The position numbers were made by a program, and so were the translations under genes. The notes below the pieces were generated by a model. That model had not been told where the DNA came from. It saw only the letters and a list, made by a program, of their open reading frames with translations, and made no database searches. From the sequence record NC_052652.1: 64,000 bases of DNA; one strand, written 5' to 3'. This document shows, piece after piece, positions 1 to 64,000 of this stretch. Positions within the stretch are counted from its first letter, which is position 1; each line of letters opens with the position of its first letter. Source of the stretch: Escherichia phage vB_EcoM_PHB05.

Positions 1-321
1 GAAACAAACAATACTCCTGCACGTCCGTTTTTAACGGATGGTGCAGTCCACGCCAGCAAAGAAATACCTAAACATTTTGATGAAGTGTTTAGAGATTATT
101 TACTTCGTGGAAGGGGTTTAGCTGCCTTTGAACCTATTGCAAAAGTTTCACGAGAATCTATTGCTAAAGCGATTGCTCTGCAACGTTATAGACCACTATC
201 TCCTGTGACTATTAAAATCCGTAGAGATAAAGGTAACTACTCTTCTCATATTCTTATTGATACTGGACACTTAATTAACAGTATTGAATCAGAAATCAAG
301 AAGGGTCGTTCTAAAAAATAA
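1..321 (+). CDS. Virion morphogenesis/structural protein, C-terminal part (5' end lies upstream of window)
   Basis: Frame of ORF 85..321 is open back to nt 1 with no stop; sits immediately upstream of tail module. Confidence 0.35.
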   Translation, partial: ETNNTPARPFLTDGAVHASKEIPKHFDEVFRDYLLRGRGLAAFEPIAKVSRESIAKAIALQRYRPLSPVTIKIRRDKGNYSSHILIDTGHLINSIESEIKKGRSKK

Positions 322-365
322 CTTGCAATAAGTCTGTTTTTGATGTATACTAAAAAGGAGATACA

Positions 366-782
366 ATGCTATTAGACCAATTTACTCTCCTTGATCTTAC
401 AACGTATCAGGGTCGTAAAAGAACCTATGTTCAAGATCCTGATTCGCCAATTTCCAATATGGGTAATACAGTAGCATACGAAGACTTTACAATAGAGGCT
501 GCAAGTTTGCAACCAATATCAGGTAGAACACTTCAAGCACTGCCAGAAGGATACAGATCTAAGGCACAATATAGCTTCTGGACAAAAACAGAAATCAGAG
601 GCATTCAGCAAGGATCAGATCAATTATCTGACCAAATACTAATAGATGGACAATGGTTTTCCATTTATTCTTTGAAAGACTGGACAAGAACATCTTTCTT
701 AATACACACACATTGTGTTGCTATTCTAGATGACCAGAATAACACCTATTCTTATTCTGAGGAGGGTGGTAATTTTGGCTAA
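366..782 (+). CDS. Hypothetical virion protein
   Basis: 138-aa ORF in structural operon; AAAGGAG-like RBS upstream of ATG at 366. Confidence 0.4.
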   Translation: MLLDQFTLLDLTTYQGRKRTYVQDPDSPISNMGNTVAYEDFTIEAASLQPISGRTLQALPEGYRSKAQYSFWTKTEIRGIQQGSDQLSDQILIDGQWFSIYSLKDWTRTSFLIHTHCVAILDDQNNTYSYSEEGGNFG

Positions 783-1431
783 TATCTACGAACAAATTGA
801 ATTGTATGAAAATACGATATTATTAAATGTCGCTAAGTTCTTACAAAGACTCGTGGGGCTTCCGGTTTATGTTATGGATAAGCCATTTGTTAAACCAACA
901 ACCCCATATCTGACATTACGTATTGTATCATCTGATGATTCAGGTGGTTGGTCACAAAAATATTCTTTTAGTGAAGATGCGTTTTCATATCTAATGGACA
1001 ATAAGTATGAAATAGAACTTATGGCTTTTAGAGGAAGACCAATGACACTTTTAAGTTATGTTCTTGCGGCACTTCGTGGTGCAGATGAATTAAAATACCA
1101 GTATCTTTATTCCAAAGGTATTAGCTTTCTATCTGCAACAAATGTTGCACAAGCTAACACTGTTCTGGATGGAGATAAAACTGAACAAAGAGCGAGAATA
1201 TTTCTTACATTCAATACTACGATGGTTATTGAGGATTTAGTAACTACCGAAATTGAAGCAATTAATATGAACATTCATTCGTTCAGAGATGATTACGATG
1301 ATCCTACTCCAATAGATCTTCCTTTGGACAAGATTTACATTGTTGCTCACAGAAGTAAAACTTATTACTTTACGACGACTGATGATGGATCATTAATTAA
1401 GTATATCCCAACGGATAATTCATTGGAATAA
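775..1431 (+). CDS. Hypothetical virion protein (neck or tail-completion candidate)
   Basis: ORF 730..1431; start moved to in-frame TTG at 775 (GTG at 766 also possible) preceded by GAGGAGG, removing overlap with upstream gene. Confidence 0.4.
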   Translation: MANIYEQIELYENTILLNVAKFLQRLVGLPVYVMDKPFVKPTTPYLTLRIVSSDDSGGWSQKYSFSEDAFSYLMDNKYEIELMAFRGRPMTLLSYVLAALRGADELKYQYLYSKGISFLSATNVAQANTVLDGDKTEQRARIFLTFNTTMVIEDLVTTEIEAINMNIHSFRDDYDDPTPIDLPLDKIYIVAHRSKTYYFTTTDDGSLIKYIPTDNSLE

Positions 1432-1451
1432 AGTTTCTAACAGGAGCATAA

Positions 1452-2858
1452 ATGGCAACTTTTCGTGATAAGGTAGTTTCCGTAACCCTTACCTACGGTG
1501 CTACTTCAATTAGTGAAACACAGTTTGATATCCCTCTAATTCTTACAGGGCATAACGTTACTGGCAATCTTGTAGATTATTTCACTTCTTCAGACGCACT
1601 TCTGCAAGCAGGTTTTGGCACTGCCGACCCAGCTTATAAAATGGCAAAACTACTATTTGACGGTCTGTTCGCACCAGAACAAGTTATCGTCGGTAAGCGT
1701 GATGTTTCTAAAACAACTCTAACTCCAGTAGTTGAAGATAGTGCAACTTACGTTATCACTATTAAAGCAAATTCAAAAAGCAAGGACTTCAAGTTTGTTG
1801 CCGATGATACTGCAACTGCTCAAGAGATTGTTGTTGGTTTAACAGAAATGATCAACGCAGACATGGTGTATAAAGAATTCTTCACTGTGTCAAACGATGG
1901 TAGTGTTATCACTGTAACCCCAGTTGCAGGTAAATACGCTACTATGGATAGTTCAGGATTCACAACTAAAGTAGAATATGCAAATGATATCTTAGAAGAT
2001 ATTGCTAAAATTGCAGATTATGAAAACAGTTGGTTCTGGTTACTATCTGATTCTCACGCAGAACAAGATATTATCGATCTAGCAGGTTATGTAGAAGAGC
2101 ACGATAAAGTGTATTTCTTCTCTACCTCGCAACCAGGTGTTCTAACTAAAGAAGAAGATAACATTCTAGAACGCTTAGGTGATATGGGCTACAATAACAC
2201 TTGTATGGCATTGTGGATGACTAACGCTGATACAGTGTTCCCAGAGGCTGCTGTAGTTGGTTCTATCTGCTCTGCAACACCAGGTACTACTACCCTGCAT
2301 GGTAAAACCCTTGTTGGTATCGAGATTGAAAAACTTGGTCAGACAGCAGAAAACTTTATCGTTCAACAGAATGGTAATATTTACCGTAAAGAACACGGTG
2401 TTCTGTTCTACCGTGATGGTTTCATGGTTAGTGGTTTCTATGTTGACTATGTGGTACACGCTCTGTGGTTCAAAGCTCGCGTAGAAGAATCTCTGTTTGC
2501 TCTATTCAAACAGCAATCTATGCTTGGTAGTGGTGTTAGAGCAACTTCTGCTGGTCTTGCTTTGATTCGTCAGGCTGTTACTGCAAACCCAATCCAAGTA
2601 GGTATTAACAATGGTTCTATTGCCAATGAGGTAGTAACTTCAGAGGAAACAGGACTTCTGGTAAGCCTTAAACCTACTATCTATATCCCATCTCGTGCAG
2701 ATATGACTGATGCTCAAATCAATGCACGTTTGGTTGATGGTATGGTTATTGAATACGTATATGCTGGATTCTTCCACTATGTTAAAGTGCAGGTAAACGT
2801 TCTGACGAACCGCACTGCAAATAGCCAGAATTCCAATAGCTCTACTGTATCTTCATAA
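1452..2858 (+). CDS. Tail sheath protein (putative)
   Basis: 468 aa; position directly before 159-aa tube-like gene, chaperone and tape measure, the canonical contractile-tail order. Confidence 0.5.
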   Translation: MATFRDKVVSVTLTYGATSISETQFDIPLILTGHNVTGNLVDYFTSSDALLQAGFGTADPAYKMAKLLFDGLFAPEQVIVGKRDVSKTTLTPVVEDSATYVITIKANSKSKDFKFVADDTATAQEIVVGLTEMINADMVYKEFFTVSNDGSVITVTPVAGKYATMDSSGFTTKVEYANDILEDIAKIADYENSWFWLLSDSHAEQDIIDLAGYVEEHDKVYFFSTSQPGVLTKEEDNILERLGDMGYNNTCMALWMTNADTVFPEAAVVGSICSATPGTTTLHGKTLVGIEIEKLGQTAENFIVQQNGNIYRKEHGVLFYRDGFMVSGFYVDYVVHALWFKARVEESLFALFKQQSMLGSGVRATSAGLALIRQAVTANPIQVGINNGSIANEVVTSEETGLLVSLKPTIYIPSRADMTDAQINARLVDGMVIEYVYAGFFHYVKVQVNVLTNRTANSQNSNSSTVSS

Positions 2859-2866
2859 TTAAAAGC

Positions 2867-2884
2867 AGCGGGGGCAACCCCGCT
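2867..2884 (+). terminator. GC-rich stem-loop after sheath gene (agcgggg-N4-ccccgct)
   Basis: Perfect 7-bp inverted repeat just after stop at 2858; weak T-tract, so possibly an attenuator or RNA-stability element. Confidence 0.3.
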
Positions 2885-2916
2885 TATATGAAAAGTAGTA
2901 TAAAAGGAGATCCACT

Positions 2917-3396
2917 TTGGATAAAATGCTTACTGGCGTAATGGCCTATGATCCTTCTCAAGTAATCCTGTCTTTGGGTGGTTGGGAACCTTGGGGTTTC
3001 GCCGCAGATACCAAAATTGTTATTAACAAAACTAACGATATCATCAACCCATATTCAGGTACTGATGGTGACGTTTCCTTGGCGCTTAGTCGTAACCGTT
3101 TAGGTACGCTAACAATGTCACTGCAACGTACTTCCCCAGCAAACGAAGTTCTTGCTGCTTATGCACAAACGATGTATTCTACTCGTCAAGTAGCATTTAG
3201 CGTATATCTAGAAGACCCTCGCGGATATTATATCAGCACAATTGGTTGGATTCAAAGCCAACCGGACGATACTATTGGTGAAACTATTCAAGAAAACCAA
3301 TGGGTGATCGGTCTTAAAGATGCAAGCCTACTTCGTTCTACTGTAGGTGTTGGTGTTAACGCACTTAACTCTATTAGTGCTCTAACTATTCAGTAA
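2917..3396 (+). CDS. Tail tube protein (putative)
   Basis: 159 aa, immediately downstream of sheath candidate; AAGGAG RBS; TTG start. Confidence 0.45.
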   Translation: MDKMLTGVMAYDPSQVILSLGGWEPWGFAADTKIVINKTNDIINPYSGTDGDVSLALSRNRLGTLTMSLQRTSPANEVLAAYAQTMYSTRQVAFSVYLEDPRGYYISTIGWIQSQPDDTIGETIQENQWVIGLKDASLLRSTVGVGVNALNSISALTIQ

Positions 3397-3400
3397 TAAA

Positions 3401-3427
3401 AAGGGCAGAAATGCCCTTTATTTTTAA
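3401..3427 (+). terminator. Rho-independent terminator
   Basis: aagggca-gaaa-tgccctt hairpin followed by T-tract. Confidence 0.5.
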
Positions 3428-3441
3428 AGAGAGAGGAAATA

Positions 3442-3924
3442 ATGGAACAACAAAAAGATAATACTATTGCAAAATTTGCTCGTCCAGAAGTAATGGTTGA
3501 AATTGATCTGGATGAAGGACGCAGTGTAAAATTTAGAGTTCTCAAGTGGAGTCCAACTAAAGTTTTTGAAAGGATTCCAGAACTAGGTAGTGTACTGGCT
3601 GTTCCTATGACAATGTATAATACTGCTCTTATGTCAGCAGACGAAGATCTAGAAGCTCGTATTGCTATGGCACTGATCCAATTATTCAGTGGTCTGGAAG
3701 AAAAAAACTTAGCTGCATTCTTACGTAAAATTTTAGATGAAGTTTACACAGAAGCAGGACACAGTGTTTCCGATAATTTTGATGAATTGTTTTTTGCTCA
3801 CCCAGAATTAGTTGTTGACTTAGCTGCAAAAGTTCTTGAGGTGAACTATGCCCCTTTTTTCAAACGAGGTTTCGGAAAACTGTTGACCCAATTTCAAGGA
3901 ATAGAGACTCTAGCGAAGAGTTAA
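3442..3924 (+). CDS. Tail assembly chaperone (putative)
   Basis: 160-aa acidic protein between tube and tape measure genes. Confidence 0.4.
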   Translation: MEQQKDNTIAKFARPEVMVEIDLDEGRSVKFRVLKWSPTKVFERIPELGSVLAVPMTMYNTALMSADEDLEARIAMALIQLFSGLEEKNLAAFLRKILDEVYTEAGHSVSDNFDELFFAHPELVVDLAAKVLEVNYAPFFKRGFGKLLTQFQGIETLAKS

Positions 3925-3971
3925 GTCCGGCAATTAAATCAGCAATTGAAATTGCCTCACAAACCCTTAGC

Positions 3972-4199
3972 TTGACATGGTATGAAGTAATTCTTTGTAA
4001 GGTAATTAAGAATACCTCCGAAACCTTGTCCTCGTTAGATAATTATGGTGTAGATTATCTACTTAAAATTTATGAATATTTAACATTCGAAGACTATGTA
4101 CAAGATCTTCACGTTAAAGATGCGGATATTAAACGTGGTCAACAGAGAACAATAAGAGAACTGGATACGGCTATGAAAAAATTAATTCCAGATTCATAA
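3972..4199 (+). CDS. Hypothetical protein; possible frameshift-accessed chaperone extension
   Basis: 75-aa ORF in a different frame directly before tape measure gene. Confidence 0.3.
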   Translation: MTWYEVILCKVIKNTSETLSSLDNYGVDYLLKIYEYLTFEDYVQDLHVKDADIKRGQQRTIRELDTAMKKLIPDS

Positions 4200-4218
4200 G
4201 TAATACGGAGGATTACCC

Positions 4219-6201
4219 TTGTTAGAAATTAACACTTCCAAGATTAAGAATACAGTAACGTTTACTGTAGATAAAGACAGTTTAAAAAATACTAAAGACG
4301 CAATTAAAAACCTTAAAACTTTTACAGAATCTATTGAACCATCTTTAAATATGACTAAAATGCGTCGTCAGTTTAAAAGTATGGAAGAGTATGCTAAAAG
4401 AATAAGGCAGCAAATGTCAGGTCTTGGCGGCGGTAATCCTCCACCAATCCCACCAACCGGAGGTTCAAGGGGCGGTGGTGGAAAAGGAGGAAGTGGTAGA
4501 GGTGGTTCTGGATCTTCTGGAGGACGTAAAACACCAGAGGAAAGAGCCGCAGAAGCCGCCGCTAAACGTGCAGCACTTGCTAATATGAAGCAAGACGATT
4601 TTAGTTTTAAAGCTATGCCTTTTACAAAAGCAGACAGCAGAATTCTAGAAAAATCTAAAAAGATTGTAGAAGAAACTGTTGAACTTTATCGTAAAGGCGT
4701 GATCACTAGCCAACAAATGAATAATACTTTGGCTAGACAGTTAGAAGAACTACGCAGATCTCATAAAGAGAAGAATGCACAGCTTCTTGATGAAGAGAGA
4801 GCTAGACGTAGAATTGCCCGTCTGCAAGAAGCAGAAGATAAAAGAAGACAGCGTATCCGAGAAAGAGAAAGAAAGGATTTCGAACGTCAGCAAAGAAGAG
4901 AGAAAGAAGCAAGACAACGCGACAGACAACGTAAGCTATCTGGTGTAGGTAATGCTGCCATTGCTCTTAACCCTGCTATGTTCGGTGCTGCTCTTTTAGG
5001 TGCTGGTTTATATCAAGGTATAAGTAAAATTGCCGAAAGTATTACTGCATCGGCAGAGCGTGTTAATATGGTTAGTAGAGGTGGTCAGAACGTACAGGTA
5101 AACCCTAACGCAATCTTAACAATGCGTACTTGGGGTGAAATGAACGGTGTAGACTCTGCTAGTATTATTAAAGCTATTGATAACCTTAAAGACGTTCGTG
5201 AACGTTTAGGTAACACTGTACTCCACTCTGAATTTGATGAAAAATCAGGTAAATGGAAAGGTGGAGATAGTGGTATTAATGAAATCATGAACAAATTTGG
5301 TTGGTCGAAGGAAGATGTTGCTAAATTCCAGAACAGACCTTTAGACTTTGTTCAAGCACTTGTTAATGAAGGTCAAAAAAGAGGAATGAACTCTGCGCAA
5401 ATTGGTCGTCTGATGGAAAACCTTGGTGATGACTTAATGCACTACCAACGTATGTTTTTGGACAATGGTAAAGAGTTTATGGAAGTCCTGAGAATGTTAA
5501 GTAATTCAGGTGCAACTCTTAACGATGAAAACATCAAAGCAGCACAAGATTTTGTTAAACTAAGAGCAGAAATTAGTGCAGCAGGAGAAGGTTTTACCAA
5601 TAACTTACTTGTAGGTTTTATGGATGGTTTAAAATCTGCACCAGATTTTGCAGAGAATATGAAAACTTTCCAAGAGGCTGCTCGTGGTCTTGGTGAAATG
5701 TCTGGTAGTATTGTAAGTAGCCTTGCAAAAATTGCAAAATATTTCCTTGATTTTTCAAATAAGGTTGGGCCAAAAAACAATACTAAAGAAGCTGTAAGAG
5801 ATTATTATAATGGTACGCAGTATGGGTACGATGCACAGGTTGGTGGTAATCCTTGGGCTTATTGGCCTATTGGAAGAGATCAACATAAACCTGAAAATCA
5901 ACCTTTAGGTGACTTTGATAGTAGTTTCTTAACTAGCGCCTTAAATCCAAGTGCTTCTAGTATTGGTTACAACAGACCTGATTTAACAGCATCTATGCTA
6001 ACACCACGCCAAGGTGTTCCAATACCGTTAAATCTACAGAATACGGTTGTTATCCCAGACAACGCATTCCAGATTAATGTTATTCCAGATGGTTATGGTT
6101 TTAGTAATTATCTAGATGCAACAATGAATACCAGTTTTAGTAACTTCTCACAAGGTTTAACTCTTCAGTTAAGCAGTGGACAATCTTCTACTGGTGGTTA
6201 A
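4219..6201 (+). CDS. Tail tape measure protein
   Basis: 660 aa; Gly-rich low-complexity stretch, Arg/Glu-rich coiled coil (ERARRRIARLQEAEDKRRQRIRERERK), hydrophobic segment; position after chaperone. Confidence 0.65.
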   Translation: MLEINTSKIKNTVTFTVDKDSLKNTKDAIKNLKTFTESIEPSLNMTKMRRQFKSMEEYAKRIRQQMSGLGGGNPPPIPPTGGSRGGGGKGGSGRGGSGSSGGRKTPEERAAEAAAKRAALANMKQDDFSFKAMPFTKADSRILEKSKKIVEETVELYRKGVITSQQMNNTLARQLEELRRSHKEKNAQLLDEERARRRIARLQEAEDKRRQRIRERERKDFERQQRREKEARQRDRQRKLSGVGNAAIALNPAMFGAALLGAGLYQGISKIAESITASAERVNMVSRGGQNVQVNPNAILTMRTWGEMNGVDSASIIKAIDNLKDVRERLGNTVLHSEFDEKSGKWKGGDSGINEIMNKFGWSKEDVAKFQNRPLDFVQALVNEGQKRGMNSAQIGRLMENLGDDLMHYQRMFLDNGKEFMEVLRMLSNSGATLNDENIKAAQDFVKLRAEISAAGEGFTNNLLVGFMDGLKSAPDFAENMKTFQEAARGLGEMSGSIVSSLAKIAKYFLDFSNKVGPKNNTKEAVRDYYNGTQYGYDAQVGGNPWAYWPIGRDQHKPENQPLGDFDSSFLTSALNPSASSIGYNRPDLTASMLTPRQGVPIPLNLQNTVVIPDNAFQINVIPDGYGFSNYLDATMNTSFSNFSQGLTLQLSSGQSSTGG

Positions 6202-6207
6202 TGGATA

Positions 6208-6236
6208 AAGCCTCGCTTCGGCGGGGCTTTTTATTT
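6208..6236 (+). terminator. Rho-independent terminator
   Basis: agcctcgc-ttcg-gcggggct hairpin followed by TTTTTATTT. Confidence 0.5.
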
Positions 6237-6239
6237 GTC

Positions 6240-6269
6240 TTGACAAAGAGTTGTTTTTCGTGATAAAAT
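6240..6269 (+). promoter_or_regulatory. Sigma70-like promoter (TTGACA, about 18-nt spacer, TAAAAT)
   Basis: TTGACA at 6240-6245 and TAAAAT at about 6264-6269, directly downstream of terminator and upstream of ORF 6317. Confidence 0.4.
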
Positions 6270-6316
6270 GAGTGATAAGGGAGAATGTTTCTTATCACAT
6301 TAAGAGGTAAAATTAT

Positions 6317-7033
6317 ATGGCAGCAAACACTCCAGAACAACACGTTCAAGCGGTTTATAAAGCGGAACAAGATATAAATTCTACAAAAAACACAAATAAC
6401 TCTGCCTCTACTGTGAAAGGGGAGAATGGTTTTTGTATTTTAGCAAGTGTTTACAATAGTGCAAGTGATCAATATATTCAAAACTACCAAGCTATAGTTT
6501 TTGATGCTGTGCCAAATATCGGTGTAAAACGCCAAGCAGATGTTACTAGCTATCCTGTAGAAAATGGTGCTAATGTGTCGGATCACGTTCAAGTTAAAAA
6601 TAATACTTTCTCTTTATCCGGGATGATTACAGAGACACCTGTAAGATTGATGCGGGATATGTTATATAGTGCTGGTGTTAACGGTACTCGTATCAGTCAA
6701 GCAATTACTTACTTAGATAAAATATTTGATGAAAGACAGCCTATCATTTTAATAACAGAACATAAGGTGTATGAGAATGTTATTTTGAAAGGCATATCAT
6801 ATGAATATCAAACAGAGTATGCAATGCAATTTGACTTGGAATTTGAACAAGTAAGATTAGTTTCTTACGGAGAAACCAACGCTATTGCACTTAAGACTCA
6901 ACCAAATAAAAACACAGGTGTTAAGAACAAAACAAACGCAACAGGTAGCAAACCAGATGCTGATTTGAACAAACGAGCAGGACAAGCAACAGGCACTGAA
7001 CATTTAAGTAATGACAGTCCAGACGGTAAGTAA
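6317..7033 (+). CDS. Hypothetical tail/baseplate protein
   Basis: 238-aa ORF with GAGG RBS; position after tape measure. Confidence 0.4.
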   Translation: MAANTPEQHVQAVYKAEQDINSTKNTNNSASTVKGENGFCILASVYNSASDQYIQNYQAIVFDAVPNIGVKRQADVTSYPVENGANVSDHVQVKNNTFSLSGMITETPVRLMRDMLYSAGVNGTRISQAITYLDKIFDERQPIILITEHKVYENVILKGISYEYQTEYAMQFDLEFEQVRLVSYGETNAIALKTQPNKNTGVKNKTNATGSKPDADLNKRAGQATGTEHLSNDSPDGK

Positions 7034-7047
7034 TAAGGAGTAATATT

Positions 7048-7467
7048 TTGGCTATTTCATCTTATTCAAGAGTAAGTAGAAGCACTTCAAACAGCGGATA
7101 TAACGCGGTATTTATTGATCAAAAGTTAGGTTATTCTTCTTGGTACTTACCTACAGAACAGTACCCAGATCAAACATATACAGTAACTCTCGATGGAGTA
7201 GATTATGACATACGTTTGAGATGGAATACAAGAGATCAAGCGTGGCAAATGCAATTAGGATTATCAGGAGACAATCCTAGTGTAACTTTTAAAGTAACCA
7301 ATGGTTTAGATCTTCTAGAACCATATAAGTATATAGAATCTGTGCCGGATGGTCAACTTTATTTGGTAGATACTGTTAAAATAAACGGTAGACCTAATTA
7401 CTATGACACAGGTGTAGATAAAAGATTTGCTTTGGTTTATATCGACGCTCTTCCATATCAAGCATGA
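7048..7467 (+). CDS. Hypothetical tail/baseplate protein
   Basis: 139-aa ORF, AAGGAG RBS. Confidence 0.4.
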   Translation: MAISSYSRVSRSTSNSGYNAVFIDQKLGYSSWYLPTEQYPDQTYTVTLDGVDYDIRLRWNTRDQAWQMQLGLSGDNPSVTFKVTNGLDLLEPYKYIESVPDGQLYLVDTVKINGRPNYYDTGVDKRFALVYIDALPYQA

Positions 7468-7483
7468 TAAAAGGAGTTTTTAA

Positions 7484-8494
7484 ATGGCAGAAGAAAGAAA
7501 TTACACAAAAGCTCCTGCACCCAATCTAAACAGAGCATACAAACTGTTAATAGGTACAGCTACTAATACTAAAGAAAAAAGGACAAAAAATTCCTCTTTC
7601 AAATCTACAGTAGACTTAGATACTAAACTAGGGGATGCTAAAAAATCAACCCCTAATTTGTATGTTATTACGGAGCACCAAATATCTTTCACAATAAGAA
7701 AAGATAATAATAAAGATCCTAATCAAGCCGAGATAACTATTTATAACCTAAGTGATGATACTGTTAATTATATTAACAAAGGTATTCGTAACAACTTGGC
7801 TGTTGCTTTGGCAGTAGGTTATGAAGGTCAAGAGTTAATTATGATCTTTAAGGGAACGGTGCAGTGGGTGAGTGATACCTTTAACAATACAGACAGACGT
7901 ACAGTGTTACATTGTCTGGATGGTGGTATTAACATCTCCGAAGCAAGGACAAGCAGAAGTTATCCGAAAGGTACAAAAGTAAGTAAGGTTGTTAAAGATT
8001 TAGTTAAAGATTTAGGTACTACAGAAGGTAATATTCACGTAGATACAGAGAAAACTTTATCATCTGCAACAGCTATGTGTGGGAACACATCACATTACTT
8101 AGAAAGTATCTGTAAAGGTATTGATCATAATGTGTCAATACAAGACGGATCTGTTTACGTGACACCAAGATCACAAATGTCTAGTGCAAGATGTGCATAT
8201 ATTAGCGCAGAAACAGGTTTAATTGGTAGTCCAGAACCTTTCCACAATGATATTAAACCGACACAAAAAGTAACCAAATCTTCTAAGAAAGCTAAAAAGC
8301 CTACAGATGGTGTTAAGTTCAGATGTGAAATGAACGGTGCTATCTTACCAGAAAAAACTGTTTGGCTCAAGAGCCATAACTACGATGGTGGTTTTAAGGT
8401 GGTGTCTGTTGTTCATACAGGCGATAGGGAAGGTAAAGACTGGACAACTGAAGTAGAGTCTGTATCTGTATCTGCAATTATTAAGAAGGGCTAG
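7484..8494 (+). CDS. Baseplate/tail protein (putative)
   Basis: 336-aa ORF preceding spike-like gene; AAGGAG RBS. Confidence 0.4.
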   Translation: MAEERNYTKAPAPNLNRAYKLLIGTATNTKEKRTKNSSFKSTVDLDTKLGDAKKSTPNLYVITEHQISFTIRKDNNKDPNQAEITIYNLSDDTVNYINKGIRNNLAVALAVGYEGQELIMIFKGTVQWVSDTFNNTDRRTVLHCLDGGINISEARTSRSYPKGTKVSKVVKDLVKDLGTTEGNIHVDTEKTLSSATAMCGNTSHYLESICKGIDHNVSIQDGSVYVTPRSQMSSARCAYISAETGLIGSPEPFHNDIKPTQKVTKSSKKAKKPTDGVKFRCEMNGAILPEKTVWLKSHNYDGGFKVVSVVHTGDREGKDWTTEVESVSVSAIIKKG

Positions 8495-8496
8495 AA

Positions 8497-9234
8497 ATGG
8501 ATGCTTTAAATTTTGTAACAGCAATCCGTGGATTAATCAACGAACAAGTTGCGGAAGTACATACATCTTTACCTGTAAGGGTAATTGGTGTAGATTATGG
8601 ATCTAAGACAGTAACTTTAGAATCTATTGTAAAAAACACCAGATCTACTGAAGATGAAATAGATTACCCAACATTCCACGATGTTCCTTTTATGGTAAAT
8701 GGTGGTGGTACAGGTAGAATTTCATTTCCAATTAAAGCAGGAGATATTGGTGTTGTTGTCTTTTCGGAAAGAGATCCGTCGAATGCTTTCCAGACAGATG
8801 GAGATACAGCCAGCAGCGGAACATTAATTCAACCTTGCGGTTTGTATCCAGCCTGTTTTATTCCTAAGATAGCAACAGCTACAGATTCTTCAGAAGAAGT
8901 AGATTCTGAAAAAGTTGTTATCTCAAATAATAAGCAAACTTACGCTTCGTTTGATCCTAACGGTAATATATCTGTGTACAACACACAAGGTATGAAAATA
9001 GATATGACACCAAACAGTATCGTTCTTACTGATGCAGGAGGAGGAAAACTTACACTGCAAGGTGGGACTATGACATATAAAGGTGGCACTGTAAATTTAA
9101 ACGGTTTAACAATCACACCTGACGGTCGTATGAAAGATAGTGGTGGCATTGGTTTACACACACATACACACCCTGTACGCGGTGTTGAAACTGGTGGTAG
9201 CACTGTTACTTCCGACAAACCAAATGGAGGTTAA
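8497..9234 (+). CDS. Baseplate central spike protein (Gp138_N / gpV-like)
   Basis: N-terminal pattern LPVRVIGVD...GGGTGRISFPIKAGDIGVVVFSERD typical of phage baseplate spike N-domains, followed by Gly-rich beta-rich C-terminus. Confidence 0.5.
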   Translation: MDALNFVTAIRGLINEQVAEVHTSLPVRVIGVDYGSKTVTLESIVKNTRSTEDEIDYPTFHDVPFMVNGGGTGRISFPIKAGDIGVVVFSERDPSNAFQTDGDTASSGTLIQPCGLYPACFIPKIATATDSSEEVDSEKVVISNNKQTYASFDPNGNISVYNTQGMKIDMTPNSIVLTDAGGGKLTLQGGTMTYKGGTVNLNGLTITPDGRMKDSGGIGLHTHTHPVRGVETGGSTVTSDKPNGG

Positions 9235-9237
9235 CAG

Positions 9238-9873
9238 ATGGGAATACCATTTGATTTAAAACTTGATGGTTCTAACGATTTAGTAATGGTGGATGGTGAT
9301 TTAACACTAACCACAACTAAAAGTGAAATTGCAGCACAGACGCTTGGAATAACACTTAGAACTTTCCGTGGAGAATGGTTCCTCAATTCTAATTTTGGGG
9401 TTCCATATCTGCAAGAGATTATTGGTGTTGCCAAGAAGAAAGAGATTGTTGATCGCATTTTCTTATCAACTATCGCAAGTAATGTTTATATAGATAATAT
9501 TAATTCCTACACGTCCTCTTATGATAGAGATGATAGGTATTACTCAATGAACGTTACTGTTACAGTTGGTGAACAAGTTGTTAGTGCGCTGTTCAGTACA
9601 CAGCCGTCTGAAGAATATATTTATCCAGAAGCTGGTGATGATAATGCAGCAATCACTTGTGAAGCATTTGAAATTGTTGAATCTGCAAATAGACTCTATC
9701 GCTTTATTAACATTGTTGGTCTTCCTAAAGATACTTATTCTACTTGGTGGAATGAATGGTCTAACGAGGCATTGCTTGAAAAATACCTTGTTAACGAAGC
9801 CAATAAAGGTCTTGCAACCAATTACAACTATGCTATAACAGCAACAATGGGAGCTACAAATAATAATGGCTGA
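9238..9873 (+). CDS. Baseplate protein (putative)
   Basis: 211-aa ORF directly after spike gene. Confidence 0.35.
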   Translation: MGIPFDLKLDGSNDLVMVDGDLTLTTTKSEIAAQTLGITLRTFRGEWFLNSNFGVPYLQEIIGVAKKKEIVDRIFLSTIASNVYIDNINSYTSSYDRDDRYYSMNVTVTVGEQVVSALFSTQPSEEYIYPEAGDDNAAITCEAFEIVESANRLYRFINIVGLPKDTYSTWWNEWSNEALLEKYLVNEANKGLATNYNYAITATMGATNNNG

Positions 9874-10339
9874 TTTAACTACAATCAAGGTGTCTGATCT
9901 ACCTGTAACAACATCTGTTTCAGACACAGATTATTTTGTAACAGATCAATCAGGTATCACTAAGAAAACATCGTTACGTGTTCTTCTTGCGGGTGCTGGT
10001 GTTACACGAAATCGTCTTTCTGCAAGGGGTACTGTCACAAATACCCTAGCTTTAGATATTAGCACGGCAGAGTATTTCTCTGCCACTTTATCTAGTCCAA
10101 CTTGCAGTATTTCATTTAGTAATGTTCCAGTTACAACTAACATTGTTCAAAACTTTACTCTATCCCTACGTCAAGGAAGTGGAGCAAATAAAGTAACGTG
10201 GCCTCAATCTGTTAAATGGAGTTTTGGTCGCGCTCCTGTTTTGAGTTATAAACAGGGAGCTACAGATATTTTTGAATTTGTTAGTTATGATAATGGAGCT
10301 ACCTGGATAGGTAGTTTAGTGATGGCAGGAGTGATTTAA
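9866..10339 (+). CDS. Tail fiber adaptor-like protein
   Basis: 157 aa; N-terminus (KVSDLPVTTSVSDTDYFVTDQSG) resembles N-terminus of tailspike 15392..17965. Confidence 0.4.
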   Translation: MADLTTIKVSDLPVTTSVSDTDYFVTDQSGITKKTSLRVLLAGAGVTRNRLSARGTVTNTLALDISTAEYFSATLSSPTCSISFSNVPVTTNIVQNFTLSLRQGSGANKVTWPQSVKWSFGRAPVLSYKQGATDIFEFVSYDNGATWIGSLVMAGVI

Positions 10340-13215
10340 TGTCAAGAATTAAGCACAGAATTGACAATGTTTTTCAACTGATCGATGGACATATTCAGTT
10401 CTTAGATCGTAATACAGGTTTAACTGTAGATCCTACAGTGCAACACTATGTATTAAACCCACAAAACGTTCTAGCTAATAACAGACACTTTATAAACTGG
10501 ACTGCTCAAGAAGGGCAACCAAACGGGGATGCTACAACAGAAGGTCAATCCGTGCTTATTCTTGGTTGCGCTTATGCATACCTGGCTTCCGGCGATACAA
10601 AGTATTTAGACTCTGCTAAAAAATATTGGCAAGCCTATATAGATTACTTCTTTGGTGGTCAACCTATCCCAGATCCGCCAGCAAAATATCGCCCTAACTG
10701 GATTATTAACGGTAAAGAACCACGTCTTGCACACTATCCTCTTACAGATGATGGCTACCCTACACACGGAGGTTTTAAGGGTAGCTTAATGACGTGGACT
10801 AACGGTAGAACAGTTATTCCTCATGGTGCTCCACATTGGGGAGAATACCTTGACAAAGCATGGTTTGCTTTTAATGGTAATCTAGGATGGAACTCTGTAA
10901 ACGCTACAGTATATGCTGTTAATGCAGATGGAACAACAGATTGGTCTAAGAATGGAGATCAATGGGACGTTGATTGGATCATTGATCGTCTAGGACGTAA
11001 AGTTGATTGGGATGGAAATATCTTAGAAGAAGGTTTTCCAACATCTCAATACGGAACAGTTCAACTAAAAAATACTTCTGTAAACGGTACATATAAATTT
11101 AACTACGCAACTTGTAACCCTGTTGAACACGGTGGTTATTTAATGGAGCGTAACACTATGTGGCATAACAGACCAGTTAACGTTCCGGTAGAAATGGGCT
11201 TTCAGGATAATGCGTCAGATGCCGAAACTTGGTGGTGTGATGCTAATTACCTGATGTACCAAATTACAGGAGAAAGAAAATATTGGCTATGCTGGCAGTC
11301 TTCACTGTTAGTGTGTCAAGATTACTCAAACATTGATATGTTTGATAAATTCTTCCGTAAGTCTACATATGCAACTATCCCGTTTACAGATGGCATCTCT
11401 TACGATTATTCGTATCCATCTACAGCAATACCTAAATATTCAAGAGATACTTTAGGTTATATTGTTATTAGACAAGATGTTGCTGCTCAAACAACATTAG
11501 AACAGCAAGCCATTTGGTTTAAAGTTGATCAGAACTCTAAGTTACGAGTCCAGTTTCAAGGTGTAGATGACGCAGGAGATGGTATTCTTTTCCGTCCAGA
11601 GTTGGAATTAAGTAAGACCAAAGATGAAAATAACACAGTAACTTACCGTTGTGGCTTACCACTGGGTACAGCTAATATGACAAGCATGGATATTCCACTA
11701 TCCAGCTTTATGAGAAGCACCCCTCCGAATGGTGGAACATATATTATCGCAGACCCGCGAATTATTGTTGACTGGGGTGACAATACTGTGGTACAATATA
11801 AGTATGTAACAGGTATTGCTGGAACTAATAATGACCAGATTGTTACTGCATCAATGGATACGGATGGTGGTGTTACTGTTGGTTTTTGGTTAACTCCTAC
11901 ATCAAAAGCTAATGTTAAGTCTATTACATATAGAACATATGAAGATGACTTTAACATGACTATCACGGATGCTCAAGGTTGGAGATGGTGGGCTATGCTT
12001 CCTAAAACGCAAGGGGCATGGAGTACGAAGACTTTATCAGCTTCTGATTTTAAGTTAAGTGCTTACCAGCCTAATCATCCAGAAACAGATCCTAAACCTT
12101 CAGCAATAAACCTTACTGCTGTAGATCAGGTAAATTTAGTTCTCGATACGGCTCCTGTCAATGGTTTAACAGGAACAATAGATTTCTATTGTATTAACGA
12201 TGTACCTGAAAGATATTCGTCATCTTCTGGTGATGATTATACCATGTACTTCCGTATCACTGTACAGGCTTCAAATCCTCATACTGCTAAGTTAGGTGAT
12301 TGTACTATTATTGACTATAAGTTAAACAGTCTTAATTACACACCAGGAATAATTCCATTCTCTAATATCAGTGACCCAAACACTGCATTGTATGATGGTT
12401 GGCGTGGTATTCCATATCCAGGATACCAATACCCTTCCTTATACTGTTTTGCAGGTAGAGATATTGATTGGACGCGTTTAAATAACAGTATCAATTTCTT
12501 GTATGATGCTCAAATGTGGTTTTATAACACGTTTGATCCTGTGATGCCTGGGCCTATGGCACAAGCGTATGTGTGGGATCGTTGGGATGCAAGAAAATAC
12601 GGTGAACCGAATACGTTCACAATGAAACACTGGAATGAAAAAGCGTGGGATGGTTATGAAGCTCGTGCATTCTACTGTGCTTGTCATGCTGTATACGAAC
12701 TTGTACAAAGAGGAGAAACACCTCCTGAAAAACTGGTAACAGTTTGTAAAAATTGGATCAACTATCTTAAATGGTTCCAAGACAATAATGATGGAAGAAC
12801 ACCAACTATCTTTAACCCAGATGGTACAGTTCTTGCACCTATAGATGACTTTACTAGTCATATGTCGGCACTGTTTATGGCGGGTTGTTCAATCATGGGC
12901 TTGGCAGGTTATGATTCACAAATTCCAAACATTGGTATTGTAGCAGACAGATGTTTTGATCTGATTCAGCAAAACTATATTGTGCTTTCCCCTAACCATC
13001 CGATGAATGGTTGCTGGAGTGTTGCACCACGTCCAGATTCAGATAACGGAATGTTCTTTGGTTTCCATGCTGGAGAACTATTACGTGGTTTTGGTTTATA
13101 TGCCTTATATCGTAAACTAAATCCTCAAAACGCCTTACCAATTTTGGACAATAGTAACATACCGACACTAACTGTTCTAACTATGAATGATATTAGTGTT
13201 GATGTAACCAAATAA
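10339..13215 (+). CDS. Large virion-associated protein (fiber/baseplate-attached)
   Basis: 958-aa ORF in tail module; ATGA-type start overlapping upstream stop. Confidence 0.45.
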   Translation: MSRIKHRIDNVFQLIDGHIQFLDRNTGLTVDPTVQHYVLNPQNVLANNRHFINWTAQEGQPNGDATTEGQSVLILGCAYAYLASGDTKYLDSAKKYWQAYIDYFFGGQPIPDPPAKYRPNWIINGKEPRLAHYPLTDDGYPTHGGFKGSLMTWTNGRTVIPHGAPHWGEYLDKAWFAFNGNLGWNSVNATVYAVNADGTTDWSKNGDQWDVDWIIDRLGRKVDWDGNILEEGFPTSQYGTVQLKNTSVNGTYKFNYATCNPVEHGGYLMERNTMWHNRPVNVPVEMGFQDNASDAETWWCDANYLMYQITGERKYWLCWQSSLLVCQDYSNIDMFDKFFRKSTYATIPFTDGISYDYSYPSTAIPKYSRDTLGYIVIRQDVAAQTTLEQQAIWFKVDQNSKLRVQFQGVDDAGDGILFRPELELSKTKDENNTVTYRCGLPLGTANMTSMDIPLSSFMRSTPPNGGTYIIADPRIIVDWGDNTVVQYKYVTGIAGTNNDQIVTASMDTDGGVTVGFWLTPTSKANVKSITYRTYEDDFNMTITDAQGWRWWAMLPKTQGAWSTKTLSASDFKLSAYQPNHPETDPKPSAINLTAVDQVNLVLDTAPVNGLTGTIDFYCINDVPERYSSSSGDDYTMYFRITVQASNPHTAKLGDCTIIDYKLNSLNYTPGIIPFSNISDPNTALYDGWRGIPYPGYQYPSLYCFAGRDIDWTRLNNSINFLYDAQMWFYNTFDPVMPGPMAQAYVWDRWDARKYGEPNTFTMKHWNEKAWDGYEARAFYCACHAVYELVQRGETPPEKLVTVCKNWINYLKWFQDNNDGRTPTIFNPDGTVLAPIDDFTSHMSALFMAGCSIMGLAGYDSQIPNIGIVADRCFDLIQQNYIVLSPNHPMNGCWSVAPRPDSDNGMFFGFHAGELLRGFGLYALYRKLNPQNALPILDNSNIPTLTVLTMNDISVDVTK

Positions 13216-13223
13216 GGAAAATA

Positions 13224-15383
13224 ATGAAACAGGCTATTTTTACTGTAACTCGAAATACGAGAGTAAATGCCAGTTCATTCAGCTATAAGACCGTCGATGG
13301 AACGGCGGTCGCTGGTAGAGATTATGTAGCTAAACAGGGAACAGTAACGTTCCCTTCTGATGCAGATTCTGCTACTGTAGTGGTTGATGTATATGAACGT
13401 CCGGCAAACTCTTTAGATCTTTATTTTACTCTTGAGATTACTAGCATAAGTCAAAATAACATGATGATCAACGAAGAAATTCGTTGTGTTATTACGACTG
13501 ATCAATCGAATACAACCCCGCTAACTTGGCCTGTTGTGAAGTCTAGAATGTTTGATCCTAAGTTTTGGACAATAGATTCTCAAGCAACAGAAAGTTGTTC
13601 TATTATCTCTAATGGTGATTCTTTCACAGCAAGAATGGTTAATAGGACAGTGGCTGGTCTTGCTGGGATTATTTGGTCAACTTACGATAAATATGATCAC
13701 AAAGGATTAGGCTACCAAGAACATTCTGACTTAAGTAAAGAGAAACTTTGGTTTAAAATGGAACTTAGTCAAGGTGTTCCTGGATTAAAAGAAGAAAAAT
13801 TAATACCATCCTTAACAGTGACACTGAAGGATGAAACAGTTCATTATGTATCTCTAAACTTTTATGCAGAAGAAGTTTCAGAAGATGGTAAGACAGCAAC
13901 AATCAAACTAGATTTCTCAAATTTAAAATCTGGGTCAGAAAATGATATTGTTGTTGACACTACACAGATAGATAATATGTTCTTCTCCTTGATCTCCACA
14001 AGGTATCAAGAAATTGAAGAAATTATTCCTGTAGACAATGTGGATCTTTCCTTTAAATTTACCATACTGGAGCCTGACACTGGTTACAGTATGATGAATA
14101 TGGGTAATTTAAATGTTCCAGCACACACCATAAGAATGTGCACATCTTATGATGATATGTATAACCTGACCCCAGAGCGAGTTATTTCTAACACCTACAG
14201 ATTAGGTTATAGGGATATGATTAACCACTATAATGGTATGTCACACTATTATCAGTTTAGTTGGGATGCTGGTTCTAATAAATGGGTTTTGAATAGAACA
14301 GAATATTTAAACCCAGCAACAGAAGCATGGTTTGATAATTTCCACGCTAATGCAAAAGCTATGGGCTACACAGTAATGAATTCCTTAAGTTTTGAACTTA
14401 TGAGTACAGTGTGTCCTGTAGAATGGGTACAACATACTTGGAATGATGATCTGGCTGCTACAGGTTATGAGCCACCAAGTTATGTTTTATCTCCTTCAAT
14501 TGATGAAGGGATGAATTATTTACAAGGTGTAATAAATAAGATAGCTTCTATATCCGCTGCCAATGATCTTCCTGTTATTATTCAGGTTGGTGAACCGTGG
14601 TGGTGGTATAACACAGCTACCAATCTACCGTGTATTTATGATTATACAACCAAAGTTGCATTTAATAATGAAACTGGATTGTATGCACAAGATGTTGGTA
14701 CAGTTAAAAATTATAAAACTGGTACACCATATGATGAATATTATGCATTCCTATCTAAAACATTAGGACTGCGTGTTGCTAAATTTGCAACAGATACCAG
14801 ATTAGCATATCCTGGAGCTAAAGTTACATTATTACCATTTGTGCCATCCATTTTGGGTAATGGTATGATGGAGTTTGTTAACTTCCCTAAAGATTATTAT
14901 ATCCCAGAGAACTTTGACTTTTATTGTTCAGAATGTTATGACTGGTTGTTGGAAGGTAAGATGGAAAAATCTTTCGACGCTATCACAATACCTAATGAGC
15001 AACTAGGTTTTAGTTACGATAAGATACACTATCTTGCAGGGTTTGTTCCAGACGCAACTCTAGCACCATTATATGGCTTTGATCCTGAATCAGACTACAG
15101 AACATATTTGTGGAAAATGATTATAGGTAATATTGTATTGAATGATCAGAAGTTTGTTGGTTTATATCAATACATATGGGCTTACCCACAAATAATGCAT
15201 GATTCAATAACTGTTCTTAATTCAAAATCCCAAGTGTTTTATATGGGTAATGTGCCTTTGAATTGCTACTTGCAAGATATCACTCTTAAACAAGTAAATG
15301 CTGAGATTGCCACCATAAGTGGAATTACATTAGCCACTAAATCTGGAGAAGATTTAGTAACAACACAAAAATTTTATATATAG
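13224..15383 (+). CDS. Virion protein with N-terminal Calx-beta-like domain
   Basis: 719 aa; N-terminal segment YKTVDGTAVAGRDYVAKQGTVTFPSDADSATVVVDV resembles Calx-beta motif. Confidence 0.45.
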   Translation: MKQAIFTVTRNTRVNASSFSYKTVDGTAVAGRDYVAKQGTVTFPSDADSATVVVDVYERPANSLDLYFTLEITSISQNNMMINEEIRCVITTDQSNTTPLTWPVVKSRMFDPKFWTIDSQATESCSIISNGDSFTARMVNRTVAGLAGIIWSTYDKYDHKGLGYQEHSDLSKEKLWFKMELSQGVPGLKEEKLIPSLTVTLKDETVHYVSLNFYAEEVSEDGKTATIKLDFSNLKSGSENDIVVDTTQIDNMFFSLISTRYQEIEEIIPVDNVDLSFKFTILEPDTGYSMMNMGNLNVPAHTIRMCTSYDDMYNLTPERVISNTYRLGYRDMINHYNGMSHYYQFSWDAGSNKWVLNRTEYLNPATEAWFDNFHANAKAMGYTVMNSLSFELMSTVCPVEWVQHTWNDDLAATGYEPPSYVLSPSIDEGMNYLQGVINKIASISAANDLPVIIQVGEPWWWYNTATNLPCIYDYTTKVAFNNETGLYAQDVGTVKNYKTGTPYDEYYAFLSKTLGLRVAKFATDTRLAYPGAKVTLLPFVPSILGNGMMEFVNFPKDYYIPENFDFYCSECYDWLLEGKMEKSFDAITIPNEQLGFSYDKIHYLAGFVPDATLAPLYGFDPESDYRTYLWKMIIGNIVLNDQKFVGLYQYIWAYPQIMHDSITVLNSKSQVFYMGNVPLNCYLQDITLKQVNAEIATISGITLATKSGEDLVTTQKFYI

Positions 15384-15391
15384 GAGTAAAA

Positions 15392-17965
15392 ATGTCAACT
15401 ACAATTACTAATTTACCAGAAACATCAAAAGTTAATGATTCTGATTACCTGGTTTTAGACCAATCTGATAAGACTGTTAAAAGCACAGTTTCCAAATTTC
15501 TTGCTGACACTGGGGTGGTTTTAGCCACCCAGTTGAAAGATACAGATGGAGCAGATTTAATACAATCCTCAAATGGTAATACTGTTCAGGAAGAGTTGAA
15601 TAACAATCTTCTTAATGATCGTGAACAGTGGCGTCGTAGTCTTGCAGAGGCAGGGTTAACACTTGTCGATGGTAGCTTTGAAGAGGGGGCTACAGTGGGC
15701 AGTGTAACTGATGCTATCTGGTACATGGCAGGTGCTCAGTGCTACACATGGGATGGTGTATTACCTAAAGACGTACCACCTAAATCAACCCCGACATCAA
15801 CTGGTGGTGTTGATTCTGGTGCTTGGGTTAGTGTTGGTGATATGTCATTAAAGGATAATCTTTCAAACTCCAGTAATGATAATTACGGTGATGCGCTGGT
15901 AGCAGTTAAGCAGCCGTATACTACCGCAATAAACAGAACGCAGCATGATAAAAATGCTGATGTACTTGATATTTCTGATTTTGGTGTAGATATAACTGGT
16001 GCTTCTGATGAGGGCAGTAAGTTACAACAGATATTTAATGAGTTGGCCGCAGCAGGCAAGTCTATTCGTATGCACGGGTCTGTAAAGACTACTATTAACT
16101 TAGATATACGGTGTAATGTGCTGTTTGAACCAGGGTTTAAATTAACTGGCGTGAAGCTAGAAACTGGACCGCAGACCTACATTAATATTTTTAATCGTAA
16201 TATAGATGTAAGCCATATTGTTCTAGATGGCATTGTTATGTGTTTCTACCCTGTAAGTTCCACGACTACTGTTAGAAACAAGAGATGTATTACGTTTACA
16301 TCAAATACGTTAGAAGACTCGTGTGTCCGGGTGGGCGGTGATAACCTCTCTGTGCGTAACGTGTTAATTTCTAACAATACTTTTAAGAACTCCGGGTCAC
16401 GTGTTCCAACAGCAATTCGCCTAATCAATGTCTCAAACGTTGAGGTAAGTTTTAACCTTATCCAGGAGTATGGTAGGCCTATTTATCAAACAGCAACTCG
16501 CTCTTTCTCTAACTACAATGTCAATATACACCACAATAATGTGGTTTGTGATTATGGTATAGTTCTTGAGGGTACTACTGCTTTTAGAGTTAGTAAGTTC
16601 ACAATTGCTGACAATGACATTGTTTGTGAGGTAAGGAACACAGCAGCAGGTGGACGAGATGCGATTGATGTCCGCTATGGCACTAGCGGACAAATACTCA
16701 ATAACAACATCAGAACTAATGGCAGAAACATTCGTTTATCCAATACTAAAGCTGATGTTCTATTTAATGATATGGTATCGAGTGCAACAAGTGCATTCTC
16801 TGTATTGATGGCTAGTTGCTATGAATCATCTTTTATTGGTAATAAAGTTTTCAATAATTCTACTGCTGAAATTATTGTTGTGCATGTGCAGACAGAGGCT
16901 GGAGGTCTTTACACGAGTAACAACGTAAGAATCGAATCCAACACTATCAAAGGTTTTGGTCGTCTGATTCGTGTGTTGGACACCAAGGATTATGTTGTTA
17001 CTAACAATAGATTAATAAGGACTTCAAACAATGGTAATGCAGTTATTGTTGCAGATGGTACTAGTGACAGAGGCCAGGTGCATAGCAATGTGGTAGTTGG
17101 TCCTGCTGGGGTTGTTGTATCTAGTATCAGCGGAACCAACAATGCAACAACCACTGCTGATACACTTCTGAGTGTTGCAGCTAACAGCAAGACCGTAACA
17201 GCCGTGGCGAATGGATTAGTTGATCCAGACTTGAATAATTCGAAGGCATTCATCTTCAATGTTCAGGTATCTGATGTTCAGATGTTACGAGCTTTATCAT
17301 CAACTGGTGCATCAAACGCCAAGACAGTATCTCAATTCATGGCTAGGGTATCCGGTGCAACCTTAGCTTGGAATGGTACTGCCTCAGTATCTGAAGTGGG
17401 TGGACCACCTGACATCTTCGTAAATGGTGTTCTTCAAGACTCATACGGTGCAGAAGATTATATATTCTACCGGTCAGGTATGCTTATTGACTCACAGAAT
17501 AAACTCAGTGTCCGTGACTTCCAGTGTACTGGCGATGGGGATACTACCGATGATGGTACAGGGGAAATGACGCTCCGTAATATGGCAGCAGCACAAGCAG
17601 CTGAGGGGGCTATTCACAGCGCATTCTTCCGTTCTCCTCTGGTTATGGATGGGGTTATTTACAATCCTGACACCACAGGAATTTATAAAAAATCTTACTT
17701 TGATACATCTCTAGATCCTAGAATGGCTATAGGACAAAAAGCTGATGGAACCTACGTTATTATTTGTGTTAATGGTAGATACGCAGATGGGGTAAGTCCA
17801 GGCTGCACTATGCAGCAGCTAGCATCTAAGTTTGTAGCCCTGGGTTGTATCAACGCAATGAACTTGGATGGCGGTGGTTCAGCTACTCTTTGGTATAACG
17901 GTACTATCCTTAATACCCCGTCGGATGGAAGTGAACGCCCTGTTTACCATTGTATGTATGTGTAA
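15392..17965 (+). CDS. Tailspike / tail fiber with right-handed beta-helix region and C-terminal LDGGGS domain
   Basis: 857 aa; conserved fiber N-terminus; repeated Asn-rich beta-helix-like segments; C-terminal NAMNLDGGGSATLWYNG. Confidence 0.55.
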   Translation: MSTTITNLPETSKVNDSDYLVLDQSDKTVKSTVSKFLADTGVVLATQLKDTDGADLIQSSNGNTVQEELNNNLLNDREQWRRSLAEAGLTLVDGSFEEGATVGSVTDAIWYMAGAQCYTWDGVLPKDVPPKSTPTSTGGVDSGAWVSVGDMSLKDNLSNSSNDNYGDALVAVKQPYTTAINRTQHDKNADVLDISDFGVDITGASDEGSKLQQIFNELAAAGKSIRMHGSVKTTINLDIRCNVLFEPGFKLTGVKLETGPQTYINIFNRNIDVSHIVLDGIVMCFYPVSSTTTVRNKRCITFTSNTLEDSCVRVGGDNLSVRNVLISNNTFKNSGSRVPTAIRLINVSNVEVSFNLIQEYGRPIYQTATRSFSNYNVNIHHNNVVCDYGIVLEGTTAFRVSKFTIADNDIVCEVRNTAAGGRDAIDVRYGTSGQILNNNIRTNGRNIRLSNTKADVLFNDMVSSATSAFSVLMASCYESSFIGNKVFNNSTAEIIVVHVQTEAGGLYTSNNVRIESNTIKGFGRLIRVLDTKDYVVTNNRLIRTSNNGNAVIVADGTSDRGQVHSNVVVGPAGVVVSSISGTNNATTTADTLLSVAANSKTVTAVANGLVDPDLNNSKAFIFNVQVSDVQMLRALSSTGASNAKTVSQFMARVSGATLAWNGTASVSEVGGPPDIFVNGVLQDSYGAEDYIFYRSGMLIDSQNKLSVRDFQCTGDGDTTDDGTGEMTLRNMAAAQAAEGAIHSAFFRSPLVMDGVIYNPDTTGIYKKSYFDTSLDPRMAIGQKADGTYVIICVNGRYADGVSPGCTMQQLASKFVALGCINAMNLDGGGSATLWYNGTILNTPSDGSERPVYHCMYV

Positions 17966-18011
17966 TTATCTGGTGGGACTGAGCTAATGGCGTAGATTTC
18001 ATAGCAAAAAA

Positions 18012-18027
18012 CCCCGCTTCGGCGGGG
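18012..18027. terminator. GC stem-loop (ccccgc-ttcg-gcgggg) flanked by A-run; second copy at 18602..18617
   Basis: Perfect 6-bp inverted repeat after tailspike stop; A-tract upstream rather than T-tract downstream, so orientation ambiguous. Confidence 0.35.
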
Positions 18028-18057
18028 TAATCATTGAGAATAACAATAGGAGTACAT

Positions 18058-18156
18058 ATGGAATCTCAACTCAGTCAACCTAAGCAGGTTATCAACGTCA
18101 AAGTGAACAAGCAGAGTATCGCTCATGATTTAAAAAGTAATGAGAACGCACTATGA
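18058..18156 (+). CDS. Small ORF (32 aa), duplicated at 18648..18746
   Basis: ATG with AGGAG RBS; stop overlaps next start in ATGA; below ORF-track size cutoff, read from DNA. Confidence 0.25.
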   Translation: MESQLSQPKQVINVKVNKQSIAHDLKSNENAL

Positions 18157-18362
18157 GAAAATTTTTAATAGGTATGTTCTGTACATATCCTGATAATAAA
18201 GTCAGTTCTACTAAAGTTTGGAATGCTATTGGTATGATTGTTATGTCCAGTATGTTTATTTATTTGGGAATTGATAAAGAAATTCCTGAATGGATGGGCT
18301 GGGCTTTTGTTTTTATGATCACACCATCCAGACTAATGAAGAATCGTTATTATTTGTGTTAA
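18153..18362 (+). CDS. Duplication-derived variant of small membrane protein (C-terminus altered by repeat junction)
   Basis: First 63 residues identical to ORF 18743..18988, then reads across junction (ends NRYYLC). Confidence 0.3.
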   Translation: MRKFLIGMFCTYPDNKVSSTKVWNAIGMIVMSSMFIYLGIDKEIPEWMGWAFVFMITPSRLMKNRYYLC

Positions 18363-18934
18363 TGGTAGATACGCAGATGGGGTAAGTCCAGGCTGCACTA
18401 TGCAGCAGCTAGCATCTAAGTTTGTAGCCCTGGGTTGTATCAACGCAATGAACTTGGATGGCGGTGGTTCAGCTACTCTTTGGTATAACGGTACTATCCT
18501 TAATACCCCGTCGGATGGAAGTGAACGCCCTGTTTACCATTGTATGTATGTGTAATTATCTGGTGGGACTGAGCTAATGGCGTAGATTTCATAGCAAAAA
18601 ACCCCGCTTCGGCGGGGTAATCATTGAGAATAACAATAGGAGTACATATGGAATCTCAACTCAGTCAACCTAAGCAGGTTATCAACGTCAAAGTGAACAA
18701 GCAGAGTATCGCTCATGATTTAAAAAGTAATGAGAACGCACTATGAGAAAATTTTTAATAGGTATGTTCTGTACATATCCTGATAATAAAGTCAGTTCTA
18801 CTAAAGTTTGGAATGCTATTGGTATGATTGTTATGTCCAGTATGTTTATTTATTTGGGAATTGATAAAGAAATTCCTGAATGGATGGGCTGGGCTTTTGT
18901 TTTTATGATCACACCATCCAGACTAATGAAGAAT
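18345..18934 (+). repeat. Tandem direct repeat, copy 2 (590 bp)
   Basis: Second copy immediately adjacent to copy 1; sequence diverges after gaat at 18934. Confidence 0.85.
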
Positions 18935-18988
18935 TTAATAGATTTACGTTGGGGCAGATCACCTGCCCCTGATAAGGAGGATAACTAA
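18743..18988 (+). CDS. Small membrane protein (two predicted TM helices)
   Basis: 81 aa with two hydrophobic stretches; intact copy in repeat 2. Confidence 0.45.
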   Translation: MRKFLIGMFCTYPDNKVSSTKVWNAIGMIVMSSMFIYLGIDKEIPEWMGWAFVFMITPSRLMKNLIDLRWGRSPAPDKEDN

Positions 18989-20475
18989 TGGCAGATTATG
19001 GTTTAACAGATGCTGGTTTTGTAATTCCAACGTTTGATGATATTTTAAATAATTATATGACAGCATTGAAAAACACTTTCGGTGCAGATACAGCTACATC
19101 TGAAGATACTGTCTTTGGACAACTGTTCCGTATTATTGCATACACAGATTACACCCTTTGGGAAGGTATGCAAGGTGTTTACAATACCCAAACCTTAGAT
19201 GGTGCAGAAGGTATTTACCTTGATGAAATCTTCTCTAAAAGAGGTTTTTATCGTAAAGCTGCTTCTGCTGGTAGTGGTTATGCTTATGTTAAATCTAACA
19301 ATAAGGCAGCTTGGACTTATGAACTAAGCACAGATGTTTATTTTAATGCCGATAACGATTTGACATATTATGTCAGTGCACCAACAATGTTGAATGCTAA
19401 GATTGGAGCATATACCATTTCTAAAGCAAACGCAACAGCTTCTGGTGAAACTTCTATTACTTTCTACATTCAAAGTGCTATTGATGGTGGTCTTAACAGT
19501 AAAACATTAAGTCCTAGCAATACAAACTTTATTTTAGATCTCACGAATTTCATTAAAGCTAACGTATCAACAACAGATCGTGCTTTAGTATGGAATGATG
19601 CTAGTAATGTTTATATGGGTTATAATCCAGAAGATAATGTTAACCCAATAGGTCTAGTAACACCAGTGAAATTTTATGCATCCATTGCAATTGGTACAAA
19701 ATGGAGTGAAATTCCAGTTACGTGTTCAGACGTTGGTTATAATCCAGTAGGTACAGAAAGTATTACAGGTATTTCTTCAACGTTTACAGGCTTTTTAGAT
19801 ACAGGTAACTTCTATCCGTTCTCTCCAGGTACAGATGTTGAAACAGATGCAGAATTCCGTTCTCGTTTCAATGATAATATGGATGAAGCTAATGCTGCTA
19901 CTCGTGCTGCTATTGTTAAAGCTCTATTACTGACAGATGGTGTGACAAAGGTTAAGATTTATGATAACCCTACACTACACGATCAGGAACATGCTCCAGC
20001 TATGACATTCCAGACTATTGTGTATGGTGGTACAGCAGAAGAAGTTGCACAGGTTATTTATAATACTAAGCCTATTAACACATTAACTTATGGTACGACA
20101 GCAATTACTATCGTAACAGAAGATGGTGGTCAAGAAGTAATTCGTTTTTCTCCTGGTGATAATGCGGAATACTCACTTAAACTGGTATATCAAACTGGTA
20201 ATGGTAGTGTGTTAAGTACAACAGAAAGAGAAAATATTGTTTCTGCTCTTGCAAACTTACAGGCTTATTTTGAATTAGGGTCAACAGTAACTAACGACCA
20301 GATAAAAGGTGTAATTTATTCTGCACTTGCGTTCGGACGCTTGACTTCTCTCCGTGTTTATGTTAAACTTAATACTGAGGATGACAGTAAATATAATGAG
20401 GGAGATATCACTCCAGCGTACAATGTTGTACCATCCTTTGACCTTGATAATATTTCCTACGAGTACGGAGTCTAA
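18988..20475 (+). CDS. Baseplate J-like protein (putative)
   Basis: 495 aa; size and position in baseplate block, followed by small tail-protein gene. Confidence 0.45.
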   Translation: MADYGLTDAGFVIPTFDDILNNYMTALKNTFGADTATSEDTVFGQLFRIIAYTDYTLWEGMQGVYNTQTLDGAEGIYLDEIFSKRGFYRKAASAGSGYAYVKSNNKAAWTYELSTDVYFNADNDLTYYVSAPTMLNAKIGAYTISKANATASGETSITFYIQSAIDGGLNSKTLSPSNTNFILDLTNFIKANVSTTDRALVWNDASNVYMGYNPEDNVNPIGLVTPVKFYASIAIGTKWSEIPVTCSDVGYNPVGTESITGISSTFTGFLDTGNFYPFSPGTDVETDAEFRSRFNDNMDEANAATRAAIVKALLLTDGVTKVKIYDNPTLHDQEHAPAMTFQTIVYGGTAEEVAQVIYNTKPINTLTYGTTAITIVTEDGGQEVIRFSPGDNAEYSLKLVYQTGNGSVLSTTERENIVSALANLQAYFELGSTVTNDQIKGVIYSALAFGRLTSLRVYVKLNTEDDSKYNEGDITPAYNVVPSFDLDNISYEYGV

Positions 20476-20477
20476 AA

Positions 20478-21107
20478 ATGGCAGTGAGTGTTGACCATGT
20501 GACAACGTGGGATAGTATCAATGAAGATGTTAAAGACCTACTGATTGAAGATTTTAAATCTTCTCCGAACATTGTCAAACTACTCTATATCATTTCTAGC
20601 GAAAAACAAAAGATAGATCAGGCAATGATCTATCTTGCCAAACACCGCTTAATCTCTACTGCAACTGGTAAGTATTTAGATCTTATTGGTGAAGAGATGG
20701 GGATGGAGAGAAATGGTGCTACGGATGAAGAGTATCGTACAATATTAAAAATCAGGGCTTATCGTGTTGCGTCTTCTGGTACGCGAGATGATATCATTGA
20801 TATGTTCGCTCGTTTTACAGGAACAGAAAAAGAAACGATCAATACATACGTTGGATTAAATAAAACATTCGACGTATTCTTTTATAATTTGTGTCTACAA
20901 TCCGATCAGGCAGTAGCACAGTTACTTAACGTTTTCCCGATCCTAAGTAGTTATCGCTTAGGTGCGAAAGCGGGTGCAGCCTTTGGTTTCACTTCCTATT
21001 ATGCCACAAAGCCACCTCATGGTATAGGTGGTTTAGGTTCTCTTTACACAGAGGCTGAAGGAGATGATACAGGGCGAATGACTATGCTGATAGCTCAAAT
21101 AGAATAA
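20478..21107 (+). CDS. Tail/baseplate protein (putative)
   Basis: 209-aa ORF translationally coupled to upstream gene. Confidence 0.35.
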   Translation: MAVSVDHVTTWDSINEDVKDLLIEDFKSSPNIVKLLYIISSEKQKIDQAMIYLAKHRLISTATGKYLDLIGEEMGMERNGATDEEYRTILKIRAYRVASSGTRDDIIDMFARFTGTEKETINTYVGLNKTFDVFFYNLCLQSDQAVAQLLNVFPILSSYRLGAKAGAAFGFTSYYATKPPHGIGGLGSLYTEAEGDDTGRMTMLIAQIE

Positions 21108-21120
21108 GGAGTTACTCTTA

Positions 21121-22101
21121 ATGGCAAAGCCACAATACTACCCTGACTGGGCGACACAAACAGTAACCCTCCCAGGAACGGGAAACACAAACAAGATTAG
21201 ACCAAAAGAAACCATCCGTAATGTCGGTATGGACTTTGGTCAGATTATGACTTGTGAAGAAATGAACTGGATCTTAAACAATATTGGGTCTTGGATTCGC
21301 TATATGCAAGATGAATTCTTCCCAACATTGCCTACTACATATCTTCCTATAGTCGGTACTAAAATTACAATGGCAGGTGATGCTACAGGTGAAGTTACAT
21401 GGAACGGTAATGCTGCTGTAACATTGTCTATTCAAGTCGTAGATAACAGCCATAATCACTTATCAGCTAACATTACAGACGCAACATCAAACCAAGTTGT
21501 AGGGAATGTCCTTGTTAAGCGTGATAATGGTGGTGCTATCTATGCAGGTGATATTTACACTTGTGGTACAGGTGCTACAGATCCTGCAACATTATTTTTT
21601 AGAAACTATAACGGACAAACAGTAGGCAATATGTCTTCTGAACCAGGTGCAGGTGGTCAACTCTATATTTATAGAATAAATCCATCTACTGGAGGAACAT
21701 CTTGTGGAGTTCGTTTGTATGATGCAGGTTATGTTTTAATAGACAATCCTCGTTCTAATTCTGGTCAAGACACTGGCAATGGTAATGCTCTTGTAAGATT
21801 AGATTATCTTAACTCAAGACTAAACTCATTGCAAAGTACATTGCAAAATAATATTAACAACGTTAATAGCAACTTGCAAGGCCAAATTAATAACATTAAC
21901 AATAGAGTTTCTTCTGTTGTGTCTTCTATCCGTCTAGGTACACGTATTAAAGCTGGTGTATCTGAATCTCCTTTCTATGCTGGTCACGTGATCACAGGCT
22001 GGGGTTTTGGTGATAAGAAAGAACTTCGTGGTGCTTGGTATTGGTCTGCTCCGCTACAATATTACATTAATGGTAGGTGGATAACAGTAACCAACGTTTA
22101 G
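21121..22101 (+). CDS. Tail fiber protein (putative)
   Basis: 326 aa; Asn-rich heptad-like segment LNSRLNSLQSTLQNNINNVNSNLQGQINNINNRVSSV typical of fiber shafts. Confidence 0.4.
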   Translation: MAKPQYYPDWATQTVTLPGTGNTNKIRPKETIRNVGMDFGQIMTCEEMNWILNNIGSWIRYMQDEFFPTLPTTYLPIVGTKITMAGDATGEVTWNGNAAVTLSIQVVDNSHNHLSANITDATSNQVVGNVLVKRDNGGAIYAGDIYTCGTGATDPATLFFRNYNGQTVGNMSSEPGAGGQLYIYRINPSTGGTSCGVRLYDAGYVLIDNPRSNSGQDTGNGNALVRLDYLNSRLNSLQSTLQNNINNVNSNLQGQINNINNRVSSVVSSIRLGTRIKAGVSESPFYAGHVITGWGFGDKKELRGAWYWSAPLQYYINGRWITVTNV

Positions 22102-22113
22102 TAAGGAGAACAC

Positions 22114-22665
22114 ATGAAAAAAGATGTTATTTACACTGGCTTTGAACTATATCAACCAGAATTGACAGAAGAAAATGTCATGTATCTTTCAATAGGTGCT
22201 GGTTTTCTTAAAGATAAAGATGGTAATGATTGGTACGAAATTCAGAAATATTTATCCAAAAATTACCCTGATGCCTATTTCTTAACTCTAGATCACAACA
22301 ATGTAGTTGTTGCAGCTACGAAAGATGTTTCTACATATTTTCCCGCTGGTCTTACTGTTCTTGTAACATACAATGTTCCAGATAAGATAGAAGAAGAAAG
22401 CAACCTAGGATCGTGGAGATATGACAATGGTAAGTTTGTTTCTCATAATGGGTTTGCAATAGAAGATGCCAACCTTAAAATGGAAAAAGAATTAACTTGG
22501 GCCACAAATCAAATATCTGCAATTCAAGATTTAGAGGAATTACAAGGTTTATCTGAAGAACAAAAAGATTGGTTAGGAAAAGTTAAACTATATCGTGCAA
22601 CACTGATTCAAATTAACGTTGAAGATGCACCTAATATAACTTGGCCTACAAGACCTAAGAAATAG
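22114..22665 (+). CDS. Hypothetical protein (tail fiber assembly candidate)
   Basis: 183 aa directly downstream of fiber gene. Confidence 0.3.
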   Translation: MKKDVIYTGFELYQPELTEENVMYLSIGAGFLKDKDGNDWYEIQKYLSKNYPDAYFLTLDHNNVVVAATKDVSTYFPAGLTVLVTYNVPDKIEEESNLGSWRYDNGKFVSHNGFAIEDANLKMEKELTWATNQISAIQDLEELQGLSEEQKDWLGKVKLYRATLIQINVEDAPNITWPTRPKK

Positions 22666-22674
22666 GGGTAATGT

Positions 22675-23016
22675 ATGGAGCTAACAGAAGTATGGGATAT
22701 CGCTAAAGAGGCGATTATCCCTCTTATTGGTGTAATCTGGGTGGTCTTCAAACAGAAGATAGATGATATAGCAAGTGATTTGGATAAAATGGAAGACAAA
22801 TACCGTGAACTAGAAAAGAAGTTGGTGTTTGTTGAATCCACTTATGCTACCAAAGCAGAACTTGCTCAAATGCTTAACCAGATCAACTCTACATTAATGG
22901 CAAATAATACTGCCTTAGAACAGAAAATTGAAAAAATAATGGATTTAAAAAATGCTCCTGTTCAATTAATGCTAGAGGAGATTACGAAGCGCACACAAAG
23001 TAAGGACAAAAATTAA
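22675..23016 (+). CDS. Hypothetical coiled-coil protein
   Basis: 113-aa ORF; stop overlaps next start. Confidence 0.35.
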   Translation: MELTEVWDIAKEAIIPLIGVIWVVFKQKIDDIASDLDKMEDKYRELEKKLVFVESTYATKAELAQMLNQINSTLMANNTALEQKIEKIMDLKNAPVQLMLEEITKRTQSKDKN

Positions 23017-25430
23017 TGGCGAATTTTCCAACATATCCTGCTACGACACTAGAACAAGGTGTTGATCTGGTTATATTCTCGTCTAACCAGATGCATGATG
23101 TTATTAACGGGGATGCTACAGCAACTGTAGAAACCGAAACAGGTTTAATACCTACACTGCGTAAAGCACTTGTTGATAACTTCTTCTTTAAGAGTCCTGT
23201 TGCTTGGTCAGCAGGATCAACTGAAACTGTATTTAACCAGTTACGTTATTTTGAAAACGGCATCTTGAGTGGGTACTACTATGCCCCATCTGCCACTACT
23301 GCGAACCCTGTACCTATGCAGGGTACACCTGTAGGAGACAGTAACTGGACTCTGTATGCTCTTAAAACTGAACAGTTAGCTTCAGATGTGTATCCTTGGT
23401 ATTTTAAAGGTGCTACAGGGTATGAGACAGAAATCAGTCCTCCTTATATCTTTGATAATGCTATTGTCACCATTAACGGTGTAATTCAGATTCAGGGTGA
23501 AGCATTTACTATCAAAGATAGTAAAATTATTCTGGCAGAACCATTAGGTTTAGATCCGTCTACTGGTCTACCTAACAAATTGTTTGCTTTTATTGGTAAA
23601 ACAACAGCCTCTACTTCTTACGTAGAGAAAAACCTTTTGTCATCTACCACTGGTGCAGCAATGGTTGGTCTTCCATCTGGAGGCAATCTGTTACAAGCTC
23701 AATACTTTGTAACGCCTGAGCAGTTTGGTGCAATTGGTGATGGAGTTACCGATGATACTCAAGCAATTCTAAAAACCATTACTTTCGCTAACACGAATAA
23801 CATTCAAGTACGTGCAGATAAGAATTATAGATTCACAAGCTCAATTGCTATGTCTGGTATTCGTTGGTATGGTGGTACATTCACTGGTAACGGTGGAACA
23901 ATGATTTCTACTGTGTCCTGTTGGATTGAAAACGTTCGCTTTGAAAAATGTTATGTTAAGATGTTAGGTGGTGATTGCCGATTCTATCGTAATATCTTCT
24001 CCAACGCAACATCTACAGCAGCATTCTTAATGCAAGCAATGACAAGTGAAGGTACGTTGGACTTCAGTTACAACGAGATGTATGGTTGTAAATATGCGAT
24101 CCTGCAACAAGGTACTGGAGAAGTAATGACCTATGGGCGTTACTCTAACAACTACATTCACGATATCAAAGGTGATGCTATTGAACTTAACGTAGTTCAA
24201 AGACACTACACTGAAGGTTTGATCATCGAGAATAACCACATTGCTAACGTAGATGCTTCTGGACAAGGTGCAAACTGGGGTATTGGTATTGGTGTAGCAG
24301 GTAGTGGCCCATATGGTGTTGATGCTCCTGATTCACAATATGTACGTAACTTCAGTATCGTTGGAAATAGAGTTTACAATTGCCGTCAATGTCTACACGT
24401 TGAAATGGGTAAAAACTTCACAATACGTGATAACGAAGTTTATCCTAACACAGCAGTTTCAACAGGTACAGGTTTAACTACTTGTGGTGTTGCATTATAC
24501 GGATGCCAAGACTTTGAAGTTGATGGTTTAACTGGTTATCTGCTTAATGATCCGTCTGTTTCAACACGCATGGTCTTTATTGACTGGGGTGTTAACGGTG
24601 GAAGATATGCGGGGCCACCAATTAACTTTACAATTAAGAATTTGGATATTCCAGAATCTTCGATTGAGATTGCAACGGCTGGATCAGACGCCTGGGAAAA
24701 CTCTACAATTGTTAGTAACATCAATTGTAATGATTTTAAATGGCGTGGGCTACCATCTAGCTCTACTTTTAATAATATTCGTTGCCGTAGTATTGACTTT
24801 ATTGGTCAACACGGAAGCGGAGAAGGAAGTGGTGGCGGTTTCTATGCTCGCAGCCAATTCACTTATATGAAGTGGGTAGGATGTACAGCACTTAGCGGAG
24901 ATGAAACAACAGTTTCTTTTGCTAAAATCTACACGGATCGTTGCGATCAGGTTGGAAATAACTTTGGTGTTCCAACTGCTGTTGATGGTACAGGTCATCG
25001 TGGGCCAGTCTTAACCACTATTTCTGAACAATATTTTACAGATTATGATGAATTCCCAGGTGGGCGTGACTTCCCTACTGGAACAGTTATTCATTGTGCA
25101 AGCGGTAAAAAACACGTTGTTACAGTAGGTGGTGCTTTCTTTAGTAATAAAGAGAAAATAAAAGCAACTGTTACAGGTCAAACCTATCTACAGTCTAATG
25201 CTTTAAACTGGGCTAGTAATGGCTACGCTAAAGCGGCAGGTACTAAGATTGTTATTCCAGGTGCAGGAGCAAATGGTGGCGATCTTGTGACAACTATAGC
25301 ACGTGCTACATATGTGACAAATAGTTTGTACACAATAGATATTGCAGATCCAATTGTAACACCTACAGCAGAGAATACACAAATTAAAGCTCTGAACCCT
25401 GTTACTTTTGTTACTGTCAATAATGCTTAA
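23016..25430 (+). CDS. Tailspike with pectate-lyase-like beta-helix (putative depolymerase)
   Basis: 804 aa; FGAIGDGVTDDTQAI motif characteristic of right-handed beta-helix glycosidase/lyase tailspikes. Confidence 0.55.
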   Translation: MANFPTYPATTLEQGVDLVIFSSNQMHDVINGDATATVETETGLIPTLRKALVDNFFFKSPVAWSAGSTETVFNQLRYFENGILSGYYYAPSATTANPVPMQGTPVGDSNWTLYALKTEQLASDVYPWYFKGATGYETEISPPYIFDNAIVTINGVIQIQGEAFTIKDSKIILAEPLGLDPSTGLPNKLFAFIGKTTASTSYVEKNLLSSTTGAAMVGLPSGGNLLQAQYFVTPEQFGAIGDGVTDDTQAILKTITFANTNNIQVRADKNYRFTSSIAMSGIRWYGGTFTGNGGTMISTVSCWIENVRFEKCYVKMLGGDCRFYRNIFSNATSTAAFLMQAMTSEGTLDFSYNEMYGCKYAILQQGTGEVMTYGRYSNNYIHDIKGDAIELNVVQRHYTEGLIIENNHIANVDASGQGANWGIGIGVAGSGPYGVDAPDSQYVRNFSIVGNRVYNCRQCLHVEMGKNFTIRDNEVYPNTAVSTGTGLTTCGVALYGCQDFEVDGLTGYLLNDPSVSTRMVFIDWGVNGGRYAGPPINFTIKNLDIPESSIEIATAGSDAWENSTIVSNINCNDFKWRGLPSSSTFNNIRCRSIDFIGQHGSGEGSGGGFYARSQFTYMKWVGCTALSGDETTVSFAKIYTDRCDQVGNNFGVPTAVDGTGHRGPVLTTISEQYFTDYDEFPGGRDFPTGTVIHCASGKKHVVTVGGAFFSNKEKIKATVTGQTYLQSNALNWASNGYAKAAGTKIVIPGAGANGGDLVTTIARATYVTNSLYTIDIADPIVTPTAENTQIKALNPVTFVTVNNA

Positions 25431-25433
25431 TTA

Positions 25434-25456
25434 AAAGGGGCGAAAGCCCCTTTATA
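25434..25456 (+). terminator. Rho-independent terminator
   Basis: aggggc-gaaa-gcccct hairpin followed by TTTAT. Confidence 0.45.
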
Positions 25457-25470
25457 AAAGGAGTAGTAAA

Positions 25471-27441
25471 GTGATTTTAACACGTCCAAATAGTGCCATT
25501 GCAGACATGGTAGAGTCTCGCTATAGAAAGCGTAGAAGTTTTGCAAGTGGTTTTACCTTAAGAGATGCTCGTGAAGCATTGCTCTTTGAAGCTGACGGTA
25601 ACTACTATCAGTGGAAAGGTTCTCTACCTAAAGTTGTACCTGCTAACTCTACTCCTACATCCACTGGAGGGATTTCAGATACAGCTTGGAAAAATGTGGG
25701 TAATGCAGATGACATTGCTCAAATAGAATCAGAATTAGATGCTATTGAAGCTGAAATTGAAGATCTTAGAGAATCCATCCCAGAAGCTGGTAAATCAGCT
25801 TACCAGATTGCCGTAGACAATGGTTTCCAAGGTACTGAGACACAGTGGTTGGCTTCTTTAAAAGGTGATCCAGGTGCTCCATTAAAGCTATTAGGGACAC
25901 TATCTAATACCAACCAATTACCTACAAGTGGAAACAATGCAGGGGATGCATGGATTGTAGGCGAGGATATGTATGCTTGGGATGGTACTGCTTGGAGAAA
26001 AGTAAACTCACAGGGGCCAGAAGGTAAATCTGCTTATGAAGTATGGCTTGCAGCAGGAAATGAAGGTACAGAACTAGATTATCTTGCTTCAATTAAAGGT
26101 GATAAAGGGGAGCCTGGCCCAGAGGGGCCACAAGGTGTGCCAGGTAACAATGCTAATGGTTTTGATTACCAAGGCGCAGCTAATTCCGTTTCAGATCTTC
26201 CTTCTGCATCTCATGGAAACACATCTCAAGCATGGAGTGTTGGTACATATCTATACGTGTCAAACGGTGTAGAATGGATCAATATGGGCGCTATAGTGGG
26301 GCCAAAAGGAGATAAAGGCGACAAAGGAGATAAGGGTAACACTGGTGATTCAGCTTATCAAGTCTGGTTAAATGCTGGTAACGTTGGTACTATTGACGAA
26401 TATATTGCCTCTCTGAAAGGAGAAAAAGGTGATAAGGGAGACAAGGGTGATCAAGGTGCACAGGGTATACAAGGCTTGACGGGGCCAACTGGTGCAGGGT
26501 TGACCATTATTGACATTCTGACTAGCACTTCTGAACTGCCACAAACTGGGGAAGATGGTGATGGTTATCTGATCAATAATGAACTTTGGGTCTGGTTGCA
26601 AGGAGCCACAGAGTGGACAAATGTTGGTCGTTTAGCTGGTACTCCAATCACTGCAAAAGGACACGTTGCGTTTGCAAGTGCGCTTCCTCCTACAGCCAAT
26701 TACGGTGATGCTTATCTGACGGAAGATACAGGTCATCTTTACATTTACACCTATAATGAACAAACTCAAACTGCTGAATATGTAGATATGGGTAGTTTGA
26801 AAGGTGATAAGGGTGAAAAAGGTGAGAAAGGTGACGCTGGTACTAACGGTACAGACGGTGCAACTTGGATTGTTAAAACAACAGATCCAATCTCTAGTGA
26901 TGGTAAACAAGGTGATTATGCCTTTAATATCTCCACTGGCGAAGTGTTCTTAAAAACATCTGCAACTGTCTGGACTTCTCAAGGTACACTACCTAGTATC
27001 ACAGATGCACCTAGTGATGGTAAGACTTATGCTCGTAAAGATGGGGCATGGGAAGAACTCACTAATTCTGTAGATGGTCAAGATATAGTTCCAACAAAAG
27101 TAACAACTAATTTTATAGAGGTTACAGCATATACCAATAATTCTGTTACAGGGGACTGGACACCTCCAGGAACACATAACATGAATGTGTTGAATCTTAC
27201 TGGTAACGCTACTATAAAAGCATGGCCTGGTGTCGAAGATAGTACAAAACCTAAACCATTCTCTGCAATAGTTTATCTTATCCAAGATGCCACTGGAGGT
27301 CGTACTGTTACTTTAGATCCATCTTACAAAGTAATTGGTTCCAGTGATATTAATACAGATCCTAACGGAGTAACAATACTACAACTAACATATTGTGGTG
27401 TTGGCGATTACGTGGATGCTATTGTTGCTAAACGCACATAA
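25471..27441 (+). CDS. Tail fiber with collagen-like G-X-Y repeats and phage-fiber repeats
   Basis: 656 aa; GDKGDKGDKG and GEKGDKGDKGDQGAQGIQG runs; three repeats of SAY..W...G..GT...Y.AS.KG. Confidence 0.6.
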   Translation: MILTRPNSAIADMVESRYRKRRSFASGFTLRDAREALLFEADGNYYQWKGSLPKVVPANSTPTSTGGISDTAWKNVGNADDIAQIESELDAIEAEIEDLRESIPEAGKSAYQIAVDNGFQGTETQWLASLKGDPGAPLKLLGTLSNTNQLPTSGNNAGDAWIVGEDMYAWDGTAWRKVNSQGPEGKSAYEVWLAAGNEGTELDYLASIKGDKGEPGPEGPQGVPGNNANGFDYQGAANSVSDLPSASHGNTSQAWSVGTYLYVSNGVEWINMGAIVGPKGDKGDKGDKGNTGDSAYQVWLNAGNVGTIDEYIASLKGEKGDKGDKGDQGAQGIQGLTGPTGAGLTIIDILTSTSELPQTGEDGDGYLINNELWVWLQGATEWTNVGRLAGTPITAKGHVAFASALPPTANYGDAYLTEDTGHLYIYTYNEQTQTAEYVDMGSLKGDKGEKGEKGDAGTNGTDGATWIVKTTDPISSDGKQGDYAFNISTGEVFLKTSATVWTSQGTLPSITDAPSDGKTYARKDGAWEELTNSVDGQDIVPTKVTTNFIEVTAYTNNSVTGDWTPPGTHNMNVLNLTGNATIKAWPGVEDSTKPKPFSAIVYLIQDATGGRTVTLDPSYKVIGSSDINTDPNGVTILQLTYCGVGDYVDAIVAKRT

Positions 27442-27444
27442 TCA

Positions 27445-27468
27445 AAGCCCCTTCGGGGGCTTATTATT
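27445..27468 (+). terminator. Rho-independent terminator
   Basis: agcccc-ttcg-ggggct hairpin followed by T-rich tract. Confidence 0.45.
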
Positions 27469-27480
27469 TAAGGAGATTAA

Positions 27481-30300
27481 ATGTATCCTATTCCTTTATT
27501 TATGTCAACAACATCAGCTTCAGTAGTAACAGCTACATCTATAACCACTTCCTCTATTGGTATTGCAATAGTTGGTAGTAAAAAGCAACTGACATACACA
27601 GTTTCACCAGAAGATGGTGCGTTATTTGATATAGCTTTTTCATCTTCAGATAATACCAAAATGGTTATAGATAATAATGGTATGATGGAGTTTGTTGCTG
27701 AAGGCGGTTTTGATGCAATAATGACAGCTAAAAATAATTTAGGTGCTGTCTTAACTGATCAATCTGGTGGCTATGCTTCAGAATTAAGTGTGTACACTGA
27801 AAGTCTGTCTGCTATGGATGCAGGAACTACTCAACAATTGGTTGCTACAATCAGTCCAGAAGGTGCTAAAGACCTTCCAGACATGGTGATTACGTACACC
27901 ACAACAGATCCAGAAGTAGCTACTGTAAGTCCTACAGGGTTAATAACTGCTCTTAAAGATGGTAGTTGCCGTATAGGTTGTACTGCAACTTATCAAGGAA
28001 CAGTGGTGGCCTCTGATAGTTCTTATTTAGGTGTTAATGCTGTTCCTGTTATTTCTAATGTAACAGCCGTGGCAAACAGCTATGGAGACATTCGTGTTGC
28101 TTGGGATGTAGCTGATCCGCTAGATGGTGATACTTATACTGTAGAAGTATTAGATTTAAGTAATAACAGTGTCCAGTGGACTACAACAACCACGAATACT
28201 CATGCTTACTTTGATATCTCTGACTCTATTCCTCTTTATGGGTTTGCTCCAACATACCTTAAAATTAGCGTTAAGAGCACCAAAGCAGCACCCGTTATCT
28301 TTAATAACTCAATAGCTACAGATGATTCGTTCATTAAAGAAGTTATTGTCTTTGCTGGACAAGATAACGTAAATGCACACTTTACAGAACTATCTGGTGC
28401 AAATAAAGCAGTAATGAGTAGCACAACAACCCGTAATGCATATGCTACGCAACGTGGTTTAGCAAATGCTGAAGTTCTTCCGTTAAATGCAGCTTCTGGA
28501 TCATCAGCAGCAGATAAATATGCAGATGATAAAGCCGGAACAGGTACACCAGACAACTACTGGTATGATCTGGATAACGCAGCAGATGGGCCATGCTTAA
28601 CTAATTTTATCACTAAAGTCACACCTTATGCAAGTAAGGTTAAAGCAATTATTTGGGGACAAGGTGAAAATGATGCTGTATCAGCATCTTCGACTGTTGC
28701 AGGTAGATACAGTAACACTACACGTTACCATGATGCTACGATAGCTATCTTTGATAAGATGCGTACAATAGTTCCTGCTTCTCAAGCAAAAATTGTTTGG
28801 CAGATCCTAGGACGTTCTTATCTATATGGTGTAGAAGTTAATGGTGTGGATTGGCAGAAATACAGAAATGTACAAAGAACCATCTCTACAGCACGTGACG
28901 ATGTTATCATTGGTTCTTGGGTGGATGGTGCTGAACGCTACAGTGGTTATGTTTATGAAGAAGGTATTGATGGTCGTATCCATTATATTTCTTCTGTATA
29001 CCAAACAGCAGCTACAAAACTTGCTAAATCAGCAGCAGACGGTACAGACTTAACATCAACATCACCTGTTTGGGTTGATATGGCTGTTCCAACTGGAGCA
29101 ACAGCTATTTCCCAAGCTAATCAAGATACAATTTTAGCATGGGATGCTCAAGGTTATAGTAAACACTACTTCCGTAATATTAACGTCTTAACAGCATCTG
29201 TATTAACTGAACAAACGCTTAATACGAACAGTTATACGTTTACCTATGCAGATCAAGTAGAACAATATGGTTTTGCAGCAGGTACTACGATATTTGATGT
29301 TGCATATTATGACGAAGCAAATGATGTGTTATCTCCTTTAGTACGTTTTAATGTTAGCGTTACAGCAGGAAAAGTAGAAGATAAACCTGTCGTGATGGAC
29401 TATGATTTGACGCAAGAAACTCTTCCATCAGATGTTAAGGTTAATGGTGGGAACTCTTTTGCTCGTGCCTCTGGAGATATACTTGTAGCCACTAACACCT
29501 TGGTTGCTCCGTTGGAGTATGTTGGTACTACCCCTGTAGGTAGACGTGTAACAGCTAACACAGCTACACAAATTTTTGTCAACAACGCCTTAACAAGTGC
29601 AAGCCCGTGGGTAAAGACCAACTTAACTGTTGCAGCTTCATCTGATAAATCTCCGGCTGGAACTACTGCTAATGTATTCAAATTAACTCCGACTACAACC
29701 TCTGGTAGTCATATCTTAACTGCAACATATACTAACGCGTACAACATATCTGCCGGACGTAACTGGTCTGCCTCTGTTTTCTTGAAAGCGAACGGGATTA
29801 CTAAGGCCAAACTAAGATTAAAAGCAGGAACTGAAGTTAATGAGGGTACTTTTGATTTAGCAGCAGGTACATTCACAGGAAGTGAAGCTAATATTATATC
29901 TATGGGCAACGGTTGGTATCGTGCTATTCTGCATAAAACAGGGATAGCCAAACAGTCCTCCATAAGTTTTGAAATAATTGCCTTGGATGCAACTGGTGCG
30001 GAGATTTTCGCTGGAGATGGTACTAGTAACCTTGCAGTTTGGTTGCCACAGCTTGAAGGTGCTTCTACAGGAGAAACATCAAAAGCTGGATCGCCTTATG
30101 TCTGCACATATCCTGGAAATTTAGGAGGAGTATCCTTCACTATACCAAGGAACGGACATACTGGTGTGGATGTTTACTATTCCAACGGAGACGTTGTTCG
30201 TGATGTATTCTCTGGCACAGCATCTACTTGGACAATAAACTACTCCAGCTTGTACGATTGGGGATCAGTCTTTATTACAGGTTTGAAATATTACGACTAA
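27481..30300 (+). CDS. Tail fiber/spike with SGNH-esterase-like segment
   Basis: 939 aa; N-terminal Ig-like region; central AIIWGQGENDA motif reminiscent of SGNH/sialate-O-acetylesterase-type hydrolases. Confidence 0.45.
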   Translation: MYPIPLFMSTTSASVVTATSITTSSIGIAIVGSKKQLTYTVSPEDGALFDIAFSSSDNTKMVIDNNGMMEFVAEGGFDAIMTAKNNLGAVLTDQSGGYASELSVYTESLSAMDAGTTQQLVATISPEGAKDLPDMVITYTTTDPEVATVSPTGLITALKDGSCRIGCTATYQGTVVASDSSYLGVNAVPVISNVTAVANSYGDIRVAWDVADPLDGDTYTVEVLDLSNNSVQWTTTTTNTHAYFDISDSIPLYGFAPTYLKISVKSTKAAPVIFNNSIATDDSFIKEVIVFAGQDNVNAHFTELSGANKAVMSSTTTRNAYATQRGLANAEVLPLNAASGSSAADKYADDKAGTGTPDNYWYDLDNAADGPCLTNFITKVTPYASKVKAIIWGQGENDAVSASSTVAGRYSNTTRYHDATIAIFDKMRTIVPASQAKIVWQILGRSYLYGVEVNGVDWQKYRNVQRTISTARDDVIIGSWVDGAERYSGYVYEEGIDGRIHYISSVYQTAATKLAKSAADGTDLTSTSPVWVDMAVPTGATAISQANQDTILAWDAQGYSKHYFRNINVLTASVLTEQTLNTNSYTFTYADQVEQYGFAAGTTIFDVAYYDEANDVLSPLVRFNVSVTAGKVEDKPVVMDYDLTQETLPSDVKVNGGNSFARASGDILVATNTLVAPLEYVGTTPVGRRVTANTATQIFVNNALTSASPWVKTNLTVAASSDKSPAGTTANVFKLTPTTTSGSHILTATYTNAYNISAGRNWSASVFLKANGITKAKLRLKAGTEVNEGTFDLAAGTFTGSEANIISMGNGWYRAILHKTGIAKQSSISFEIIALDATGAEIFAGDGTSNLAVWLPQLEGASTGETSKAGSPYVCTYPGNLGGVSFTIPRNGHTGVDVYYSNGDVVRDVFSGTASTWTINYSSLYDWGSVFITGLKYYD

Positions 30301-30302
30301 TA

Positions 30303-30332
30303 AAAAAGGAGCCATTAGGCTCCTTTTCTTTT
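30303..30332. terminator. Bidirectional terminator at convergence of the two transcription blocks
   Basis: ggagcc-atta-ggctcc hairpin flanked by A-tract (5') and T-tract (3'). Confidence 0.55.
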
Positions 30333-30335
30333 ATC

Positions 30336-30716
30336 TTAATCAGTGAAAATTACGCTCACATCTTCTTTAGAGAAGAGTTTATGATCTTCACCTTTTGTCT
30401 CAAGAGTTTCATACAGGTTAAGAAGTTCTGAAACATCTTTCTCTACCAGTTTCTTCAATGTTGCAATTTTCTGTTTGCGACTCTTAATACGTTCAGCTAC
30501 GACCTTACGTTGGTATCCAGCAGTACGATAACCTGAGAAAGTTACACCAGTAAGACTTGCAGTTACAGGATCGTAGTGACGTTCAATCTGAAATTTATTA
30601 AAAGGTACAGCGTCATCACGAATAATCTTACCGCCATTACTTACTTGACGAAGACCAGTAACTTGTTCCAGTCGTGCCATAGAAATCTTTGGAGACAGAC
30701 CAGAGTCCAGGTTCAT
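30336..30716 (-). CDS. Hypothetical protein
   Basis: ORF 30336..30767; start trimmed to internal Met (30716) to avoid overlap with methyltransferase gene; start uncertain. Confidence 0.3.
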   Translation of the reverse strand: MNLDSGLSPKISMARLEQVTGLRQVSNGGKIIRDDAVPFNKFQIERHYDPVTASLTGVTFSGYRTAGYQRKVVAERIKSRKQKIATLKKLVEKDVSELLNLYETLETKGEDHKLFSKEDVSVIFTD

Positions 30717-30723
30717 ACCGTTG

Positions 30724-31455
30724 TTAATCAGTGCTTTCAGGGTGATTTTGCTGTTCAGTGTACTCATTTAGTCGTTCCTCCGCTTGCTTAAAAATATTTA
30801 CATCGGCTTCACAGCCTAAGTATTCTCTACCTGTTAAAAGTGCCGCAACTTGTGTTGTTGCACTTCCAGAGAAGAAGTCTAAGACTACATCTCCTTCGTT
30901 GGTATGTATATTAATAAGGTCACAAAACAAAGTCAAGTGTTTTTGTGTTGGATGAAAACGATCTGCTCCTTGATAGATAGGATACTCAAACACACCCTTA
31001 TGGTAGGAAGCATTGAAGGTTGGCTTCGAACCTTTAACACAAACAATAGCCATCTCTTTAGCGTTACTAAGGTAGTTAACACCACTATTGATGGGTACAG
31101 GGTTTGTTTTAATCCATTCAATAGTACGGAACATACGAAAACCAAGCGGTTCAAGGATTTCACGTAGCTCCTGGATCTTCCAGATATCATACCAAACTAT
31201 GCAAGTACCACCTTTTCTAAGCACCCTATAGGCTTCTTTGAATACTTCTTTAAAGTAAGGAATATCTACAACGTCCCAGTCACCAAAGTTGTAAGATACA
31301 CGGAATCTATCCGTATTTTTTCCAGTAGGCTCTCCAGATTGAAAATTTGTGTCACGAGAAATAGCATATGGTGGGTCAGTAAGAATCAAATCTACACTAT
31401 TGCTTTCGAGGGTTTGCAGGTAGTTTAATGCAGTGTTGTTTACAAATTCGCTCAT
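30724..31455 (-). CDS. DNA methyltransferase, beta-class amino-MTase (N6-adenine or N4-cytosine)
   Basis: DPPY catalytic motif near N-terminus and FFSGSATT AdoMet-binding motif near C-terminus; GAAGGAGA RBS. Confidence 0.7.
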   Translation of the reverse strand: MSEFVNNTALNYLQTLESNSVDLILTDPPYAISRDTNFQSGEPTGKNTDRFRVSYNFGDWDVVDIPYFKEVFKEAYRVLRKGGTCIVWYDIWKIQELREILEPLGFRMFRTIEWIKTNPVPINSGVNYLSNAKEMAIVCVKGSKPTFNASYHKGVFEYPIYQGADRFHPTQKHLTLFCDLINIHTNEGDVVLDFFSGSATTQVAALLTGREYLGCEADVNIFKQAEERLNEYTEQQNHPESTD

Positions 31456-31467
31456 TATATCTCCTTC

Positions 31468-31493
31468 AAAGAAAAGGAGCCGTTAGGCTCCTT
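31468..31493 (-). terminator. Stem-loop ggagcc-gtta-ggctcc (near-identical to hairpin at 30308)
   Basis: Perfect 6-bp stem, downstream of minus-strand gene 31516..32463 with T-tract on minus strand. Confidence 0.4.
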
Positions 31494-31515
31494 ATATTCA
31501 CACAATATTTAACTA

Positions 31516-32463
31516 TTAGAAACAGTGCAGGAAGTTTCGACCATATTGCAAACCAATAGGAGCAAACGGGATATCATCATCGAAATCTTGAACAACAGGT
31601 TCTGGTTCTTTCGGTGCTGGCTCTTTCTTCTCTACTTTTTTAGTTTCTTTCTTAACTTCTTGTACTGGGGTAGACATTCCACGGATAGCCGCAGCTACTT
31701 TATCAGACAAAGCAAGAACTTCACGAGCAGCTTCAATAATCTCTTCTGCCGTTACAGTTTTACCTGTATGATCACGACAAGCGTTAAGAATTGCGTGTCC
31801 AACTGAAGCACCAAGATCATAGTCAGTCACATCAACACCACGATCTTTAGCAATTTCAGCTTTCAGAGTAACAGTTGCAGATTGTACCACACCAGCCAAA
31901 TCGAAAGCATCACCTTTCACACCAGCACGTAGAAGCTCCAGAGCGCCGTTTACAGCGTGTCCTGTTTCAATCCCTACGGTATCACGTTTTTTGTAGTTAG
32001 GCTTGTTACCGTCATTATTAGATGGCTTATTTCCACCTTTTGAAGAGGATTGCGCTTGCTGAACACCTTCTGTTGAAAGAATAGTGATTTTACCTTTAGA
32101 GGAGTTGTAGTATGTTTTGCCATTCCATTCAGAAGGTTTAACATCCATAGTTAGTTCTACACCTTTTTCGATAGTAACCCACTTATCACCATCTTTAACT
32201 TGCAGGTTTTCATGTTCTGGGTGCAGTTTAACTTCACCTAAGCTAACCCAAACACCTTTATCATCAGCACCAGCACCTTTCTCTTTAATAAGCAGAGATG
32301 CTTTGTGAGTTGATTCAATTTTCTTATCTGGCTGACCTGCAACCTTAATATAAGAAACTTTCATTTCATCAAACTTATCTAGTTTGACATATTCGACAAT
32401 ACCTTCAGCCCAGAATGCTTCTTTTTTAGTACGACGGTCGATTTCAGAATTAATTACTGGCAT
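31516..32463 (-). CDS. Putative ssDNA-binding-like protein carrying an SSB-type DFDDDIPF tail motif
   Basis: 315 aa; beta-rich N-terminal region, Lys/Pro-rich linker, then DFDDDIPF 15 residues before the C-terminus. Confidence 0.4.
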   Translation of the reverse strand: MPVINSEIDRRTKKEAFWAEGIVEYVKLDKFDEMKVSYIKVAGQPDKKIESTHKASLLIKEKGAGADDKGVWVSLGEVKLHPEHENLQVKDGDKWVTIEKGVELTMDVKPSEWNGKTYYNSSKGKITILSTEGVQQAQSSSKGGNKPSNNDGNKPNYKKRDTVGIETGHAVNGALELLRAGVKGDAFDLAGVVQSATVTLKAEIAKDRGVDVTDYDLGASVGHAILNACRDHTGKTVTAEEIIEAAREVLALSDKVAAAIRGMSTPVQEVKKETKKVEKKEPAPKEPEPVVQDFDDDIPFAPIGLQYGRNFLHCF

Positions 32464-32479
32464 AAATTCTCCTCTATAA

Positions 32480-32878
32480 TTACATTACTTTAACACAAAA
32501 CTCTCGTAAAAGAGTAGCGTCAGTTTCTTCCAACAGGTATTTACCAAGACCAATACCAAATCCTATTTCACCACTTTCAAAATGGAGAATTTGTATCTTT
32601 TCTCCACCAAGGTTAATTACTTTTGCTTTTCCAGGATTGTCCAAAACATCTCGTATTGTGTCCTGTAGTAGCATAAGTTCACGTTTTGTGATAGTGGTTT
32701 CAGATATCTCTTTGTCTTCTACCCGCACTGTTAAACGGTTGTATCCACCAAAGAGACATAGTATTTGAATAAAAAAGGTATTATCTTGAGGTTCAACATC
32801 TTTTTTAGTTAGTTCAAGACGATTAGTTTCTCTACTATAGAACGTCTCGACTAAGATTTTAGAACGATTGTCTGTCAT
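32480..32878 (-). CDS. Hypothetical protein
   Basis: 132-aa ORF. Confidence 0.35.
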   Translation of the reverse strand: MTDNRSKILVETFYSRETNRLELTKKDVEPQDNTFFIQILCLFGGYNRLTVRVEDKEISETTITKRELMLLQDTIRDVLDNPGKAKVINLGGEKIQILHFESGEIGFGIGLGKYLLEETDATLLREFCVKVM

Positions 32879-32921
32879 TCAAGTTCTCATAATAACACAT
32901 AATTGTAAGGTTTGTCAACAC

Positions 32922-33536
32922 TTAAATCTTAAATTCTTCGTTGTTAAACGAATCCAGTGTACGTACTTCTGGTTCTTTGGGAATGAAAACGTCTTTTACA
33001 AAGCGGAACATAGGGAAACGTTCTGCCATTTTACGGACGTGTGCTTCTTTACCTGTGTATCGGTGATTAATAGTGCAAATATTAGTCTTCAATGCAAAGT
33101 CAAAATCTGGATGATATACATAATTTTGACCATCCCAGTAACACAGGCAAATAGCTACGTCAAAGTTCCATACGATTTCACTGCGTACACCCTCTTCCAT
33201 GATCATAAAGTTAAACTTAAGATCTTTATAGTATGCTTCAAATACCCATTTCAAATGTGGTAGTTCGGCATAAGTGTGTTCTGTTTGCTTAGTAAGTTGT
33301 TTAACATTACGTGCACCAACACCCAACATCAAAAATTTCTCTACCAGTACGGTTGTATTGTGGTTAGGCATACGCAAGTAAATGTCAATATCTTGCGCAG
33401 GTGTTTCTAATCGCCAGTCGCGTACAGCGCCGCCAGCTACAATTGCAAACGGATCTACCAGTTGGCACATACGTAATACTTCTAAAGCGCGTACTTTTTG
33501 ATCTTCAATATTCATATTTTCTCCTATCGTGTCCAC
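32922..33536 (-). CDS. Nucleotidyltransferase-fold protein (CCA-enzyme/poly(A) polymerase head-domain-like)
   Basis: Motif FAIVAGGAVRDWRLE...DIDIY matches GGxVRD...DxD signature of class II tRNA nucleotidyltransferase heads. Confidence 0.45.
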   Translation of the reverse strand: MDTIGENMNIEDQKVRALEVLRMCQLVDPFAIVAGGAVRDWRLETPAQDIDIYLRMPNHNTTVLVEKFLMLGVGARNVKQLTKQTEHTYAELPHLKWVFEAYYKDLKFNFMIMEEGVRSEIVWNFDVAICLCYWDGQNYVYHPDFDFALKTNICTINHRYTGKEAHVRKMAERFPMFRFVKDVFIPKEPEVRTLDSFNNEEFKI

Positions 33537-34120
33537 TCTTTATGTTGTTCTACATGCTCAAGCATTTCATTATACAGTGCTTTAAGATGTGGAACAACTC
33601 TTTCATCTTCAGTTTCAAAGAATTTTGTAAGCTGTTCTGCTTTAGCTTTCAACCAGCAAAGATGCGCTTCAATTTCAGTATTAAAACGCCCCAGCGTTTT
33701 CATGCGACCGTCTACTTTTATATTGGCTTTGTATTTATTACGATCTTTTTCGTAACTACAGCCTACCATAGTTCCATGAGATCTTTTACTTACTCTATAA
33801 GCTAAGAACTTATTAAGATCTCCTGTTACTAAAAGACAGGTATCGGGAGAGTAAACCCTCCCTCCTATAATATCTTTATCAAGTTCTAAGTTTTCCCAGT
33901 TTTCCCAAGTTTGCAACCAGGAGTAGAAATTTGAGAACAGTTTCCATTCTTCACAAACCGTCACCCCCTTATAACAAGGATCACGTTCTTGTTGGCAAGG
34001 GGAGTAACACCTCCCCAACATAGCCATCCATTTCATATAATGCGGCGTTAGTTTCTTACTACCAGGTAGCGTACTCTCGCCTTGCAAATCATTAATACCT
34101 TCACCATATACGGTAAGCAT
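33524..34120 (-). CDS. Homing-endonuclease-like protein (AP2-type DNA-binding region)
   Basis: 198 aa; Cys-rich N-terminal half and AP2-like segment YKANIKVDGRMKTLGRFNTEIEAHLCW; freestanding between replication genes. Confidence 0.35.
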   Translation of the reverse strand: MLTVYGEGINDLQGESTLPGSKKLTPHYMKWMAMLGRCYSPCQQERDPCYKGVTVCEEWKLFSNFYSWLQTWENWENLELDKDIIGGRVYSPDTCLLVTGDLNKFLAYRVSKRSHGTMVGCSYEKDRNKYKANIKVDGRMKTLGRFNTEIEAHLCWLKAKAEQLTKFFETEDERVVPHLKALYNEMLEHVEQHKEWTR

Positions 34121-34147
34121 AAAAACTCCTTTAAAATCAAAGAGATG

Positions 34148-36727
34148 TCAGTGACAACTGGCCCATGAGTTACCAACATCGTAACCAGCAGTGAGAGGTA
34201 CATTAAGATTGTAATACTCACCAGCTTTATTAACAGCGATAGATGCTAATTCTCCAGCACGACTGTAGGCTGTAAACCAACCACCTTTCGGAGATTCATG
34301 TACGTTAGCCCAAATCTTGCCAGTACGTTTCTCTTCCTCTTCTTTCCAGGCGTTAACTTTATCCAAACATTCTTTATCAATTTTCTTTTGTTCTTCTGGA
34401 TCATCAACTTGAGTCCAACCTAAAGATTCTTTAGAGAACCATTTAAAATGAACCAGATCACGAGTTACTTCAAGCTGTGCTTCATCGTGATATGCAATCA
34501 TTTGTTGAACGAATGACTTATTTTTCCAGTCATCAACAAAAAAGTCAACAGCTAATCCTTCTTCTTCGATAAGATCGTCGTAGATAACCATTGCTCTTTT
34601 TGCACAAATAACACCACCACTCTGGAACAGAGAGTTAAGTATTGCGTGTGCAGATCGTGTAGGTACTTTCCTACCATCAATACCCAGAATGTATTTCTTA
34701 CCTGTTTTAACCCAGAAATCATGCAGACGTTCTTTAAGAAGTGCAAGAGGTTTTGCAGCTTCCCAGAAAGCATCGTATACAAGCTGTCCTGTATACATAT
34801 CACTACCAATAGTTTTTGCTACTTTTGCAGCTTGAGCACCATAAGTAATACCATACTTAACAGATTTAGCAGGGCTTCGTTCAAACTTACGACCAATAGT
34901 ATCAGAAATACGTCGAGCCATCATTGTATGAACATCATTAGGTTTTTCCAACAACAGAGCATTACAATATTCGTGTGGTTCCTGCTCGTACCGCCAACAG
35001 TAGTGTGATTCTATTTTTGCCTCAAGAGAATCAAAGTCATAACCAATTTGGAAGTATTTTGGAACTTCTACACCAAATAAGTTACGCATTTCATATCCGT
35101 ACAGAGATGTTACACGTGGGATATTTGCTACTAACCTATGTTTCATACGAGACGTAGCTGCATCACACGTTGCAGCAGGAGTTGGTATACGACCATCAGC
35201 CCTTACTGCCGCCAGATAACCTTTATCGTAATCCTCTTCATCTTCTTCCCAATCAGCGCCACCCCCTAGAATAGAGTTTCTACGATGTTTATACGTAAGA
35301 TACTGCACAATCTGCGTAGCATAAGGAAACTTTTCACCTAGTGCTTCCAAGTTAGGACAAATATCCTTCTCTTGCCCTTTTGTAAAGGAAGGGTTAGTAA
35401 GCACTTTAACACCACGACCTTTAGCTTTAGCAATACGATCTCTTAGTTTCCATTCCAAAGTTTCTGGTGTGCACTCCAGATGATCACATCTGTCCTGGCA
35501 GAAGTTAGATGCTAATGTTTGATCAACATAGTCACGAATAGCTTTCTCCATTTGTGCTTCATCTTTCTTAATCTTAGTGCCAGATTTAAGAGTGATATCT
35601 TTATCTTTATATTCAGATGGACTCCAACCTAAACCAACTAACCAATTTTTAATATGTGTAGTGTCGTCTAAAGTAGCAGGCACTGTAGGATCACAAATAG
35701 GTTCTTCTGCTGGAATAGGTAGTTTAAACTCTTTACCTAATGCAAATAACCACCAACCATCTTCTTTTTGTACAAGTTCACCAGAATGTTTCTCTGCAAA
35801 CTTTATCATGTTACTTGAAGGCTCACCATTCTTTTTAAACTGGAGTTTAGGTGGAATGAATGATTTCAAATAACCTTTAGTAGCAGGTTTAGGAGGTAGC
35901 ACAGGTTCTGCCTCTAAACGACATGCTTCCATTCGAGCATCCAGATCACGAATATTATCTTCTGCTTGTTTCATATTGAAAGCAAAGCCACGGTGCTCTT
36001 GACGTGTAATAATATCAGCTACACGTTGTTCTAAGTTAAATGGTTCAGACCACTTATTATAATCACCCCACTCTTCCATCAAATAACGGAACACTGCGGT
36101 GTTAGCTTTGTTATCGTAAATACAGTAATACAGCATATCTGCTGCAAATGTTCTAAATCTTTCAGTTTCAGGAATGTTTTTTCTAAAATCAATTTTAACA
36201 TCCCCTCCAGCTTTCTTAGATAACTCTGCCAGACTATGACCACCGAAGCGATCAGGGTTTAGTGTCTTACTTAAGATCATAGTATCACAAATTTCAATGT
36301 TACTATTACCCCAAGTATTGTACTTAATACTGTAGTTGAGTTTAAAAAATAATTTAATTGCCAGTAAGTCGAAGTTAATGATGTTGTGTCCAACTACTTT
36401 GGTAATTTTATAGTTTGAATTACCTTTAAATTTACCTGTTCCATTTACAAAATCAGGAAAATCTTTAAGAGGGAAATGGGTATATTCTAAATGCTCATAT
36501 TCCTCCAGTCGGTATTCATACTTTCCGTCAGTCTCAATATACGGACGACCATCGAAAAGATATTTATCACCATCATGGAAAGCAATAATCTCTCCAGTAT
36601 CATGACTTTCACACACAATACAGTGCATTGCAAAACTATCTTTTAAACGATATGGACTTGCCAAGTAATCTACACTTTCGTCATTAAGCAAGTTGTTACT
36701 TTCAATGTCGAAAGTAAAAGCTCCCAT
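34148..36727 (-). CDS. DNA polymerase, family A (T7-like), with 3'-5' exonuclease domain
   Basis: 859 aa; N-terminal FDIE exonuclease motif; motif B-like KYGITYG and motif C YHDE. Confidence 0.85.
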   Translation of the reverse strand: MGAFTFDIESNNLLNDESVDYLASPYRLKDSFAMHCIVCESHDTGEIIAFHDGDKYLFDGRPYIETDGKYEYRLEEYEHLEYTHFPLKDFPDFVNGTGKFKGNSNYKITKVVGHNIINFDLLAIKLFFKLNYSIKYNTWGNSNIEICDTMILSKTLNPDRFGGHSLAELSKKAGGDVKIDFRKNIPETERFRTFAADMLYYCIYDNKANTAVFRYLMEEWGDYNKWSEPFNLEQRVADIITRQEHRGFAFNMKQAEDNIRDLDARMEACRLEAEPVLPPKPATKGYLKSFIPPKLQFKKNGEPSSNMIKFAEKHSGELVQKEDGWWLFALGKEFKLPIPAEEPICDPTVPATLDDTTHIKNWLVGLGWSPSEYKDKDITLKSGTKIKKDEAQMEKAIRDYVDQTLASNFCQDRCDHLECTPETLEWKLRDRIAKAKGRGVKVLTNPSFTKGQEKDICPNLEALGEKFPYATQIVQYLTYKHRRNSILGGGADWEEDEEDYDKGYLAAVRADGRIPTPAATCDAATSRMKHRLVANIPRVTSLYGYEMRNLFGVEVPKYFQIGYDFDSLEAKIESHYCWRYEQEPHEYCNALLLEKPNDVHTMMARRISDTIGRKFERSPAKSVKYGITYGAQAAKVAKTIGSDMYTGQLVYDAFWEAAKPLALLKERLHDFWVKTGKKYILGIDGRKVPTRSAHAILNSLFQSGGVICAKRAMVIYDDLIEEEGLAVDFFVDDWKNKSFVQQMIAYHDEAQLEVTRDLVHFKWFSKESLGWTQVDDPEEQKKIDKECLDKVNAWKEEEEKRTGKIWANVHESPKGGWFTAYSRAGELASIAVNKAGEYYNLNVPLTAGYDVGNSWASCH

Positions 36728-36794
36728 TCTCCCTCCTTAAAATATTTCTAAAGTCTTAATTTGTTAATACTGTACCATAAATTAATTGTTTTGT

Positions 36795-36814
36795 AAAGGG
36801 GCTTTCGCCCCTTC
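36795..36814 (-). terminator. Stem-loop aggggc-tttc-gcccct (reverse complement identical to hairpin at 25436)
   Basis: Perfect 6-bp stem between minus-strand genes. Confidence 0.35.
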
Positions 36815-36817
36815 TTG

Positions 36818-37213
36818 TTATTTATTGTCAGCACTTAATTGTACTTTAATAAGGCAATTAGGGACACCATTGGTATTTCTCAAGCCTACACGGTCAATTT
36901 TAACTGTTCCTGTTAAGCCACTAAAAGTGGAAACAATGTTATTAATGTTTTCATCCTTACTAGCGATATCAAGAACAACTTTATCACTAACATTTTTCAG
37001 CATGCGATCTACAAGCTCTCCCACAAAACCACTGGTAGTTTGAATGAGAAGGTATAGGCAACCATCCTCAAACCACAAATGTTCGCCATAAGCATAACCG
37101 TATGGTTCTAACTCCGATCCATCTTGAAATTTAAACTTGGCAATAGTTTTCGTATAATCATACCCTAACGCAGAAGGGGATACCCCATAGAGGATATTTT
37201 CGTTGTCTTTCAT
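36818..37213 (-). CDS. Hypothetical protein
   Basis: ORF 36818..37342 trimmed to Met at 37213, which has AAGGAGAG RBS and removes overlap with primase-helicase. Confidence 0.4.
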   Translation of the reverse strand: MKDNENILYGVSPSALGYDYTKTIAKFKFQDGSELEPYGYAYGEHLWFEDGCLYLLIQTTSGFVGELVDRMLKNVSDKVVLDIASKDENINNIVSTFSGLTGTVKIDRVGLRNTNGVPNCLIKVQLSADNK

Positions 37214-37223
37214 ATTTCTCTCC

Positions 37224-38996
37224 TTAATAAGAACCATCAGGAATATTCTCTGGGTTACTTGTGTATTGATCGTAATCGTGAAGTGTCGCTGTTTTAATCT
37301 CATAGAAGAAACTACCTGCTGCACCAGTCTCTGAGAACTCACGGTTCTTTAGGATGTAGCAATATGTGCGGTTACGTTCCATAGGATCTTCAGCTTGTTT
37401 ATCACGCTCCAGCGCAATTGTGATACCAGCACCTTTAGCAAGGAAGCTACTACCCATTGCATCATCTTCTACAATATGTTCATTACTATTGTTAGAAGAC
37501 TTTTTAACGTGTGAAATTACAACAATGGTAATTGCGTACTCTTTCATAATGCGTTTGAGCCACGTCGCAAGTTCCTCTTGTTGTGACACGTCCATACCAG
37601 AAAGCAAGTCAGAATAAGGGTCGATAACAAGAATGGTTACTCCGAAATAAATAATCATTTCCAGAACCTTCTCTTTAATCACATCTACGTTAGCTCCACG
37701 ATCATCACAAACATAGAAACGTGGTGTTCCATCTTCTCGTTCGTAAAAATCACGAATCTTTTCTTCATTATCTTTTAAAATCTTTTCCTTCTCTTCTTTT
37801 GTTTTACGGTGAAGAGGGATGTGCAAGAATGAAGACAATAAGTTACGAGAATACTTCTTATACGTTGCCTCCAAAGATAAAATACCAAGAGTATGTTCTG
37901 GGTGTGCAAGAATAATGTGCTTTGTAATCTCGTTAACCAACAGTGTTTTACCGATACTTGTTTTTGCAAGTATAACAGTAATTTCTTCTTCTACCAAGCC
38001 TCCACCTAACATATTAGAAGCAACACGCATGAATGGAGGAAGGGTGATCATTTTAGCTTCCAGGCATTCCAAGGCTGCTTCATACAGTACGTTAGAAGCA
38101 TAAACACCAGCAGGTGTGTACAGTTTAGCTTTGAAAAAACGATCAAGAAAGTGATCAATTTTTCCTTCTACTAGTGCCTGGTTAGGATCTTTAACATCCG
38201 TTAGTTCCATCACATAAACTTTATTACGTGGTAAGATTTTAACACATTTCTCAACTGCTGCACGTCCAGCTTCATCATTATCCATACACAGAACAATCTT
38301 TTTAAATTGATCTAAAAATTTATAACGATGTTGAAGCTGCTTATGCAGAGATGTTTCGCCACAAGTACCAGATACTACAGCAGGAACAGGATATTTACCG
38401 CCCTTGTTATAATCTTTTAGCATCTGTGTTGCAGCCAGCATATCGTGTTCACCACCAACGATTAGAATAGTACCGCTGTGGTTACGATATTTAAACTCCC
38501 CAAAAAGATCACAATCCTTTCCTGTTTCACCAATAGGATGTGAAAAATCTTTTGGATCGATACGTTGTTTATACCCAGCAATATTGTAATCTTTAGTTGT
38601 AGGGTATAATGTTGAAATTACTTCGCCAGTAGCTTCATCGTACATATAGCGTACACCGAAAGGTTTAGAGATATCTTCACGAATACCGCGATAACCTTTT
38701 GGATTAGTTCCAGTGCTGGCTTTTAGCTTATCATGTACTTCTGGATTAAACTCACTACCCAAGATATCCTCCTCTTCAATTTCTTCGCCGTGTGCATTTA
38801 ACCATTTTTGATCAGGGATAGTAAAGCCACAAGAAAAACAATGTGCGCCTCGATGGTCTTCATCGGCATCTAAGCCATATACCATCAAATTGTTTTGTGA
38901 TCGATCACGCCCTCCTTTCATACAACGAGGACACCCAGTATGTCCTTCTTGACTTAGGTCAATGTTATACCCATATTTATTTACAACATAAGACAC
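37224..38996 (-). CDS. DNA primase-helicase (T7 gp4-like)
   Basis: 590 aa; N-terminal Cys4 zinc ribbon (CPRC...CFSC), central TOPRIM-like region, C-terminal P-loop helicase region. Confidence 0.8.
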   Translation of the reverse strand: MSYVVNKYGYNIDLSQEGHTGCPRCMKGGRDRSQNNLMVYGLDADEDHRGAHCFSCGFTIPDQKWLNAHGEEIEEEDILGSEFNPEVHDKLKASTGTNPKGYRGIREDISKPFGVRYMYDEATGEVISTLYPTTKDYNIAGYKQRIDPKDFSHPIGETGKDCDLFGEFKYRNHSGTILIVGGEHDMLAATQMLKDYNKGGKYPVPAVVSGTCGETSLHKQLQHRYKFLDQFKKIVLCMDNDEAGRAAVEKCVKILPRNKVYVMELTDVKDPNQALVEGKIDHFLDRFFKAKLYTPAGVYASNVLYEAALECLEAKMITLPPFMRVASNMLGGGLVEEEITVILAKTSIGKTLLVNEITKHIILAHPEHTLGILSLEATYKKYSRNLLSSFLHIPLHRKTKEEKEKILKDNEEKIRDFYEREDGTPRFYVCDDRGANVDVIKEKVLEMIIYFGVTILVIDPYSDLLSGMDVSQQEELATWLKRIMKEYAITIVVISHVKKSSNNSNEHIVEDDAMGSSFLAKGAGITIALERDKQAEDPMERNRTYCYILKNREFSETGAAGSFFYEIKTATLHDYDQYTSNPENIPDGSY

Positions 38997-39008
38997 ATGA
39001 TTCTCCTA

Positions 39009-39278
39009 CTAAAATGATTCGTTTGTCTCCATAATATATTGCATTTCCAAATCTTCCATATGTTTCTTAAATTGGTAAACAATTTCCGATGGGGAAATAT
39101 CTATATCAAAAAGTTCTTTTGTACCAGAATAGAACCTAATACCATCAACAATAAGGCCACCATAATAATCCCAATCACTTTCTCGTGAAAAAGGATTAGG
39201 TTCTTCATAATAGTAATCTACTTCAACAATAATAGGTTCTTTATTATCTTGTTTATACTCAAAATCAAAAGTGTTCAT
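39009..39278 (-). CDS. Hypothetical protein
   Basis: 89-aa ORF. Confidence 0.3.
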   Translation of the reverse strand: MNTFDFEYKQDNKEPIIVEVDYYYEEPNPFSRESDWDYYGGLIVDGIRFYSGTKELFDIDISPSEIVYQFKKHMEDLEMQYIMETNESF

Positions 39279-40222
39279 TATAAATCCTCGATAAGCAGTC
39301 TGCGGGTTTCATTTAAATCATCAATATTGTAGTTATCTCTTACATACTTAGCAAGAGCTAATCCTTTCTCAATACAAACATCAGGAGATTCGATTAAGTA
39401 TTCTACAATATCTTTCCACTCTTTAACTGAATCAGCAAAGAAGATTAGATCTTTAAATTCTTCAGTATAGTAGTTCTCTCGTGGAGAACAAACGAGTGGC
39501 AAACCTTTAGCACCAGCCTCAAGAATTTTTAAATTACTTTTGGCATTATTAAAATGATTATTTACTAATGGAGCTATGGAGATTTGATGACCATCGTATG
39601 CTTCCATATAACACTCATAAGGACGAATACCTTCATAAACACAATCTGGTTGAATCTCTTCTTTAATTTGCAACCATTGAGCACTACTTAACTCTTCGTG
39701 ATCTCTACGAAATCCACATAACGTTAAATCTTTACCAAAAGTAGGAAGAATTGCTAAATCATGTTTATGTGTTTCACTTCCCGCCCAAACCAGTGGGCTT
39801 TTAGAATAACGATCTTTAGTAAGAACAAACTGCCCTTCATCAAAAGGTAGTCCGTTAGGCACAATATGTACATTATCATTGTATTGGCTTAATTCAACCT
39901 TTAATGCTGGAGTTGTTGTAGTTACAAGATCGCTTCTTTCAAGGAACCATTTTAGGTCATCTCGGATTTGATTTTCAAATAATCCTTCCAACATATGCCC
40001 TTCAGGAATAATTAAAGAATCATCCAGATCCATTACCAATTTAAACCCAAGTTGTTTAAGAGCCAGGAAACCTGGCTTTCCACGAGTTGGTACTCCATTG
40101 AACACAAAAATATTATGCTTAGGATTAATGGTCAGTTTGCGTTTATATGGCAAAATGATTCTATGAAAATCACATACACTATACCTTTCATGTCCACGTG
40201 TGTCAAGAATAATATTAGGCAT
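39278..40222 (-). CDS. Glycosyltransferase-like protein (paralog A)
   Basis: 314 aa; shares long motifs with adjacent paralog (IAPLVNNxFNNxKSNLKILEAGAKGLP), reminiscent of GT-B donor-binding region. Confidence 0.4.
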   Translation of the reverse strand: MPNIILDTRGHERYSVCDFHRIILPYKRKLTINPKHNIFVFNGVPTRGKPGFLALKQLGFKLVMDLDDSLIIPEGHMLEGLFENQIRDDLKWFLERSDLVTTTTPALKVELSQYNDNVHIVPNGLPFDEGQFVLTKDRYSKSPLVWAGSETHKHDLAILPTFGKDLTLCGFRRDHEELSSAQWLQIKEEIQPDCVYEGIRPYECYMEAYDGHQISIAPLVNNHFNNAKSNLKILEAGAKGLPLVCSPRENYYTEEFKDLIFFADSVKEWKDIVEYLIESPDVCIEKGLALAKYVRDNYNIDDLNETRRLLIEDL

Positions 40223-40233
40223 ATGGCTCCTTG

Positions 40234-41208
40234 TTAAAGACTTTCAATAACTTGACGACGCAGTTCATTGGCATCTGCAAGATTATAATTAAGACGAACG
40301 TGTTCTGCAAGCATCATACCACGATCTTCTGTGTATCTAGGGTTCCTCATTAGCTTGACAACTTCATAATGCCAAGATGCTTTAGAATCTGCATAGATAA
40401 CAGCCTTTGCATCTACCGGATTGAAGTACGGCAGCACAGGAGAACAGATAATAGGAAGACCCTTTGCACCTGCTTCCAAAATCTTCAAATTGCTTTTACA
40501 GTTGTTGAAGTCATTATCTACCAGAGGAGCAATTGCAATACTGTGACCGTCATACACAGACATATACTCACCTAAATTTTTAATAGCTGGTTTATACTGT
40601 GCATTTGGAATTTTACGTTTTACTTTAACCCACTCCGCAGTAGTTAGATACTGACTATTATTTCCAACAGGTGCAGAAGGATACACTTCATACCCTGCAA
40701 TTGTCAATAGTGTATCATCAAATGTATTAGCTACAAGAGATAAATCAGGTTCATGGCTTGCTCCTCCAGCCCAAATAATAGGCGTGTCAGAATAACGGTC
40801 TTTTGTCAAAGTAAATTGACCTTCATCGTAAGGTAGTGCGTTTCTAATAACGACAACATTACGATTTAAATGACGAATTTTGTAAGCCAGGTATTCTGTT
40901 GTTACAGTAACAACATCTGCTAACTTAATCATCTCTACAATAGTCTTTGAGTGATTAGTAAATACGCCAGCCATATAATGTTCAGGATTAAGCGAATAAA
41001 AGTCATCTAAATCAACAATAATCTTAACACCTTGTGCCTTCAGGCGTTTAACTTCGTCTGATCCACGAGAATACACTCTATTAAAAACTAAAACGTCTTT
41101 CTTAGGCTTAAACGTATTTCCCGCAAATGGCATTACAATACGATGGTAATCACAACCACTGCCTAACTTATTATCACACTTAAGTACAGGAGTATTAGGA
41201 TTTACCAT
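40234..41208 (-). CDS. Glycosyltransferase-like protein (paralog B)
   Basis: Start set to Met at 41208 (GAGGAGG RBS); aligns with start of paralog A. Confidence 0.4.
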   Translation of the reverse strand: MVNPNTPVLKCDNKLGSGCDYHRIVMPFAGNTFKPKKDVLVFNRVYSRGSDEVKRLKAQGVKIIVDLDDFYSLNPEHYMAGVFTNHSKTIVEMIKLADVVTVTTEYLAYKIRHLNRNVVVIRNALPYDEGQFTLTKDRYSDTPIIWAGGASHEPDLSLVANTFDDTLLTIAGYEVYPSAPVGNNSQYLTTAEWVKVKRKIPNAQYKPAIKNLGEYMSVYDGHSIAIAPLVDNDFNNCKSNLKILEAGAKGLPIICSPVLPYFNPVDAKAVIYADSKASWHYEVVKLMRNPRYTEDRGMMLAEHVRLNYNLADANELRRQVIESL

Positions 41209-41881
41209 ATTTTTGAGCCTCCTCATAAGAGATAAAAGTTTTACCATTGCGAAGATCCTCCAGTGATTGTTTATATTGTTCCCAGTTTACACCAATCCCC
41301 TGTTCTTTCTCTTCTTTTGACAGATTCGCAAAAGGTAAAGGATTATCTCCAAACACATCGTCAGGATGGATAAACGCCATAATTCGAATAGGACATGGTA
41401 CGCCGTGAATACCTCGGTTCAAACCTGCCAGTGGAACGCGCTGAATCCACTCTGCATCCTCATACCCATAGCCGTGGGTGTATGAGCGGAAATAGCCAGC
41501 TTTCTCAATAACTGCACGGGAATACATACCAAACTGGCACATGCCTAGTTCCCAAATAACCACTTCACCTTCAATACCTTTTACTTTATCTTTAAAGTAT
41601 TCAGGCATACCAAAGAAATCCCAGCCATTTTCCTTAGCCTGTTTTACAAAATATGTTTCCCAACCTGTCACAACCGGATAGCAATCATCATCAAAAATAA
41701 ACCAGTAATCATACCCTTCATCATAAAACTTTTTCATCAGTTCATTACGGGCATATGCAACACCTTTTCGTTCCCGATCATACTGTACAACAAAAGTAGC
41801 ATTAGGATCAGTCACAAGATAATCTTTAAGAGGACGCTTACCTACAGTAATAACACCAACACCAATTTTTGTATTTTCCAA
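41195..41881 (-). CDS. Putative glycosyltransferase (GT-A-like, DxD-type)
   Basis: 228 aa; acidic FIFDDDCYP motif and YGYEDAEW segment. Confidence 0.35.
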   Translation of the reverse strand: MENTKIGVGVITVGKRPLKDYLVTDPNATFVVQYDRERKGVAYARNELMKKFYDEGYDYWFIFDDDCYPVVTGWETYFVKQAKENGWDFFGMPEYFKDKVKGIEGEVVIWELGMCQFGMYSRAVIEKAGYFRSYTHGYGYEDAEWIQRVPLAGLNRGIHGVPCPIRIMAFIHPDDVFGDNPLPFANLSKEEKEQGIGVNWEQYKQSLEDLRNGKTFISYEEAQKYGKS

Positions 41882-41890
41882 AATAACTCC

Positions 41891-42454
41891 TTAAATAATT
41901 TTATTCATGTCTTGACAATGTAAAAGGTGTGAAACAGCTTTTCTAGGATCATCATTACCTAAACGGTATGTGTGAAATAAATATAACCCACGTAGTAAAC
42001 CTAGCCTTTTATTGTTAGCGTGTAATGCTTTAGAGAAAATTATATCAAACTGTATTGATCTTTCCTCAAAAGGGATTTCATTCCACAGACTCTTACGAAA
42101 GAGAAGAAAGAATCCTGCTAAGATAGCATCTGTAGGTACTTCCTCTATTGAGTTTCCCCATTCTAGATGTGCTCTTTTTGCAATCTCAATGTGGTGTAAT
42201 ATATTTGGATCTTCACTTCTTTCATTATTAAATAATTGATATGTTGATCCCAATCTATTACAAGATGCACCAAGAACATCAAAATCAGGATTTGAACGGA
42301 CTATTGATTCCAACCAAGCAGGTTGTTCTGGAAGAAGAAACATTGTATCAATGTCTCTTAGGCAAATCCAACTATCTTCTGGTAAGACACTTATTGTGTC
42401 ATTGATACCTTTTCCAATATCTCCAGAAAGATAGGGAGTTATGTGAAATATCAT
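41891..42454 (-). CDS. Hypothetical protein (possible additional glycosyltransferase)
   Basis: 187-aa ORF in same cluster. Confidence 0.3.
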   Translation of the reverse strand: MIFHITPYLSGDIGKGINDTISVLPEDSWICLRDIDTMFLLPEQPAWLESIVRSNPDFDVLGASCNRLGSTYQLFNNERSEDPNILHHIEIAKRAHLEWGNSIEEVPTDAILAGFFLLFRKSLWNEIPFEERSIQFDIIFSKALHANNKRLGLLRGLYLFHTYRLGNDDPRKAVSHLLHCQDMNKII

Positions 42455-42511
42455 ACTCCCTCCGTATTATTACTTTAGCATTTTTAGACTAAAAAGTCCA
42501 AATGGTTTTAC

Positions 42512-42706
42512 CTATTGATTACGTTTTGCGAGTTCCATTTGGATAGCTAAACTGTGATCTCGTGCTTCCATATACTCTTTATATGTTTCATTAAGATGAT
42601 CACGACAAACATCACGCAGTTTAATCAGTTTATCTGTAGGGATACCACTAAGATCATCCCAAGATTTTACAACTTCACCAGTATCATTGATCCCAATGGT
42701 TTTCAT
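42512..42706 (-). CDS. Hypothetical small protein
   Basis: 64-aa ORF. Confidence 0.3.
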   Translation of the reverse strand: MKTIGINDTGEVVKSWDDLSGIPTDKLIKLRDVCRDHLNETYKEYMEARDHSLAIQMELAKRNQ

Positions 42707-42962
42707 CTACAACCTCCTTAATTGCTACAGCACAGTTTTTGCAGATACACTGCCCTTTACCTTTAGAAATCTGGATGTAAGGTTCATTTTCATCTTCGCC
42801 CTTACGTGAGTCATATATTACAGAATTAAAGCACACAACGCAAATATTTTTTAAGATTGTATACTTATCAACTTTCTTTTTTGTTTTAAAGTTAACTTCA
42901 ATAACATCAGCCATCAGTGTAACACTCCCAGTATGTTGTTTTGTGACATAACCATAGAACAT
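42684..42962 (-). CDS. Hypothetical small Cys-rich protein
   Basis: 92 aa with CxxC...CxxC pattern. Confidence 0.3.
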   Translation of the reverse strand: MFYGYVTKQHTGSVTLMADVIEVNFKTKKKVDKYTILKNICVVCFNSVIYDSRKGEDENEPYIQISKGKGQCICKNCAVAIKEVVDENHWDQ

Positions 42963-43192
42963 TCAACATTATCGTGACTACGTGAAAAACGTTCCCAAAC
43001 ATCTTCATCGACTCGTAAAGCTATACAAGGATAGACGTTATCATTGATCATTTCAATTGAATAAACATCCACATTGTCTTCGTCTTCGATGAACATCATT
43101 GCAAACTGTTCTAAATGTTTCCTAATGTAATGTACATCCTCTTCTGTAAGACCAATAACAAGATAACTTGCAACGATAACGCCATCTTTCAT
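42914..43192 (-). CDS. Hypothetical small protein
   Basis: 92-aa ORF. Confidence 0.3.
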   Translation of the reverse strand: MKDGVIVASYLVIGLTEEDVHYIRKHLEQFAMMFIEDEDNVDVYSIEMINDNVYPCIALRVDEDVWERFSRSHDNVECSMVMSQNNILGVLH

Positions 43193-43202
43193 CTATATCT
43201 CC

Positions 43203-43712
43203 TTAGCGATAGAATTGATGTTCTTTGTAGCGGTACACTAGAACCATATCTTTTTCCCAGTGTGCTCTTATTGTAGATTTTTTAAAGTATAATGCTCCTT
43301 TTGTAATATCTAATGCAATTCGTAGTTCTGGAAAATGGTTATCGAGATAAAGTAGACGTTCTGCTATAGCCTTAGCTTCCTTCCACTTATCGTGTTCCAT
43401 AACGTTGAATGTCTTCGTGTAAGAGAATTGTCCTTTCTGAAACAAAACTTCTTTTATAGTATCAGGGAAATATGAATCTCTAGCCCTATTCAATACTACA
43501 TTACCAACAGCAGACATACCGCGCTTTCCTTGATTACGACTTTCTGCATAGATTGCACAAGCTAATAGATTTTCTTTACTATCACGCTTTGTACACTTGT
43601 GAACTACTTTAGCAGTTTTTACGTTTGCAGCTTCGGCTTGCGCCACAACAGGTGTAAATGTAAAAGCAGTTAAGGATAGTAACGCAATTGCGACAAAGGT
43701 TTTTATTGACAA
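43203..43712 (-). CDS. Secreted cell-wall-hydrolase-like protein (SleB/Hydrolase_2-like)
   Basis: N-terminal signal peptide ending AQA; motif CAIYAESRNQG...VGNVVLNR resembles SleB-family hydrolases. Confidence 0.45.
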   Translation of the reverse strand: MSIKTFVAIALLSLTAFTFTPVVAQAEAANVKTAKVVHKCTKRDSKENLLACAIYAESRNQGKRGMSAVGNVVLNRARDSYFPDTIKEVLFQKGQFSYTKTFNVMEHDKWKEAKAIAERLLYLDNHFPELRIALDITKGALYFKKSTIRAHWEKDMVLVYRYKEHQFYR

Positions 43713-43805
43713 ACTTGCCTCCTATTTTGTTAAACGAACTTTTATTGTAACACAGAAGAGGCTGTTTTGCAAGTGGAGGGGGATAATCCCCCCTCTTAGA
43801 CTCTG

Positions 43806-44408
43806 TTAGATATTGTAAACCTTTGTATGAGTTACTACACCATCTTCTACAAAATCAATACGTTCTTGATCCGTAACTAGTGCAGACAACACTTTAAATT
43901 TAATTTTTACACGCTCAAAAGCTGGTTGACCATCTTTAAGATAATTATGTTCAGTTGTCACTGTCTTGTTTACAAAATCAACTTTTGCTTTACCGTTTTC
44001 GCGTAAGTGGAATGTTTTTCCTGCTTTATACACAATTTCAACATTACCTTCGAGAGTAATTCCTTCAAAAAGTTCACCCTCTTCTTCATTTTCTTCACTT
44101 TTGAACAGACGACGAAATTCTTCCATATCAAGATAAACAACACCTTCAGAATAATTATCAGTAAGATATGTCTTACCACCCATTAGCCCGAAATATTGCC
44201 AGATTGCCGAATAAACATCACTAGATGATCCAAGGGTTTCTCTGAGTTTAGTTCCACGAATTACTTCATAAACTTCAAAATTGAAACCAGCCTGCAAAGC
44301 ATCAAACAGCACATCACTAACTTCTAAAGCATAATCTTGATTGTGTTCAATATCTACAAGAAAATTGCCGCTACGAATAAGTTTTTGACCTTCTAAAGTA
44401 ATACCCAT
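43806..44408 (-). CDS. Hypothetical protein
   Basis: 200-aa ORF with GAGGAGAA RBS. Confidence 0.4.
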   Translation of the reverse strand: MGITLEGQKLIRSGNFLVDIEHNQDYALEVSDVLFDALQAGFNFEVYEVIRGTKLRETLGSSSDVYSAIWQYFGLMGGKTYLTDNYSEGVVYLDMEEFRRLFKSEENEEEGELFEGITLEGNVEIVYKAGKTFHLRENGKAKVDFVNKTVTTEHNYLKDGQPAFERVKIKFKVLSALVTDQERIDFVEDGVVTHTKVYNI

Positions 44409-44435
44409 TGTTTTCTCCTCTTTTATTTCAAATAT

Positions 44436-44451
44436 GCGCCCCGAAGGGCGC
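44436..44451 (-). terminator. Stem-loop gcgccc-cgaa-gggcgc downstream of terD-like gene
   Basis: Perfect 6-bp stem followed (minus strand) by AT-rich tract. Confidence 0.4.
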
Positions 44452-44472
44452 TATGATTTATTACTTGACTTA

Positions 44473-45069
44473 TTACTCGAACCAATCGTCGCCAGCGCCG
44501 AACGCTTTAACTACATCGTAAATGTCAAGCCCAGCTTTACCCACACCATACGCTTTCAGTTTCCATTCACTATCTTCCCGTACCAGGGAGGCAACGTGGC
44601 AAATGGTGTTACCTGCAAGTTCTGGAGCCAAGAAGTCAAAGTCCAGCAGTTCAACATTACGTTCATCATCGAAGATTTTAAGGAAACCTTCGGTAGCGTG
44701 ACCAAGGCGTTTCTTACCCGTTTCGTCATCAATAGTAATTACAAATGCAATTTCCTGTGCTTCAGCAGAGATATTATCCAGTGTAACATCAATCTGCTCC
44801 ATCTGTCCTACACCGTCACGAACATCTTCACCTGCAAAAGTAGAACGTTCAGGATCAAATTTCTGCGCGTAGCACACCAGGTGACGAGGAGACAACAGTT
44901 CCGGCAGACCAGATGCATTGTGTCGGCAAATCAGAGCACTAACATCCAGATCCAGTTTTTCGTTAGATTTCCAAGAGAATTCCAGACGAATGCGTTTCAG
45001 TGCTGGTGCAATCTTTTTCAGAGAAACTTTTTCACTAGAACCTTTTTTCAGGGAAATTTTCTGAGTCAT
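44473..45069 (-). CDS. terD: TerD-domain protein (tellurite-resistance/stress protein family)
   Basis: 198 aa; N-terminal ISLKKGSSEKVSLKK (cf. TerD VSLSKGGNVSLSK), DLDVSA, acidic central block, C-terminal SEWKLKAYGVGKAG, all as in TerD/TerE. Confidence 0.75.
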   Translation of the reverse strand: MTQKISLKKGSSEKVSLKKIAPALKRIRLEFSWKSNEKLDLDVSALICRHNASGLPELLSPRHLVCYAQKFDPERSTFAGEDVRDGVGQMEQIDVTLDNISAEAQEIAFVITIDDETGKKRLGHATEGFLKIFDDERNVELLDFDFLAPELAGNTICHVASLVREDSEWKLKAYGVGKAGLDIYDVVKAFGAGDDWFE

Positions 45070-45141
45070 AATTTATTATCTCCTTTGTTGTTAATTTACG
45101 TTGTCTATTTTACTAATCTTTTCTACAAAGTCAAGCGTTTT

Positions 45142-45936
45142 TTACGCTTTTGCTCCGAATTTTTTAACCCACTCACCAAACTCTTCGGATAACAGCTTAT
45201 CGTAAAGTTCTTCATCAGACAAGGACAAATCTGCAATACCGATAAAATCAACATTATCGTATTCTTTTGCCAAGTCTTTCAGGAATTTAAAGTTTGCATT
45301 ACCTACACCAACCATAAACCAGTAAACAGGCGTATTGCGGTGTTTGTTCAGTAAGCTACGTACTGCTGAAGTATCCATGTTCTCCCCGTCAGTTTGGAAG
45401 AAAATCATTGCAGGAGTACGATCAACTTGTGCATCAGTATCTACAACCTGTTCTACAACAGTACGTGTTACTTCTACAAGTTCTTTTTTACCAGTTAGTT
45501 TAGCAAGGAAACCCTTAGCCGGGACTTCTTCATACTCAACGACTTCGCGTGTAATATTTTTCATAGGTACACTACCGAAGTATGTATCATAGATCTCTTG
45601 CATTACTGGAGCATAAGCAGTACCACCGTTGATGCAAACATTAGACATGCAAGAGCCGACATAATCATCATACACACCAGCCGTTGCAGGAGGCAGTTCA
45701 AAAGAAGAACTATTGAAAGCCCACATGTCAATCTGTGCATTATCATCAAACTTCATACCAAACGGCAGCAGTTTACCTACAAAATCACTAACAGTGCCAT
45801 CACGATACAGCTCACACATACTACCCGAAATATCTAAGGCGCTACCGACACGAAGAACAACATCGTTAATCTTTTTCTTACGCAGAGATACAGTAAGAGT
45901 TTCTTGACGTTTTTTAAGACTGATTTTATTGGACAT
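45142..45936 (-). CDS. von Willebrand factor A (vWA) domain protein with TerD-like N-terminal peptide
   Basis: 264 aa; MIDAS-like DISGSM and downstream T/D residues; N-terminus ISLKKRQETLTVSLRKKK mimics TerD start. Confidence 0.5.
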   Translation of the reverse strand: MSNKISLKKRQETLTVSLRKKKINDVVLRVGSALDISGSMCELYRDGTVSDFVGKLLPFGMKFDDNAQIDMWAFNSSSFELPPATAGVYDDYVGSCMSNVCINGGTAYAPVMQEIYDTYFGSVPMKNITREVVEYEEVPAKGFLAKLTGKKELVEVTRTVVEQVVDTDAQVDRTPAMIFFQTDGENMDTSAVRSLLNKHRNTPVYWFMVGVGNANFKFLKDLAKEYDNVDFIGIADLSLSDEELYDKLLSEEFGEWVKKFGAKA

Positions 45937-45937
45937 A

Positions 45938-46207
45938 TTATTTCTCCTTTCTGAGTGTAATGTTAGTAACTTCTAAATCCACTTCTACTACTTCTGTATC
46001 ATATAAAATACAGTTAAGTTGACCTCTTTGTGAACCGTTCAGACACATTGCTTGGTTTGTATTAACCTTAATAAACACTAAGTTTCTGAACGTATCTAAA
46101 CCAGATTCTTGATAGGCAACATAATATACAAATGTATCACCTGCGTCAAGTTCTCCAAAACATTTAGGTTCATCTGATTTGTCGTCTTTGATATTAAATT
46201 TAAGCAC
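45938..46207 (-). CDS. Hypothetical protein
   Basis: 89-aa ORF. Confidence 0.3.
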   Translation of the reverse strand: MLKFNIKDDKSDEPKCFGELDAGDTFVYYVAYQESGLDTFRNLVFIKVNTNQAMCLNGSQRGQLNCILYDTEVVEVDLEVTNITLRKEK

Positions 46208-46763
46208 TGTCTTCTCCTTTACCTGCTCTCCAGCCTAAATAGAAAGCCTCTCTGGTGATCTTTTGCAACTCGTTTAAAGAGATAGTTACAACTAAATCAT
46301 CTTCAATTTCTAGCTTTGAGTCTTCTTCTGTCTCAATGCAAGTATTATGCACTTTGTGGTAAGGATTGTCAACACGTTTAAATTTATTATTTTCAGTGCT
46401 GAAGAAGCAATCTGGATCTTCTTCTCCATCACCCCAGCCCTGGTTAGGGTCTTCTTCAGATCTTTCTGTTGGGATCTCCCCTGTAAAGTGCTCTTCTAAT
46501 ACCATAGCGATACCATCCCCAGGATCGGAAGAGAACATCAAATTACAAACTTCTTCCCAAGGCATAGACCACTTGAATCTTTTACGATTGCCATGTTTAT
46601 CTTCTTCGTTAGAGAAAACACTACCATAGCTATCATAATTGCCATACATCTCTTCAACAACTTTACCACCTTTCAAAAGAAATAGGTAGCAAGGAGAGCC
46701 ATCGAAAGAGGTAGAAAGAGCAGCATTACCAGACTCTTTGCACAAGAAACTAAAACACCCCAT
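46200..46763 (-). CDS. Hypothetical acidic protein
   Basis: 187-aa ORF. Confidence 0.35.
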   Translation of the reverse strand: MGCFSFLCKESGNAALSTSFDGSPCYLFLLKGGKVVEEMYGNYDSYGSVFSNEEDKHGNRKRFKWSMPWEEVCNLMFSSDPGDGIAMVLEEHFTGEIPTERSEEDPNQGWGDGEEDPDCFFSTENNKFKRVDNPYHKVHNTCIETEEDSKLEIEDDLVVTISLNELQKITREAFYLGWRAGKGEDSA

Positions 46764-46963
46764 TATACACCAGCCTTAAGATCAACTAAAGCCAAAGTTG
46801 TTTCAGAATGTGTTTGCTCGTCTACAGGTGCAGTCATATGATAATACAAAAAGTCTTCGGCATCATACCAATCTGACTCTTGACCTTGTTTCCAACCATC
46901 AATGAAAGCATCTTCCATAATGGTTTGTAATTCTTCACGAGTTAAGTGAATATCTTTATTCAT
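46763..46963 (-). CDS. Hypothetical small protein
   Basis: 66-aa ORF. Confidence 0.3.
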   Translation of the reverse strand: MNKDIHLTREELQTIMEDAFIDGWKQGQESDWYDAEDFLYYHMTAPVDEQTHSETTLALVDLKAGV

Positions 46964-47196
46964 TACACATTCTCCTCTTTTACCAATTCCATCGTTGAAC
47001 TATCAAAACCATCTTTAGAAGAATAGGTATAGACAGAACGTAGTTCTCGCAGGACAGTAAACACATTAGGATCATCTAACCAAGCATCCTGGAGGAGAAC
47101 ATAACGATCTTCATTGTCGTACTGGACAGCGATCATAGAACCAGACAGTTTGTAAATTTTAATATTCATAATATATTTCTCCTTAAAGTAGACCAC
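46963..47196 (-). CDS. Hypothetical small protein
   Basis: 77-aa ORF. Confidence 0.3.
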   Translation of the reverse strand: MVYFKEKYIMNIKIYKLSGSMIAVQYDNEDRYVLLQDAWLDDPNVFTVLRELRSVYTYSSKDGFDSSTMELVKEENV

Positions 47197-48286
47197 GTTT
47201 AACAGTTTGAATCATACCATCTTCAAGAGATTGCACTTCTTGAATGTAATCAATACGAGCAGCACGGGCTTCAGTGTTGATCCGATTAGTTTCTTCCAAC
47301 ATTTTAACTAAGTTTTCTTGATCGCGACGTAATGTTTCAATATCCAATACTTGACGATTAGCAAGTTGCGTAGCTTCAATTTGGTTTTGTGCAGCCAGAT
47401 CACTACCCATTGCAATAGCAGCATTAAACTCATTCAGTACATTGTTCTGTGTATCGGCTGCTTTCTTCTGGCGTAGACTTTCAATATACATAGAAAAGTT
47501 TGCAGAGTAAGCAGGAATAACATTATTCACAATATTACGGGCTGATCGCATCAAACTTGCAGATACTTTCTGCATACTTTGTACACGTGGCCCCATCTGA
47601 ACACACAGTAAACGCAAGGCTTTCAGGTCTGCAATACGAATTTCAAGCAGATCCATAGTATCACGAGTACGTTGACGCTCTTCTACTTCATTTTCAGGTA
47701 GTGTATTAAGGCGAACTTCTTCTTTTTCATAAGTAGCTGTTAGAAGCTCTATATCCCTGTTTAAGCTAAGAGCATATTTTGCAATAGCCTCTTCTAAACG
47801 TTGCAGATATCGTAAAGAATCTTCTTCTTTTTTCAAGTCTGTTTGGAGTGTCTTTACCAAACCTTCAATACGATTATTGATGGTGTCAAATTCTCCAAAC
47901 AAATCTTCTTTCATACCTAATACTTTCTTAACTAACTTACCTAAGCCTTTAGATTGTTTAATAGAGTTAGGATCAAGTTGCTTTGCTTGCTTAATAAGTG
48001 CAGTTAAACGTTCACTCATTTCATCTCCCTGAGATGAACGCTGGTGTTTAAGCACTTCAGCATTAAGGTTACGAAGAGTAAGTCCTGCATCAGCACCAAC
48101 TTGTTCAATCTCTTCACGAGACATTGGAGGCAGCATTTGTACAGGTCGTGCAACAGCAGGGGCATATACAGGGCTTGCATCCATAGCACTTGGAGCAAAC
48201 AAAGACTTACTTTTTTCTGTTGTTGCCGTGAATACACTCATTTCAGACGGTTTGCTTTTTACGGCACTGATAAAAGGACTGGACAT
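47183..48286 (-). CDS. TelA-like (toxic anion resistance) coiled-coil protein (putative)
   Basis: 367 aa, strongly alpha-helical, size and context match TelA/KlaB family; no single diagnostic motif recognised. Confidence 0.4.
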   Translation of the reverse strand: MSSPFISAVKSKPSEMSVFTATTEKSKSLFAPSAMDASPVYAPAVARPVQMLPPMSREEIEQVGADAGLTLRNLNAEVLKHQRSSQGDEMSERLTALIKQAKQLDPNSIKQSKGLGKLVKKVLGMKEDLFGEFDTINNRIEGLVKTLQTDLKKEEDSLRYLQRLEEAIAKYALSLNRDIELLTATYEKEEVRLNTLPENEVEERQRTRDTMDLLEIRIADLKALRLLCVQMGPRVQSMQKVSASLMRSARNIVNNVIPAYSANFSMYIESLRQKKAADTQNNVLNEFNAAIAMGSDLAAQNQIEATQLANRQVLDIETLRRDQENLVKMLEETNRINTEARAARIDYIQEVQSLEDGMIQTVKRGLL

Positions 48287-48354
48287 TCAATTTCCTCCAT
48301 ATTCTTTAGTAGATGGTGATACCTCTGTACCACCATCATAACACAAATTAAGTA

Positions 48355-49206
48355 TTAAACAAACATATCTAAATAATTTGTAGTAATAAATGCTCCATCT
48401 GCTTCCAGATTAACATAACCAGTAGCATTAGTGGTTAAGAAATCCAGATCGAAGGACTCTTTAACACCCCGTACCTCAACACGAGAGATATCGAATACAG
48501 GTAGTGTAACAGCCTCTTCGTGCAATACCGTACCTTTGTAGGTTGCCTTAATGATAAACTTGATATTACCCGTTCCCGCATCATACAAAACACTTTCAAA
48601 CCCTTTGAGAGTATACTTATCACCAGAAGTGAAGTGCAAAGTTGCTTTGTTTACAGTACGTTTTTTACGAGGAGTTCCTTTCACACGTTTATGATCACTA
48701 CGTTTTTTGTATTTAGGAGTGAATACAAACGATACACTCTCAAGAAAGGTATCAACATCAAGGATTTCAATATCCTCTGTTGCAGCAAATTTTGAAGTCG
48801 TTGCATCAAAATGCTTTCCCCTGCGATCATACATAAAGATATCAAACCGATCTTCTAAATCAAACAAATTATGTATCTTAATTTCAGAATGCTTGCACAT
48901 TGCAGCAACCTTAAACTCTTCAAAACGTGGGTGTTCTACAAGCTCTTCAAGTTTTACACCAAAGACAGTATATTGTTTCGAAGTTTTTTCTGGCGTTGGC
49001 ATTACAGAAGCATAATCACCGATTGCGCTTTTAAAGCAAAATTGTTCTTGACCTGTATTTTTACCAACGAATTTACAGTATTCGTCATCGTGCATACTTT
49101 CTTTGGTAGTACCAACAAACTCAAAACCATCCTTATTCTTCTCAAGAATTTCTTGATTAAAGATCCAACCTTCCAGGCGATACACTTTACCAACTTCTAG
49201 TTTCAT
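48355..49206 (-). CDS. Hypothetical protein
   Basis: 283-aa ORF. Confidence 0.4.
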   Translation of the reverse strand: MKLEVGKVYRLEGWIFNQEILEKNKDGFEFVGTTKESMHDDEYCKFVGKNTGQEQFCFKSAIGDYASVMPTPEKTSKQYTVFGVKLEELVEHPRFEEFKVAAMCKHSEIKIHNLFDLEDRFDIFMYDRRGKHFDATTSKFAATEDIEILDVDTFLESVSFVFTPKYKKRSDHKRVKGTPRKKRTVNKATLHFTSGDKYTLKGFESVLYDAGTGNIKFIIKATYKGTVLHEEAVTLPVFDISRVEVRGVKESFDLDFLTTNATGYVNLEADGAFITTNYLDMFV

Positions 49207-49241
49207 CTGTTCCTCCTTCTTATTTAATCTGTATTAAATTA

Positions 49242-49847
49242 TTAACGGCGACGTGAGCTACTAAAACTACGTTTCGACGAAGAATAACTTTTCGAAGACT
49301 TACTATAAGAGCTAATAGGGCTTGAGTAAGACTTACGAGCAGAGTAATCACTATTCACTTTTGTTGTTGATGGGCGTGAATACGTTTGTACACTTTGCTG
49401 CTTAATTGTGTTTTGTTTAGTTGTTGTATATGTATTCCCTTGTTTATCATAAAAACTATGCTTTTGTGTTGTATATGATTTACTGTTAGTTGTAGGAGCA
49501 GCGTTGTTATTAATAATTGTTGTATTGCTACCGCCATCTCTATAACCACCACCGCCACTATTACCACTCAACATATGACCAAGAAGCATACCTGTAGCAA
49601 ATTCACCTACACCAGAAGAACCACTACCGCCTCCTTGCACAACAACTGTTGAAGGCTGTGCAGGTGCTGCTTGAACAACTTGAGGTGCAGGTTGATTTAC
49701 ATATTGTTCATCTACCATCTGATTTGGTGTTTGTTGGTAACGTTGGTTTTGTACATTTTCAGAATCATCACAACCTACCAGCAATGCACTGCCTAAAACA
49801 ACTGCAACAATAAAAGATTTAATGTTTTTCATTTGTAACCCTCTCAT
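49242..49847 (-). CDS. Lipoprotein with low-complexity Ser/Thr/Gln-rich mature region
   Basis: Signal peptide plus lipobox LLVGC; rest is low-complexity. Confidence 0.5.
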   Translation of the reverse strand: MRGLQMKNIKSFIVAVVLGSALLVGCDDSENVQNQRYQQTPNQMVDEQYVNQPAPQVVQAAPAQPSTVVVQGGGSGSSGVGEFATGMLLGHMLSGNSGGGGYRDGGSNTTIINNNAAPTTNSKSYTTQKHSFYDKQGNTYTTTKQNTIKQQSVQTYSRPSTTKVNSDYSARKSYSSPISSYSKSSKSYSSSKRSFSSSRRR

Positions 49848-50025
49848 TTAAAGTCTCAACACAATTTTTAAAATCTCTAGAGAAACAATACATCTGTTCT
49901 CCGTTCCTGTTGATAGTAATTGTATGGTTATCAATATATGTTGTCAATATAAAAATCAAACAAAATAGCCCTAAAGCAAAACAAATATTTTCAAACAGAA
50001 TCCAAAGAACACGTAAAACCACCAT
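49819..50025 (-). CDS. Small hydrophobic protein
   Basis: 68 aa, one or two TM-like segments. Confidence 0.3.
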   Translation of the reverse strand: MVVLRVLWILFENICFALGLFCLIFILTTYIDNHTITINRNGEQMYCFSRDFKNCVETLNERVTNEKH

Positions 50026-50040
50026 CAGATCACCTCAACA

Positions 50041-50058
50041 AAGCCCCCGAAGGGGCTT
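50041..50058 (-). terminator. Stem-loop agcccc-cgaa-ggggct (reverse complement identical to hairpin at 27446)
   Basis: Perfect 6-bp stem just downstream of terC-like gene. Confidence 0.4.
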
Positions 50059-50064
50059 AATGAA

Positions 50065-51042
50065 TTAAGCAACAGCCTGGTCTTCTTTTTCAGGGAAGAT
50101 TAAACTTGCAATAACACCCAGCCCCAGAGTACCTAACACAATATACATACTGATCGTCGGATCAATGTGTGCTGGCAGGAAACTCACTTTTGCGTGCAGA
50201 GTTTCTGCAAATGGGTGATACATCAGTTTTACACCCACAAATACCAGGACTACGATAACTGCTTTCTCCAGATGAACCAAATATTTCAGTGCAACACTAA
50301 GGACAAAGAACAGAGCACGTAGACCTAAAATTGCACACAGCATTGAAGAAAATACAAGCAGAGGTTCTTGTGTCACTGCAATTACTGCTGGAACAGAATC
50401 TACTGCAAAGATTACGTCAACCATTTCCATTACAAACACACAAACCAATGCAGGAGTTGCTACACGAACACCATTTTTGATTGTGAAGAACTTCTCACCA
50501 TCCATCTGATCAGATACAGGGAACAGCTTACGAACAATGCGAGTAGCCCAGTGTTTAGAGTAATCAACTTCTGCGTCATTATCTCCAGCGAATACCATTT
50601 TAGCTGCACAGAAAAGGATGATCGCACCGAAGAAGATATTAACATACCAGCCCAAACTCAACAAGTAAGTGCCTACTGCTACAAACACACCTCGGAAGAC
50701 AATCGCACCTGCAATACCCCAAAGTAGAATCTTGTGCTGCAAGTGTGTGCTTTTAATACCAAAACTTGCGAATACTGCCACAAATACTACTAAGTTATCT
50801 ACAGAAAGAGATTTCTCCAACACATACCCACTCAAGAACAAGCTCGCAAAATCAGCACCGTGTTGGAAGTATACAAAACCATAGTAGGCTAATGATACCC
50901 CAATCCAGAAAATTGACCAGCCAATTGCAGATTTAAATGAAATTTCTTTGTTTTCTCTGTGTCCAAAGAAATCAATACAAATCGACAAGACTAAAATACC
51001 CACTAAAACAACCACATCAATAATTGGGAAACCCAGTTGCAT
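50065..51042 (-). CDS. terC: TerC-family integral membrane protein
   Basis: 325 aa polytopic; TerC signatures EKSLSVDNLVVF and second-repeat FSSMLCAILGLRALFF. Confidence 0.75.
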   Translation of the reverse strand: MQLGFPIIDVVVLVGILVLSICIDFFGHRENKEISFKSAIGWSIFWIGVSLAYYGFVYFQHGADFASLFLSGYVLEKSLSVDNLVVFVAVFASFGIKSTHLQHKILLWGIAGAIVFRGVFVAVGTYLLSLGWYVNIFFGAIILFCAAKMVFAGDNDAEVDYSKHWATRIVRKLFPVSDQMDGEKFFTIKNGVRVATPALVCVFVMEMVDVIFAVDSVPAVIAVTQEPLLVFSSMLCAILGLRALFFVLSVALKYLVHLEKAVIVVLVFVGVKLMYHPFAETLHAKVSFLPAHIDPTISMYIVLGTLGLGVIASLIFPEKEDQAVA

Positions 51043-51060
51043 TCTTTTCTCCTCTTTAAT

Positions 51061-51079
51061 GCGGAGGACAATCCTCCGC
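51061..51079 (-). terminator. Stem-loop gcggagg-acaat-cctccgc upstream of terC-like gene
   Basis: Perfect 7-bp inverted repeat in intergenic region. Confidence 0.3.
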
Positions 51080-51119
51080 TCTATGTCGTATACTATAAAC
51101 TGTTTTTAAAGAAAGTCAA

Positions 51120-51368
51120 CTAGTTCAGTTCTGTAATTTTAAGTTTATCTTCTTTGTTAATGATAGGGAAAGCTACAGCATCACCTACATCATCAATAAA
51201 GCAAACAGCAAGACCACCTTCCACTTTGCTAACCTGACCATTAAAGGCGTGATACGGGGCAGGAACAATATCTCCATCTTCAAGGAGAATAGCCTCATAA
51301 ACCTTACCAACAGTACAATCACGAGTGTTTATAAATTTTTCAAGCACTTCAACATTTACTTTACGCAT
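51120..51368 (-). CDS. Hypothetical protein
   Basis: 82-aa ORF. Confidence 0.3.
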   Translation of the reverse strand: MRKVNVEVLEKFINTRDCTVGKVYEAILLEDGDIVPAPYHAFNGQVSKVEGGLAVCFIDDVGDAVAFPIINKEDKLKITELN

Positions 51369-51383
51369 ATAAAAAATCCTCTC

Positions 51384-51590
51384 TTATTTGTTAGATTGAA
51401 AGATACCACGAAGTACCGCAAGAATGAACGTCACACAGACTACACTCCAAAACGTTACAGGAACATGATGCCAGTCTAAACCGATAATGTCAATCATATA
51501 GTTGTATGCTAAAAGCAGTAGCCAACTAGGGATTAACACAATCAAGAACACAACAATAAAACAACCTAATACTGCTAAAACACCTGCCAT
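51384..51590 (-). CDS. Small membrane protein
   Basis: 68 aa, two hydrophobic helices. Confidence 0.35.
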   Translation of the reverse strand: MAGVLAVLGCFIVVFLIVLIPSWLLLLAYNYMIDIIGLDWHHVPVTFWSVVCVTFILAVLRGIFQSNK

Positions 51591-51599
51591 ACTTTCTCC

Positions 51600-52316
51600 T
51601 TATTTCAGTTTGTAAACAATTACATTTAAACCTTTGTTCACTAGAGTTTCTTCGATCATAAGTTTTACAATATTCCAAGAACCTCCAGCCAAACCACAAC
51701 CAAGCATTGGTAAACCTACAATTTTACCGCCTGAAGATACAACATCGTCTCCCATACTATCTAACGCATTGTAGATAGCTTCATAATTCAGGTCACGCTT
51801 ACCTTCCTCACGACGACTATAACCATATTGTCCATATAAATTATAAATTGTCAAATTGTTTTCTGTATACTTAGTAAACGTACCTAATTTTTTATAATCA
51901 CCACGTTTAGTGGCACAATCTGCTTTAAACGCACCAGGCCACTTGCTTTTAATTTTTGGTGCAATACCACTACCCATAGTGCAAAAACAGTTACAGCAGT
52001 GTGCTATAGCGTCTATATCGCCTCTCTCGGCTGCTGCTAAAAGATCACCGTATACCTCAATGATACCTGCTGGATAACTTGTTACAATTTCATCTTCCCA
52101 ATACATTTTCTCTACACCACCGATCAGTGCAAAGTTTTGTGTAATGCGATCATCAATATAGTTAAGACCTGAAACATACACAGCATATTCATCCTGTGCT
52201 GTAATGCCTTGTACACGAATTCTTAAGACACCATCTTTATCTGTTGCTACGCGCCCAAAATCTTTTTCTGTAATATTGGTGATAGGATCTCCGAAAGTCG
52301 TCACTTTATTAGACAT
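51600..52316 (-). CDS. Macro-domain protein, TARG1/OARD1-like (ADP-ribose binding or hydrolysing), with N-terminal domain of unknown function
   Basis: C-terminal half has AHCCNCFCTMGSGIA and VGLPMLGCGLAGGSW...VIVYKL, matching the recalled TARG1-type macro pattern; start set to Met at 52316, overlapping upstream stop. Confidence 0.6.
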   Translation of the reverse strand: MSNKVTTFGDPITNITEKDFGRVATDKDGVLRIRVQGITAQDEYAVYVSGLNYIDDRITQNFALIGGVEKMYWEDEIVTSYPAGIIEVYGDLLAAAERGDIDAIAHCCNCFCTMGSGIAPKIKSKWPGAFKADCATKRGDYKKLGTFTKYTENNLTIYNLYGQYGYSRREEGKRDLNYEAIYNALDSMGDDVVSSGGKIVGLPMLGCGLAGGSWNIVKLMIEETLVNKGLNVIVYKLK

Positions 52317-53166
52317 AATAATCCCCTTTAACATTAGATTTGTTGATAATGTTGCTTTCAAAAAATTGACGCAGGAAATCAAAGTTCTCTTTGTATTTTT
52401 CAATATTATTGTAACCTTCTGCAAGGCAACCAAAGAACAGTTGTTCTACATAATACAAAGGAAGTTGTGAAAGTGCAATTTTAAAATCAACTTCGCTTTG
52501 ACTCATTAGATACTTAATAGGACGAACCAAACATTTAGCATCAGTTTCTTGCTTAATCATTTTAATAAAAGCTGCCAAGTTATTGATATAGTTGAAGTTA
52601 AGCGCAGCTTCGGTGTTGGCTTCTGTACCTTCATACTTTGCAAAGTACAGGAAAAACGTATCGTTTTCAACACCTTCTTTGTCTAAAATTTCAATAAGTT
52701 TTTCTTCGTGTGTTCCTGTAATATTAACATCATCAATGAAAATCAGAGTTTTATTACCCCAGAAATCACGATTGATAGAGAAAGTGTCACCATCAATCAA
52801 AGCCTTACGATCTTCTTTGCTAAGAAATCCATAATCATTGATATAACTCACTTTACGATGAACGATATCCCACTCTACTGCTTTACCTCCTTTGATAGAG
52901 ATTAGGTAGTTGAGGTGATCTACAAAATGTTCAGATAACACTGTAGCTGCATTTTTCACATAGTTGTATGGAGATGGAATAACAACAAAACTTTCATTTA
53001 CTAGTCGTTCTTCATATTTAGAAAAGAAACTTTCAGCCAGAATGCGTCCCATTCTTTTTGCTGCCTGGTTACTACCAAACTTTAGTTTGGAATAATCTGC
53101 AATGTTAAATTTTGCTTCCTTCAGGTTAGTAAAAGTATTAGCAAAATGTTGAATTTGATTACGCAT
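52309..53166 (-). CDS. Phosphoribosyltransferase-like protein (type I PRTase fold)
   Basis: 285 aa; PRPP-binding-like motif KTLIFIDDVNITGTHEE. Confidence 0.45.
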   Translation of the reverse strand: MRNQIQHFANTFTNLKEAKFNIADYSKLKFGSNQAAKRMGRILAESFFSKYEERLVNESFVVIPSPYNYVKNAATVLSEHFVDHLNYLISIKGGKAVEWDIVHRKVSYINDYGFLSKEDRKALIDGDTFSINRDFWGNKTLIFIDDVNITGTHEEKLIEILDKEGVENDTFFLYFAKYEGTEANTEAALNFNYINNLAAFIKMIKQETDAKCLVRPIKYLMSQSEVDFKIALSQLPLYYVEQLFFGCLAEGYNNIEKYKENFDFLRQFFESNIINKSNVKGDYYV

Positions 53167-53815
53167 TAATAAGTTCCTCTTTTTTAAGTTTAGCCAACAA
53201 ATCTTCTGGATTAATAATATGACAGAACTTCATCCCTATGTCAACAGCTTTTCCATCATAGATCAAACTATCTCCAACGTGTAAAATCTCCTCTGGTGCG
53301 AGATCAAACGTTACCATTTCATCAAAAGAGAGTTTAAAAAACCTAGGATCTGGTTTACACAAGCAAAACTCATCAGAAAAATGCATAAAGTCAAATGGTA
53401 ATTTTGTTAAGCCAGAATATACAGCTAAGAAACTACCTGGTACAAAATTAGTATTGCTCTTAATACTCAAAGAATAGGTTGAACTTAGCTCTTCCAACTT
53501 CTTGCAAAGCTCATGGTTCAATATTGGAGGATGTTTTATAAACATTGCTAAACAGTCTCTTTTTAATCCATCCACTTTATCAAGATCAATGTTCAAACGA
53601 GTAGAAAGTGTTTCCCAAGCATTCCTAGACGTTCCACAAATGCCTTTTTCTGCTTTTAAATCCAGGAGAGTTTTTACCTCTTTATATACGGTAGCTGCTT
53701 CTGCCTCAGAACAAGAGGTATACTCGGCAATAACCTTGTTGCGTTCTTCTGCATACAAAGGATTAGCAGTAATAAGAGTATTCCATACATCAAAAGAAAT
53801 ATGCTTAACAGTCAT
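53159..53815 (-). CDS. HAD-superfamily hydrolase-like protein
   Basis: Motif I-like ISFDVWNTL and motif IV-like HVGDSLIYDG; start set to ATG at 53815 with GGAGGA RBS. Confidence 0.45.
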   Translation of the reverse strand: MTVKHISFDVWNTLITANPLYAEERNKVIAEYTSCSEAEAATVYKEVKTLLDLKAEKGICGTSRNAWETLSTRLNIDLDKVDGLKRDCLAMFIKHPPILNHELCKKLEELSSTYSLSIKSNTNFVPGSFLAVYSGLTKLPFDFMHFSDEFCLCKPDPRFFKLSFDEMVTFDLAPEEILHVGDSLIYDGKAVDIGMKFCHIINPEDLLAKLKKEELINA

Positions 53816-53984
53816 TTTTAATCCTCCGTCCAAAAGAATATCATCTGCTTAATTTTATTAATCTCTTGACGTAGTAACTTTCCAGCATGTGCTTGATCTT
53901 TAAGATTTGCAGCAAGAGTTTCAAGCTCCGTTAGTTTTTCCTGGATAGCTTTATATTCATCATCTGTAAGCATTTTCTTCCCCT

Positions 53985-54188
53985 TTAGAATGGTAATCTT
54001 TGTATATCACTTATCCCCACACCAAGAAGTCTAGCAATATCCTTATCTAAAAGCAACTCTTTTTGTTCTAAAATGTTAATCAGATCTCCTAATACTTCTT
54101 TAATGTCACGATCATTTTTAGCAACGTGACCACCTGCTGTATCAACTTTATCTTTAAAAACAAAATAATGATCCATAATACCCTCCAT
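53985..54188 (-). CDS. Hypothetical small protein
   Basis: 67-aa ORF. Confidence 0.3.
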   Translation of the reverse strand: MEGIMDHYFVFKDKVDTAGGHVAKNDRDIKEVLGDLINILEQKELLLDKDIARLLGVGISDIQRLPF

Positions 54189-54195
54189 ATAAATA

Positions 54196-54216
54196 AAGGA
54201 GGCTTTCGCCTCCTTT
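54196..54216. terminator. Stem-loop ggaggc-tttc-gcctcc flanked by A- and T-tracts
   Basis: Perfect 6-bp stem between minus-strand genes. Confidence 0.4.
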
Positions 54217-54222
54217 TATCAC

Positions 54223-55383
54223 TTAGTAAGAACGACCACCAAACACATACTCTGTGTAGTTTTTACGTTCTTTGTTTTTAATAACAACTTCAATGTTGTT
54301 ACCTTTATCATCGGTGAACATAAAGTGATAACCGTCACCACCCATTGTACGAATGTGTTTTTCATCATACGTTAGCAAGATACGGTCTACACCCCAGTAG
54401 TAGTCACCTTCTTCATCTTTATCTTCTACGGTAACGATCCCTTCCATTTCAGGAAGATGCTCTTCTCCTGACTTATGATCTACAGCTACAACATAACGAT
54501 TACCGCTAAACAAACCTTGTGCTGTCATACCGTCAATATCGGTATCTGACGAAACATCCCCTGTACGATCTACACCGTTAACTTTCAGAAGTTTAACTTC
54601 TTTTGCAGCATAGCGGTGTTCAGTAATACTGATACCCATTAATGCAAGTGCATCAGAGAATTTGTCATTAGGGTAACGGTTAAGTTCTTCTACTAATGAC
54701 TGAACAATATCAAAGTTCAAATCCACGGAGAGATTATAAAGCGTTTCAAAATCTGGTAAGAAGGCTTTGTTCTCCAGATTTTTAGCCAGATAATCATCCA
54801 TAGTAGCTTTAGGTAGTTTCTTATAGCTAAAACTGTAGAAAATACGGCTAGGACGATTACGCAAAAATTCTGATACATAACCATCATTTTTAGTCAATAC
54901 AAACAGCTTGTCATAACCACCAACACCATCCAGCAGGGTAAGCAGACCATCTTGTGCATCTTTTTCAGCATACAGTTTATCAAATTCATCGATCATAATC
55001 ATCACAGGTTGTGTGATTTTAGACATAAAATTGATAAAGCCTTCACCATTAAAAGCACTACCGATAGAAATAGTAGGAATACCCATTTCACGAAGAGCAG
55101 AAGACAGCATTTTAGCTTGCAAAGTTTTACCGCTACCTTTCGTACCCTCAAGGAGAACACCTGTGTTTTTACCTTTGCGGCTAAGGAACGTCTTGATAAT
55201 ACGTTCTGATTTATCATCAGTATCACCGTATGTTACTGAAGGGACTTCCATATCGTTTTTAGGATACAGGAAGAACTCGCCACTTTGAGTAACACCTACA
55301 CCAAAAGTTCCTGCTGGAATTTCTTCAATATCTGTACCAGACTTCTGACGCAGGAAGATTTGATTGCCGAATACTGTAAACAT
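54223..55383 (-). CDS. P-loop NTPase (AAA-like ATPase)
   Basis: 386 aa; Walker A GTKGSGKT and Walker B-like VMIMIDEFD. Confidence 0.5.
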   Translation of the reverse strand: MFTVFGNQIFLRQKSGTDIEEIPAGTFGVGVTQSGEFFLYPKNDMEVPSVTYGDTDDKSERIIKTFLSRKGKNTGVLLEGTKGSGKTLQAKMLSSALREMGIPTISIGSAFNGEGFINFMSKITQPVMIMIDEFDKLYAEKDAQDGLLTLLDGVGGYDKLFVLTKNDGYVSEFLRNRPSRIFYSFSYKKLPKATMDDYLAKNLENKAFLPDFETLYNLSVDLNFDIVQSLVEELNRYPNDKFSDALALMGISITEHRYAAKEVKLLKVNGVDRTGDVSSDTDIDGMTAQGLFSGNRYVVAVDHKSGEEHLPEMEGIVTVEDKDEEGDYYWGVDRILLTYDEKHIRTMGGDGYHFMFTDDKGNNIEVVIKNKERKNYTEYVFGGRSY

Positions 55384-55403
55384 AGTTTTCTCCTCTATTT
55401 AAT

Positions 55404-55874
55404 TTAGTCAGATTCCCAAATGTTGTCTTTCTTAACCCACATTCGTTGATTATCTGAACCTCTATAACGTTTCGTTGTTGGTTGATTCATATCATACTTA
55501 CCATCTATCACTATGTCAACCAGTTTTTTAATTTTCTCTGGAATTTCTTCAAAAAGATATCCTGTATATAAGACAATATCTTTTTTGTTTCCAAAACAAT
55601 CTCTTACCTTCTCAAGAACATACTCTACAGTGTCAATGTTCTCTTTGTCAAGAGGTTCACCACCTAAAACTGTTAATCCTTTAATGAAAGGTCGAGATAA
55701 ATCTTCCAAGATAAGATCTAATGTTTCAGCAGTGAACTCTTGTCCGTAGTTATACGACCAGGCTTTCTGGTTAAAGCAGCCACGGCAACCGTGGCTACAA
55801 CCGCTCACCCACAAAGAGCATCTTACACCGTCACCGTTGAGCATGTCAACAGGTTCATATCCGGCGTAATTCAA
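55404..55874 (-). CDS. nrdG: Anaerobic ribonucleotide reductase activating protein (radical SAM)
   Basis: 156 aa; CSHGCRGC (Cx3Cx2C) cluster motif; translationally coupled to nrdD. Confidence 0.8.
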   Translation of the reverse strand: MNYAGYEPVDMLNGDGVRCSLWVSGCSHGCRGCFNQKAWSYNYGQEFTAETLDLILEDLSRPFIKGLTVLGGEPLDKENIDTVEYVLEKVRDCFGNKKDIVLYTGYLFEEIPEKIKKLVDIVIDGKYDMNQPTTKRYRGSDNQRMWVKKDNIWESD

Positions 55875-57670
55875 AAATGTTTCTCCCTTTCTAGTACCTC
55901 TTGCATTTTACCTTTATTATAAGGGCGAGAGTTAGGAGCAGAAAGGTATCCTGACACTCTTCTGATCACAGATATGGATTCTTCTTCATGATTACCGCAA
56001 CTTGGACACTCGAAGCCTTTAGCCGTTGCTTTAAATTCACCATGAAAACCACATTTGAAACACTGATCTACAGGTTGGTTCACGCCAAAATAAGGAATTT
56101 TATTGTAGGCATAATCTACAAGAGTTTCCAGTGCTTGCAAGTTATTTTTAAGGTTTGGTGTTTCTACATAACCTATGTTCCCACCATTGCTAATTTGTGC
56201 AAAACCTTCCTCATAATCCCACTTTTGGAACGGGGTAGTGTGCATCCATACAGGTTGATGGAAAGAGTTTGTCAAGTAGTCACGATCAATAGAGCCAGGA
56301 TAGCGATCATTTAATGCTTTGGCAAATTTATAGCACAAGGATTCTGCTGGTGTTCCATACAAACTAAAAGCTAAACCAGAACGTTCTTTAAATGTGCAAC
56401 AGATATCCTTCATATATTGAAGGATGTTTTTACCCATTGCTTTTGGATTGGTGTTATTTGGGTATAAAATCTCCATAGCTTCTGCTAAACCTACATAACC
56501 GATACTAATAGAGGCATAACCACCTTCAAATAGTTTACCAATCTCTTCATTAGCTTCTAGTCGAGCTAAAGCCCCTTCCATAAACAATGTAGGGTTTTGA
56601 GATGCTTTGGTATGTCTAATACGGTTAACACGTAGCATATGCGCCTTATACGCCATCTCCATATGTTGTTCCAACAGTTCAGTAAATAAGATGCCCTTTT
56701 CACGGGACTCTGCTGCAATGATAGGTAAATTTAAAGAAACTACGCCTAAGTTGAAACGACCATCATATTTTTCACCTTGCTCTGTTGCGTAGTATGACAA
56801 GAAACTACGGCAACCCATGCTTGTGACGCGACCATCTGAAGATCCTGTAACTTCTTTGTTTAAAGGTACAGAAATAAAATCAGGATAAATGCGTTCAGCA
56901 CAACACTCCATTGCCAGTTGCTTCAAATCATAGTTTGGATCGCCAGCTTTCATGTTAACACCATCTTCCAAGAAGAAGATAACTTTAGGGAACACAGGAG
57001 TTACCCTATCTTTTCCTAAGCCTTGTTTGTGCACCATTAGGTAGTTTTTAGCGATCATTCTACCAAAAGCAGAGGTATCCAAGCCTAAACTAATTGTTAT
57101 AAAAGGTGACTGACCATTTACACTCATTAGGGTGTTCACCTGGTAGATTAAAGTTTGCATTGCATCATAAACCTGTTTATCTACCATACGCATAGCAATA
57201 TCATAATCACCAACGTCAGCATAGATTTTATTAAAACTTGCTTTAACGTATTGACTAAGCCCAGTATCAATATGTGCACAAGTTTGTCCACCATATTGGC
57301 TAGAAGCTACTGCTTGAATAATTTGAGTTAGAACAGTAGTTGCTACACCGATAGATTTTGGTTTTTCAATATGTGCATTACCAATACGGAAACCGTTCTC
57401 AAGCATATCTTGGTAATTTACCAGGCAACAATTAGTTAAAGGTGAGAGTAAATAATCTAAATCGTGAATGTGACCATACCCGCTTTTATGCCATTCTGCT
57501 AGATCTTCCGGTAAAATATGGGTCATTGCCATGTGCTTGCTCAGGATACCTGCTAGTAAGTCTCGGTGAGTATTAACAATCATTGCAGGTTTGTTTGCAT
57601 TTTCACGAGTAAATTCTTCGGATGTTTGTTCGAGGAATCCGATTACATCCTCATATAGTTTTTGGGTCAT
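55871..57670 (-). CDS. nrdD: Anaerobic ribonucleoside-triphosphate reductase (class III)
   Basis: 599 aa; C-terminal Cys4 zinc ribbon (CFKCG...CPSCG) followed by glycyl-radical motif RRVSGYL. Confidence 0.85.
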   Translation of the reverse strand: MTQKLYEDVIGFLEQTSEEFTRENANKPAMIVNTHRDLLAGILSKHMAMTHILPEDLAEWHKSGYGHIHDLDYLLSPLTNCCLVNYQDMLENGFRIGNAHIEKPKSIGVATTVLTQIIQAVASSQYGGQTCAHIDTGLSQYVKASFNKIYADVGDYDIAMRMVDKQVYDAMQTLIYQVNTLMSVNGQSPFITISLGLDTSAFGRMIAKNYLMVHKQGLGKDRVTPVFPKVIFFLEDGVNMKAGDPNYDLKQLAMECCAERIYPDFISVPLNKEVTGSSDGRVTSMGCRSFLSYYATEQGEKYDGRFNLGVVSLNLPIIAAESREKGILFTELLEQHMEMAYKAHMLRVNRIRHTKASQNPTLFMEGALARLEANEEIGKLFEGGYASISIGYVGLAEAMEILYPNNTNPKAMGKNILQYMKDICCTFKERSGLAFSLYGTPAESLCYKFAKALNDRYPGSIDRDYLTNSFHQPVWMHTTPFQKWDYEEGFAQISNGGNIGYVETPNLKNNLQALETLVDYAYNKIPYFGVNQPVDQCFKCGFHGEFKATAKGFECPSCGNHEEESISVIRRVSGYLSAPNSRPYNKGKMQEVLEREKHF

Positions 57671-57689
57671 TAATCCTCCGTGGAAAATA

Positions 57690-57713
57690 AAAGCCAGCTT
57701 AATGCTGGCTTTA
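57690..57713 (-). terminator. Stem-loop agccagc-ttaat-gctggct upstream of nrdD
   Basis: Perfect 7-bp stem flanked by A/T tracts. Confidence 0.35.
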
Positions 57714-57759
57714 GGGTGGATCTTTATTTTAAATCTTTTTCGTAAGATTGTCCTTGATC

Positions 57760-58710
57760 TTAGTCAAGGTTTTTGGTAATACGTGTACAACCATCAGAAG
57801 TCAAACCGTCAACTTGAGTTTCCCAAGTACCATGAATATTTCGGAACAATGTTGTTACACCTTTTGGTTCATTAATAATGATTGCCATAACAAGTTTAGG
57901 ATCGATAACAGACATAATCTTTTCCTCAATACCCTCTGTAATAACATTATTGCGCACAATATTAATTGCATCTTCTTGTACAGTAAGAACACTTACGTTC
58001 TTAAGAGTATATACCTGCTGTGTAGTGTAAATGATACGAACATAACTTACAGAACGAGTAGGCACAGGTTTACGCGGTCGGCGAAAACGTGGTTTTGGTG
58101 AAGATTCAGTTTTACTTTCATCTTTTGAATAATACTCCTCAAACAGTTTAGTAAATGTTTTTACATCAACTACAAACCGATCTTTCCGATATGGAGAATT
58201 CTTATGTGCACCATTAATACCACTGTTTTCATCGAAGAAAGTAATGTTTTCTTCAGTTGAATACATTAGATAATGATCTGCATTTTTCCAATGTGGTTGT
58301 GGACAACGAGGATTACAAACGGAAAGCAGATAACTAATATCTTCTTCCGTGGCATCAGTATCCAGGAAACACGTATTATGCACAGTCAGTTGTACTTTTT
58401 CAGCCATATCTTTTTCTTTATCCTCTTTAGCAAGATATTCAGTACGAATAATCTCCAGAAAATTTTCAGGTGTTACTTCCATAAATGTATATTCAGGATG
58501 AAGTTCCATATATTCAAATCCACAACCATCTAACTGCTGTAGAAAGTTAGGGTAGAAGAACAAATCATTAACACTGTGAATCAGATCATTGATTTCTGCT
58601 TCAGTTGTGTAACCAAAACTCTTGTGAATTGCTTCGTTAAGAATATGCAGGATACCCATCTCTTCTGCTGCTTTTTTAACTTCCAGTTTATTAGCGTAAA
58701 ATGCAATCAT
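57760..58710 (-). CDS. Hypothetical protein
   Basis: 316-aa ORF. Confidence 0.4.
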   Translation of the reverse strand: MIAFYANKLEVKKAAEEMGILHILNEAIHKSFGYTTEAEINDLIHSVNDLFFYPNFLQQLDGCGFEYMELHPEYTFMEVTPENFLEIIRTEYLAKEDKEKDMAEKVQLTVHNTCFLDTDATEEDISYLLSVCNPRCPQPHWKNADHYLMYSTEENITFFDENSGINGAHKNSPYRKDRFVVDVKTFTKLFEEYYSKDESKTESSPKPRFRRPRKPVPTRSVSYVRIIYTTQQVYTLKNVSVLTVQEDAINIVRNNVITEGIEEKIMSVIDPKLVMAIIINEPKGVTTLFRNIHGTWETQVDGLTSDGCTRITKNLD

Positions 58711-58727
58711 TATGTTCTCCTTCTAAA

Positions 58728-59162
58728 TTAGTTTAAAATTTCTTTTGCAATGGTAGAAGCAAGTTTTCCATCATATTGATTCGGATACTCTGCTTTAAGG
58801 TGTTTCATCATATCTGGCATTTTCTTGCCTGTCAAGGCAAATTCTTCAGCAATAGCGCGAAGATCATCTTCAGATAGCATTTCTGGTAAATATTTTTCAA
58901 GAGTGGTGATATCACGCATAGCTCGCTCACATTTGCTAATAGAGGCATTAACTTTCTTAAGCGAGTCTAGTTCCTCTTTAGCGTGTGCAATACCAATCTT
59001 AACAATGTTAATCATAATATCGTCTTCTGATTTGTTTAGATTTGCCTTTTGAGTACGAGCAAGGTCAAACTCACCAATAATATTAGTTAACAAAGCAAAA
59101 GCACCCTTATCGGTTGTACGTGCTAAGATACGATCTGCTTTCATTTGTGTCACAATAGACAT
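58728..59162 (-). CDS. GatB/YqeY-domain-like protein
   Basis: 144 aa; C-terminal KMPDMMKHLKAEYPNQYDGKLASTIAKEIL resembles YqeY C-terminus. Confidence 0.45.
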   Translation of the reverse strand: MSIVTQMKADRILARTTDKGAFALLTNIIGEFDLARTQKANLNKSEDDIMINIVKIGIAHAKEELDSLKKVNASISKCERAMRDITTLEKYLPEMLSEDDLRAIAEEFALTGKKMPDMMKHLKAEYPNQYDGKLASTIAKEILN

Positions 59163-59174
59163 TCTATTCTCCTT

Positions 59175-59747
59175 TTATTTGCTAATGCTTTGAATGTTAT
59201 TTACAACACGGTTTATTGCCAGTGAAGCCCTAGGCTCTGCAATACCTGTTGCATAGATATAAGGATGACCTCTTGGAGACTCCCTCATACCGAATGAACC
59301 TAATTCTAAACCATATTCATCCTCTACGTCAACCCCAATATTAGTGGGTACTAAATATGTTTTAACTCCATAGTAAGTAGAGAAGAAACAGCGCATAGCG
59401 TTAGCATACTCTTCAATTGTAGCATCAGGGTAGAACTCAATCAACTCCAATTTCAAGAAAATATTAAAATGGGTATCATCTAAATTTTCTTCTGTACGGT
59501 AACATGGCGTTAGTGCCATATACGGATTACCTGCTGCAAATTCAAAACCATCCTTCTCCATTTGCAGGAAAGATTGTTCTGCACTAGCTACATAGTATTT
59601 ACCGTTAGGATGCCCTAATGGGCGATCCTCTTTATTTTCTGGTAGTGTGTACGCCAGTATATCAGCATCCACGAGATATGGAACTTCCAACATTTGTGCA
59701 AACCGACCATAGTAATCAATAGCTTGAGCTATTACTGCAACATTCAT
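59175..59747 (-). CDS. Hypothetical protein
   Basis: 190-aa ORF. Confidence 0.4.
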   Translation of the reverse strand: MNVAVIAQAIDYYGRFAQMLEVPYLVDADILAYTLPENKEDRPLGHPNGKYYVASAEQSFLQMEKDGFEFAAGNPYMALTPCYRTEENLDDTHFNIFLKLELIEFYPDATIEEYANAMRCFFSTYYGVKTYLVPTNIGVDVEDEYGLELGSFGMRESPRGHPYIYATGIAEPRASLAINRVVNNIQSISK

Positions 59748-59995
59748 GATCGACCTCCATTGCGGAATGCACGTTTAGTAATGTTTGACATAGTGATCAA
59801 ATCTTGAAGCGTCATATCAGGAAAATGCTGTTCAAGAACACCTTCAACAGCGCCTACAATATCTGATAACTCAATAAGTTGCATCAGCTTGCAATCTTGA
59901 TCAATAGCATCCTGAAGTTCATAAAGCTCTTCTTGAATCTTAGCAACAGAACCATAGTCCTCTTTGCTAATCTCCTTCAAATGATACCCTGCCAC
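59744..59995 (-). CDS. MazG-like nucleotide pyrophosphohydrolase (small all-alpha NTP-PPase, putative)
   Basis: 83 aa; IQEELYEL and ELSDIVGAVEG resemble the divalent-metal-binding EExxE/D helices of MazG-like proteins. Confidence 0.35.
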   Translation of the reverse strand: MAGYHLKEISKEDYGSVAKIQEELYELQDAIDQDCKLMQLIELSDIVGAVEGVLEQHFPDMTLQDLITMSNITKRAFRNGGRS

Positions 59996-60005
59996 TTTAA
60001 CCCCC

Positions 60006-62780
60006 TTAGTTTACCAGTTTATTTATATCTGGTAAAAGATTTATTTCACCTAAGAAATCACCTTCACCTTCCTCTAGCCAACTCTCATATGCTTGTGCAT
60101 GATTATAGTTACCATCAAAAGAATCTGCAACAAATTTTTCTACAGTTTTTCGAGATGTGCCAGCGCCAAATACACCAAGTTTAATACCATTGATCGGTAA
60201 AGTGGTGCTTGTGGGTACTTTCTCTGTTGCAACACGGTTGATATCTATAATCTCCTGTACGGTTGTATTCCATTGTAAGCATTTAACACAACGGGTGTGC
60301 GCTACATACAGTAGGTTTCGCTCTGCCTCTTCTAGTCCTACCCATTCACCAGTCTTTTTATCATAGTTGGAAGGAAAATCATTAGCAACAATAACCTGAT
60401 CCCACTCCAAACCTTTAGACTTATGTGCTGTAGTCAGTGTGACTTTTGCTGTAGGAGAATTTCTATGCGTTCTAAGTGTATGTGCTATAGTGTTTGCCTT
60501 ACCAGAAACTACAATGTTTAACAAGCGTTTAGCATCTGGATCAGCCTCTGCACACTCAACAAATTCATTCCAGTCTGCGTAAGGTAATACAGTTTCATGT
60601 TTTACTTTCTCAATATCTCCTCTCCGAAGAGCATTAACACTATCTACCATAGAGATAAAATCCCTGGTATCTACGTTAATAATAATTTCTTCCCCATCTG
60701 CAATACGATCCATTGCCTCCATAAGCAAGGTTAAATTCTTGCGAAAGATGATAGTGTAAGGTTTTGTATAGTCTACAACATCTGATTTGTAGCTACCTAC
60801 TACAGTATCAAAGCCTTTACCAACCAAAGGATGACGCAAAGGTTCTTTATCACTTAAAATCATATTCGCAATGTTTGCCACTTTGGGGCCAAAACGGAAG
60901 CAAGCAGTTAATGGAAGCTCTGCCCCATACTTAGCTGTTTCAATCATCATATTAGAGCTACCTCTAAATTGATAAATGCAGTTATGGCTAAGAATTTCAT
61001 TGCCAAAGAAGTTAGCAGTATCCTCTACTTCAATATCATAATAGATACCATCACTATCTACAATGTCCACAATTTCTTCTGCCGTTACAGTATCACCATC
61101 TTTTACCAACACAGACATGCCTTTAAACAAACCCGCTGCCGGAATTAAATTATATTTGGCAGTGTTCACAGAGGACATGCATTCTTTTAAAGATGCAAAC
61201 GGAACTATTTCAAGGATCTTTTGTGCAAAACTCAATGCTTCACGATAAGAATTGAAATATTTACGTACACGGTAACGACCTTCCAATTTAGCAACACTTA
61301 CACTTACACCTGCTTCAATGAGTGAAGCATAGATTGGCATTTCACTTTCTGTCCACTCAAAGCTAACTTGTGTTCCTTTACAACCTTGTGCTCGCAAAGT
61401 CACTGTTAACATTTTTCTTGCATCTACTGTACAATTGATGCTGTGCCAATGTGGATAAGCAAAATGATAATCTTTATCCTCTAAAAGTTTAAAACCATTT
61501 TGTCCGAATTGTTCAAAGATATTGTTGATCCTTTCTTGATTAATACCGCGTGAACTTGCCTCAAATACACAAGTAGGAATGCCATATTGTAAACTGTATG
61601 CCATTTCTTTTTCCATAGCAGCTTCACGGTTTTCAACAATATCCAACACCCACAACTTCTGTGCTTTTTCAGAACGTGTACGTTGCCCCAGTTTAGAAAA
61701 ACCTTCTTTATCATCGAATTTGTTAGTGATCCCTACTCGGAAACCTAAATCTTTTCTCCACATTAGGTATACCACCATCTGATCATCTTTCAGAACATAA
61801 GGTGAAGCCCAAATACGATGGTTATGTGTCATATCTAAAGTCTTACCTTTAGCAGTAATAATATTCCTACCTTTTGTACGTGTAGATAAAGTTTTATTTG
61901 TTACTTTTCTAAATGTAACTTTACCGTTAGAATAAGACTCTACCTTATCACCGATTTGCAGGTCTTTCATTGTAACCTGACCATTTTCGGTATTAAGTAC
62001 CGTGTTTTCTGACACACATTGGAATTCATCACCAACTACCACAATTTGTTTGGCAGATTTAGCATTCCGCAGAATAGACAAGAATGCAGGGTTAACATCC
62101 TGGAATTCATCCCCAAAAATAATGTCATAACCAAGATCAGCACCAGACAATTCAAACAATTTTACATAGGTGTCATGCGTCATCAAAGTATCTGTGTTAG
62201 GGTCAATGCGCTCTCGCCACAATTGTTTTGCATACTTAACTACTTCTGTAATTAGTTTGTGTTCGTTAATACCTTTTCTTTTAATATCTGCAAGATGTAC
62301 ACTAGGAAAATGTTTACGGCTGATAAAAGGATCATCCGAAAATTCAAACTTACCTACGGTTTGCTTGATCATTAAACCAATCATAGCACGAGTTAAAAGT
62401 GTTTTCCCTCGTTTATCAATAAGATTATTAATCTTAAATTTCTTTGCTATCTCACTACCTGTACCTGCAACGTTAACATACTGTCCTTCTGGTCGTGACA
62501 GTTTTGCACGTAAACGATGATCCAGGAATTGATAGCAAATGGAATGCAATGTACGGCATTCTACATTTGGTGGCATCTTACGCCGTGCTTCTTCTGCCAT
62601 GCTTTTATTGAAAGCTAAGTAAAGAATGCGATCTTCTGTACTGTTAGCCAGCAAATAAAGTGTTGACGTTTTTCCTGATCCAGATTTAGCTTGGATAGTT
62701 AAAAACCGATGATCTGGAAAAGCCTCCTTAATAGCTGTTTGCTCTTCTGTTGGAGTAAAACTCAACTCTTTCTTAGCCAT
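60006..62780 (-). CDS. UvrD/Rep-like SF1 DNA helicase interrupted by an intein
   Basis: Walker A AKSGSGKT, Walker B DEFQD; motif III split as VVVGDEFQ / intein / CIYQFRGSS; start set to MAKKEL (62780). Confidence 0.7.
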   Translation of the reverse strand: MAKKELSFTPTEEQTAIKEAFPDHRFLTIQAKSGSGKTSTLYLLANSTEDRILYLAFNKSMAEEARRKMPPNVECRTLHSICYQFLDHRLRAKLSRPEGQYVNVAGTGSEIAKKFKINNLIDKRGKTLLTRAMIGLMIKQTVGKFEFSDDPFISRKHFPSVHLADIKRKGINEHKLITEVVKYAKQLWRERIDPNTDTLMTHDTYVKLFELSGADLGYDIIFGDEFQDVNPAFLSILRNAKSAKQIVVVGDEFQCVSENTVLNTENGQVTMKDLQIGDKVESYSNGKVTFRKVTNKTLSTRTKGRNIITAKGKTLDMTHNHRIWASPYVLKDDQMVVYLMWRKDLGFRVGITNKFDDKEGFSKLGQRTRSEKAQKLWVLDIVENREAAMEKEMAYSLQYGIPTCVFEASSRGINQERINNIFEQFGQNGFKLLEDKDYHFAYPHWHSINCTVDARKMLTVTLRAQGCKGTQVSFEWTESEMPIYASLIEAGVSVSVAKLEGRYRVRKYFNSYREALSFAQKILEIVPFASLKECMSSVNTAKYNLIPAAGLFKGMSVLVKDGDTVTAEEIVDIVDSDGIYYDIEVEDTANFFGNEILSHNCIYQFRGSSNMMIETAKYGAELPLTACFRFGPKVANIANMILSDKEPLRHPLVGKGFDTVVGSYKSDVVDYTKPYTIIFRKNLTLLMEAMDRIADGEEIIINVDTRDFISMVDSVNALRRGDIEKVKHETVLPYADWNEFVECAEADPDAKRLLNIVVSGKANTIAHTLRTHRNSPTAKVTLTTAHKSKGLEWDQVIVANDFPSNYDKKTGEWVGLEEAERNLLYVAHTRCVKCLQWNTTVQEIIDINRVATEKVPTSTTLPINGIKLGVFGAGTSRKTVEKFVADSFDGNYNHAQAYESWLEEGEGDFLGEINLLPDINKLVN
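60981..62018 (-). other. Intein (346 aa) inserted in helicase motif III
   Basis: Begins with Cys (CVSENTVL), ends ...EILSHN followed by +1 Cys; excising it restores the canonical GDxxQxIYxFRG motif. Confidence 0.6.
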
Positions 62781-62781
62781 T

Positions 62782-63258
62782 TCAACCTCTCTTAATTTGT
62801 TTAACAAGCATAGGAACAAAATCTCGTTTTAAAATTTGTTCAATAATATGATCAGGTAGCTGTTGGAAATTATAATTAAACGCTACTGTCTCACCTTTAG
62901 GTGTTTCTACCCGCACATATAGCATGTTACGAAGTTTATCCACTTGTGCTGTATATTCTAAACCACGTAATTGATGCATTGCAAACATCAAATCCTCAGT
63001 TTCAGTTTGGAATCTATCCCTTGTTTGCATCAAGGATAAGGCAAAAGGTAGATTTTCCCTAAGAGCCACCTTCTTAGGCACTAGTGAAGGGAAATACTCC
63101 CCAATAACTTCCTGTGTAAGCTGAATACACTCTTTTTCAAGCTGGTTTTGTTCCTTGAGTTCACAAACACTTTTTTGTAAAGTGTTAACCTCTTTTTGCA
63201 AAGCTGCTAGTTGAGCACTTAACTTTCTTTTTTGATTACGACCGAAACGTTTAGACAT
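62782..63258 (-). CDS. Hypothetical coiled-coil protein
   Basis: 158-aa ORF. Confidence 0.4.
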   Translation of the reverse strand: MSKRFGRNQKRKLSAQLAALQKEVNTLQKSVCELKEQNQLEKECIQLTQEVIGEYFPSLVPKKVALRENLPFALSLMQTRDRFQTETEDLMFAMHQLRGLEYTAQVDKLRNMLYVRVETPKGETVAFNYNFQQLPDHIIEQILKRDFVPMLVKQIKRG

Positions 63259-63266
63259 ATTTCCCC

Positions 63267-63782
63267 CTAGTAAAACCCCTTAACAATTTGTATTAACTCG
63301 GCACAACGGTTGACCAACTTTTCATCGTACAATACACGTTGTGGCATATGTTGTATAATATACTCCATTTGCTCATGCCATGTCCACTTTTCTTTTTTGT
63401 CCGGGATAACATCACTAGCACGAGAATTATCTTTTAATGTTTGTATAATCCAATTGCTTGGAAAGTGCTCTCCACCTTTCTTAAATGGTTTATAGTGGCC
63501 TAGAGTGAATTGAGAATCCCCTGTTAGAGCACCCAATTTATTTAGATGGATAATCAAACTACGAAACACATAATATTCATAGATGTTATCCACCGTATAG
63601 CAAGCATAATATTTCAAGATGCCCTTATCTCGCGGATACTTACCAACATCCAGATTACACCAGTTGACATTTTCTGGATCATAGTGGTGTTCCTTAAGCC
63701 ATATTTCTCTTTCATCAAAGTCTGGATATATTACCGCCCTGCTTACAGAGTCAACAAGTGGAGATTGAGCATCAAAAAACAT
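63267..63782 (-). CDS. Hypothetical protein
   Basis: 171-aa ORF. Confidence 0.4.
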   Translation of the reverse strand: MFFDAQSPLVDSVSRAVIYPDFDEREIWLKEHHYDPENVNWCNLDVGKYPRDKGILKYYACYTVDNIYEYYVFRSLIIHLNKLGALTGDSQFTLGHYKPFKKGGEHFPSNWIIQTLKDNSRASDVIPDKKEKWTWHEQMEYIIQHMPQRVLYDEKLVNRCAELIQIVKGFY

Positions 63783-63804
63783 TATATTTTTCCTTATTGG
63801 TTTA

Positions 63805-63990
63805 TTAAACGTTTTCTAAATCTTTTAAGGCATTACCCAACGTTAGAACAATAACATCGTTTGCTGCCTCTTCCCCATTGATATTGGTGAAATTTGGTGT
63901 GACAAAAGTAACCATATAAAACTCGTCCACCTGGAAGACAGCAATAACACCGTCCATCTTAACATCTTGACGAAAGGAAAAACCAAGCAT
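63805..63990 (-). CDS. Hypothetical small protein
   Basis: 61-aa ORF near window edge. Confidence 0.25.
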   Translation of the reverse strand: MLGFSFRQDVKMDGVIAVFQVDEFYMVTFVTPNFTNINGEEAANDVIVLTLGNALKDLENV

Positions 63991-64000
63991 CTTCTCTTGC

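Follow-up and report, generated by a model that had tools for sequence, protein, structure and literature searches.

A perfect 590-bp tandem repeat in the tail gene module of Escherichia phage vB_EcoM_PHB05, probably a finishing artefact

The repeated locus and its genes

The window analysed here is a stretch of 64,000 nucleotides from the genome of Escherichia phage vB_EcoM_PHB05 (NC_052652.1), a Justusliebigvirus; this myophage of E. coli is phi92-like and belongs to the Stephanstirmvirinae. Within its tail module, a tailspike gene is followed by a small membrane protein gene and a baseplate gene, and a segment reaching from the first of these into the second is present twice in direct succession. 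The features of the locus are as follows.

15392..17965, + strand: intact tailspike gene, 857 aa (open reading frame), with its last 211 nt inside copy 1
17755..18344, + strand: copy 1 of the 590-bp unit, identical to 18345..18934
18011..18028, no strand assigned: GC-rich hairpin, copy 1, with a terminator-like score on the minus strand only
18058..18156, + strand: 32-codon ORF, copy 1 (MESQLSQPKQ...), with the annotated homologue JLBYU50_135
18153..18362, + strand: membrane protein ORF altered by the junction, 69 aa (RYYLC after the first 64 native residues)
18345..18934, + strand: copy 2 of the 590-bp unit, identical to 17755..18344
18345..18555, + strand: orphan second copy of the tailspike 3' end, without the upstream gene body
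18601..18618, no strand assigned: GC-rich hairpin, copy 2
18648..18746, + strand: 32-codon ORF, copy 2 (from the ORF list)
18743..18988, + strand: intact small membrane protein gene, 81 aa, homologue of phi92 gp144 (phrog_1322, 4.7e-27)
18988..20475, + strand: Baseplate J-like wedge subunit gene, directly downstream (Pfam Baseplate_J, 4.4e-11; phrog_6)

The tailspike carries a Tail_spike_N anchor domain in its N-terminal part (Pfam PF18668, 6.7e-18, residues 93-150) and a NAGPA phosphodiester glycosidase domain at its C-terminus (PF09992, 1.3e-25, residues 680-857); its homologue JLBYU50_134 is annotated as a phosphodiester glycosidase family protein. By exact protein look-up, neither the tailspike nor the 719-aa protein encoded upstream of it is on record in identical form. 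The 32-codon ORF matches nothing in Pfam or PHROG. Further downstream, the stop codon of the intact membrane gene overlaps the start of the baseplate gene (TAATG).

Direct base comparison across the 64-kb window finds 0 mismatches between 17755..18344 and 18345..18934, and the perfect 590-bp tandem duplication first described at these positions is thereby borne out. The copies are adjacent, head to tail on the plus strand, and the junction at 18344/18345 reads AAGAAT on its left and CGTTAT on its right. Identity at a period of 590 extends over 590 positions precisely and is lost at the very next base on either side, giving 2.00 copies: the base before copy 1 is A against the unit's last base T, and the base after copy 2 is T against the unit's first base C, leaving 0 bp of microhomology at the junction. 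A chance origin of a perfect match of this length is excluded. Self-blastn detects no other repeat in the window at E<=1e-5, and Tandem Repeats Finder missed the pair solely because its longest period is 500. A mobile element or a member of some other repeat family was considered and ruled out, given a window with no other repeat and no tRNA.

The boundaries of the unit fall inside coding sequences. On the left, its first base is the third of tailspike codon 788, and each copy includes the final 211 nt of the tailspike CDS, with 69 full codons plus the stop; on the right, its last codon is number 64 of the 81 in the membrane protein gene. The anatomy given in the original prediction (tailspike end, GC hairpin, 32-codon ORF, membrane gene) proves right in every detail, as does its expectation of one junction-altered and one intact membrane gene, now seen as the ORFs at 18153..18362 and 18743..18988. 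Every gene at the duplicated locus keeps one intact copy, which is true of tandem duplications in general.

What the junction adds to the coding content is small. The orphan tailspike fragment is readable solely as a 51-aa ATG ORF (18400..18555). Coordinates place codon position 1 at 18345 in the membrane frame and at 18346 in the tailspike frame; a fusion protein across the junction is ruled out, since the two frames lie one base apart and reading on from the membrane gene yields a 5-residue tail only. That tail, RYYLC, is the tailspike fragment read in another frame. As read from its sequence, the 69-aa junction product retains the hydrophobic segments and lacks the charged C-terminal 17 residues of the native protein.

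The hairpin present in each copy has a 7-bp GC stem and a GCTTCGGC-type loop, and its RNA fold has a minimum free energy of -15.4 kcal/mol (z = -2.4). It is unusual in its orientation. A run of six A precedes the stem on the plus (coding) strand, and a run of six T follows the stem on the minus strand. The element thus fits an intrinsic terminator on the minus strand only.

A single unit in relatives, and a variable tailspike slot

The closest record is Escherichia phage JLBYU50 (OK272470.1), which is colinear with the window over positions 1..51091 at 96-98% identity. Colinearity is broken at two places: the duplicated locus, and an insertion of about 515 bp at 33603..34117. JLBYU50 holds a single unit of 593 bp (approximately 73766..74358), with three extra A before the hairpin, and the sequences flanking that unit exactly match those flanking the pair in the window. 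All 13 of 13 substitutions that separate the window from JLBYU50 within the unit, together with the 3-bp indel, are common to both window copies. Because the copies share every difference, the doubled state is derived and younger than the split from JLBYU50. The earlier argument that identical copies imply either a very recent event or an artefact is upheld by these shared differences and by the single copy in JLBYU50.

Comparison with related phage genomes, a check named at the outset, gives the same picture on a wider scale: relatives have a single copy, and no other record searched has the junction. A 400-bp probe centred on the junction was searched against 50,697 phage records, of which 83 matched. 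All but JLBYU50 align on one side and stop at the junction; JLBYU50 aligns as two pieces, which are the two ends of its single unit. The baseplate protein of 18988..20475 recurs with identical sequence in 133 blocks of the collection, and among eight contigs with this protein drawn from NCBI, ENA and Logan as independent assemblies, all eight have one 81-aa membrane gene upstream and no self-repeat. Exact searches with 42- and 28-mers spanning the junction gave no hit among viral, metagenome and genome contigs; the 69-aa junction protein is missing from an index of 153 billion genes, and nothing in complete E. coli genomes or plasmids matches the region. Across the collections searched, then, no independent sequence carries the junction, as would be expected of an artefact.

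The same comparisons characterize the neighbourhood in which the repeat lies. Loci with an identical baseplate protein differ in what stands upstream of the membrane gene, a slot taken by a variable tailspike cassette: some have nothing there, one has a pectate-lyase-type spike and a 49-aa ORF, and another has two smaller genes. In agreement with a variable cassette, homology between phi92 and the window ends near 15543 and picks up again near 18158. Searches with exact 39- and 43-mers found no further carriers of the tailspike cassette present here, leaving JLBYU50 as the one known relative that has it. Positions 1-403 of the unit are cassette-specific and the remainder is the conserved membrane gene part. 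Unequal crossover between two phages during a cassette swap was entertained and ruled out, as the copies are identical in both the cassette-specific and the conserved parts.

Origin of the second copy

The second copy is probably absent from the phage DNA, its presence in the record being most likely a finishing artefact in which an overlap was left untrimmed. Short terminal repeats of the kind this phage family possesses would lead reads to assemble into an apparently circular contig. A linear contig whose ends overlap by 590 bp could then have been re-opened elsewhere, or read across its ends, with the overlap still in place; alternatively, two contigs sharing a 590-bp overlap could have been abutted rather than merged. 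By either route, two letter-perfect copies would come to stand head to tail at a position that is arbitrary. One unit would then be present in the real genome, arranged as in JLBYU50: tailspike, hairpin, 32-codon ORF, 81-aa membrane gene and baseplate gene.

An artefact is favoured because identity between the copies is 100% across the 590 bp, as it has to be in an overlap; because the breakpoints are arbitrary and free of microhomology, as expected of contig ends; because the junction is unique among many close relatives and independent assemblies; and because a direct repeat of this length, bringing no evident benefit, would be expected to be unstable. Besides being perfectly identical, the copies have boundaries that follow no sequence feature. 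Illegitimate recombination in coliphages yields joints without homology less often than joints with it; random breakpoints, however, show zero microhomology 56% of the time, which makes its lack a weak argument for an artefact. A true perfect 590-bp tandem repeat is normally collapsed by short-read assemblers, and manual rotation or joining easily creates one. As for size, 590 bp is a length that a long read or a library insert may have.

Published experience with phage genomes points the same way. According to the Phage Annotation Guide, apparent circularisation is common among assembly artefacts, and deposited phage genomes repeatedly suffer from repeats that remain within contigs (PMC8785237). 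The untrimmed end overlaps discussed there resemble the present case in being letter-perfect repeats with boundaries that ignore genes, confined to one record and of read or insert size. Unlike them, the repeat in the window is internal, and would need a contig re-opened elsewhere or a window running across its ends. Also counting against an artefact, the repeat is longer than the overlaps left by de Bruijn assemblers, which are usually one k-mer (<= ~141 bp). The duplicated arrangement would moreover be fully viable, with an intact tailspike and a membrane gene still coupled to the baseplate gene. The sequence holds no positive proof of error. Structure, uniqueness and the single-copy ancestral state are shown, and from there we infer that the second copy is artefactual. 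The literature searched on the JLBYU phages says nothing on assembly methods.

A real, very recent tandem duplication in the phage isolate is possible but distinctly less probable. Its source would be illegitimate, homology-independent recombination or template switching in replication, with the bottlenecks of single-plaque isolation fixing it. Structurally there is nothing to object to: a simple tandem duplication leaves a segment twice in direct head-to-tail succession, as seen here for one that is single in JLBYU50 and other relatives, and the substitutions and indel carried by both copies place the event after divergence from JLBYU50. No gene is destroyed, and the extra 590 bp amount to 0.4% of a genome of about 146 kb, which stays well inside the 129.8-150.4 kb spanned by the relatives listed.

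From the classical genetics of phages lambda and T4, spontaneous tandem duplications are known that have the same head-to-tail form, leave every gene intact once and create a new ORF at the junction. What sets the repeat in the window apart from those is that it lacks microhomology, shows no evident selection, be it for length compensation or for gene dosage, and has no independent observation behind it. Slippage or illegitimate recombination typically, if not obligatorily, involves short homology at the breakpoints, and here there are 0 bp; the absence of any divergence between the copies and of the junction from every other sequence also weighs against a real event. In a lytic phage, a 590-bp direct repeat would quickly be lost by homologous recombination unless selected, and no obvious benefit would offset such loss here. 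In deposited phage genomes, moreover, finishing errors should greatly outnumber recently fixed duplications (compare PMC8785237). If the duplication is nonetheless in the phage, the record would be a snapshot taken within a few generations of a homology-free origin in a phi92-like tail module.

It is very improbable that the 590 bp are a direct terminal repeat whose two copies stand side by side inside the contig or record, even though relatives have short non-permuted terminal repeats of similar size and such repeats may land inside contigs (PMC8785237). The terminal repeats known from the Stephanstirmvirinae and Vequintavirinae are likewise direct and a few hundred bp long, and they come from the same phage group: 342 bp in BME3 (PMC12210895) and 459 bp in LL12, where the repeat is non-coding and lies between convergent transcripts (PMC6658697). 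The unit in the window differs from both in being coding (two gene parts and a small ORF), in having its copies adjacent rather than at the ends, and in its locus. The BME3 repeat is annotated at 146957..147298 of PP239276, in a gene-free region of about 3 kb; its sequence is 96-97% conserved in 52+ relatives and absent from the window, and its homologue in JLBYU50 (133200..133540) lies 59 kb from the tailspike/membrane unit. The unit, by contrast, starts and ends inside CDSs of a conserved, co-transcribed tail operon, and the sequence at its right boundary is conserved in relatives whose ends lie elsewhere. The suggestion of a packaging-related repeat is thus unsupported, the conserved non-coding terminal repeat of 342-459 bp lying elsewhere. 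From the three origins offered in the original prediction, duplication and artefact both stand, and artefact is the likelier.

Consequences for annotation and for the phage

Whichever origin holds, the annotation of the locus changes, as had been anticipated: the truncated 69-aa membrane ORF and the tailspike tail fragment ought not to be annotated as genes. The warning covers 18153..18362 and 18345..18555, and the main significance of the finding lies in data quality. If the second copy is the finishing artefact that seems probable, the deposited genome is 590 bp too long, and gene callers will pick up a spurious 69-aa membrane protein, a 51-aa tailspike tail ORF and a duplicated 32-codon ORF.

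Either outcome is ordinary, and no new mechanism is suggested. If the duplication is real, the phage would carry the hairpin and the 32-codon ORF twice, along with a truncated 69-aa paralogue of the membrane protein and a tailspike 3' fragment that is dead; the 32-codon ORF would be present in two transcript copies, and tailspike and membrane protein would both be made intact. The duplication would then be small, very young and apparently neutral, of a type long familiar from phages, and of modest interest as a homology-independent event beside a hot spot of tailspike exchange. A truncated membrane protein paralogue and a second hairpin next to an exchangeable tailspike cassette could in that case be a starting point from which new genes arise, or a side product of the recombination by which such cassettes are swapped.

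The tailspike slot and its relatives

The tailspike gene (15392..17965, with a C-terminal NAGPA domain) occupies a variable cassette, the slot separating the gp142-like gene from the small membrane gene, a phi92 gp144 homologue (window about 15543..18157). This cassette was compared in loci L006-L013 (around 5744..5756); it is empty in some relatives, and in others is filled by unrelated spikes. These are the phi92 endosialidase, a spike of the pectate-lyase type, and one of the NAGPA type that is found only in the window and in its closest relative, JLBYU50 (OK272470.1). The small ORF 3' of the spike moves together with the cassette.

Short 18-bp tandem repeats at window 26419..26456 and 26800..26834 encode Gly-X-Y (collagen-like) triplets, in a gene whose JLBYU50 homologue is annotated as tail spike and which carries a faint Collagen Pfam mark in relatives. 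Separately, several phage records labelled Campylobacter in the phage collection (e.g. MG065639 A150 and MG065645 A145) match this phi92-like genome at about 96% identity, as does one labelled Pseudomonas; these probably represent mislabelled hosts or contaminant phages.

A hairpin that is terminator-like on the minus strand

The hairpin that follows the tailspike gene occurs once in each copy of the 590-bp unit:

18011..18028 and 18601..18618: GC hairpin after the tailspike gene, terminator-like on the minus strand only

On the minus strand a T6 run stands 3' of the stem, and only this strand has an intrinsic terminator score; read on the plus strand, the same run is an A6 tract 5' of the stem (A9 at this position in JLBYU50), with no U tract 3' of it. 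The genes around the hairpin are all on the plus strand. Its role may be to stop antisense transcripts or to stabilise 3' ends, rather than to terminate plus-strand transcription.

Convergent transcription and an insertion beside the DNA polymerase gene

Transcription converges at window about 29700..30000, where the GC skew changes sign and plus-strand tail genes give way to minus-strand replication genes. This interval is not where the family's terminal repeat lies, since the annotated 342-bp terminal repeat of the relative BME3 found no match within the window.

Relative to JLBYU50, the window carries an extra segment of ~515 bp at 33603..34117, flanked on one side by the DNA polymerase gene and on the other by a 204-aa ORF whose JLBYU50 homologue is annotated as tRNA nucleotidyltransferase/poly(A) polymerase. 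It accounts for most of one reading frame:

33524..34120, minus strand: 198-aa ORF, mostly inside the ~515-bp insertion

A search of this ORF against Pfam returned no match. This additional, free-standing gene adjoins the polymerase gene, a placement that suggests a candidate homing-endonuclease-like mobile gene.

Follow-up and report, generated by a model that had tools for sequence, protein, structure and literature searches.

Tail-fibre and tailspike genes of Escherichia phage vB_EcoM_PHB05: a phi92-type set with a NAGPA-type domain in the exchangeable tailspike

The stretch of DNA analysed here (64,000 nucleotides of the vB_EcoM_PHB05 record NC_052652.1, hereafter the window) encodes several large proteins that look like receptor-binding proteins, and some of them share short segments. 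These genes raise two questions: does one virion carry several receptor-binding proteins, and do the shared segments record an exchange of modules between them? The initial annotation of the region 15392-30300 listed at least four receptor-binding-type proteins, of 857, 804, 656 and 939 amino acids (p857, p804, p656 and p939), and all four open reading frames (ORFs) were found in the ORF map (Table 1). Nevertheless, this count was too low, and p958, p719, p157 and p326 belong to the same apparatus.

The locus and its phi92 counterpart

By DNA and protein comparison, the window comes from a phi92-like myophage of the genus Justusliebigvirus, and 15392-30300 lies inside its tail-fibre and baseplate-periphery module. 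Across the whole locus, many Justusliebigvirus genomes were 95-99% identical in DNA. In addition, phi92 genes 141-151 were matched one for one, in order and in length, by the ORF map, which also agreed with the annotations of JLBYU50 and PaulScherrer. The synteny with phi92 included the sheath initiator, gp140-143, the membrane protein, the gp145/146 wedges, gp147, the gp148 chaperone, and gp150-151. Gene for gene, the locus follows the order of phi92 gp140-gp153, the published multivalent adsorption apparatus. This apparatus was reportedly described by Schwarzer and colleagues in 2012. A scan for promoters and terminators found promoter-like sites no more often than in shuffled sequences, and notable hairpins were present only after p857, p656, and p939.

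Table 1. Features of the fibre, tailspike and baseplate-periphery genes (positions of the window)
Feature	Position	Strand	Evidence
p157, small fibre/knob protein, homologue of phi92 gp140	9866..10339	+	PHROG 9017 'tail fiber protein' E = 1e-69
p157, anchor motif common with p857	residues 9-46, nt 9890-10003	+	
p958, large conserved tail-fibre protein, homologue of phi92 gp141	10339..13215	+	PHROG 2871 E = 0
p719, homologue of phi92 gp142: Calx-beta + NCTSP_N + TIM-barrel	13224..15383	+	Pfam, PDB
p857, exchangeable tailspike, phi92 gp143 (endosialidase) slot	15392..17965	+	Pfam, AF2, Foldseek, breakpoints
p857, backbone anchor	residues 1-54		
p857, Tail_spike_N	residues 93-150, nt 15674-15841	+	PF18668
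p857, predicted right-handed beta-helix	~residues 190-570, nt 15959-17101	+	AF2, Foldseek
p857, NAGPA phosphodiester-glycosidase domain	residues 680-857, nt 17429-17962	+	Pfam PF09992
p857, DGGGS motif	residues 826-830, nt 17867-17881	+	
Exact 590-bp tandem duplication	17755..18934 (17755-18344 = 18345-18934)		
p81, small membrane protein, homologue of phi92 gp144	18743..18988	+	PHROG 1322 'membrane protein' E = 5e-27, synteny
p495, baseplate wedge, homologue of phi92 gp145	18988..20475	+	Pfam Baseplate_J E = 4e-11, length, position
p209, second wedge protein, homologue of phi92 gp146	20478..21107	+	synteny, length; JLBYU50 annotation baseplate wedge
p326, short tail fibre, homologue of phi92 gp147 (fibre III)	21121..22101	+	PHROG 4465 E = 4e-109
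p183, tail-fibre assembly chaperone, homologue of phi92 gp148	22114..22665	+	PHROG 136 'tail fiber assembly protein' E = 3e-44, synteny
p113, homologue of phi92 gp149	22675..23016	+	synteny and length only
p804, predicted colanic-acid-degrading beta-helix tailspike, phi92 gp150 orthologue	23016..25430	+	PDB 6E0V, PHROG 6117
p656, collagen-like fibre, homologue of phi92 gp151, GTG start	25471..27441	+	PF18668, Collagen, PHROG 15437 E = 0
p656, Tail_spike_N at extreme N-terminus	residues 11-77; shared block nt 25537-25704	+	
p939	27481..30300	+	Pfam Big_2, NF048003, AF2, Foldseek
p939, Ig-like/Big_2 domains	residues ~20-250		
p939, SGNH/SASA-like alpha/beta domain	residues ~280-535		
p939, GQDN motif	residues 293-296, nt 28357-28368	+	
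p939, FN3-like domains, then GTA head-spike-fibre-type C-terminal domain	residues 694-863 (C-terminal domain)		

The two phages belong to the same genus and share gp141, gp142, and gp144-151 in the same order and at the same lengths; the wedge proteins, the short fibre, and the chaperone are the same, and the colanidase is essentially identical. Residues 180-804 of p804 aligned with residues 2-626 of 6E0V_A (E = 0, 1412 bits), and p804 also contained an NCBIfam WcaM-like region (E = 6e-29) and a Pfam TSP_Ig-like domain. Its earlier description as a pectate-lyase-like spike agrees with the match to 6E0V, a beta-helical colanidase, and by this match p804 is the phi92 gp150 colanidase. For phi92 gp150 itself, degradation of colanic acid has been shown. 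Two differences from phi92 were found. In the gp143 slot, phi92 carries endosialidase 92, whereas PHB05 carries a tailspike with a beta-helix and a NAGPA domain. Meanwhile, the place of the intact p939 is taken in phi92 by two short ORFs (202 and 295 aa).

The collagen-like nature proposed for p656 was borne out by four G-X-Y runs of 6-9 triplets each (residues 210-227, 277-294, 317-343, and 445-465) and by the Pfam Collagen match (35.2 bits against a cut-off of 27.2, E = 1e-8); p656 also contains repeated beta-hairpin units. Neither p958 nor p157 had a sequence match in Pfam, NCBIfam, or the PDB. The length and position of p958 are those of phi92 gene 141, and p157 homologues of 155-159 aa are conserved across the subfamily; in one relative (P0250), a p157-type C-terminal domain is fused behind Tail_spike_N. 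In addition, the C-terminal tip of p326 is a second variable spot, where identity to JLBYU50 was 70-92% (21825-22425).

Cryo-EM of the phi92 virion resolved three sets of six trimeric fibres borne by the wedge proteins gp145/gp146 (PMC13450770). Fibres I and III dock on the C-terminal domain of gp145, the distal part of fibre I is the protein of the gp143 slot, the short fibre gp147 is fibre III, and fibre II was left without an assigned protein (PMC13450770). The presence of such fibres together on one virion is thus known for phi92, and for PHB05 it is predicted from the phi92 structure rather than from the sequence. By this analogy, we consider it very likely (probability about 0.9) that several different receptor-binding proteins directed at glycans are present at once on the PHB05 virion. 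The multi-receptor host-range apparatus suggested by the initial annotation agrees with the reading already published for the orthologous phi92 locus (PMC8594841; PMC11984140; PMC13450770). The cluster is the known phi92-type "Swiss-army-knife" set of fibres and tailspikes, and it is ordinary for the genus except for the NAGPA-type domain in the exchangeable tailspike. As a whole it repeats the published picture of phi92 and the BASEL phages and adds no new principle.

Shared N-terminal blocks and the exchangeable slot

Two shared segments had been proposed among the fibre proteins, an internal block in p857 and p656 (W.G.LPK.VP..STPTSTGG....AW..VG) and an N-terminal anchor motif in p157 and p857. 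Pairwise alignment confirmed that both are significantly similar. The block pattern fits both proteins, and residues 95-150 of p857 were 46% identical to residues 23-78 of p656 (BLASTP, E = 2e-10), with an ungapped BLOSUM62 score of 135 against -48 +/- 15 in 20,000 shuffles, none of which equalled it. Similarly, residues 9-46 of p157, a protein encoded outside 15392-30300, were 45% identical to residues 5-42 of p857 (E = 3e-7; score 84 against -23 +/- 13 in shuffles, none equal). Small HMMs run against all 547 six-frame ORFs of the window found no motif copies beyond these known pairs. The internal block corresponds to Pfam Tail_spike_N (PF18668; 65 bits in p857 and 75 bits in p656, E = 5e-21 for p656, gathering threshold 25 bits). 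Judged by these matches, the p857/p656 block is the Tail_spike_N adaptor domain and the p157/p857 motif is an N-terminal docking peptide.

The shared segments had also been taken as a sign of modular exchange. The modular architecture stood, but recent exchange between the fibre genes did not. If recombination or gene conversion within this genome had recently made the segments, the highly significant protein-level similarity of both blocks would be explained. However, both are just 56% identical at the nucleotide level and 41-42% identical at third codon positions, with longest identical runs of 9 and 7 nt. Furthermore, no DNA repeat links the fibre genes within 15000-31000, where only collagen codon repeats and two chance 20-26-mers were found, and the internal block belongs to a widespread family that also occurs in CBA120-, G7C-, and Klebsiella-phage tailspikes. 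The low DNA identity effectively refutes this origin, and we regard it as highly improbable. Because the blocks are only 56% identical at the DNA level, they are better read as old conserved attachment or adaptor domains, namely PF18668 and an N-terminal anchor of ~40 aa. The evidence for exchange itself comes solely from comparing this phage with others, not from the shared blocks.

This comparison concerns the p857 slot. The only part common to phi92 gp143 and p857 was residues 1-54 (93% identity). Within the p857 gene, phi92 DNA matched only 15392-15543 and PaulScherrer DNA 15392-15849, and both matches resumed at ~18123-18158. Meanwhile, an unrelated myophage contig of ~35 kb (L003) matched 15641-18028 at 86% nucleotide identity, from about codon 84 of p857 to its stop codon and the terminator. 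The joints of the cassette thus lie between 15543 and 15641 on the left and between 18028 and 18123 on the right. Against JLBYU50, the backbone was 96-99% identical and the body of p857 80-94%. In addition, more than 100 relatives keep the N-terminus of p857 with other C-terminal Pfam domains at this slot, such as pectate lyase, BNR sialidase, SGNH, SASA, and S74 chaperone. These comparisons show that p857 is a chimera, in which the first ~54 codons are a genus-specific anchor and the remainder is a horizontally shared cassette made up of Tail_spike_N, the beta-helix, the NAGPA domain, and the terminator.

We infer that the conserved N-terminal modules would dock differing distal modules onto a constant baseplate, and that a cassette swap at this one slot would retarget the phage to another O or K antigen, while the recognition of colanic acid, NGR, and LPS core would be unchanged. 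The p857 slot is a clean, base-resolved example of the retargeting of one slot in a multi-fibre phage. The branched complexes of CBA120 (TSP1-4) and G7C (gp63.1/gp66) are alike in having an N-terminal Tail_spike_N domain, as in p857 and p656, and a conserved N-terminal adaptor with an exchangeable enzymatic body. In contrast to them, PHB05 has a baseplate of another kind with P2/Mu-like wedges, T4 gp10-like branching (XD) domains were not detected here, and Tail_spike_N of p656 is followed by a collagen-like fibre and not by a beta-helix.

The NAGPA-type domain of p857 and the esterase-like domain of p939

The protein p857 and the vB_EcoM_PHB05 'tail spike' are 100% identical. Its beta-helix, already suggested by the initial annotation, was supported by the AF2 monomer model (mean pLDDT 60), in which residues 190-460 (pLDDT ~80-94) form short beta-strands only, and by Foldseek matches with probability 1.0 to CBA120 TSP1/3/4, Sf6, HK620, and phi92 gp150; the Pfam NosD match was weak (E = 0.0012). 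The NAGPA part of the model had pLDDT <50. This C-terminal domain had been overlooked earlier. It matched PF09992 with 90.9 bits (cut-off 25 bits, E = 1e-25) over profile positions 11-168 of 169, and its DGGGS motif is conserved in homologues at 35-89% identity. The DGGGS loop of human NAGPA holds the catalytic Asp (PMC13474241). The full-length match and the invariant DGGGS are shared with the NAGPA 'uncovering enzyme'/DUF2233 family (PDB 6PKU, 3OHG), but in p857 it follows the beta-helix of a phage tailspike in the same polypeptide, and the phosphate-binding Arg of vertebrate NAGPA aligns with His853.

From this domain, p857 would cleave a surface polysaccharide with sugar-1-phosphate linkages. 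Homologues with the full architecture of beta-helix and NAGPA domain fall into ~26 clusters at 50% identity, and no relatives of the C-terminal half were confirmed in IMG/VR. More broadly, this family may be an experimentally uncharacterised class of depolymerases that cut glycosyl-1-phosphate (teichoic-acid-like) linkages in the capsule or O antigen of E. coli, using the NAGPA-type DGGGS site alone or with a glycosidase site in the beta-helix; we propose this tentatively, at somewhat less than even odds. In the literature searched, no enzymatic activity was found for any NAGPA-type phage protein, and the only mention of NAGPA/phosphodiester-glycosidase tailspikes was a computational one, in Curtobacterium prophages. 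A tailspike with this domain could add sugar-phosphate-linked capsules to the range of chemistries known for phage depolymerases.

The other candidate enzyme, p939, belongs with p719. The latter matched PF23845 (E = 7e-82), PF23844 (E = 3e-21), and PF03160 (E = 1e-9), as well as gp64 (E = 4e-27) and gp65 (E = 1e-12) in PDB 9LC0, and by these matches it is the counterpart of the N-terminal half of gp65 (and gp64), the receptor-binding sheath of N4. For p939, the matches were NF048003 (E = 3e-19), 9LC0_I (E = 3e-24) and 9YF5 (E = 4e-24) in Foldseek, and N4 gp65 in tblastn (E = 1e-4); its AF2 model (pLDDT 73) had alternating beta/alpha elements at residues 287-520, in an alpha/beta flavodoxin-like arrangement. 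As modelled, p939 is structurally homologous to N4 gp65 over the C-terminal two thirds of the latter, and p719 and p939 together are a split N4 gp65. Compared with N4 gp65 and gp64 (PDB 9LC0, 9YF4), p719 matches the NCTSP_N and TIM-barrel part, and p939 structurally matches the domains after the TIM-barrel. In addition, phi92-like phages depend on the NGR glycan, like N4 (PMC8669472). Unlike N4 gp65, the protein is divided here between two genes in a contractile-tailed phage, and p939 has two extra parts, N-terminal Big_2 domains and a C-terminal domain of the GTA-head-spike type.

The esterase-like character proposed for p939 held for the fold, an SGNH-type alpha/beta fold in the structure prediction, but not for the nucleophilic Ser. 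Block I reads GQDN instead of GQSN, with Asp in place of the catalytic Ser as aligned, and the SASA score (16 bits, E = 0.009) was under the Pfam threshold of 24.8 bits. Block III (QGEND, residues 394-398) and the His motif (RIHY, residues 499-502) are both retained. GQDN is present in all Justusliebigvirus orthologues of p939 and GGDN in P0152-154, and GQSN or GQSH occurs only in N4-like fused homologues; in N4 gp65 itself the motif is fully degenerate. Because the SGNH nucleophile is absent, p939 might bind rather than cleave.

Both assignments have alternatives. The NAGPA-like domain of p857 could be a non-catalytic module for folding or trimerisation, or a lectin, with any depolymerase activity in the beta-helix, which resembles active endoglycosidase tailspikes. 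In many relatives, the protein of this slot has a chaperone domain at its C-terminus (PF13884, PF27114), and phi92 gp143, with a chaperone at the same position, is annotated as releasing its C-terminal domain. Against this, nearly the whole Pfam profile is covered, the DGGGS loop is intact and its flanks are kept even in a homologue of 35% identity, and the ~26 clusters retain the beta-helix together with the NAGPA domain. We therefore judge a purely structural or lectin role rather unlikely and favour a catalytic domain. Somewhat less doubtful, though still a minority reading, is that p719 and p939 are not independent fibres but a baseplate or tail decoration like the N4 sheath, that is, a collar, with p939 as a glycan-binding pseudo-esterase. 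The matches of p719 to gp64/gp65, N4 gp65 as the best structural match of p939, and the state of block I in the p939 orthologues and in N4 gp65 all fit such a collar. So do the single proteins of 1170-1340 aa in which both parts are fused in other phages (P0156/157/163/164), and the phi92 cryo-EM study assigned the counterparts of p719 and p939 to no fibre density (PMC13450770). However, the N4 sheath protein is a receptor-binding protein too, so a collar would differ in shape and not in role; moreover, the p719 and p939 genes are 12 kb apart here, and the retained QGEND and RIHY motifs make residual or altered catalysis possible. The NAGPA tailspike and the serine-less N4-gp65-like protein could be useful for host-range engineering and depolymerase discovery, but would not surprise a specialist.

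A 590-bp tandem duplication

The end of the p857 gene also lies in an exact 590-bp tandem duplication. The repeated unit begins with the 3'-terminal 211 nt of p857, continues through the terminator hairpin and an ORF of 32 codons, and ends with the 5'-terminal 192 nt of the membrane-protein gene. At the junction, AATGAAGAAT is followed directly by CGTTATTATT, and the identity run is exactly as long as the period, which leaves no microhomology. Neither 50,697 phage records nor IMG/VR contained this junction, and JLBYU50 carries a single copy of the unit. The repeat is unlikely to be a true terminal repeat of the genome, since both of its borders are within coding sequences, and the duplication is probably an assembly artefact.

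Gene order of the fibre locus

The region matched 129 phage records (megablast), the top ones being Justusliebigvirus (phi92-like, Stephanstirmvirinae) E. coli myophages with 95-99% identity. The + strand carries tail and baseplate genes as far as 30300; beyond this point, replication genes occupy the - strand. Gene order in the locus follows that of the annotated genome of the type phage phi92 one to one (see table; proteins are named by length in aa). The initial annotation had proposed at least four large receptor-binding-type proteins in 15392-30300, and the ORF map confirmed the four ORFs, coordinates included. The 157-aa protein that it also mentioned exists but lies upstream of that range. 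The multi-fibre system, its interpretation and the PHB05 genome are already public, and the observation correctly rediscovers them. Two details described below are modest but testable: the NAGPA tailspike and, in p939, the replacement of Ser by Asp.

Features of the fibre locus and its surroundings
Feature	Coordinates	Strand	Length	phi92	Description
p157	9866-10339		157 aa	gp140	small fibre or knob protein
p958				gp141	large tail-fibre protein
p719				gp142	N4 gp65-like, N-terminal part
p857	15392-17965	+	857 aa	gp143 slot	exchangeable tailspike; endosialidase in phi92
p81				gp144	membrane protein
p495 / p209				gp145 / gp146	wedge proteins
p326				gp147	short fibre (fibre III)
p183				gp148	fibre chaperone
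p113				gp149	position in collinear order only
p804	23016-25430	+	804 aa	gp150	colanidase
p656	25471-27441	+	656 aa	gp151	collagen-like fibre; GTG start
p939	27481-30300	+	939 aa		
Exact tandem duplication	17755-18344 = 18345-18934		590 bp		
32-codon ORF, copy	18058-18156, 18648-18746		32 codons		
DNA polymerase	34148-36727	-	859 aa		

p804 matched the phi92 colanidase crystal structure (E = 0 over residues 180-804). p656 carries Tail_spike_N at its extreme N-terminus, and its description as a collagen-like fibre agreed with a match to Pfam Collagen and with four stretches of 6-9 G-X-Y triplets that alternate with repeated motifs. In addition, the DNA polymerase has the same length in the relative JLBYU50 and is longer (~1104 aa) and intein-containing in phi92 and PaulScherrer, another relative. 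Thus, intein presence varies within the genus.

The exchangeable tailspike

The tail spike of vB_EcoM_PHB05, an Escherichia phage, is 100% identical to p857. phi92 DNA matched the window at 15392-15543 and resumed from 18158, with nothing between, and PaulScherrer matched 15392-15849 and resumed from 18123. L003, a Logan contig (ERR2241901) of an unrelated ~35-kb myophage, matched 15641-18028 at 86% nucleotide identity, from about codon 84 of p857 through the stop and terminator hairpin. Thus, these match limits place the cassette boundaries at ~15550-15640 (left) and ~18030-18120 (right). Furthermore, residues 1-157/170 of p857 were common to backbone relatives (81-84%) and residues 75-857 to small-myophage tailspikes (88-89%), and >100 relatives kept the p857-type N-terminus with quite different C-terminal Pfam domains. 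Among phage records, only JLBYU50 had the same p857 gene; its backbone is 96-99% identical and its p857 body only 80-94%. The slot gene is built as a conserved anchor and a swappable cassette, and the L003 phage stands for a pool of donors or recipients of the cassette. The gene order of L003 is sheath initiator, tailspike (Tail_spike_N / beta-helix / NAGPA), wedge; the contig also encodes RecT, YqaJ and ParB-like genes.

The 857-aa protein had been read as a beta-helix spike, and structure prediction supports this. In the AF2 model, whose mean pLDDT is 60, residues ~190-460 are predicted with confidence and contain short beta-strands only; in Foldseek, beta-helix tailspikes matched with probability 1.0, among them CBA120 TSP3/1/4, Sf6, HK620 and phi92 gp150. 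The C-terminal 180 residues match essentially the whole Pfam NAGPA profile (PF09992, E = 1e-25), as well as vertebrate NAGPA and bacterial DUF2233 structures. The DGGGS loop, invariant in the NAGPA family, contains the catalytic Asp of human NAGPA (PMC13474241); in p857 it occupies residues 826-830, and the loop and its flanks are kept in a homologue of 35% identity. Among 1.84 billion representatives, we found 26 homologous clusters (E <= 1e-30), most spanning the full beta-helix + NAGPA query. Such tailspikes are a small, diversified, uncharacterised family; in the literature we found no paper characterising one, and the sole mention was computational, in Curtobacterium prophages.

The tandem duplication covers the tailspike-gene 3' end, the terminator hairpin, the 32-codon ORF and the first 192 nt of the gene for the membrane protein. 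Both flanking genes are intact, and truncated extra ORFs arise. The junction has no microhomology; the duplication is not in JLBYU50, the closest relative, and the junction is absent from all other phage records and IMG/VR. Rather than biology, the duplication probably reflects a circular-assembly overlap left untrimmed, or a record wrap; Stephanstirmvirinae assemblies have been reported to end in direct terminal repeats. The first ~20 and the last ~8 codons of the 32-codon ORF recur in a PaulScherrer ORF of 101 aa (8929-9234 of its contig, L002), annotated "tailspike protein". The short ORF resembles what an internal deletion would leave of a small accessory gene travelling with or bordering the cassette.

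Shared blocks between fibre proteins

Pairwise alignment bore out both proposed shared segments. An internal block joins p857 (residues 95-150) and p656 (23-78) with 46% identity (E = 2e-10), and an N-terminal motif joins p157 (9-46) and p857 (5-42) with 45% (E = 3e-7). Their ungapped scores, 135 and 84, were reached in 0 of 20,000 shuffles each (-48 +/- 15 and -23 +/- 13). No further copies were found among the 547 six-frame ORFs of the window, where each motif's HMM recovered its two proteins only. Pfam assigns the internal block to PF18668 (Tail spike TSP1/Gp66 N-terminal domain), well over threshold in both proteins, and the block also matches its counterpart in solved tailspikes, CBA120 TSP1/3/4 among them. 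The N-terminal motif is an anchor of ~40 residues; p857 and phi92 gp143 are 93% conserved over residues 1-54.

The segments had been taken as signs of modular exchange. Such exchange is real between phages, but the shared blocks are not evidence of recent exchange within the genome. At the DNA level both are 56% identical (41-42% at third codon positions), and a repeat search found no DNA repeat connecting the fibre genes; these two results effectively rule out recent exchange inside the genome as their origin. Thus, the blocks are old, conserved attachment or adaptor modules.

The p719/p939 pair and the adsorption apparatus

p719 contains Calx-beta, NCTSP_N and TIM-barrel_NCTSP domains (Pfam) and matched gp64 and gp65 of phage N4 in PDB 9LC0. 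p939 contains Big_2 domains, an alpha/beta domain, FN3-like domains and a C-terminal GTA head-spike-fibre domain. The best structural match of its model (pLDDT 73) was N4 gp65 (Foldseek; 9LC0_I, E = 3e-24; 9YF5, E = 4e-24), weakly confirmed by tblastn, and other phages encode p719-like and p939-like parts as one fused protein of 1170-1340 aa. Thus, p719 and p939 together are N4 gp65 split in two, in line with the link already published for N4 and the phi92-like phages, both NGR glycan-dependent with homologous "deacetylase" tailspikes (PMC8594841; PMC8669472).

The proposal that p939 is esterase-like held in part. Block III (QGEND) and a His (RIHY) are kept, but the Pfam SASA score is below threshold and block I reads GQDN (residues 293-296, nt 28357-28368), the presumed nucleophilic Ser being Asp in all Justusliebigvirus orthologues. 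GQSN or GQSH occurs only in N4-like fused homologues, and block I of N4 gp65 is fully degenerate. p939 may be a glycan-binding pseudo-esterase. In place of the single 939-aa gene of this phage and most relatives, phi92 has two short ORFs, gp152 (202 aa) and gp153 (295 aa); p939 matched phi92 in two pieces by tblastn (16321-17983 of its contig), which suggests a deletion or frameshift in phi92.

In phi92-type orthologues, the wedges bear three sets of six trimeric fibres, gp147 being fibre III; the L-shaped fibre I is inferred to have the gp143-slot protein as its tip (PMC13450770). phi92 gp150 degrades colanic acid (PMC13450770; PMC8594841). The domain content of each fibre protein is shown here. 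The virion would read several glycans in parallel, with constant recognition of colanic acid by p804, NGR by p719/p939 and LPS core by p326. p857 would add one strain-specific tailspike, whose probable substrate is a sugar-phosphate-linked polysaccharide that it cleaves. Compared with JLBYU50, the locus has a second variable spot at ~21825-22425 (70-92% identity against 97-99% for the backbone). It covers the p326 C-terminal tip and the N-terminal half of p183; a receptor-binding tip and its chaperone usually vary together in this way.

Follow-up and report, generated by a model that had tools for sequence, protein, structure and literature searches.

Gene content and hairpins at the strand switch

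The analysed stretch of 64 kb (the window) belongs to a Justusliebigvirus (phi92-like) coliphage. The last gene of the tail-fibre block, which encodes a 939-aa protein with a Big_2 domain according to the ORF list and the Pfam/PHROG matches (27481–30300, plus strand), stops at 30300, and long ORFs, including those of the replication genes, occupy the minus strand from 30336 to at least 41247. Therefore, the cassette sits at a strand switch, as the initial annotation had proposed when it placed a two-gene unit at the convergence of the structural and replication blocks. The 3′ part of the tail gene is mosaic among relatives, and in many Justusliebigvirus records the alignment to the window does not start before about 30287/30303.

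The cassette corresponds to the two minus-strand genes gp154 and gp155 of phi92 and is enclosed by two hairpins, here called T1 and T2. The upstream gene (30724–31455) encodes a 243-aa methyltransferase, the phi92 gp155 product, which matches PF01555 with 107 bits. It is followed by a gp154-family gene of 143 aa (30336–30767) from the ORF list. The ribosome-binding site read for gp154, GGAGGA (30776–30781, minus strand), lies within the methylase coding sequence, so that the reading frames share 44 nt (30724–30767). The ribosome-binding site of the methylase, AGGAG (31461–31465, minus strand), was likewise read from the sequence a few bases past the T-run of T2 and is also annotated in phi92. 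On the far side of T2 lies the gp156 homologue (31516–32463, minus strand; 315 aa), which is 60% identical to gp085 of phAPEC8 and is labelled as a single-stranded-DNA-binding protein in some records. This homologue was matched in 341 records by tblastn and is the backbone gene adjoining the slot in all relatives. The G+C content of the cassette (0.38–0.40) shows no contrast with that of its flanks (0.35–0.43).

Hairpin T1 (30304–30327), with the sequence AAAAGGAGCC-ATTA-GGCTCCTTTT, has a 10-bp stem with T-runs on both strands and was detected in terminator scans of the plus and the minus strand. T2 (31474–31493, minus strand), with the sequence AAGGAGCC-GTTA-GGCTCCTT, was found by the terminator scan as an 8-bp stem followed by TTTTCTTT on the minus strand. 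The two stem-loops are thus located where they had been placed earlier (about 30305 and 31472), and their description as near-identical holds, with 21 of 22 bases in common. Exact copies of AAGGAGCCNTTAGGCTCCTT occur only at T1 and T2 within the 64-kb window, compared with 0.01 expected from shuffles. In the repeat search, the pair was recovered both as a direct repeat of 27 nt with 89% identity (24/27) and a spacing of 1168 nt, and as an inverted repeat of 26 nt with 85% identity.

All four predicted RNA folds of T1 and T2 fall between −13 and −18 kcal/mol, with z between −4.8 and −5.3 for three of them, and these three were better than all 200 shuffles. T1 folds with −15.4 kcal/mol on the plus strand and −18.3 kcal/mol on the minus strand (z about −5). 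On the minus strand, the strand of its presumed action, T2 reaches −14.0 kcal/mol (centroid −13.3, z −2.5) and was equalled or beaten by 6 of the 200 shuffles. The stems are followed by the U-runs TTTTCTTTT (T1, plus strand), TTTTTTATT (T1, minus strand) and the already mentioned run on the minus strand of T2, so both elements combine a stable G+C-rich stem-loop with a U-run, the sequence features of an intrinsic terminator. The stem of T1 is invariant in 10 relatives, while its loop varies or flips; T2 is unchanged, even in its loop, across 10 Justusliebigvirus genomes and the divergent contig L012. The annotation of phage Paula contains predicted terminators at both sites. Combined, T1 is predicted to be a bidirectional intrinsic terminator, and T2 a minus-strand intrinsic terminator or attenuator. 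Other terminators in the window share the same AAGG...CCTT frame. Pairing of the 3′ arm of T2 with the methylase ribosome-binding site was also considered, but it was weak, is not conserved in locus L013 and was dropped.

Only 16–18 nt, ribosome-binding site included, separate T2 from the methylase ATG, and the promoter scan found no promoter-like site in this interval. The same order of terminator and ribosome-binding site recurs in L012 and L013. With the ribosome-binding site directly behind T2, the cassette is probably fed by read-through transcription only, at a low level, if we assume that no phage-specific promoter contributes. The best upstream sigma-70-like match in the promoter scan is a TG-extended TTGACA-18-TATTAT (32889–32918, minus strand; 11/12), a candidate source of the transcript reaching T2 that is defined by consensus match only, in a region with no excess of promoter-like sites. 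Given this lack of excess, a TTGACT-17-TAATAT match inside the methylase gene (30908–30936, minus strand) was no better than chance and was rejected as the cassette promoter. In the proposed arrangement, T1 would halt both converging transcripts, and T2 would halt most transcripts that pass the gp156 gene, with the remainder reading into the methylase and gp154.

This layout resembles known internal attenuating terminators, such as the one upstream of dnaG in the rpsU-dnaG-rpoD operon of E. coli, in that a predicted terminator within a co-directional gene series immediately precedes a gene that has a ribosome-binding site of its own. An internal terminator of this kind would lower the expression of the distal genes.

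The slot in related phages and the origin of the hairpin pair

The comparison with related genomes that the initial annotation had suggested as a check separated two genera. The cassette is kept in 54 of 54 Justusliebigvirus records. The sister genus Phapecoctavirus (phAPEC8, Schickermooser, phiWec181 and vB_Ec-G1) lacks it: there, a single hairpin stands between the tail gene and the gp156 homologue, with no cargo. One hairpin and no cargo were found in phAPEC8, Schickermooser, phiWec181, Klebsiella phage phi1_175008 and the loci L009 and L011, and one hairpin together with remnants of both ends of an HNH gene in vB_Ec-G1 and DIJ07P2. The cassette is also absent from L016. Other cargo occupies the slot in ZCKP1 (an HNH-motif gene only), L007 (an HNH gene and a gp154-like gene) and L010, where two hairpins enclose a TTGACG-17-TAATAT promoter and a lone gp154-like gene. 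In L012 the slot holds HNH, methylase and gp154 genes, and L013 carries the same gene pair as the window flanked by two different hairpins. In a related clade, finally, L008 has both GGAGCC-stem hairpins, 24 nt apart, around an empty site, and L010 has this same pair on either side of its gp154-like gene. The methylase located beside the DNA polymerase in phAPEC8, with its 143-aa neighbour, was considered as a translocated copy of the pair and discarded, as no similarity was found; rV5-type phages were uninformative for the slot owing to differing synteny around the gp156 homologue.

These data argue strongly for a terminator-bounded slot in which accessory genes come and go depending on the lineage. 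With the same considerable confidence, which applies to this layer as a whole, the hairpins are regarded as intrinsic terminators around the cargo slot and not as insertion scars. The cassette had been likened to a moron-type insertion bounded by duplicated terminators; the accessory nature of the cargo, the two terminators and the position at the convergence point all stand, whereas duplication of the hairpin by the insertion is not supported. Such a duplication implies an empty site with one repeat copy, and this was not observed in L008, although some other lineages do have a single one. Since the hairpin pair is present at the empty slot of L008, it was not made by insertion. The resemblance of T1 and T2 is instead attributed to their descent from an old pair of GGAGCC-stem terminators in this phage subfamily. 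Fixation in all 54 records and a G+C content like that of the flanks mark the cassette itself as old. As direct repeats, T1 and T2 could mediate the clean loss of cargo. L008 may have been without cargo from the start, or it may descend by deletion from an L010-like state.

A more specific version of the insertion scenario holds that a recent moron-type event duplicated the resident terminator, that the methylase is an orphan shielding the phage from host restriction, and that gp154 is an unrelated passenger. It accounts for the sister genus without cassette and with one hairpin at the same junction, for the direct-repeat match between T1 and T2 (24 of 27 positions), and for the common interpretation of orphan phage methylases as shields against host restriction (PMC12210895). 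In contrast, it does not agree with the presence of both hairpins at the empty L008 site, with the unlike hairpins around the L013 pair, or with a cassette that is fixed in the genus, unremarkable in composition and devoid of its own promoter. Furthermore, gp154 co-occurs with this methylase in unrelated phages, and phi92-like phages are highly sensitive to restriction-modification in the laboratory. This scenario is already weakened, and we consider it improbable.

The likeness of the two hairpins could also be convergent, reflecting a favoured terminator design that arose as two independent copies 1.2 kb apart. The GGAGCC-N4-GGCTCC-TTTT hairpin is indeed a common phage terminator type, occurring in at least 120 stretches of IMG/VR, frequently in unrelated viral contigs and often in bidirectional form. 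The unrelated jumbo phage Asteriusvirus EJP2 carries a 35-bp identical hairpin copy at another convergent junction, and the AAGG...CCTT frame shared by other window terminators points in the same direction. However, within the window this stem is found at T1 and T2 only, and a clade with only about 61% identity in the gp156 homologue has hairpins at the corresponding positions that agree in the stem and in the T-tracts TTTTCTTT and TTTTTTATT. Equivalents at this distance indicate shared descent or sustained constraint rather than chance, which makes convergence a rather unlikely origin.

Lambdoid morons are cargo genes that bring a promoter and a terminator of their own and stand between conserved genes. 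The slot resembles them in its presence or absence among relatives, its insulation by terminators and its fixed location, and the L010 version reproduces the order of terminator, promoter, gene and terminator. The window differs in three respects: the interval from T2 to the methylase contains no promoter, the base composition does not stand out, and every record of the genus has the cargo.

The methylase, the gp154 family and the avoidance of CATG

The methylase aligns over the entire PF01555 profile (positions 1–221 of 221; 107 bits compared with a cut-off of 26.7). The DPPY motif at residues 27–30 lies N-terminal to the AdoMet-binding motif FSGSATT near residue 205, and both align with the same motifs of PDB entry 5hek, the best PDB match (E 8e-29). 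This motif order, together with a small beta-class enzyme as the closest solved structure, shows that the original assignment to the beta class was correct. The M1.HpyAVI-type enzymes (PDB 5hek and 5hfj) have the same size, motif order and fold family, but the identity to the window methylase is only about one third; therefore, their recognition sequence is not transferable.

A clue to the specificity comes from another orthologue. In locus L156, a methylase that is 55% identical to that of the window is preceded by a Pfam ICEA gene with a 1-nt overlap. In Helicobacter pylori, iceA1 is a homologue of NlaIII and hpyIM is a CATG methylase (PMC2749054). Combined with the site statistics below, this suggests that the window methylase is probably a beta-class N6-adenine enzyme with CATG as its predicted target, although this draws on a single orthologue at 55% identity, a distance at which specificity can change.

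The partner gene is annotated as hypothetical in all 54 phi92-like genomes. Genes of the gp154 family lie directly 3′ of orthologous methylases (53–80% identity) in nine unrelated phage contexts, namely the window, L012, L013, L146, L147, L148/149, L150, L151/152 and L155. The genes overlap by 29–44 nt in seven of the nine, the exceptions being L151/152 and L155, and in most of them the ribosome-binding site lies within the C-terminal codons of the methylase. While a word-index search returned 4 clusters of the gp154 family, an exhaustive profile search returned 32, compared with 4141 matches for the methylase subfamily; many methylase orthologues thus work without gp154. The full gp154 alignment offered no conserved stretch with which to search for more loci, and a narrower alignment returned only Justusliebigvirus, a clade of IMG/VR and metagenome contigs (c3-type; gp156 homologue about 61% identical to that of the window) and a few short fragments.

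Searches of Pfam, NCBIfam and PHROGs with gp154 yielded nothing informative. A comparison of family profiles by hhalign, however, related gp154 to the ICEA family (probability 96.3%, E 1.7e-9), with homology limited to 67 columns at the N-terminus; only profile against profile matched, as the single-sequence alignment of gp154 with one ICEA protein gave a probability of 0.4%. gp154 accordingly combines an IceA1/NlaIII-type N-terminal domain with a long helix behind it. The HNH/zinc motif EIDHKNGKY...NDAKRxHC...C..GCYW, conserved in the ICEA alignment, is absent from all gp154-family sequences, and the fold matches were winged-helix DNA binders only, with modest Z and no evident nuclease site.

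The tetramer CATG occurs 92 times in the window compared with 224 expected, the lowest of the 256 tetramers and below the simulated range (mean 224, sd 14, minimum 182). L013, which carries the same gene pair, has 5 compared with 34.5 expected. Carriers of gp154 without the methylase avoid the predicted target completely: the c3-type contigs, with a solitary gp154, have 0 compared with about 58.7 expected per 20-kb locus, and Pseudoalteromonas phage J2-1, with a solitary gp154 and no orthologue of the window methylase, has 0 compared with 336 over its entire genome of 142 kb. For reference, the median observed/expected ratio among 106 unrelated viral loci was 0.83, with one locus below 0.1, and the Phapecoctavirus loci, with neither methylase nor gp154, gave 0.73. 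Fragments of 120 background loci, including the CATG-free L050, contained no gp154, ICEA or methylase gene. L151, with methylase and gp154, showed no depletion (9 compared with 7.1 expected), in a small sample. J2-1 is also free of CCGG (0 compared with 95 expected), so host enzymes could account for at least some of the site avoidance in this phage.

A possible CATG-directed gene pair and its relation to known systems

The conserved, presumably translationally coupled arrangement of methylase and gp154, the kinship of gp154 to a restriction-enzyme domain and the site avoidance raise the possibility that the two form a CATG-directed, restriction-modification-like module, a reading we hold at slightly less than even confidence. 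The broader explanation of the locus, in which the terminator-bounded slot carries such a CATG pair, appears to us somewhat more probable than its opposite. The methylase would place m6A on CATG in the phage DNA, and gp154, as a DNA-reading NlaIII/IceA N-terminal domain joined to a dimerising helix, would act on unmethylated CATG DNA of the host or of rival phages, either by cutting, through an unrecognised active site or a partner, or by binding and blocking. Phages with gp154 and without the methylase would be safe through the complete absence of CATG from their DNA.

The earlier proposal that the methylase protects phage DNA from host restriction has to be weighed against this. In the BASEL study, phi92-like phages proved exceptionally susceptible to restriction-modification systems (PMC8594841), and the data tend to speak against a broad protective effect of the methylase. 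That it guards the phage from its own partner gp154 fits the data better.

Alternatively, gp154 could be a DNA-binding protein that assists the methylase without harming DNA, acting as a controller-type regulator or as a targeting subunit, with the loss of CATG caused by NlaIII-like enzymes of the hosts. The winged-helix-like fold, the long dimerising helix, the missing nuclease motif and the translational coupling of the two genes are all compatible with such a role, and the avoidance of CCGG in J2-1 indicates host-driven avoidance in that genome. However, intact gp154-like genes are kept in genomes with neither methylase nor CATG, where an accessory has no obvious role, and the gp154-like gene of L010 has its own promoter. 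Moreover, zero CATG coincides with a solitary gp154 in two unrelated lineages, compared with 1 of 106 background loci. An accessory role is therefore judged unlikely.

Another option is that gp154 is an anti-restriction decoy, which masks CATG or poisons NlaIII-like host enzymes until the methylase has acted. Homology to the N-terminal domain of an endonuclease without the catalytic part and linkage to a probable CATG methylase would suit a decoy, but it would be useless in the CATG-free genomes in which gp154 is nevertheless kept; NlaIII-type systems are not known to be common in Escherichia coli. We regard this as very unlikely.

Returning to the CATG-directed module, its most far-reaching form is that gp154 represents a new family of small phage proteins with a CATG-reading domain and no nuclease, serving a lytic phage as a methylation-gated weapon that distinguishes self from non-self. 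Its own CATG sites would be marked by the coupled methylase or purged, and gp154 would recruit a nuclease or shut off host DNA by binding. We advance this form only speculatively. If the module is real, the methylase would serve self-protection and would not be there to ward off the host, the most marked tetramer bias of these therapeutic-candidate phages would have an explanation, and the known restriction-modification-like systems of phages would gain a new type. The importance of gp154 lies in its being a conserved methylase partner, kin to the reading domain of a restriction enzyme and associated with a loss of CATG that is complete in some phage genomes and partial in others. The hairpins are commonplace as such; they illustrate how a phage subfamily maintains an insulated slot at the junction of converging blocks, a natural landing pad that is useful for annotation and engineering.

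The proposed CATG-directed pair seems not to have been described before, but it has known counterparts. As in the CATG systems iceA1-hpyIM of H. pylori and NlaIII of Neisseria lactamica, a small N6_N4-family methylase adjoins a protein with an IceA/NlaIII N-terminal domain, and one orthologue of the window methylase adjoins a full ICEA gene. Of the hallmarks of a type II system, adjacency to the cognate methylase was found in nine contexts, but the HNH nuclease motif was not: in gp154, the N-terminal domain is joined to a long helix and the HNH/zinc catalytic region is missing. The window also differs in having the methylase first, overlapping reading frames and a lytic phage as carrier. A virus-encoded CATG restriction-modification pair is known from PBCV-1 (A251R/A252R; PMC7248222). 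The two would share encoding by a virus, direction at CATG and m6A on the virus's own DNA, the latter two being predictions for the window. R.CviAII is a proven endonuclease, whereas gp154 has a putative activity that we infer from its domain kinship and genomic context.

Arrangement of the cassette and its two hairpins

The window belongs to a phi92-like myovirus of the genus Justusliebigvirus (Stephanstirmvirinae); over bases 29300-32500, identity is 99.1% to Escherichia phage W22 and about 98% to dozens of others in the genus. The last gene of the tail-fibre block (939 aa) ends on the plus strand at 30300, and the long ORFs between 30336 and at least 41247 lie on the minus strand. These comprise a 143-aa ORF corresponding to phi92 gp154 (30336-30767), the 243-aa methyltransferase gp155 (30724-31455), a 315-aa gp156 homologue (31516-32463) and, past the latter, gp157, a nucleotidyltransferase, an HNH gene, DNA polymerase and primase-helicase. 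In gp155, DPPY precedes FSGSATT, the PF01555 match reaches 107 bits and, among solved structures, 5hek is the best relative, in line with the beta-class label of the initial annotation. In Phapecoctavirus (phAPEC8, L003 12271-13506), a 264-aa adenine methylase unrelated to that of the window is situated together with an ORF of 143 aa between the primase-helicase and DNA polymerase genes; compared at 36728-37224, the window has neither. Each of the two genera thus possesses a methylase, though not the same enzyme and not at the same place.

The near-identical hairpins reported to flank the gene pair are indeed present, T1 at 30304-30327 and T2 at 31474-31493, and the 20-mer that they share has no further copy in the window (0.01 expected). 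Both match the intrinsic-terminator pattern, with folds of -13 to -18 kcal/mol. T1 carries T-runs on both strands and is positioned between the converging stop codons, which points to a bidirectional terminator, and T2 has the form of a minus-strand terminator only (TTTTCTTT). The T-run of T2 is followed by GAAGGAGATATA and then by the methylase ATG, a space too short for any sigma-70-type promoter, and the best upstream match of the promoter scan is found at 32889-32918. This suggests a read-through arrangement in which promoter, gp157, gp156, T2, methylase, gp154 and T1 would form one transcription unit, with T2 as a putative internal attenuator and the cassette expressed via read-through. 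The T1 and T2 sites are already listed as predicted terminators in the public entries for phages Paula and PATM, and this hairpin type is also frequent in unrelated phages. T1 and T2 are most likely ordinary terminators on either side of a cargo slot, in a genus of phages that is well sampled.

The surroundings of T1 show further features. A mosaic boundary is located at T1 (window ~30287-30303): for about half of the Justusliebigvirus records, similarity to the window ends exactly at the last tail-gene codons or at T1, these records having a different tail-gene 3' end, and Klebsiella phage ZCKP1 of another genus has the tail-gene end and T1 in common with the window (97%). A 35-bp stretch with 97% identity to T1 and its flanks was observed in Asteriusvirus EJP2, an unrelated 349-kb jumbo coliphage (L025 1501-1535), at a convergent gene junction beside thymidylate synthase. 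Comparison of the window with L005, L006, L020 and L022, otherwise near-identical genomes, showed that the 4-nt loop of T1 (30314-30317) reads TAAT, ATTA, AATA or TATT. These variants are two pairs of exact reverse complements, suggesting that the loop has been repeatedly inverted within a perfect palindrome; no variation of the T2 loop was seen among the genomes compared.

Elsewhere in the window, an exact 590-bp tandem duplication was detected (17755-18344 = 18345-18934), containing two small ORFs, a terminator hairpin (ACCCCGCCGAAGCGGGGT) and the final 51 codons of a tailspike-like gene of 857 aa. A single copy is present in the closest relatives, JLBYU50 covering the whole query in 1114 bp, and the duplication would therefore be either very recent or an assembly artefact.

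Contents of the slot among relatives

In 22 related genomes and contigs, the region joining the tail gene to the gp156 homologue was compared, and the presence and kind of cargo were found to vary by lineage. One hairpin without cargo is present in phAPEC8, Schickermooser, L009 and phiWec181 as well as in L011 and Klebsiella phi1_175008. In vB_Ec-G1 and DIJ07P2, one hairpin is accompanied by remnants of both ends of a ZCKP1-type HNH gene, namely the first ~19 and last ~20 bases only, which looks like a clean deletion. ZCKP1 itself combines an HNH-motif gene with a T1 identical to that of the window. Two hairpins enclose methylase and gp154 in Justusliebigvirus including the window, and L012 likewise has two, with HNH, methylase and gp154 as cargo. 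Two are also found in the c3 clade, IMG/VR contigs with a gp156 homologue ~61% identical to that of the window: 24 nt apart without cargo in L008, around a gp154-like gene that is 38% identical and has a promoter of its own in L010, and with an HNH gene plus a gp154-like gene in L007.

At the empty L008 site, hairpin 1 (GGAGCC-GAAA-GGCTCC, then TTTTCTTTT) and hairpin 2 (GGAGCC-TTTC-GGCTCC, then TTTTTTATT) are exact reverse complements and thus form a convergent terminator pair. The gp154 homologue of L010 lies between the same two hairpins, with TTGACG-17-TAATAT ahead of the gene. A similar site (TTGACT-17-TAATAT) lies inside the window's methylase gene at 30908-30936 on the minus strand, ~140 nt upstream of gp154, and is no better than chance by scan statistics.

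Position for position, the c3 pair agrees with T2 and T1 in stems and T-tracts. Since both hairpins exist at the empty site, the two-hairpin frame appears to be older than, or independent of, the methylase cargo. The cassette had been described as a moron-like insertion bounded by duplicated terminators; the terminator-bounded cargo holds, while duplication of the hairpin by cargo insertion is not supported, because L008 has both hairpins without cargo and the divergent lineage L013 (polymerase 84%, methylase 80% identical) carries the same gene pair between hairpins that are unlike each other. L012 has an identical T2, loop included, and a different downstream hairpin. As direct repeats of 22-27 nt, T1 and T2 could permit precise cargo deletion, yielding the one-hairpin state of the sister genus. 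The cassette is fixed in Justusliebigvirus (54 records each for gp154, methylase and gp156 at identity of at least 90%), and its G+C equals that of its surroundings. The HNH-motif gene comes and goes at the slot (ZCKP1, L002 7940-8347; L014 and L015 near 3427-3480; L012 270-700), the related copy in L012 being upstream of T2.

Pairing of gp154 with the methylase and relation to ICEA

With 32 clusters in a set of 1.8 billion representatives, the gp154 family is small; its members are 125-143 aa in length and without annotation. A family gene lies directly downstream of an orthologous methylase in nine contexts (window, L012, L013, L146, L147, L148/149, L150, L151/152 and L155). The genes overlap by 29-44 nt in seven of these, with the gp154 ribosome-binding site mostly within conserved C-terminal methylase codons; the overlap is 4 nt in L155, and 32 nt separate the genes in L151/152. 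Across contexts, the methylases are 53-80% and the gp154 proteins 29-66% identical, and the neighbouring genes are wholly different, with nucleotide-metabolism genes in some and a T7-type Gp5.9 neighbourhood in another. Among the contexts visible, an adjacent methylase is missing only in J2-1, a Pseudoalteromonas phage, and in the c3 clade; the ORF upstream in L153 encodes another protein, which has an NPPF motif. The methylase subfamily mostly occurs without gp154. By these arrangements, the methylase gene and gp154 are a conserved pair.

An orthologue of the methylase in L156 (55% identity, full length) is preceded by a Pfam ICEA gene with a 1-nt overlap. Helicobacter iceA1 is homologous to NlaIII, an endonuclease directed at CATG, and the adjacent hpyIM encodes a methylase specific for the same sequence (PMC2749054). 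CATG is thus the predicted specificity of the window's methylase, based on this 55%-identity orthologue. Furthermore, the gp154-family profile matches the ICEA-family profile with 96.3% probability (E 1.7e-9) over gp154 residues 15-83 and the endonuclease N-terminal domain, the common pattern being G-x-S...L...G...SNG...R...F/Y...R...G; no nuclease motif is recognisable in gp154. A 336-aa protein, P0260, matches both Pfam ICEA and N6_N4_Mtase and seems to join a member of the endonuclease family to a methylase from gp155's Pfam family.

CATG avoidance and a possible function of the pair

CATG is the most depleted of the 256 tetramers in the window, with 92 observed and 224 expected (second-order Markov simulations: mean 224, sd 14, minimum 182). 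Each 8-kb block shows the depletion, and GATC shows none. Other loci with both genes contain 5 against 34.5 expected (L013), 5 against 14.4 (L012) and 37 against 81.8 (six further contigs). The c3-type loci L161, L162, L163 and L167, with gp154 and no methylase within 10 kb, contain no CATG against ~58.7 expected per 20-kb locus; their gp154-like genes are identical between L162 and L163 and between L161 and L167, so the four count as two variants within a single clade, not as four independent lineages. The whole J2-1 genome (142,204 bp), with gp154 and no methylase orthologue, likewise has 0 against 336. Phapecoctavirus loci, with neither gene, contain 184 against 251 (O/E 0.73), and O/E is 1.0 in rV5, which has no tblastn match to gp154 and a methylase outside the window's subfamily. 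For 106 unrelated viral loci, with neither gene found in the fragments examined, the median O/E is 0.83, with one below 0.1 and three below 0.45. The sole CATG-free locus among them is L050 (IMGVR_UViG_3300022589_000028; 0 against 39 expected), where no gp154, ICEA or related methylase was found in the 12-kb fragment examined of the 53-kb contig. In J2-1, CCGG is also missing (0 against 95 expected) and no other tetramer falls below 0.5, suggesting that host-driven avoidance is also at work there.

The unexpected result is a conserved methylase-plus-reader module with a striking, correlative link to CATG avoidance. In the simplest reading, gp154 would act on CATG that lacks methylation, the phage would be shielded by the methylase as the first product translated off the common message, and methylase-less lineages would survive through purged CATG. 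On this correlative evidence, a restriction-modification-like function of the pair is a tentative but serious possibility. If true, it would make sense of the expression design, with low, coupled read-through behind T2 in methylase-bearing phages and a gp154 promoter of its own in the CATG-free clade. The methylase had initially been proposed to protect phage DNA from host restriction. However, laboratory data show a high susceptibility of phi92-like phages to common restriction-modification systems (PMC8594841), which argues against a broad protective role and does not address CATG. A precedent for a virus-encoded CATG restriction-modification system is provided by PBCV-1 (PMC7248222).

What the first reader, a model, noticed from the sequence alone, without database searches (positions are those of the whole stretch)
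31516..32463. Protein carrying the E. coli SSB-type DFDDDIPF tail motif near its C-terminus
The 315-aa protein has a beta-rich N-terminal part, a Lys/Pro-rich linker and the exact DFDDDIPF motif by which bacterial SSB recruits partner proteins, but the motif is followed by 15 further residues. It may be a phage SSB, or a decoy that competes for host SSB-interacting enzymes. The internal position is unusual because partner binding normally needs the free C-terminal Phe, raising the possibility of a sequencing error or a regulated tail.
Basis: partly seen in the sequence, partly recalled or inferred. Interest (0 to 1): 0.6.

Follow-up and report, generated by a model that had tools for sequence, protein, structure and literature searches.

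The report
Phage SSB with a capped tail
This is most likely the phage's own single-stranded-DNA-binding protein; it copies the host SSB's partner-recruiting tail but buries the normally free end under a conserved 15-residue cap that is common and mobile among phage SSBs and that I could not find described.

Summary
ORF 31516..32463 (-) encodes 315 aa with DFDDDIPF at residues 293-300, then APIGLQYGRNFLHCF and a stop. The window is a phi92-like E. coli myophage. All 30 listed relatives (at least 99% identical) span the whole ORF, so this is not a sequencing error.

The protein belongs to PHROG 4477. It has a confidently predicted N-terminal OB fold, a four-helix bundle, a disordered Lys/Pro/Glu linker and a host-like SSB tip. 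It sits between the DNA polymerase and a methyltransferase and is the only SSB-annotated gene of a 99%-identical phage. A 2026 preprint names the apparent rV5-type orthologue, Bas52_0087, as the SSB-like trigger of the DRT10 defence.

The new part is the 15-residue cap:
- About 80% of family members end at ...DDDIPF.
- The cap recurs on classical SSBs, DUF669-type SSBs, other phage families and a primase-helicase.
- It is under protein-level purifying selection.
- It is swapped between near-identical phages.
- In rV5-like phages it arrives together with an endonuclease gene inserted exactly after the Phe codon.
- About 30% of phage FDDDIPF motifs in a sample are capped, in several sequence classes.

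The cap's function is untested. My best guess is that it re-wires or gates tip binding.

The parts
32889..32918 (-). Sigma-70-like promoter (TTGACA, 18 nt, TG-TATTAT; 11 of 12 matches) upstream of the two-gene unit formed by the 132-aa ORF and the SSB-like gene
   Evidence: This is a consensus match only. The region as a whole has no more promoter-like sites than its shuffles do.
32480..32878 (-). Upstream 132-aa ORF (PHROG 16560, unknown function). It ends 16 nt before the SSB-like gene and is probably co-transcribed with it.
   Evidence: An ORF of similar size occupies the same position in Phapecoctavirus.
32469..32474 (-). Shine-Dalgarno-like GAGGAG, five bases before the ATG
   Evidence: read directly from the sequence
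32074..32463 (-). Residues 1-130: N-terminal OB-fold domain, the presumed ssDNA-binding module
31984..32073 (-). Residues 131-160: low-complexity Gly/Ser/Asn/Lys linker. rV5-type relatives carry an extra ~70-aa beta domain at this point.
31678..31983 (-). Residues 161-262: four-helix bundle carrying two GHA(V/I)xNA motifs. It is the best-conserved part of the family and a putative oligomerisation or interaction domain.
   Evidence: AF2 pLDDT 92-98. Conserved columns D161, G164, G168, H169, N172, G218, G222. rV5 D252, the position of a DRT10-escape substitution in Bas52_0087, aligns with D161.
31588..31677 (-). Residues 263-292: intrinsically disordered Lys/Pro/Glu-rich linker
   Evidence: pLDDT 54-69
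31564..31587 (-). Residues 293-300: DFDDDIPF, identical to the E. coli SSB C-terminal tip
   Evidence: A family profile matches E. coli SSB chains only in ...EPPMDFDDDIPF.
31519..31563 (-). Residues 301-315: the cap APIGLQYGRNFLHCF, a conserved portable extension that removes the free Phe carboxylate
31516..31518 (-). TAA stop codon (a second in-frame stop, TAG, follows)
31474..31493 (-). Intrinsic-terminator-like hairpin (GGAGCC-taac-GGCTCC followed by a T run). A near-identical hairpin follows the capped allele in phage vB_Ec-G1.

Best explanation
The gene most likely encodes the replication-fork ssDNA-binding protein of a phi92-like myophage. It is not a member of the bacterial SSB family by sequence.

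Inferred from the fold: an N-terminal OB fold binds ssDNA, and a four-helix bundle probably mediates self-association. Shown by the sequence: a disordered linker presents an exact copy of the host SSB acidic tip (DFDDDIPF), the peptide by which E. coli SSB recruits its partner enzymes.

In this allele the tip is capped by 15 further residues. The cap is a separate, portable linear motif with three parts:
- an A-P start;
- a conserved hydrophobic-G-L-Q-Y core;
- a variable hydrophobic end.

The cap is kept by protein-level selection. It moves between phage genes by recombination within the conserved tip-coding DNA. In rV5-like phages it travels as the leading edge of an endonuclease (putative homing endonuclease) cassette inserted exactly after the Phe codon.

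Mechanism (inferred, not shown): canonical SSB partners clamp the free alpha-carboxylate of the last Phe. The cap should therefore weaken promiscuous docking and add a second contact surface. This would filter or re-target which host factor the phage SSB engages, or otherwise gate the tip. The partner is unknown.
For: Identity and context:
- 100% identical to proteins of phages JohannJBalmer and ECGD1, and 96.5% to phi92 gp156.
- PHROG 4477, E = 4e-101.
- Lies in the cluster primase/helicase, DNA polymerase, nucleotidyltransferase, hypothetical, this gene, methyltransferase.
- It is the only CDS annotated as SSB in the 145-kb genome of the 99%-identical phage Eryne.

Fold:
- AF2 mean pLDDT 85.5, with both globular domains above 90.

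Family function:
- Bas52_0087 is reported as SSB-like with an FDDDIPF C-tip, and substitutions D252V and Y351C escape DRT10.
- rV5 ORF214 has D at 252 and Y at 351, and is 35% identical to the window protein over residues 161-315.

Cap is real and selected:
- 78 of 99 family members end at or one residue after ...IPF, and 21 carry a 14-17 aa extension.
- At conserved cap residues all synonymous codons are in use.
- pN/pS is 0.15 for the three cap codons that the search pattern did not constrain, at pS about 0.8, in loci without a detected endonuclease.
- The six DNA differences between the caps of vB_Ec-G1 and the window are all synonymous.

Cap is portable. It occurs on:
- PF00436 SSBs, T1-like SSBs and a DnaB-like primase-helicase;
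- PHROG 2544/32668, PHROG 9002 (DUF669), PHROG 3284 and an Ead/Ea22-like chimera.

Exchange:
- phAPEC8_ev052 (uncapped) and vB_Ec-G1 (capped) are identical through the globular domains.
- AlexBoehm versus EmilHeitz/rV5 differ by one ~640-nt indel, cap plus endonuclease gene, placed directly after the Phe codon.

The need of canonical partners for the free Phe carboxylate is established knowledge of the SSB-Ct complexes with ExoI, RecQ, chi, PriA and RecO (my own knowledge).
Against: - No experiment shows ssDNA binding for any member of this family.
- The cap is modelled as disordered, with pLDDT below 50, so its structure gives no hint.
- I could not run any peptide-protein docking, so the re-targeting idea has no direct support.
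- Capped and uncapped alleles coexist in near-identical phages, so the cap is dispensable under at least some conditions.
- The perfect linkage to the endonuclease gene in the listed Vequintavirus rows allows the cap to have spread for reasons unrelated to SSB function.
- Several unrelated cap classes exist. That fits 'capping as such' at least as well as one specific partner.
Confidence: 0.6

Rival explanations
1. The cap is a degradation or turnover signal. Its non-polar C-terminal end (...HCF, ...YAL, ...HAI, ...NCM, ...LAM) would be read by ClpXP, ClpAP, FtsH or Lon. The conserved APIGLQY part could serve as an adaptor site, by analogy with the two-part ssrA tag. Phage SSB level or residence time on DNA would then be controlled by proteolysis or by unfoldase remodelling.
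For: - The last positions are consistently hydrophobic at -1, small at -2 and Leu/Ile at -4 across 54 caps.
- Some caps end YAL, YALS, YALA or ALYA, which resembles the ssrA ending.
- The rule that non-polar C-termini destabilise cytoplasmic proteins is established knowledge (my own, not tested here).
- The close relative Eryne encodes an HslV-family peptidase.
Against: - The most conserved part is the N-terminal half of the cap, not the extreme C-terminus (pN/pS 0.08-0.15 against 0.52).
- A processive protease starting at the C-terminus would also destroy the conserved tip, so the benefit is unclear.
- No degron family was tested here.
Confidence: 0.15
2. The cap is removed after translation by cleavage at the Phe-Ala bond. 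This regenerates a native ...DDDIPF-COOH end. The extension would then be phenotypically silent, which would explain how a mobile cassette can sit in frame at the stop codon of an essential replication gene.
For: - The cap always starts immediately after Phe.
- Three cap classes start with Ala-Pro.
- The tip itself stays strictly conserved in capped alleles.
- In rV5-like phages the cap is part of an endonuclease-gene insertion.
Against: - I know of no protease with this specificity, and nothing in the data points to one.
- A cleavage signal would not obviously need 14-16 residues with a conserved G-L-Q-Y core and a hydrophobic end.
Confidence: 0.1
3. The cap has no function in the SSB protein. 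It is a passenger or scar of an endonuclease family that homes into the conserved 3' end of ssb genes. It could be carried along by co-conversion, or kept because it disrupts the endonuclease target and so protects the allele from cleavage in mixed infections.
For: - The cap plus a PHROG 1035 endonuclease gene form a single indel directly after the Phe codon in Vequintavirus, and the endonuclease ATG lies inside the cap codons.
- In the spread sample of Vequintavirus records, every capped allele with annotation has the overlapping endonuclease, and no uncapped allele does.
- Related endonuclease genes follow capped genes built on three different SSB scaffolds. Counts are 6-8 of 56 capped loci against 2-4 of 110 uncapped loci, Fisher p about 0.02.
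- One SSB ending ...IPFN is also followed by this endonuclease type.
Against: - About 85% of capped loci, including this window, have no such gene downstream.
- In those loci the peptide is still conserved while synonymous sites are near saturation.
- Cap lengths cluster at 14-16 residues with almost no truncated forms.
- A target-disrupting scar would be constrained at the DNA level, or not at all. It would not be constrained at the amino-acid level.
- The endonuclease seeds came from capped loci and the loci are not independent, so the enrichment is soft.
Confidence: 0.12
4. The protein is not a working SSB. It is a decoy whose role is to soak up host SSB-interacting enzymes, or to perturb host ssDNA metabolism, through its tail.
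For: - The tip is identical to the host's.
- The DRT10 preprint raises competition with ExoI (SbcB) for the apparent rV5-type orthologue.
- Small or non-OB proteins carrying the same tail exist, for example P0112 and P0113.
Against: - It has a confident OB fold plus a conserved second domain.
- It is the only SSB candidate in a phage that encodes its own polymerase and primase-helicase.
- A capped tip should be a poorer competitor for carboxylate-dependent pockets, not a better one.
Confidence: 0.08
5. The extension is an artefact: a sequencing error, frameshift or missed stop at the end of the gene.
For: None beyond the unusual internal position of the motif.
Against: - The identical or near-identical full-length ORF is found in independently sequenced phages; all 30 listed relatives align over 1-315.
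- Homologous caps occur on many unrelated genes with all synonymous codons in use.
- The ORF has a clean stop followed by a terminator-like hairpin.
Confidence: 0.01

Closest known systems
Bas52_0087 / rV5 ORF214, the SSB-like trigger of the DRT10 (UG17) reverse-transcriptase defence (bioRxiv 10.64898/2026.04.29.721553)
   Same: - rV5 ORF214 gives BLASTP E = 4e-22 with 35% identity over residues 161-315 of the window protein.
- OB fold, conserved helical domain, disordered tail and SSB-like tip are shared.
- The escape position D252 corresponds to the near-invariant D161 here.
   Different: - The rV5-type protein is about 420 aa and has a second inserted beta domain.
- The preprint describes the tip only. 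In what I read it does not mention residues after it.
- I did not read the Bas52 sequence itself. Its orthology with rV5 ORF214 is inferred from the matching D252/Y351 positions and the locus-tag range.
- Whether the phi92-type protein triggers DRT10 is unknown.
E. coli SSB (PF00436) and its C-terminal tip, SSB-Ct
   Same: - Overall layout: OB fold, disordered linker, acidic tip.
- DFDDDIPF is identical to the host's last eight residues.
   Different: - No PF00436, TIGR00621 or other SSB model matches.
- An extra four-helix domain is present.
- The linker is Lys/Pro/Glu-rich rather than Gly/Gln/Pro-rich.
- The tip is not terminal.
T7 gp2.5 and gp4 (acidic C-terminal tails ending in Phe that dock on the T7 DNA polymerase)
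   Same: - A phage SSB organises its replisome through an acidic, aromatic-ended tail.
- In Klebsiella Mydovirus-like phages both the SSB-like protein and the primase-helicase carry the capped tail. This mirrors the shared tails of gp2.5 and gp4 (my own knowledge).
   Different: - No sequence or family relationship was found.
- T7 tails need the free terminal Phe, whereas here it is capped.
- The same cap also occurs in lambdoid and T1-like phages, which (my own knowledge) do not encode their own DNA polymerase. That argues for a host partner.
RPA32 / STN1-type OB folds
   Different: About 10% sequence identity. This is fold-level resemblance only, with no evidence of common ancestry beyond the OB superfold.
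Free-standing homing endonuclease genes of phages (for example T4 seg/mob genes) that sit next to a conserved gene and spread with flanking markers
   Same: In Vequintavirus the cap and an endonuclease gene form one insertion at a conserved site, with patchy presence among near-identical genomes.
   Different: - Here the insertion extends the reading frame of the neighbouring gene with a conserved peptide.
- The window itself has the cap without any endonuclease gene downstream.
- Cleavage specificity has not been tested.

Membership tests
Bacterial/phage SSB family (Pfam PF00436, TIGR00621) | Sequence match of the OB domain to the SSB profile | tested here: not met
   No Pfam family at E <= 1 and no NCBIfam family. 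The PDB profile search matches SSB chains only in the tail.
Bacterial/phage SSB family (Pfam PF00436, TIGR00621) | Acidic tip ...DDDIPF at the extreme C-terminus with a free Phe carboxylate | tested here: not met
   The motif is present but is followed by 15 residues.
Bacterial/phage SSB family (Pfam PF00436, TIGR00621) | High-affinity ssDNA binding as a homotetramer | not testable with these tools
   Needs EMSA or fluorescence titration, and SEC-MALS.
OB-fold ssDNA-binding proteins (structural class) | Five-stranded closed beta-barrel of OB topology | tested here: met
PHROG 4477 (rV5 ORF214 / phi92 gp156 / Bas52_0087 family) | Profile match over the protein | tested here: met
   E = 4.1e-101. 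100 homologues were found. 96.5% identical to phi92 gp156.
PHROG 4477 (rV5 ORF214 / phi92 gp156 / Bas52_0087 family) | Architecture of OB domain, conserved helical domain (D-x2-G-x-E-T-G-H-A and L-G-A-S-V-G-H-A motifs), disordered linker and SSB-like tip | tested here: met
   Alignment A1: near-invariant D161, G164, G168, H169, N172, G218, G222, P299, F300.
PHROG 4477 (rV5 ORF214 / phi92 gp156 / Bas52_0087 family) | Triggers DRT10 defence during infection | not testable with these tools
   Reported only for Bas52_0087.
Capped SSB tip, APIGLQY class (defined here) | Extension starts directly after ...IPF, reads A-P-(I/V/L)-G-L-Q-(Y/F), is 14-16 residues in all, and ends (L/I)-x-(small)-(hydrophobic) | tested here: met
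   APIGLQYGRNFLHCF is 15 residues and fits the position table built from 54 caps. The profile built from such tails recovers 52 proteins at E <= 0.001.
Endonuclease cassette at the ssb stop codon (rV5 type) | Endonuclease ORF (PHROG 1035 or 2340) overlapping or directly following the cap | tested here: not met
   In the window the cap is followed by a terminator-like hairpin and then a PF01555 methyltransferase gene. The only HNH-type ORF nearby (33524..34120) lies upstream of the gene, between the nucleotidyltransferase and polymerase genes.
Tail-only decoy of SSB partners | SSB tip without a nucleic-acid-binding domain | tested here: not met
   An OB fold and a second conserved domain are present.
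Beta-clamp-binding motif (QL[SD]LF / QLxLxL) | Match of the cap to the clamp-binding consensus | tested here: inconclusive
   Compared by eye only. P-I-G-L-Q-Y has the x-hydrophobic-x-L-x-hydrophobic spacing but lacks the leading Gln, and the other cap classes do not fit. No docking was possible.

The most novel reading that the evidence does not exclude
Capping of the SSB tip is a general, so far undescribed strategy of phages of Gammaproteobacteria and their relatives. In this reading, short conserved C-terminal peptides in at least four sequence classes are grafted directly onto ...DDDIPF of phage SSBs and other replication proteins. They convert the host's universal, carboxylate-dependent recruitment peptide into a two-part motif with a different partner set. 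That could mean avoiding host nucleases or defence sensors that read the free tip, or capturing a specific host factor. These caps are traded between phages, sometimes by endonucleases that use the conserved tip-coding DNA as their landing site.
Probability: 0.35. Interest if true: 0.8.

Novelty: new variant of a known kind. Interest (0 to 1): 0.6.

Why it matters
The SSB C-terminal tip is the hub through which more than a dozen bacterial genome-maintenance enzymes find ssDNA. It is also being pursued as an antibacterial target. Phage SSBs have lately emerged as the signals that several defence systems sense (Retron-Eco8, DARNA, AbpAB, DRT10).

A conserved, mobile peptide sits exactly on the one chemical group that canonical partners need. 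It is present on roughly a third of tip-bearing phage proteins in a sample. This suggests that phages tune this hub in a way I could not find described.

Natural near-isogenic pairs with and without the cap already exist in public collections: phAPEC8_ev052 versus vB_Ec-G1, and BASEL phages Bas56 versus Bas49. The question can therefore be tested directly.

The Vequintavirus case also gives a clean example of an endonuclease cassette that extends the neighbouring reading frame instead of interrupting it.

Tried and rejected
- **Family and sequence searches.** Pfam and NCBIfam scans of the protein found nothing. A PDB sequence-profile search matched only the tail. BFVD Foldseek found only uncharacterised homologues. 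The afdb50 library was unavailable.
- **Literature.** A full-text search for cap fragments (PIGLQY, IPFAP, FAPIGL, FAPVGL, GLQYGR, DIPFA) returned no relevant paper. The HK620 Sak4/SSB paper concerns a terminal NDYPPF tail only. The LL5/LL12 host-factor screen gave no replication-related lead.
- **Other copies in the phage.** No second tip or cap was found in the window or in the whole Eryne genome.
- **Frameshift or slippery site at the tip.** No obvious slippery heptamer at CCG TTT GCT, and no early stop in the alternative frames by eye. I dropped this idea.
- **A shared phage-encoded partner next to capped genes.** Neighbour clustering in 46 loci gave only lineage-specific neighbours such as RdgC-like proteins and methyltransferases. 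There was no universal partner.
- **Methyltransferase link.** MTase-like ORFs lie downstream of 11 of 56 capped loci against 7 of 110 uncapped loci (p = 0.016). The loci are not independent and the enzymes belong to different classes, so I do not build on it.
- **Clamp-binding motif and ssrA-like degron.** Both comparisons were by eye only and are not conclusive.
- **Genomic context of the small capped protein P0112.** The contig is only 670 nt, so it was uninformative.
- **Bacterial genome scan.** Most of the 76 matches were chance hits in unrelated proteins. About 15 were true capped SSBs: 14 from Gammaproteobacteria and one from a MAG labelled Parasphingorhabdus, an alphaproteobacterium.
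Full report
**What is there**

The minus-strand ORF 31516..32463 encodes 315 residues. It has a GAGGAG ribosome-binding site five bases before the ATG. It ends in TAA, and a terminator-like hairpin follows at 31493..31474. DFDDDIPF occupies residues 293-300 and is followed by APIGLQYGRNFLHCF. The back-translated motif occurs once in the window and never in 100 shuffles.

The window is a phi92-like (Justusliebigvirus) E. coli myophage. The protein is 100% identical to those of JohannJBalmer and ECGD1 and 96.5% identical to phi92 gp156. tblastn found 54 records at 90% identity or more, and all 30 listed rows (each at least 99% identical) span the full ORF. A sequencing error or missed stop is excluded.

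**What the protein is**

No Pfam or NCBIfam model matches. The protein belongs to PHROG 4477, 'unknown function', at E = 4e-101. A profile of 65 homologues matches solved structures only through the tail, which equals the E. coli SSB ending EPPMDFDDDIPF.

AlphaFold2 with that alignment gives a confident model with mean pLDDT 85.5:
- a beta domain, residues 1-130;
- a floppy Gly/Ser/Asn/Lys linker;
- a four-helix bundle, residues 163-260;
- a disordered C-terminal 55 residues.

The gene lies in the order primase/helicase, DNA polymerase, nucleotidyltransferase, 132-aa ORF, this gene, methyltransferase. In the PHROG-annotated genome of the 99%-identical phage Eryne it is the only CDS called SSB. 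That phage encodes its own polymerase, primase-helicase, helicase and ligase.

**Link to a published protein**

A 2026 preprint reports that Bas52_0087 of a BASEL phage is needed to trigger the DRT10 reverse-transcriptase defence. It describes the protein as SSB-like, with two OB folds and a disordered tail bearing FDDDIPF. The escape substitutions are D252V and Y351C.

rV5 ORF214, a 423-aa relative of the window protein, has D at 252 and Y at 351. I infer that Bas52_0087 is its orthologue; I did not read the Bas52 sequence. D252 aligns with the near-invariant D161 at the start of the helical domain here.

So 'SSB-like phage protein with a host-type tip' has just been described for a distant relative. 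ssDNA binding has not been measured for any member.

**The extension is the interesting part**

Among 99 family members, 77 end exactly at ...IPF and one has a single extra residue. Twenty-one carry a 14-17 residue extension, nearly all reading A-P-(I/V)-G-L-Q-Y followed by a variable hydrophobic end. On a neighbour-joining tree these 21 need at least 15 state changes.

The same cap occurs on many other proteins:
- classical PF00436 SSBs of temperate phages, for example mEp235;
- T1-like SSBs, for example phiEB49 gp26;
- Vibrio phage SSBs;
- the DnaB-like primase-helicase of Klebsiella Mydovirus-like phages.

A profile of the tail searched against 1.84 billion representative proteins adds further carriers: PHROG 2544/32668, PHROG 9002 (DUF669), PHROG 3284, an Ead/Ea22-like chimera and several small proteins.

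In one genome per bacterial species, about 15 true capped SSBs were found. Fourteen are from Gammaproteobacteria. The four from Enterobacterales and Orbales have a 15-16 residue version ending roughly x-(K/R/S)-H-x-I-(H/Y/N)-x-I. The ten marine hits, including one MAG labelled Parasphingorhabdus, have a 14-residue version, mostly of the P-A-L-L-x-x-M type. One Vibrio phage breaks this rule.

**Selection on the cap**

At the conserved cap residues all synonymous codons are used. In loci without a detected endonuclease, synonymous differences are near saturation (pS about 0.8). pN/pS is 0.15 for the three cap codons that my search pattern did not fix, and 0.52 for the C-terminal half. The caps of vB_Ec-G1 and the window differ at six of 48 bases, all synonymous. 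Cap lengths cluster at 14-16 residues. The constraint therefore acts on the peptide, not on a DNA or RNA element.

**How the cap moves**

*Phapecoctavirus.* phAPEC8_ev052 (uncapped) and vB_Ec-G1 (capped) have identical flanking genes. Their proteins are identical through both globular domains. The 3' end of the G1 gene, cap plus terminator hairpin, resembles that of the window. This points to recombination within the conserved tip-coding DNA.

*Vequintavirus.* AlexBoehm (Bas56) ends ...DDIPF followed by a stop. EmilHeitz (Bas49) and rV5 carry a single ~640-nt insertion directly after the Phe codon. It consists of the cap (APVGLQYGKSRIHAL) and a 207-aa PHROG 1035 endonuclease gene, annotated as endonuclease VII or putative homing endonuclease, whose ATG lies inside the cap codons. 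In a spread sample of about 116 Vequintavirus records, the 15 capped rows show the overlapping endonuclease wherever annotation exists. The 40 uncapped rows do not.

*Other scaffolds.* Related endonuclease genes follow capped genes on three different SSB scaffolds. One SSB ending ...IPFN is also followed by this endonuclease type. However, about 85% of capped loci, including this window, have no such gene downstream. The endonuclease looks like one vehicle for the cap, not the explanation of its conservation.

**Capping is more general**

An arbitrary sample of IMG/VR loci encoding FDDDIPF shows that about 30% are not terminal: 24 of the 80 listed rows, and about 36 of 120 overall. Besides the APIGLQY/APVTLPF class there are three others:
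- a 9-residue A-P-L-H-H-L-A-G-A class;
- an 11-12 residue x-N-P-Y-R-G-...-L-L-I class;
- a 15-residue M-(W/R)-H-G-...-W-R-A-M class.

**How it most likely works**

Shown:
- the anatomy of the protein;
- the identity of the tip with the host's;
- the portability, selection and exchange of the cap.

Inferred:
- the OB domain binds ssDNA at phage forks;
- the helical domain mediates self-association, as the preprint also suggests for its escape positions;
- the tail plugs the phage SSB into the host SSB interactome.

Canonical partners (ExoI, RecQ, chi, PriA, RecO) clamp the free carboxylate of the last Phe; this is established knowledge, not tested here. A capped tip should therefore dock poorly in those pockets. 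The conserved core and hydrophobic end look like a second short linear motif. I therefore favour a filter or re-targeting role for a conserved gammaproteobacterial factor.

Serious rivals remain: a degradation or remodelling signal, post-translational removal that restores the native end, and a largely passive ride with the endonuclease. No tool here could dock peptides, so the partner is unknown.

**Verdict**

The SSB reading is supported. The sequencing-error reading is refuted. The pure-decoy reading is unlikely.

The protein family is newly but already described as SSB-like. The cap, its breadth, its mobility and its link to an endonuclease cassette are not described in the literature I could search.

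Noticed in passing
window 33524..34120 (-): A 198-aa ORF matching PHROG 953 'HNH endonuclease' (E = 7e-75) lies between the nucleotidyltransferase gene and the DNA polymerase gene. At the equivalent place phage Eryne has only a 31-aa ORF. This looks like an extra free-standing homing endonuclease in this phage.
   Followed up: partly
window 30724..31455 (-): A PF01555 N6/N4 DNA methyltransferase gene lies directly downstream of the capped SSB gene and overlaps a 143-aa ORF (30336..30767). This two-gene block is absent in Phapecoctavirus, where a tail gene follows the SSB gene. Methyltransferase-like ORFs are commoner downstream of capped genes (11 of 56) than of uncapped ones (7 of 110), but the loci are not independent.
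   Followed up: partly
window 32480..32878 (-): A 132-aa ORF (PHROG 16560, unknown function) sits 16 nt upstream of the SSB-like gene, behind the best promoter-like site of the region (32918..32889). An ORF of similar size occupies the same position in Phapecoctavirus. It could be a partner of the SSB-like protein.
   Followed up: no
L004 518..2581 and 2638..3147 (Klebsiella phage vB_Kpn_K54_rec2); also L013, L038, L061: A DnaB-like primase-helicase ends ...PDDDTPFAPIGLQYAKHAIYVI, that is, a tip-like motif plus the same cap. It is followed 56 nt later by an HNH_3/AP2 endonuclease gene. tblastn reports two tail matches in the same genome, consistent with the SSB-like protein also being capped.
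   Followed up: partly
L271-L304 (IMG/VR loci): There are other, unrelated extensions directly after FDDDIPF on phage SSBs: APLHHLAGA-like (9 aa), xNPYRGxxxLLI-like (11-12 aa) and M(W/R)HGxxGAxVxWRAM (15 aa). One SSB has a 24-residue hydrophobic, transmembrane-like tail (L287).
   Followed up: partly
L142 about 3886..3915 (phage phAPEC8_ev052): In the uncapped allele the bases after the stop (TGATCTTATTGATTTATAAAG) align with about half identity, offset by one base, to the cap codons of the capped allele (TGCCCCTATTGGACTGCAATATGG). This could be a decayed cap or chance in AT-rich DNA.
   Followed up: no
L268 2938..3468 and 22074..22484 (phage Eryne, outside the window): Two other hypothetical proteins of the phage end in acidic, aromatic-terminated tails (...SWDDDY and ...RDDDSEF). 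This is reminiscent of T7-type replisome tails.
   Followed up: no
L268 11426..12079 (phage Eryne, outside the window): The phage encodes an HslV-family peptidase. This may be relevant if the cap is a proteolytic signal.
   Followed up: no
window 31678..31983 (-): The helical domain contains two similar motifs (ETGHAVNGAL and SVGHAILNAC), each with a conserved His. This suggests an internal duplication or a pseudo-symmetric site of unknown role.
   Followed up: no
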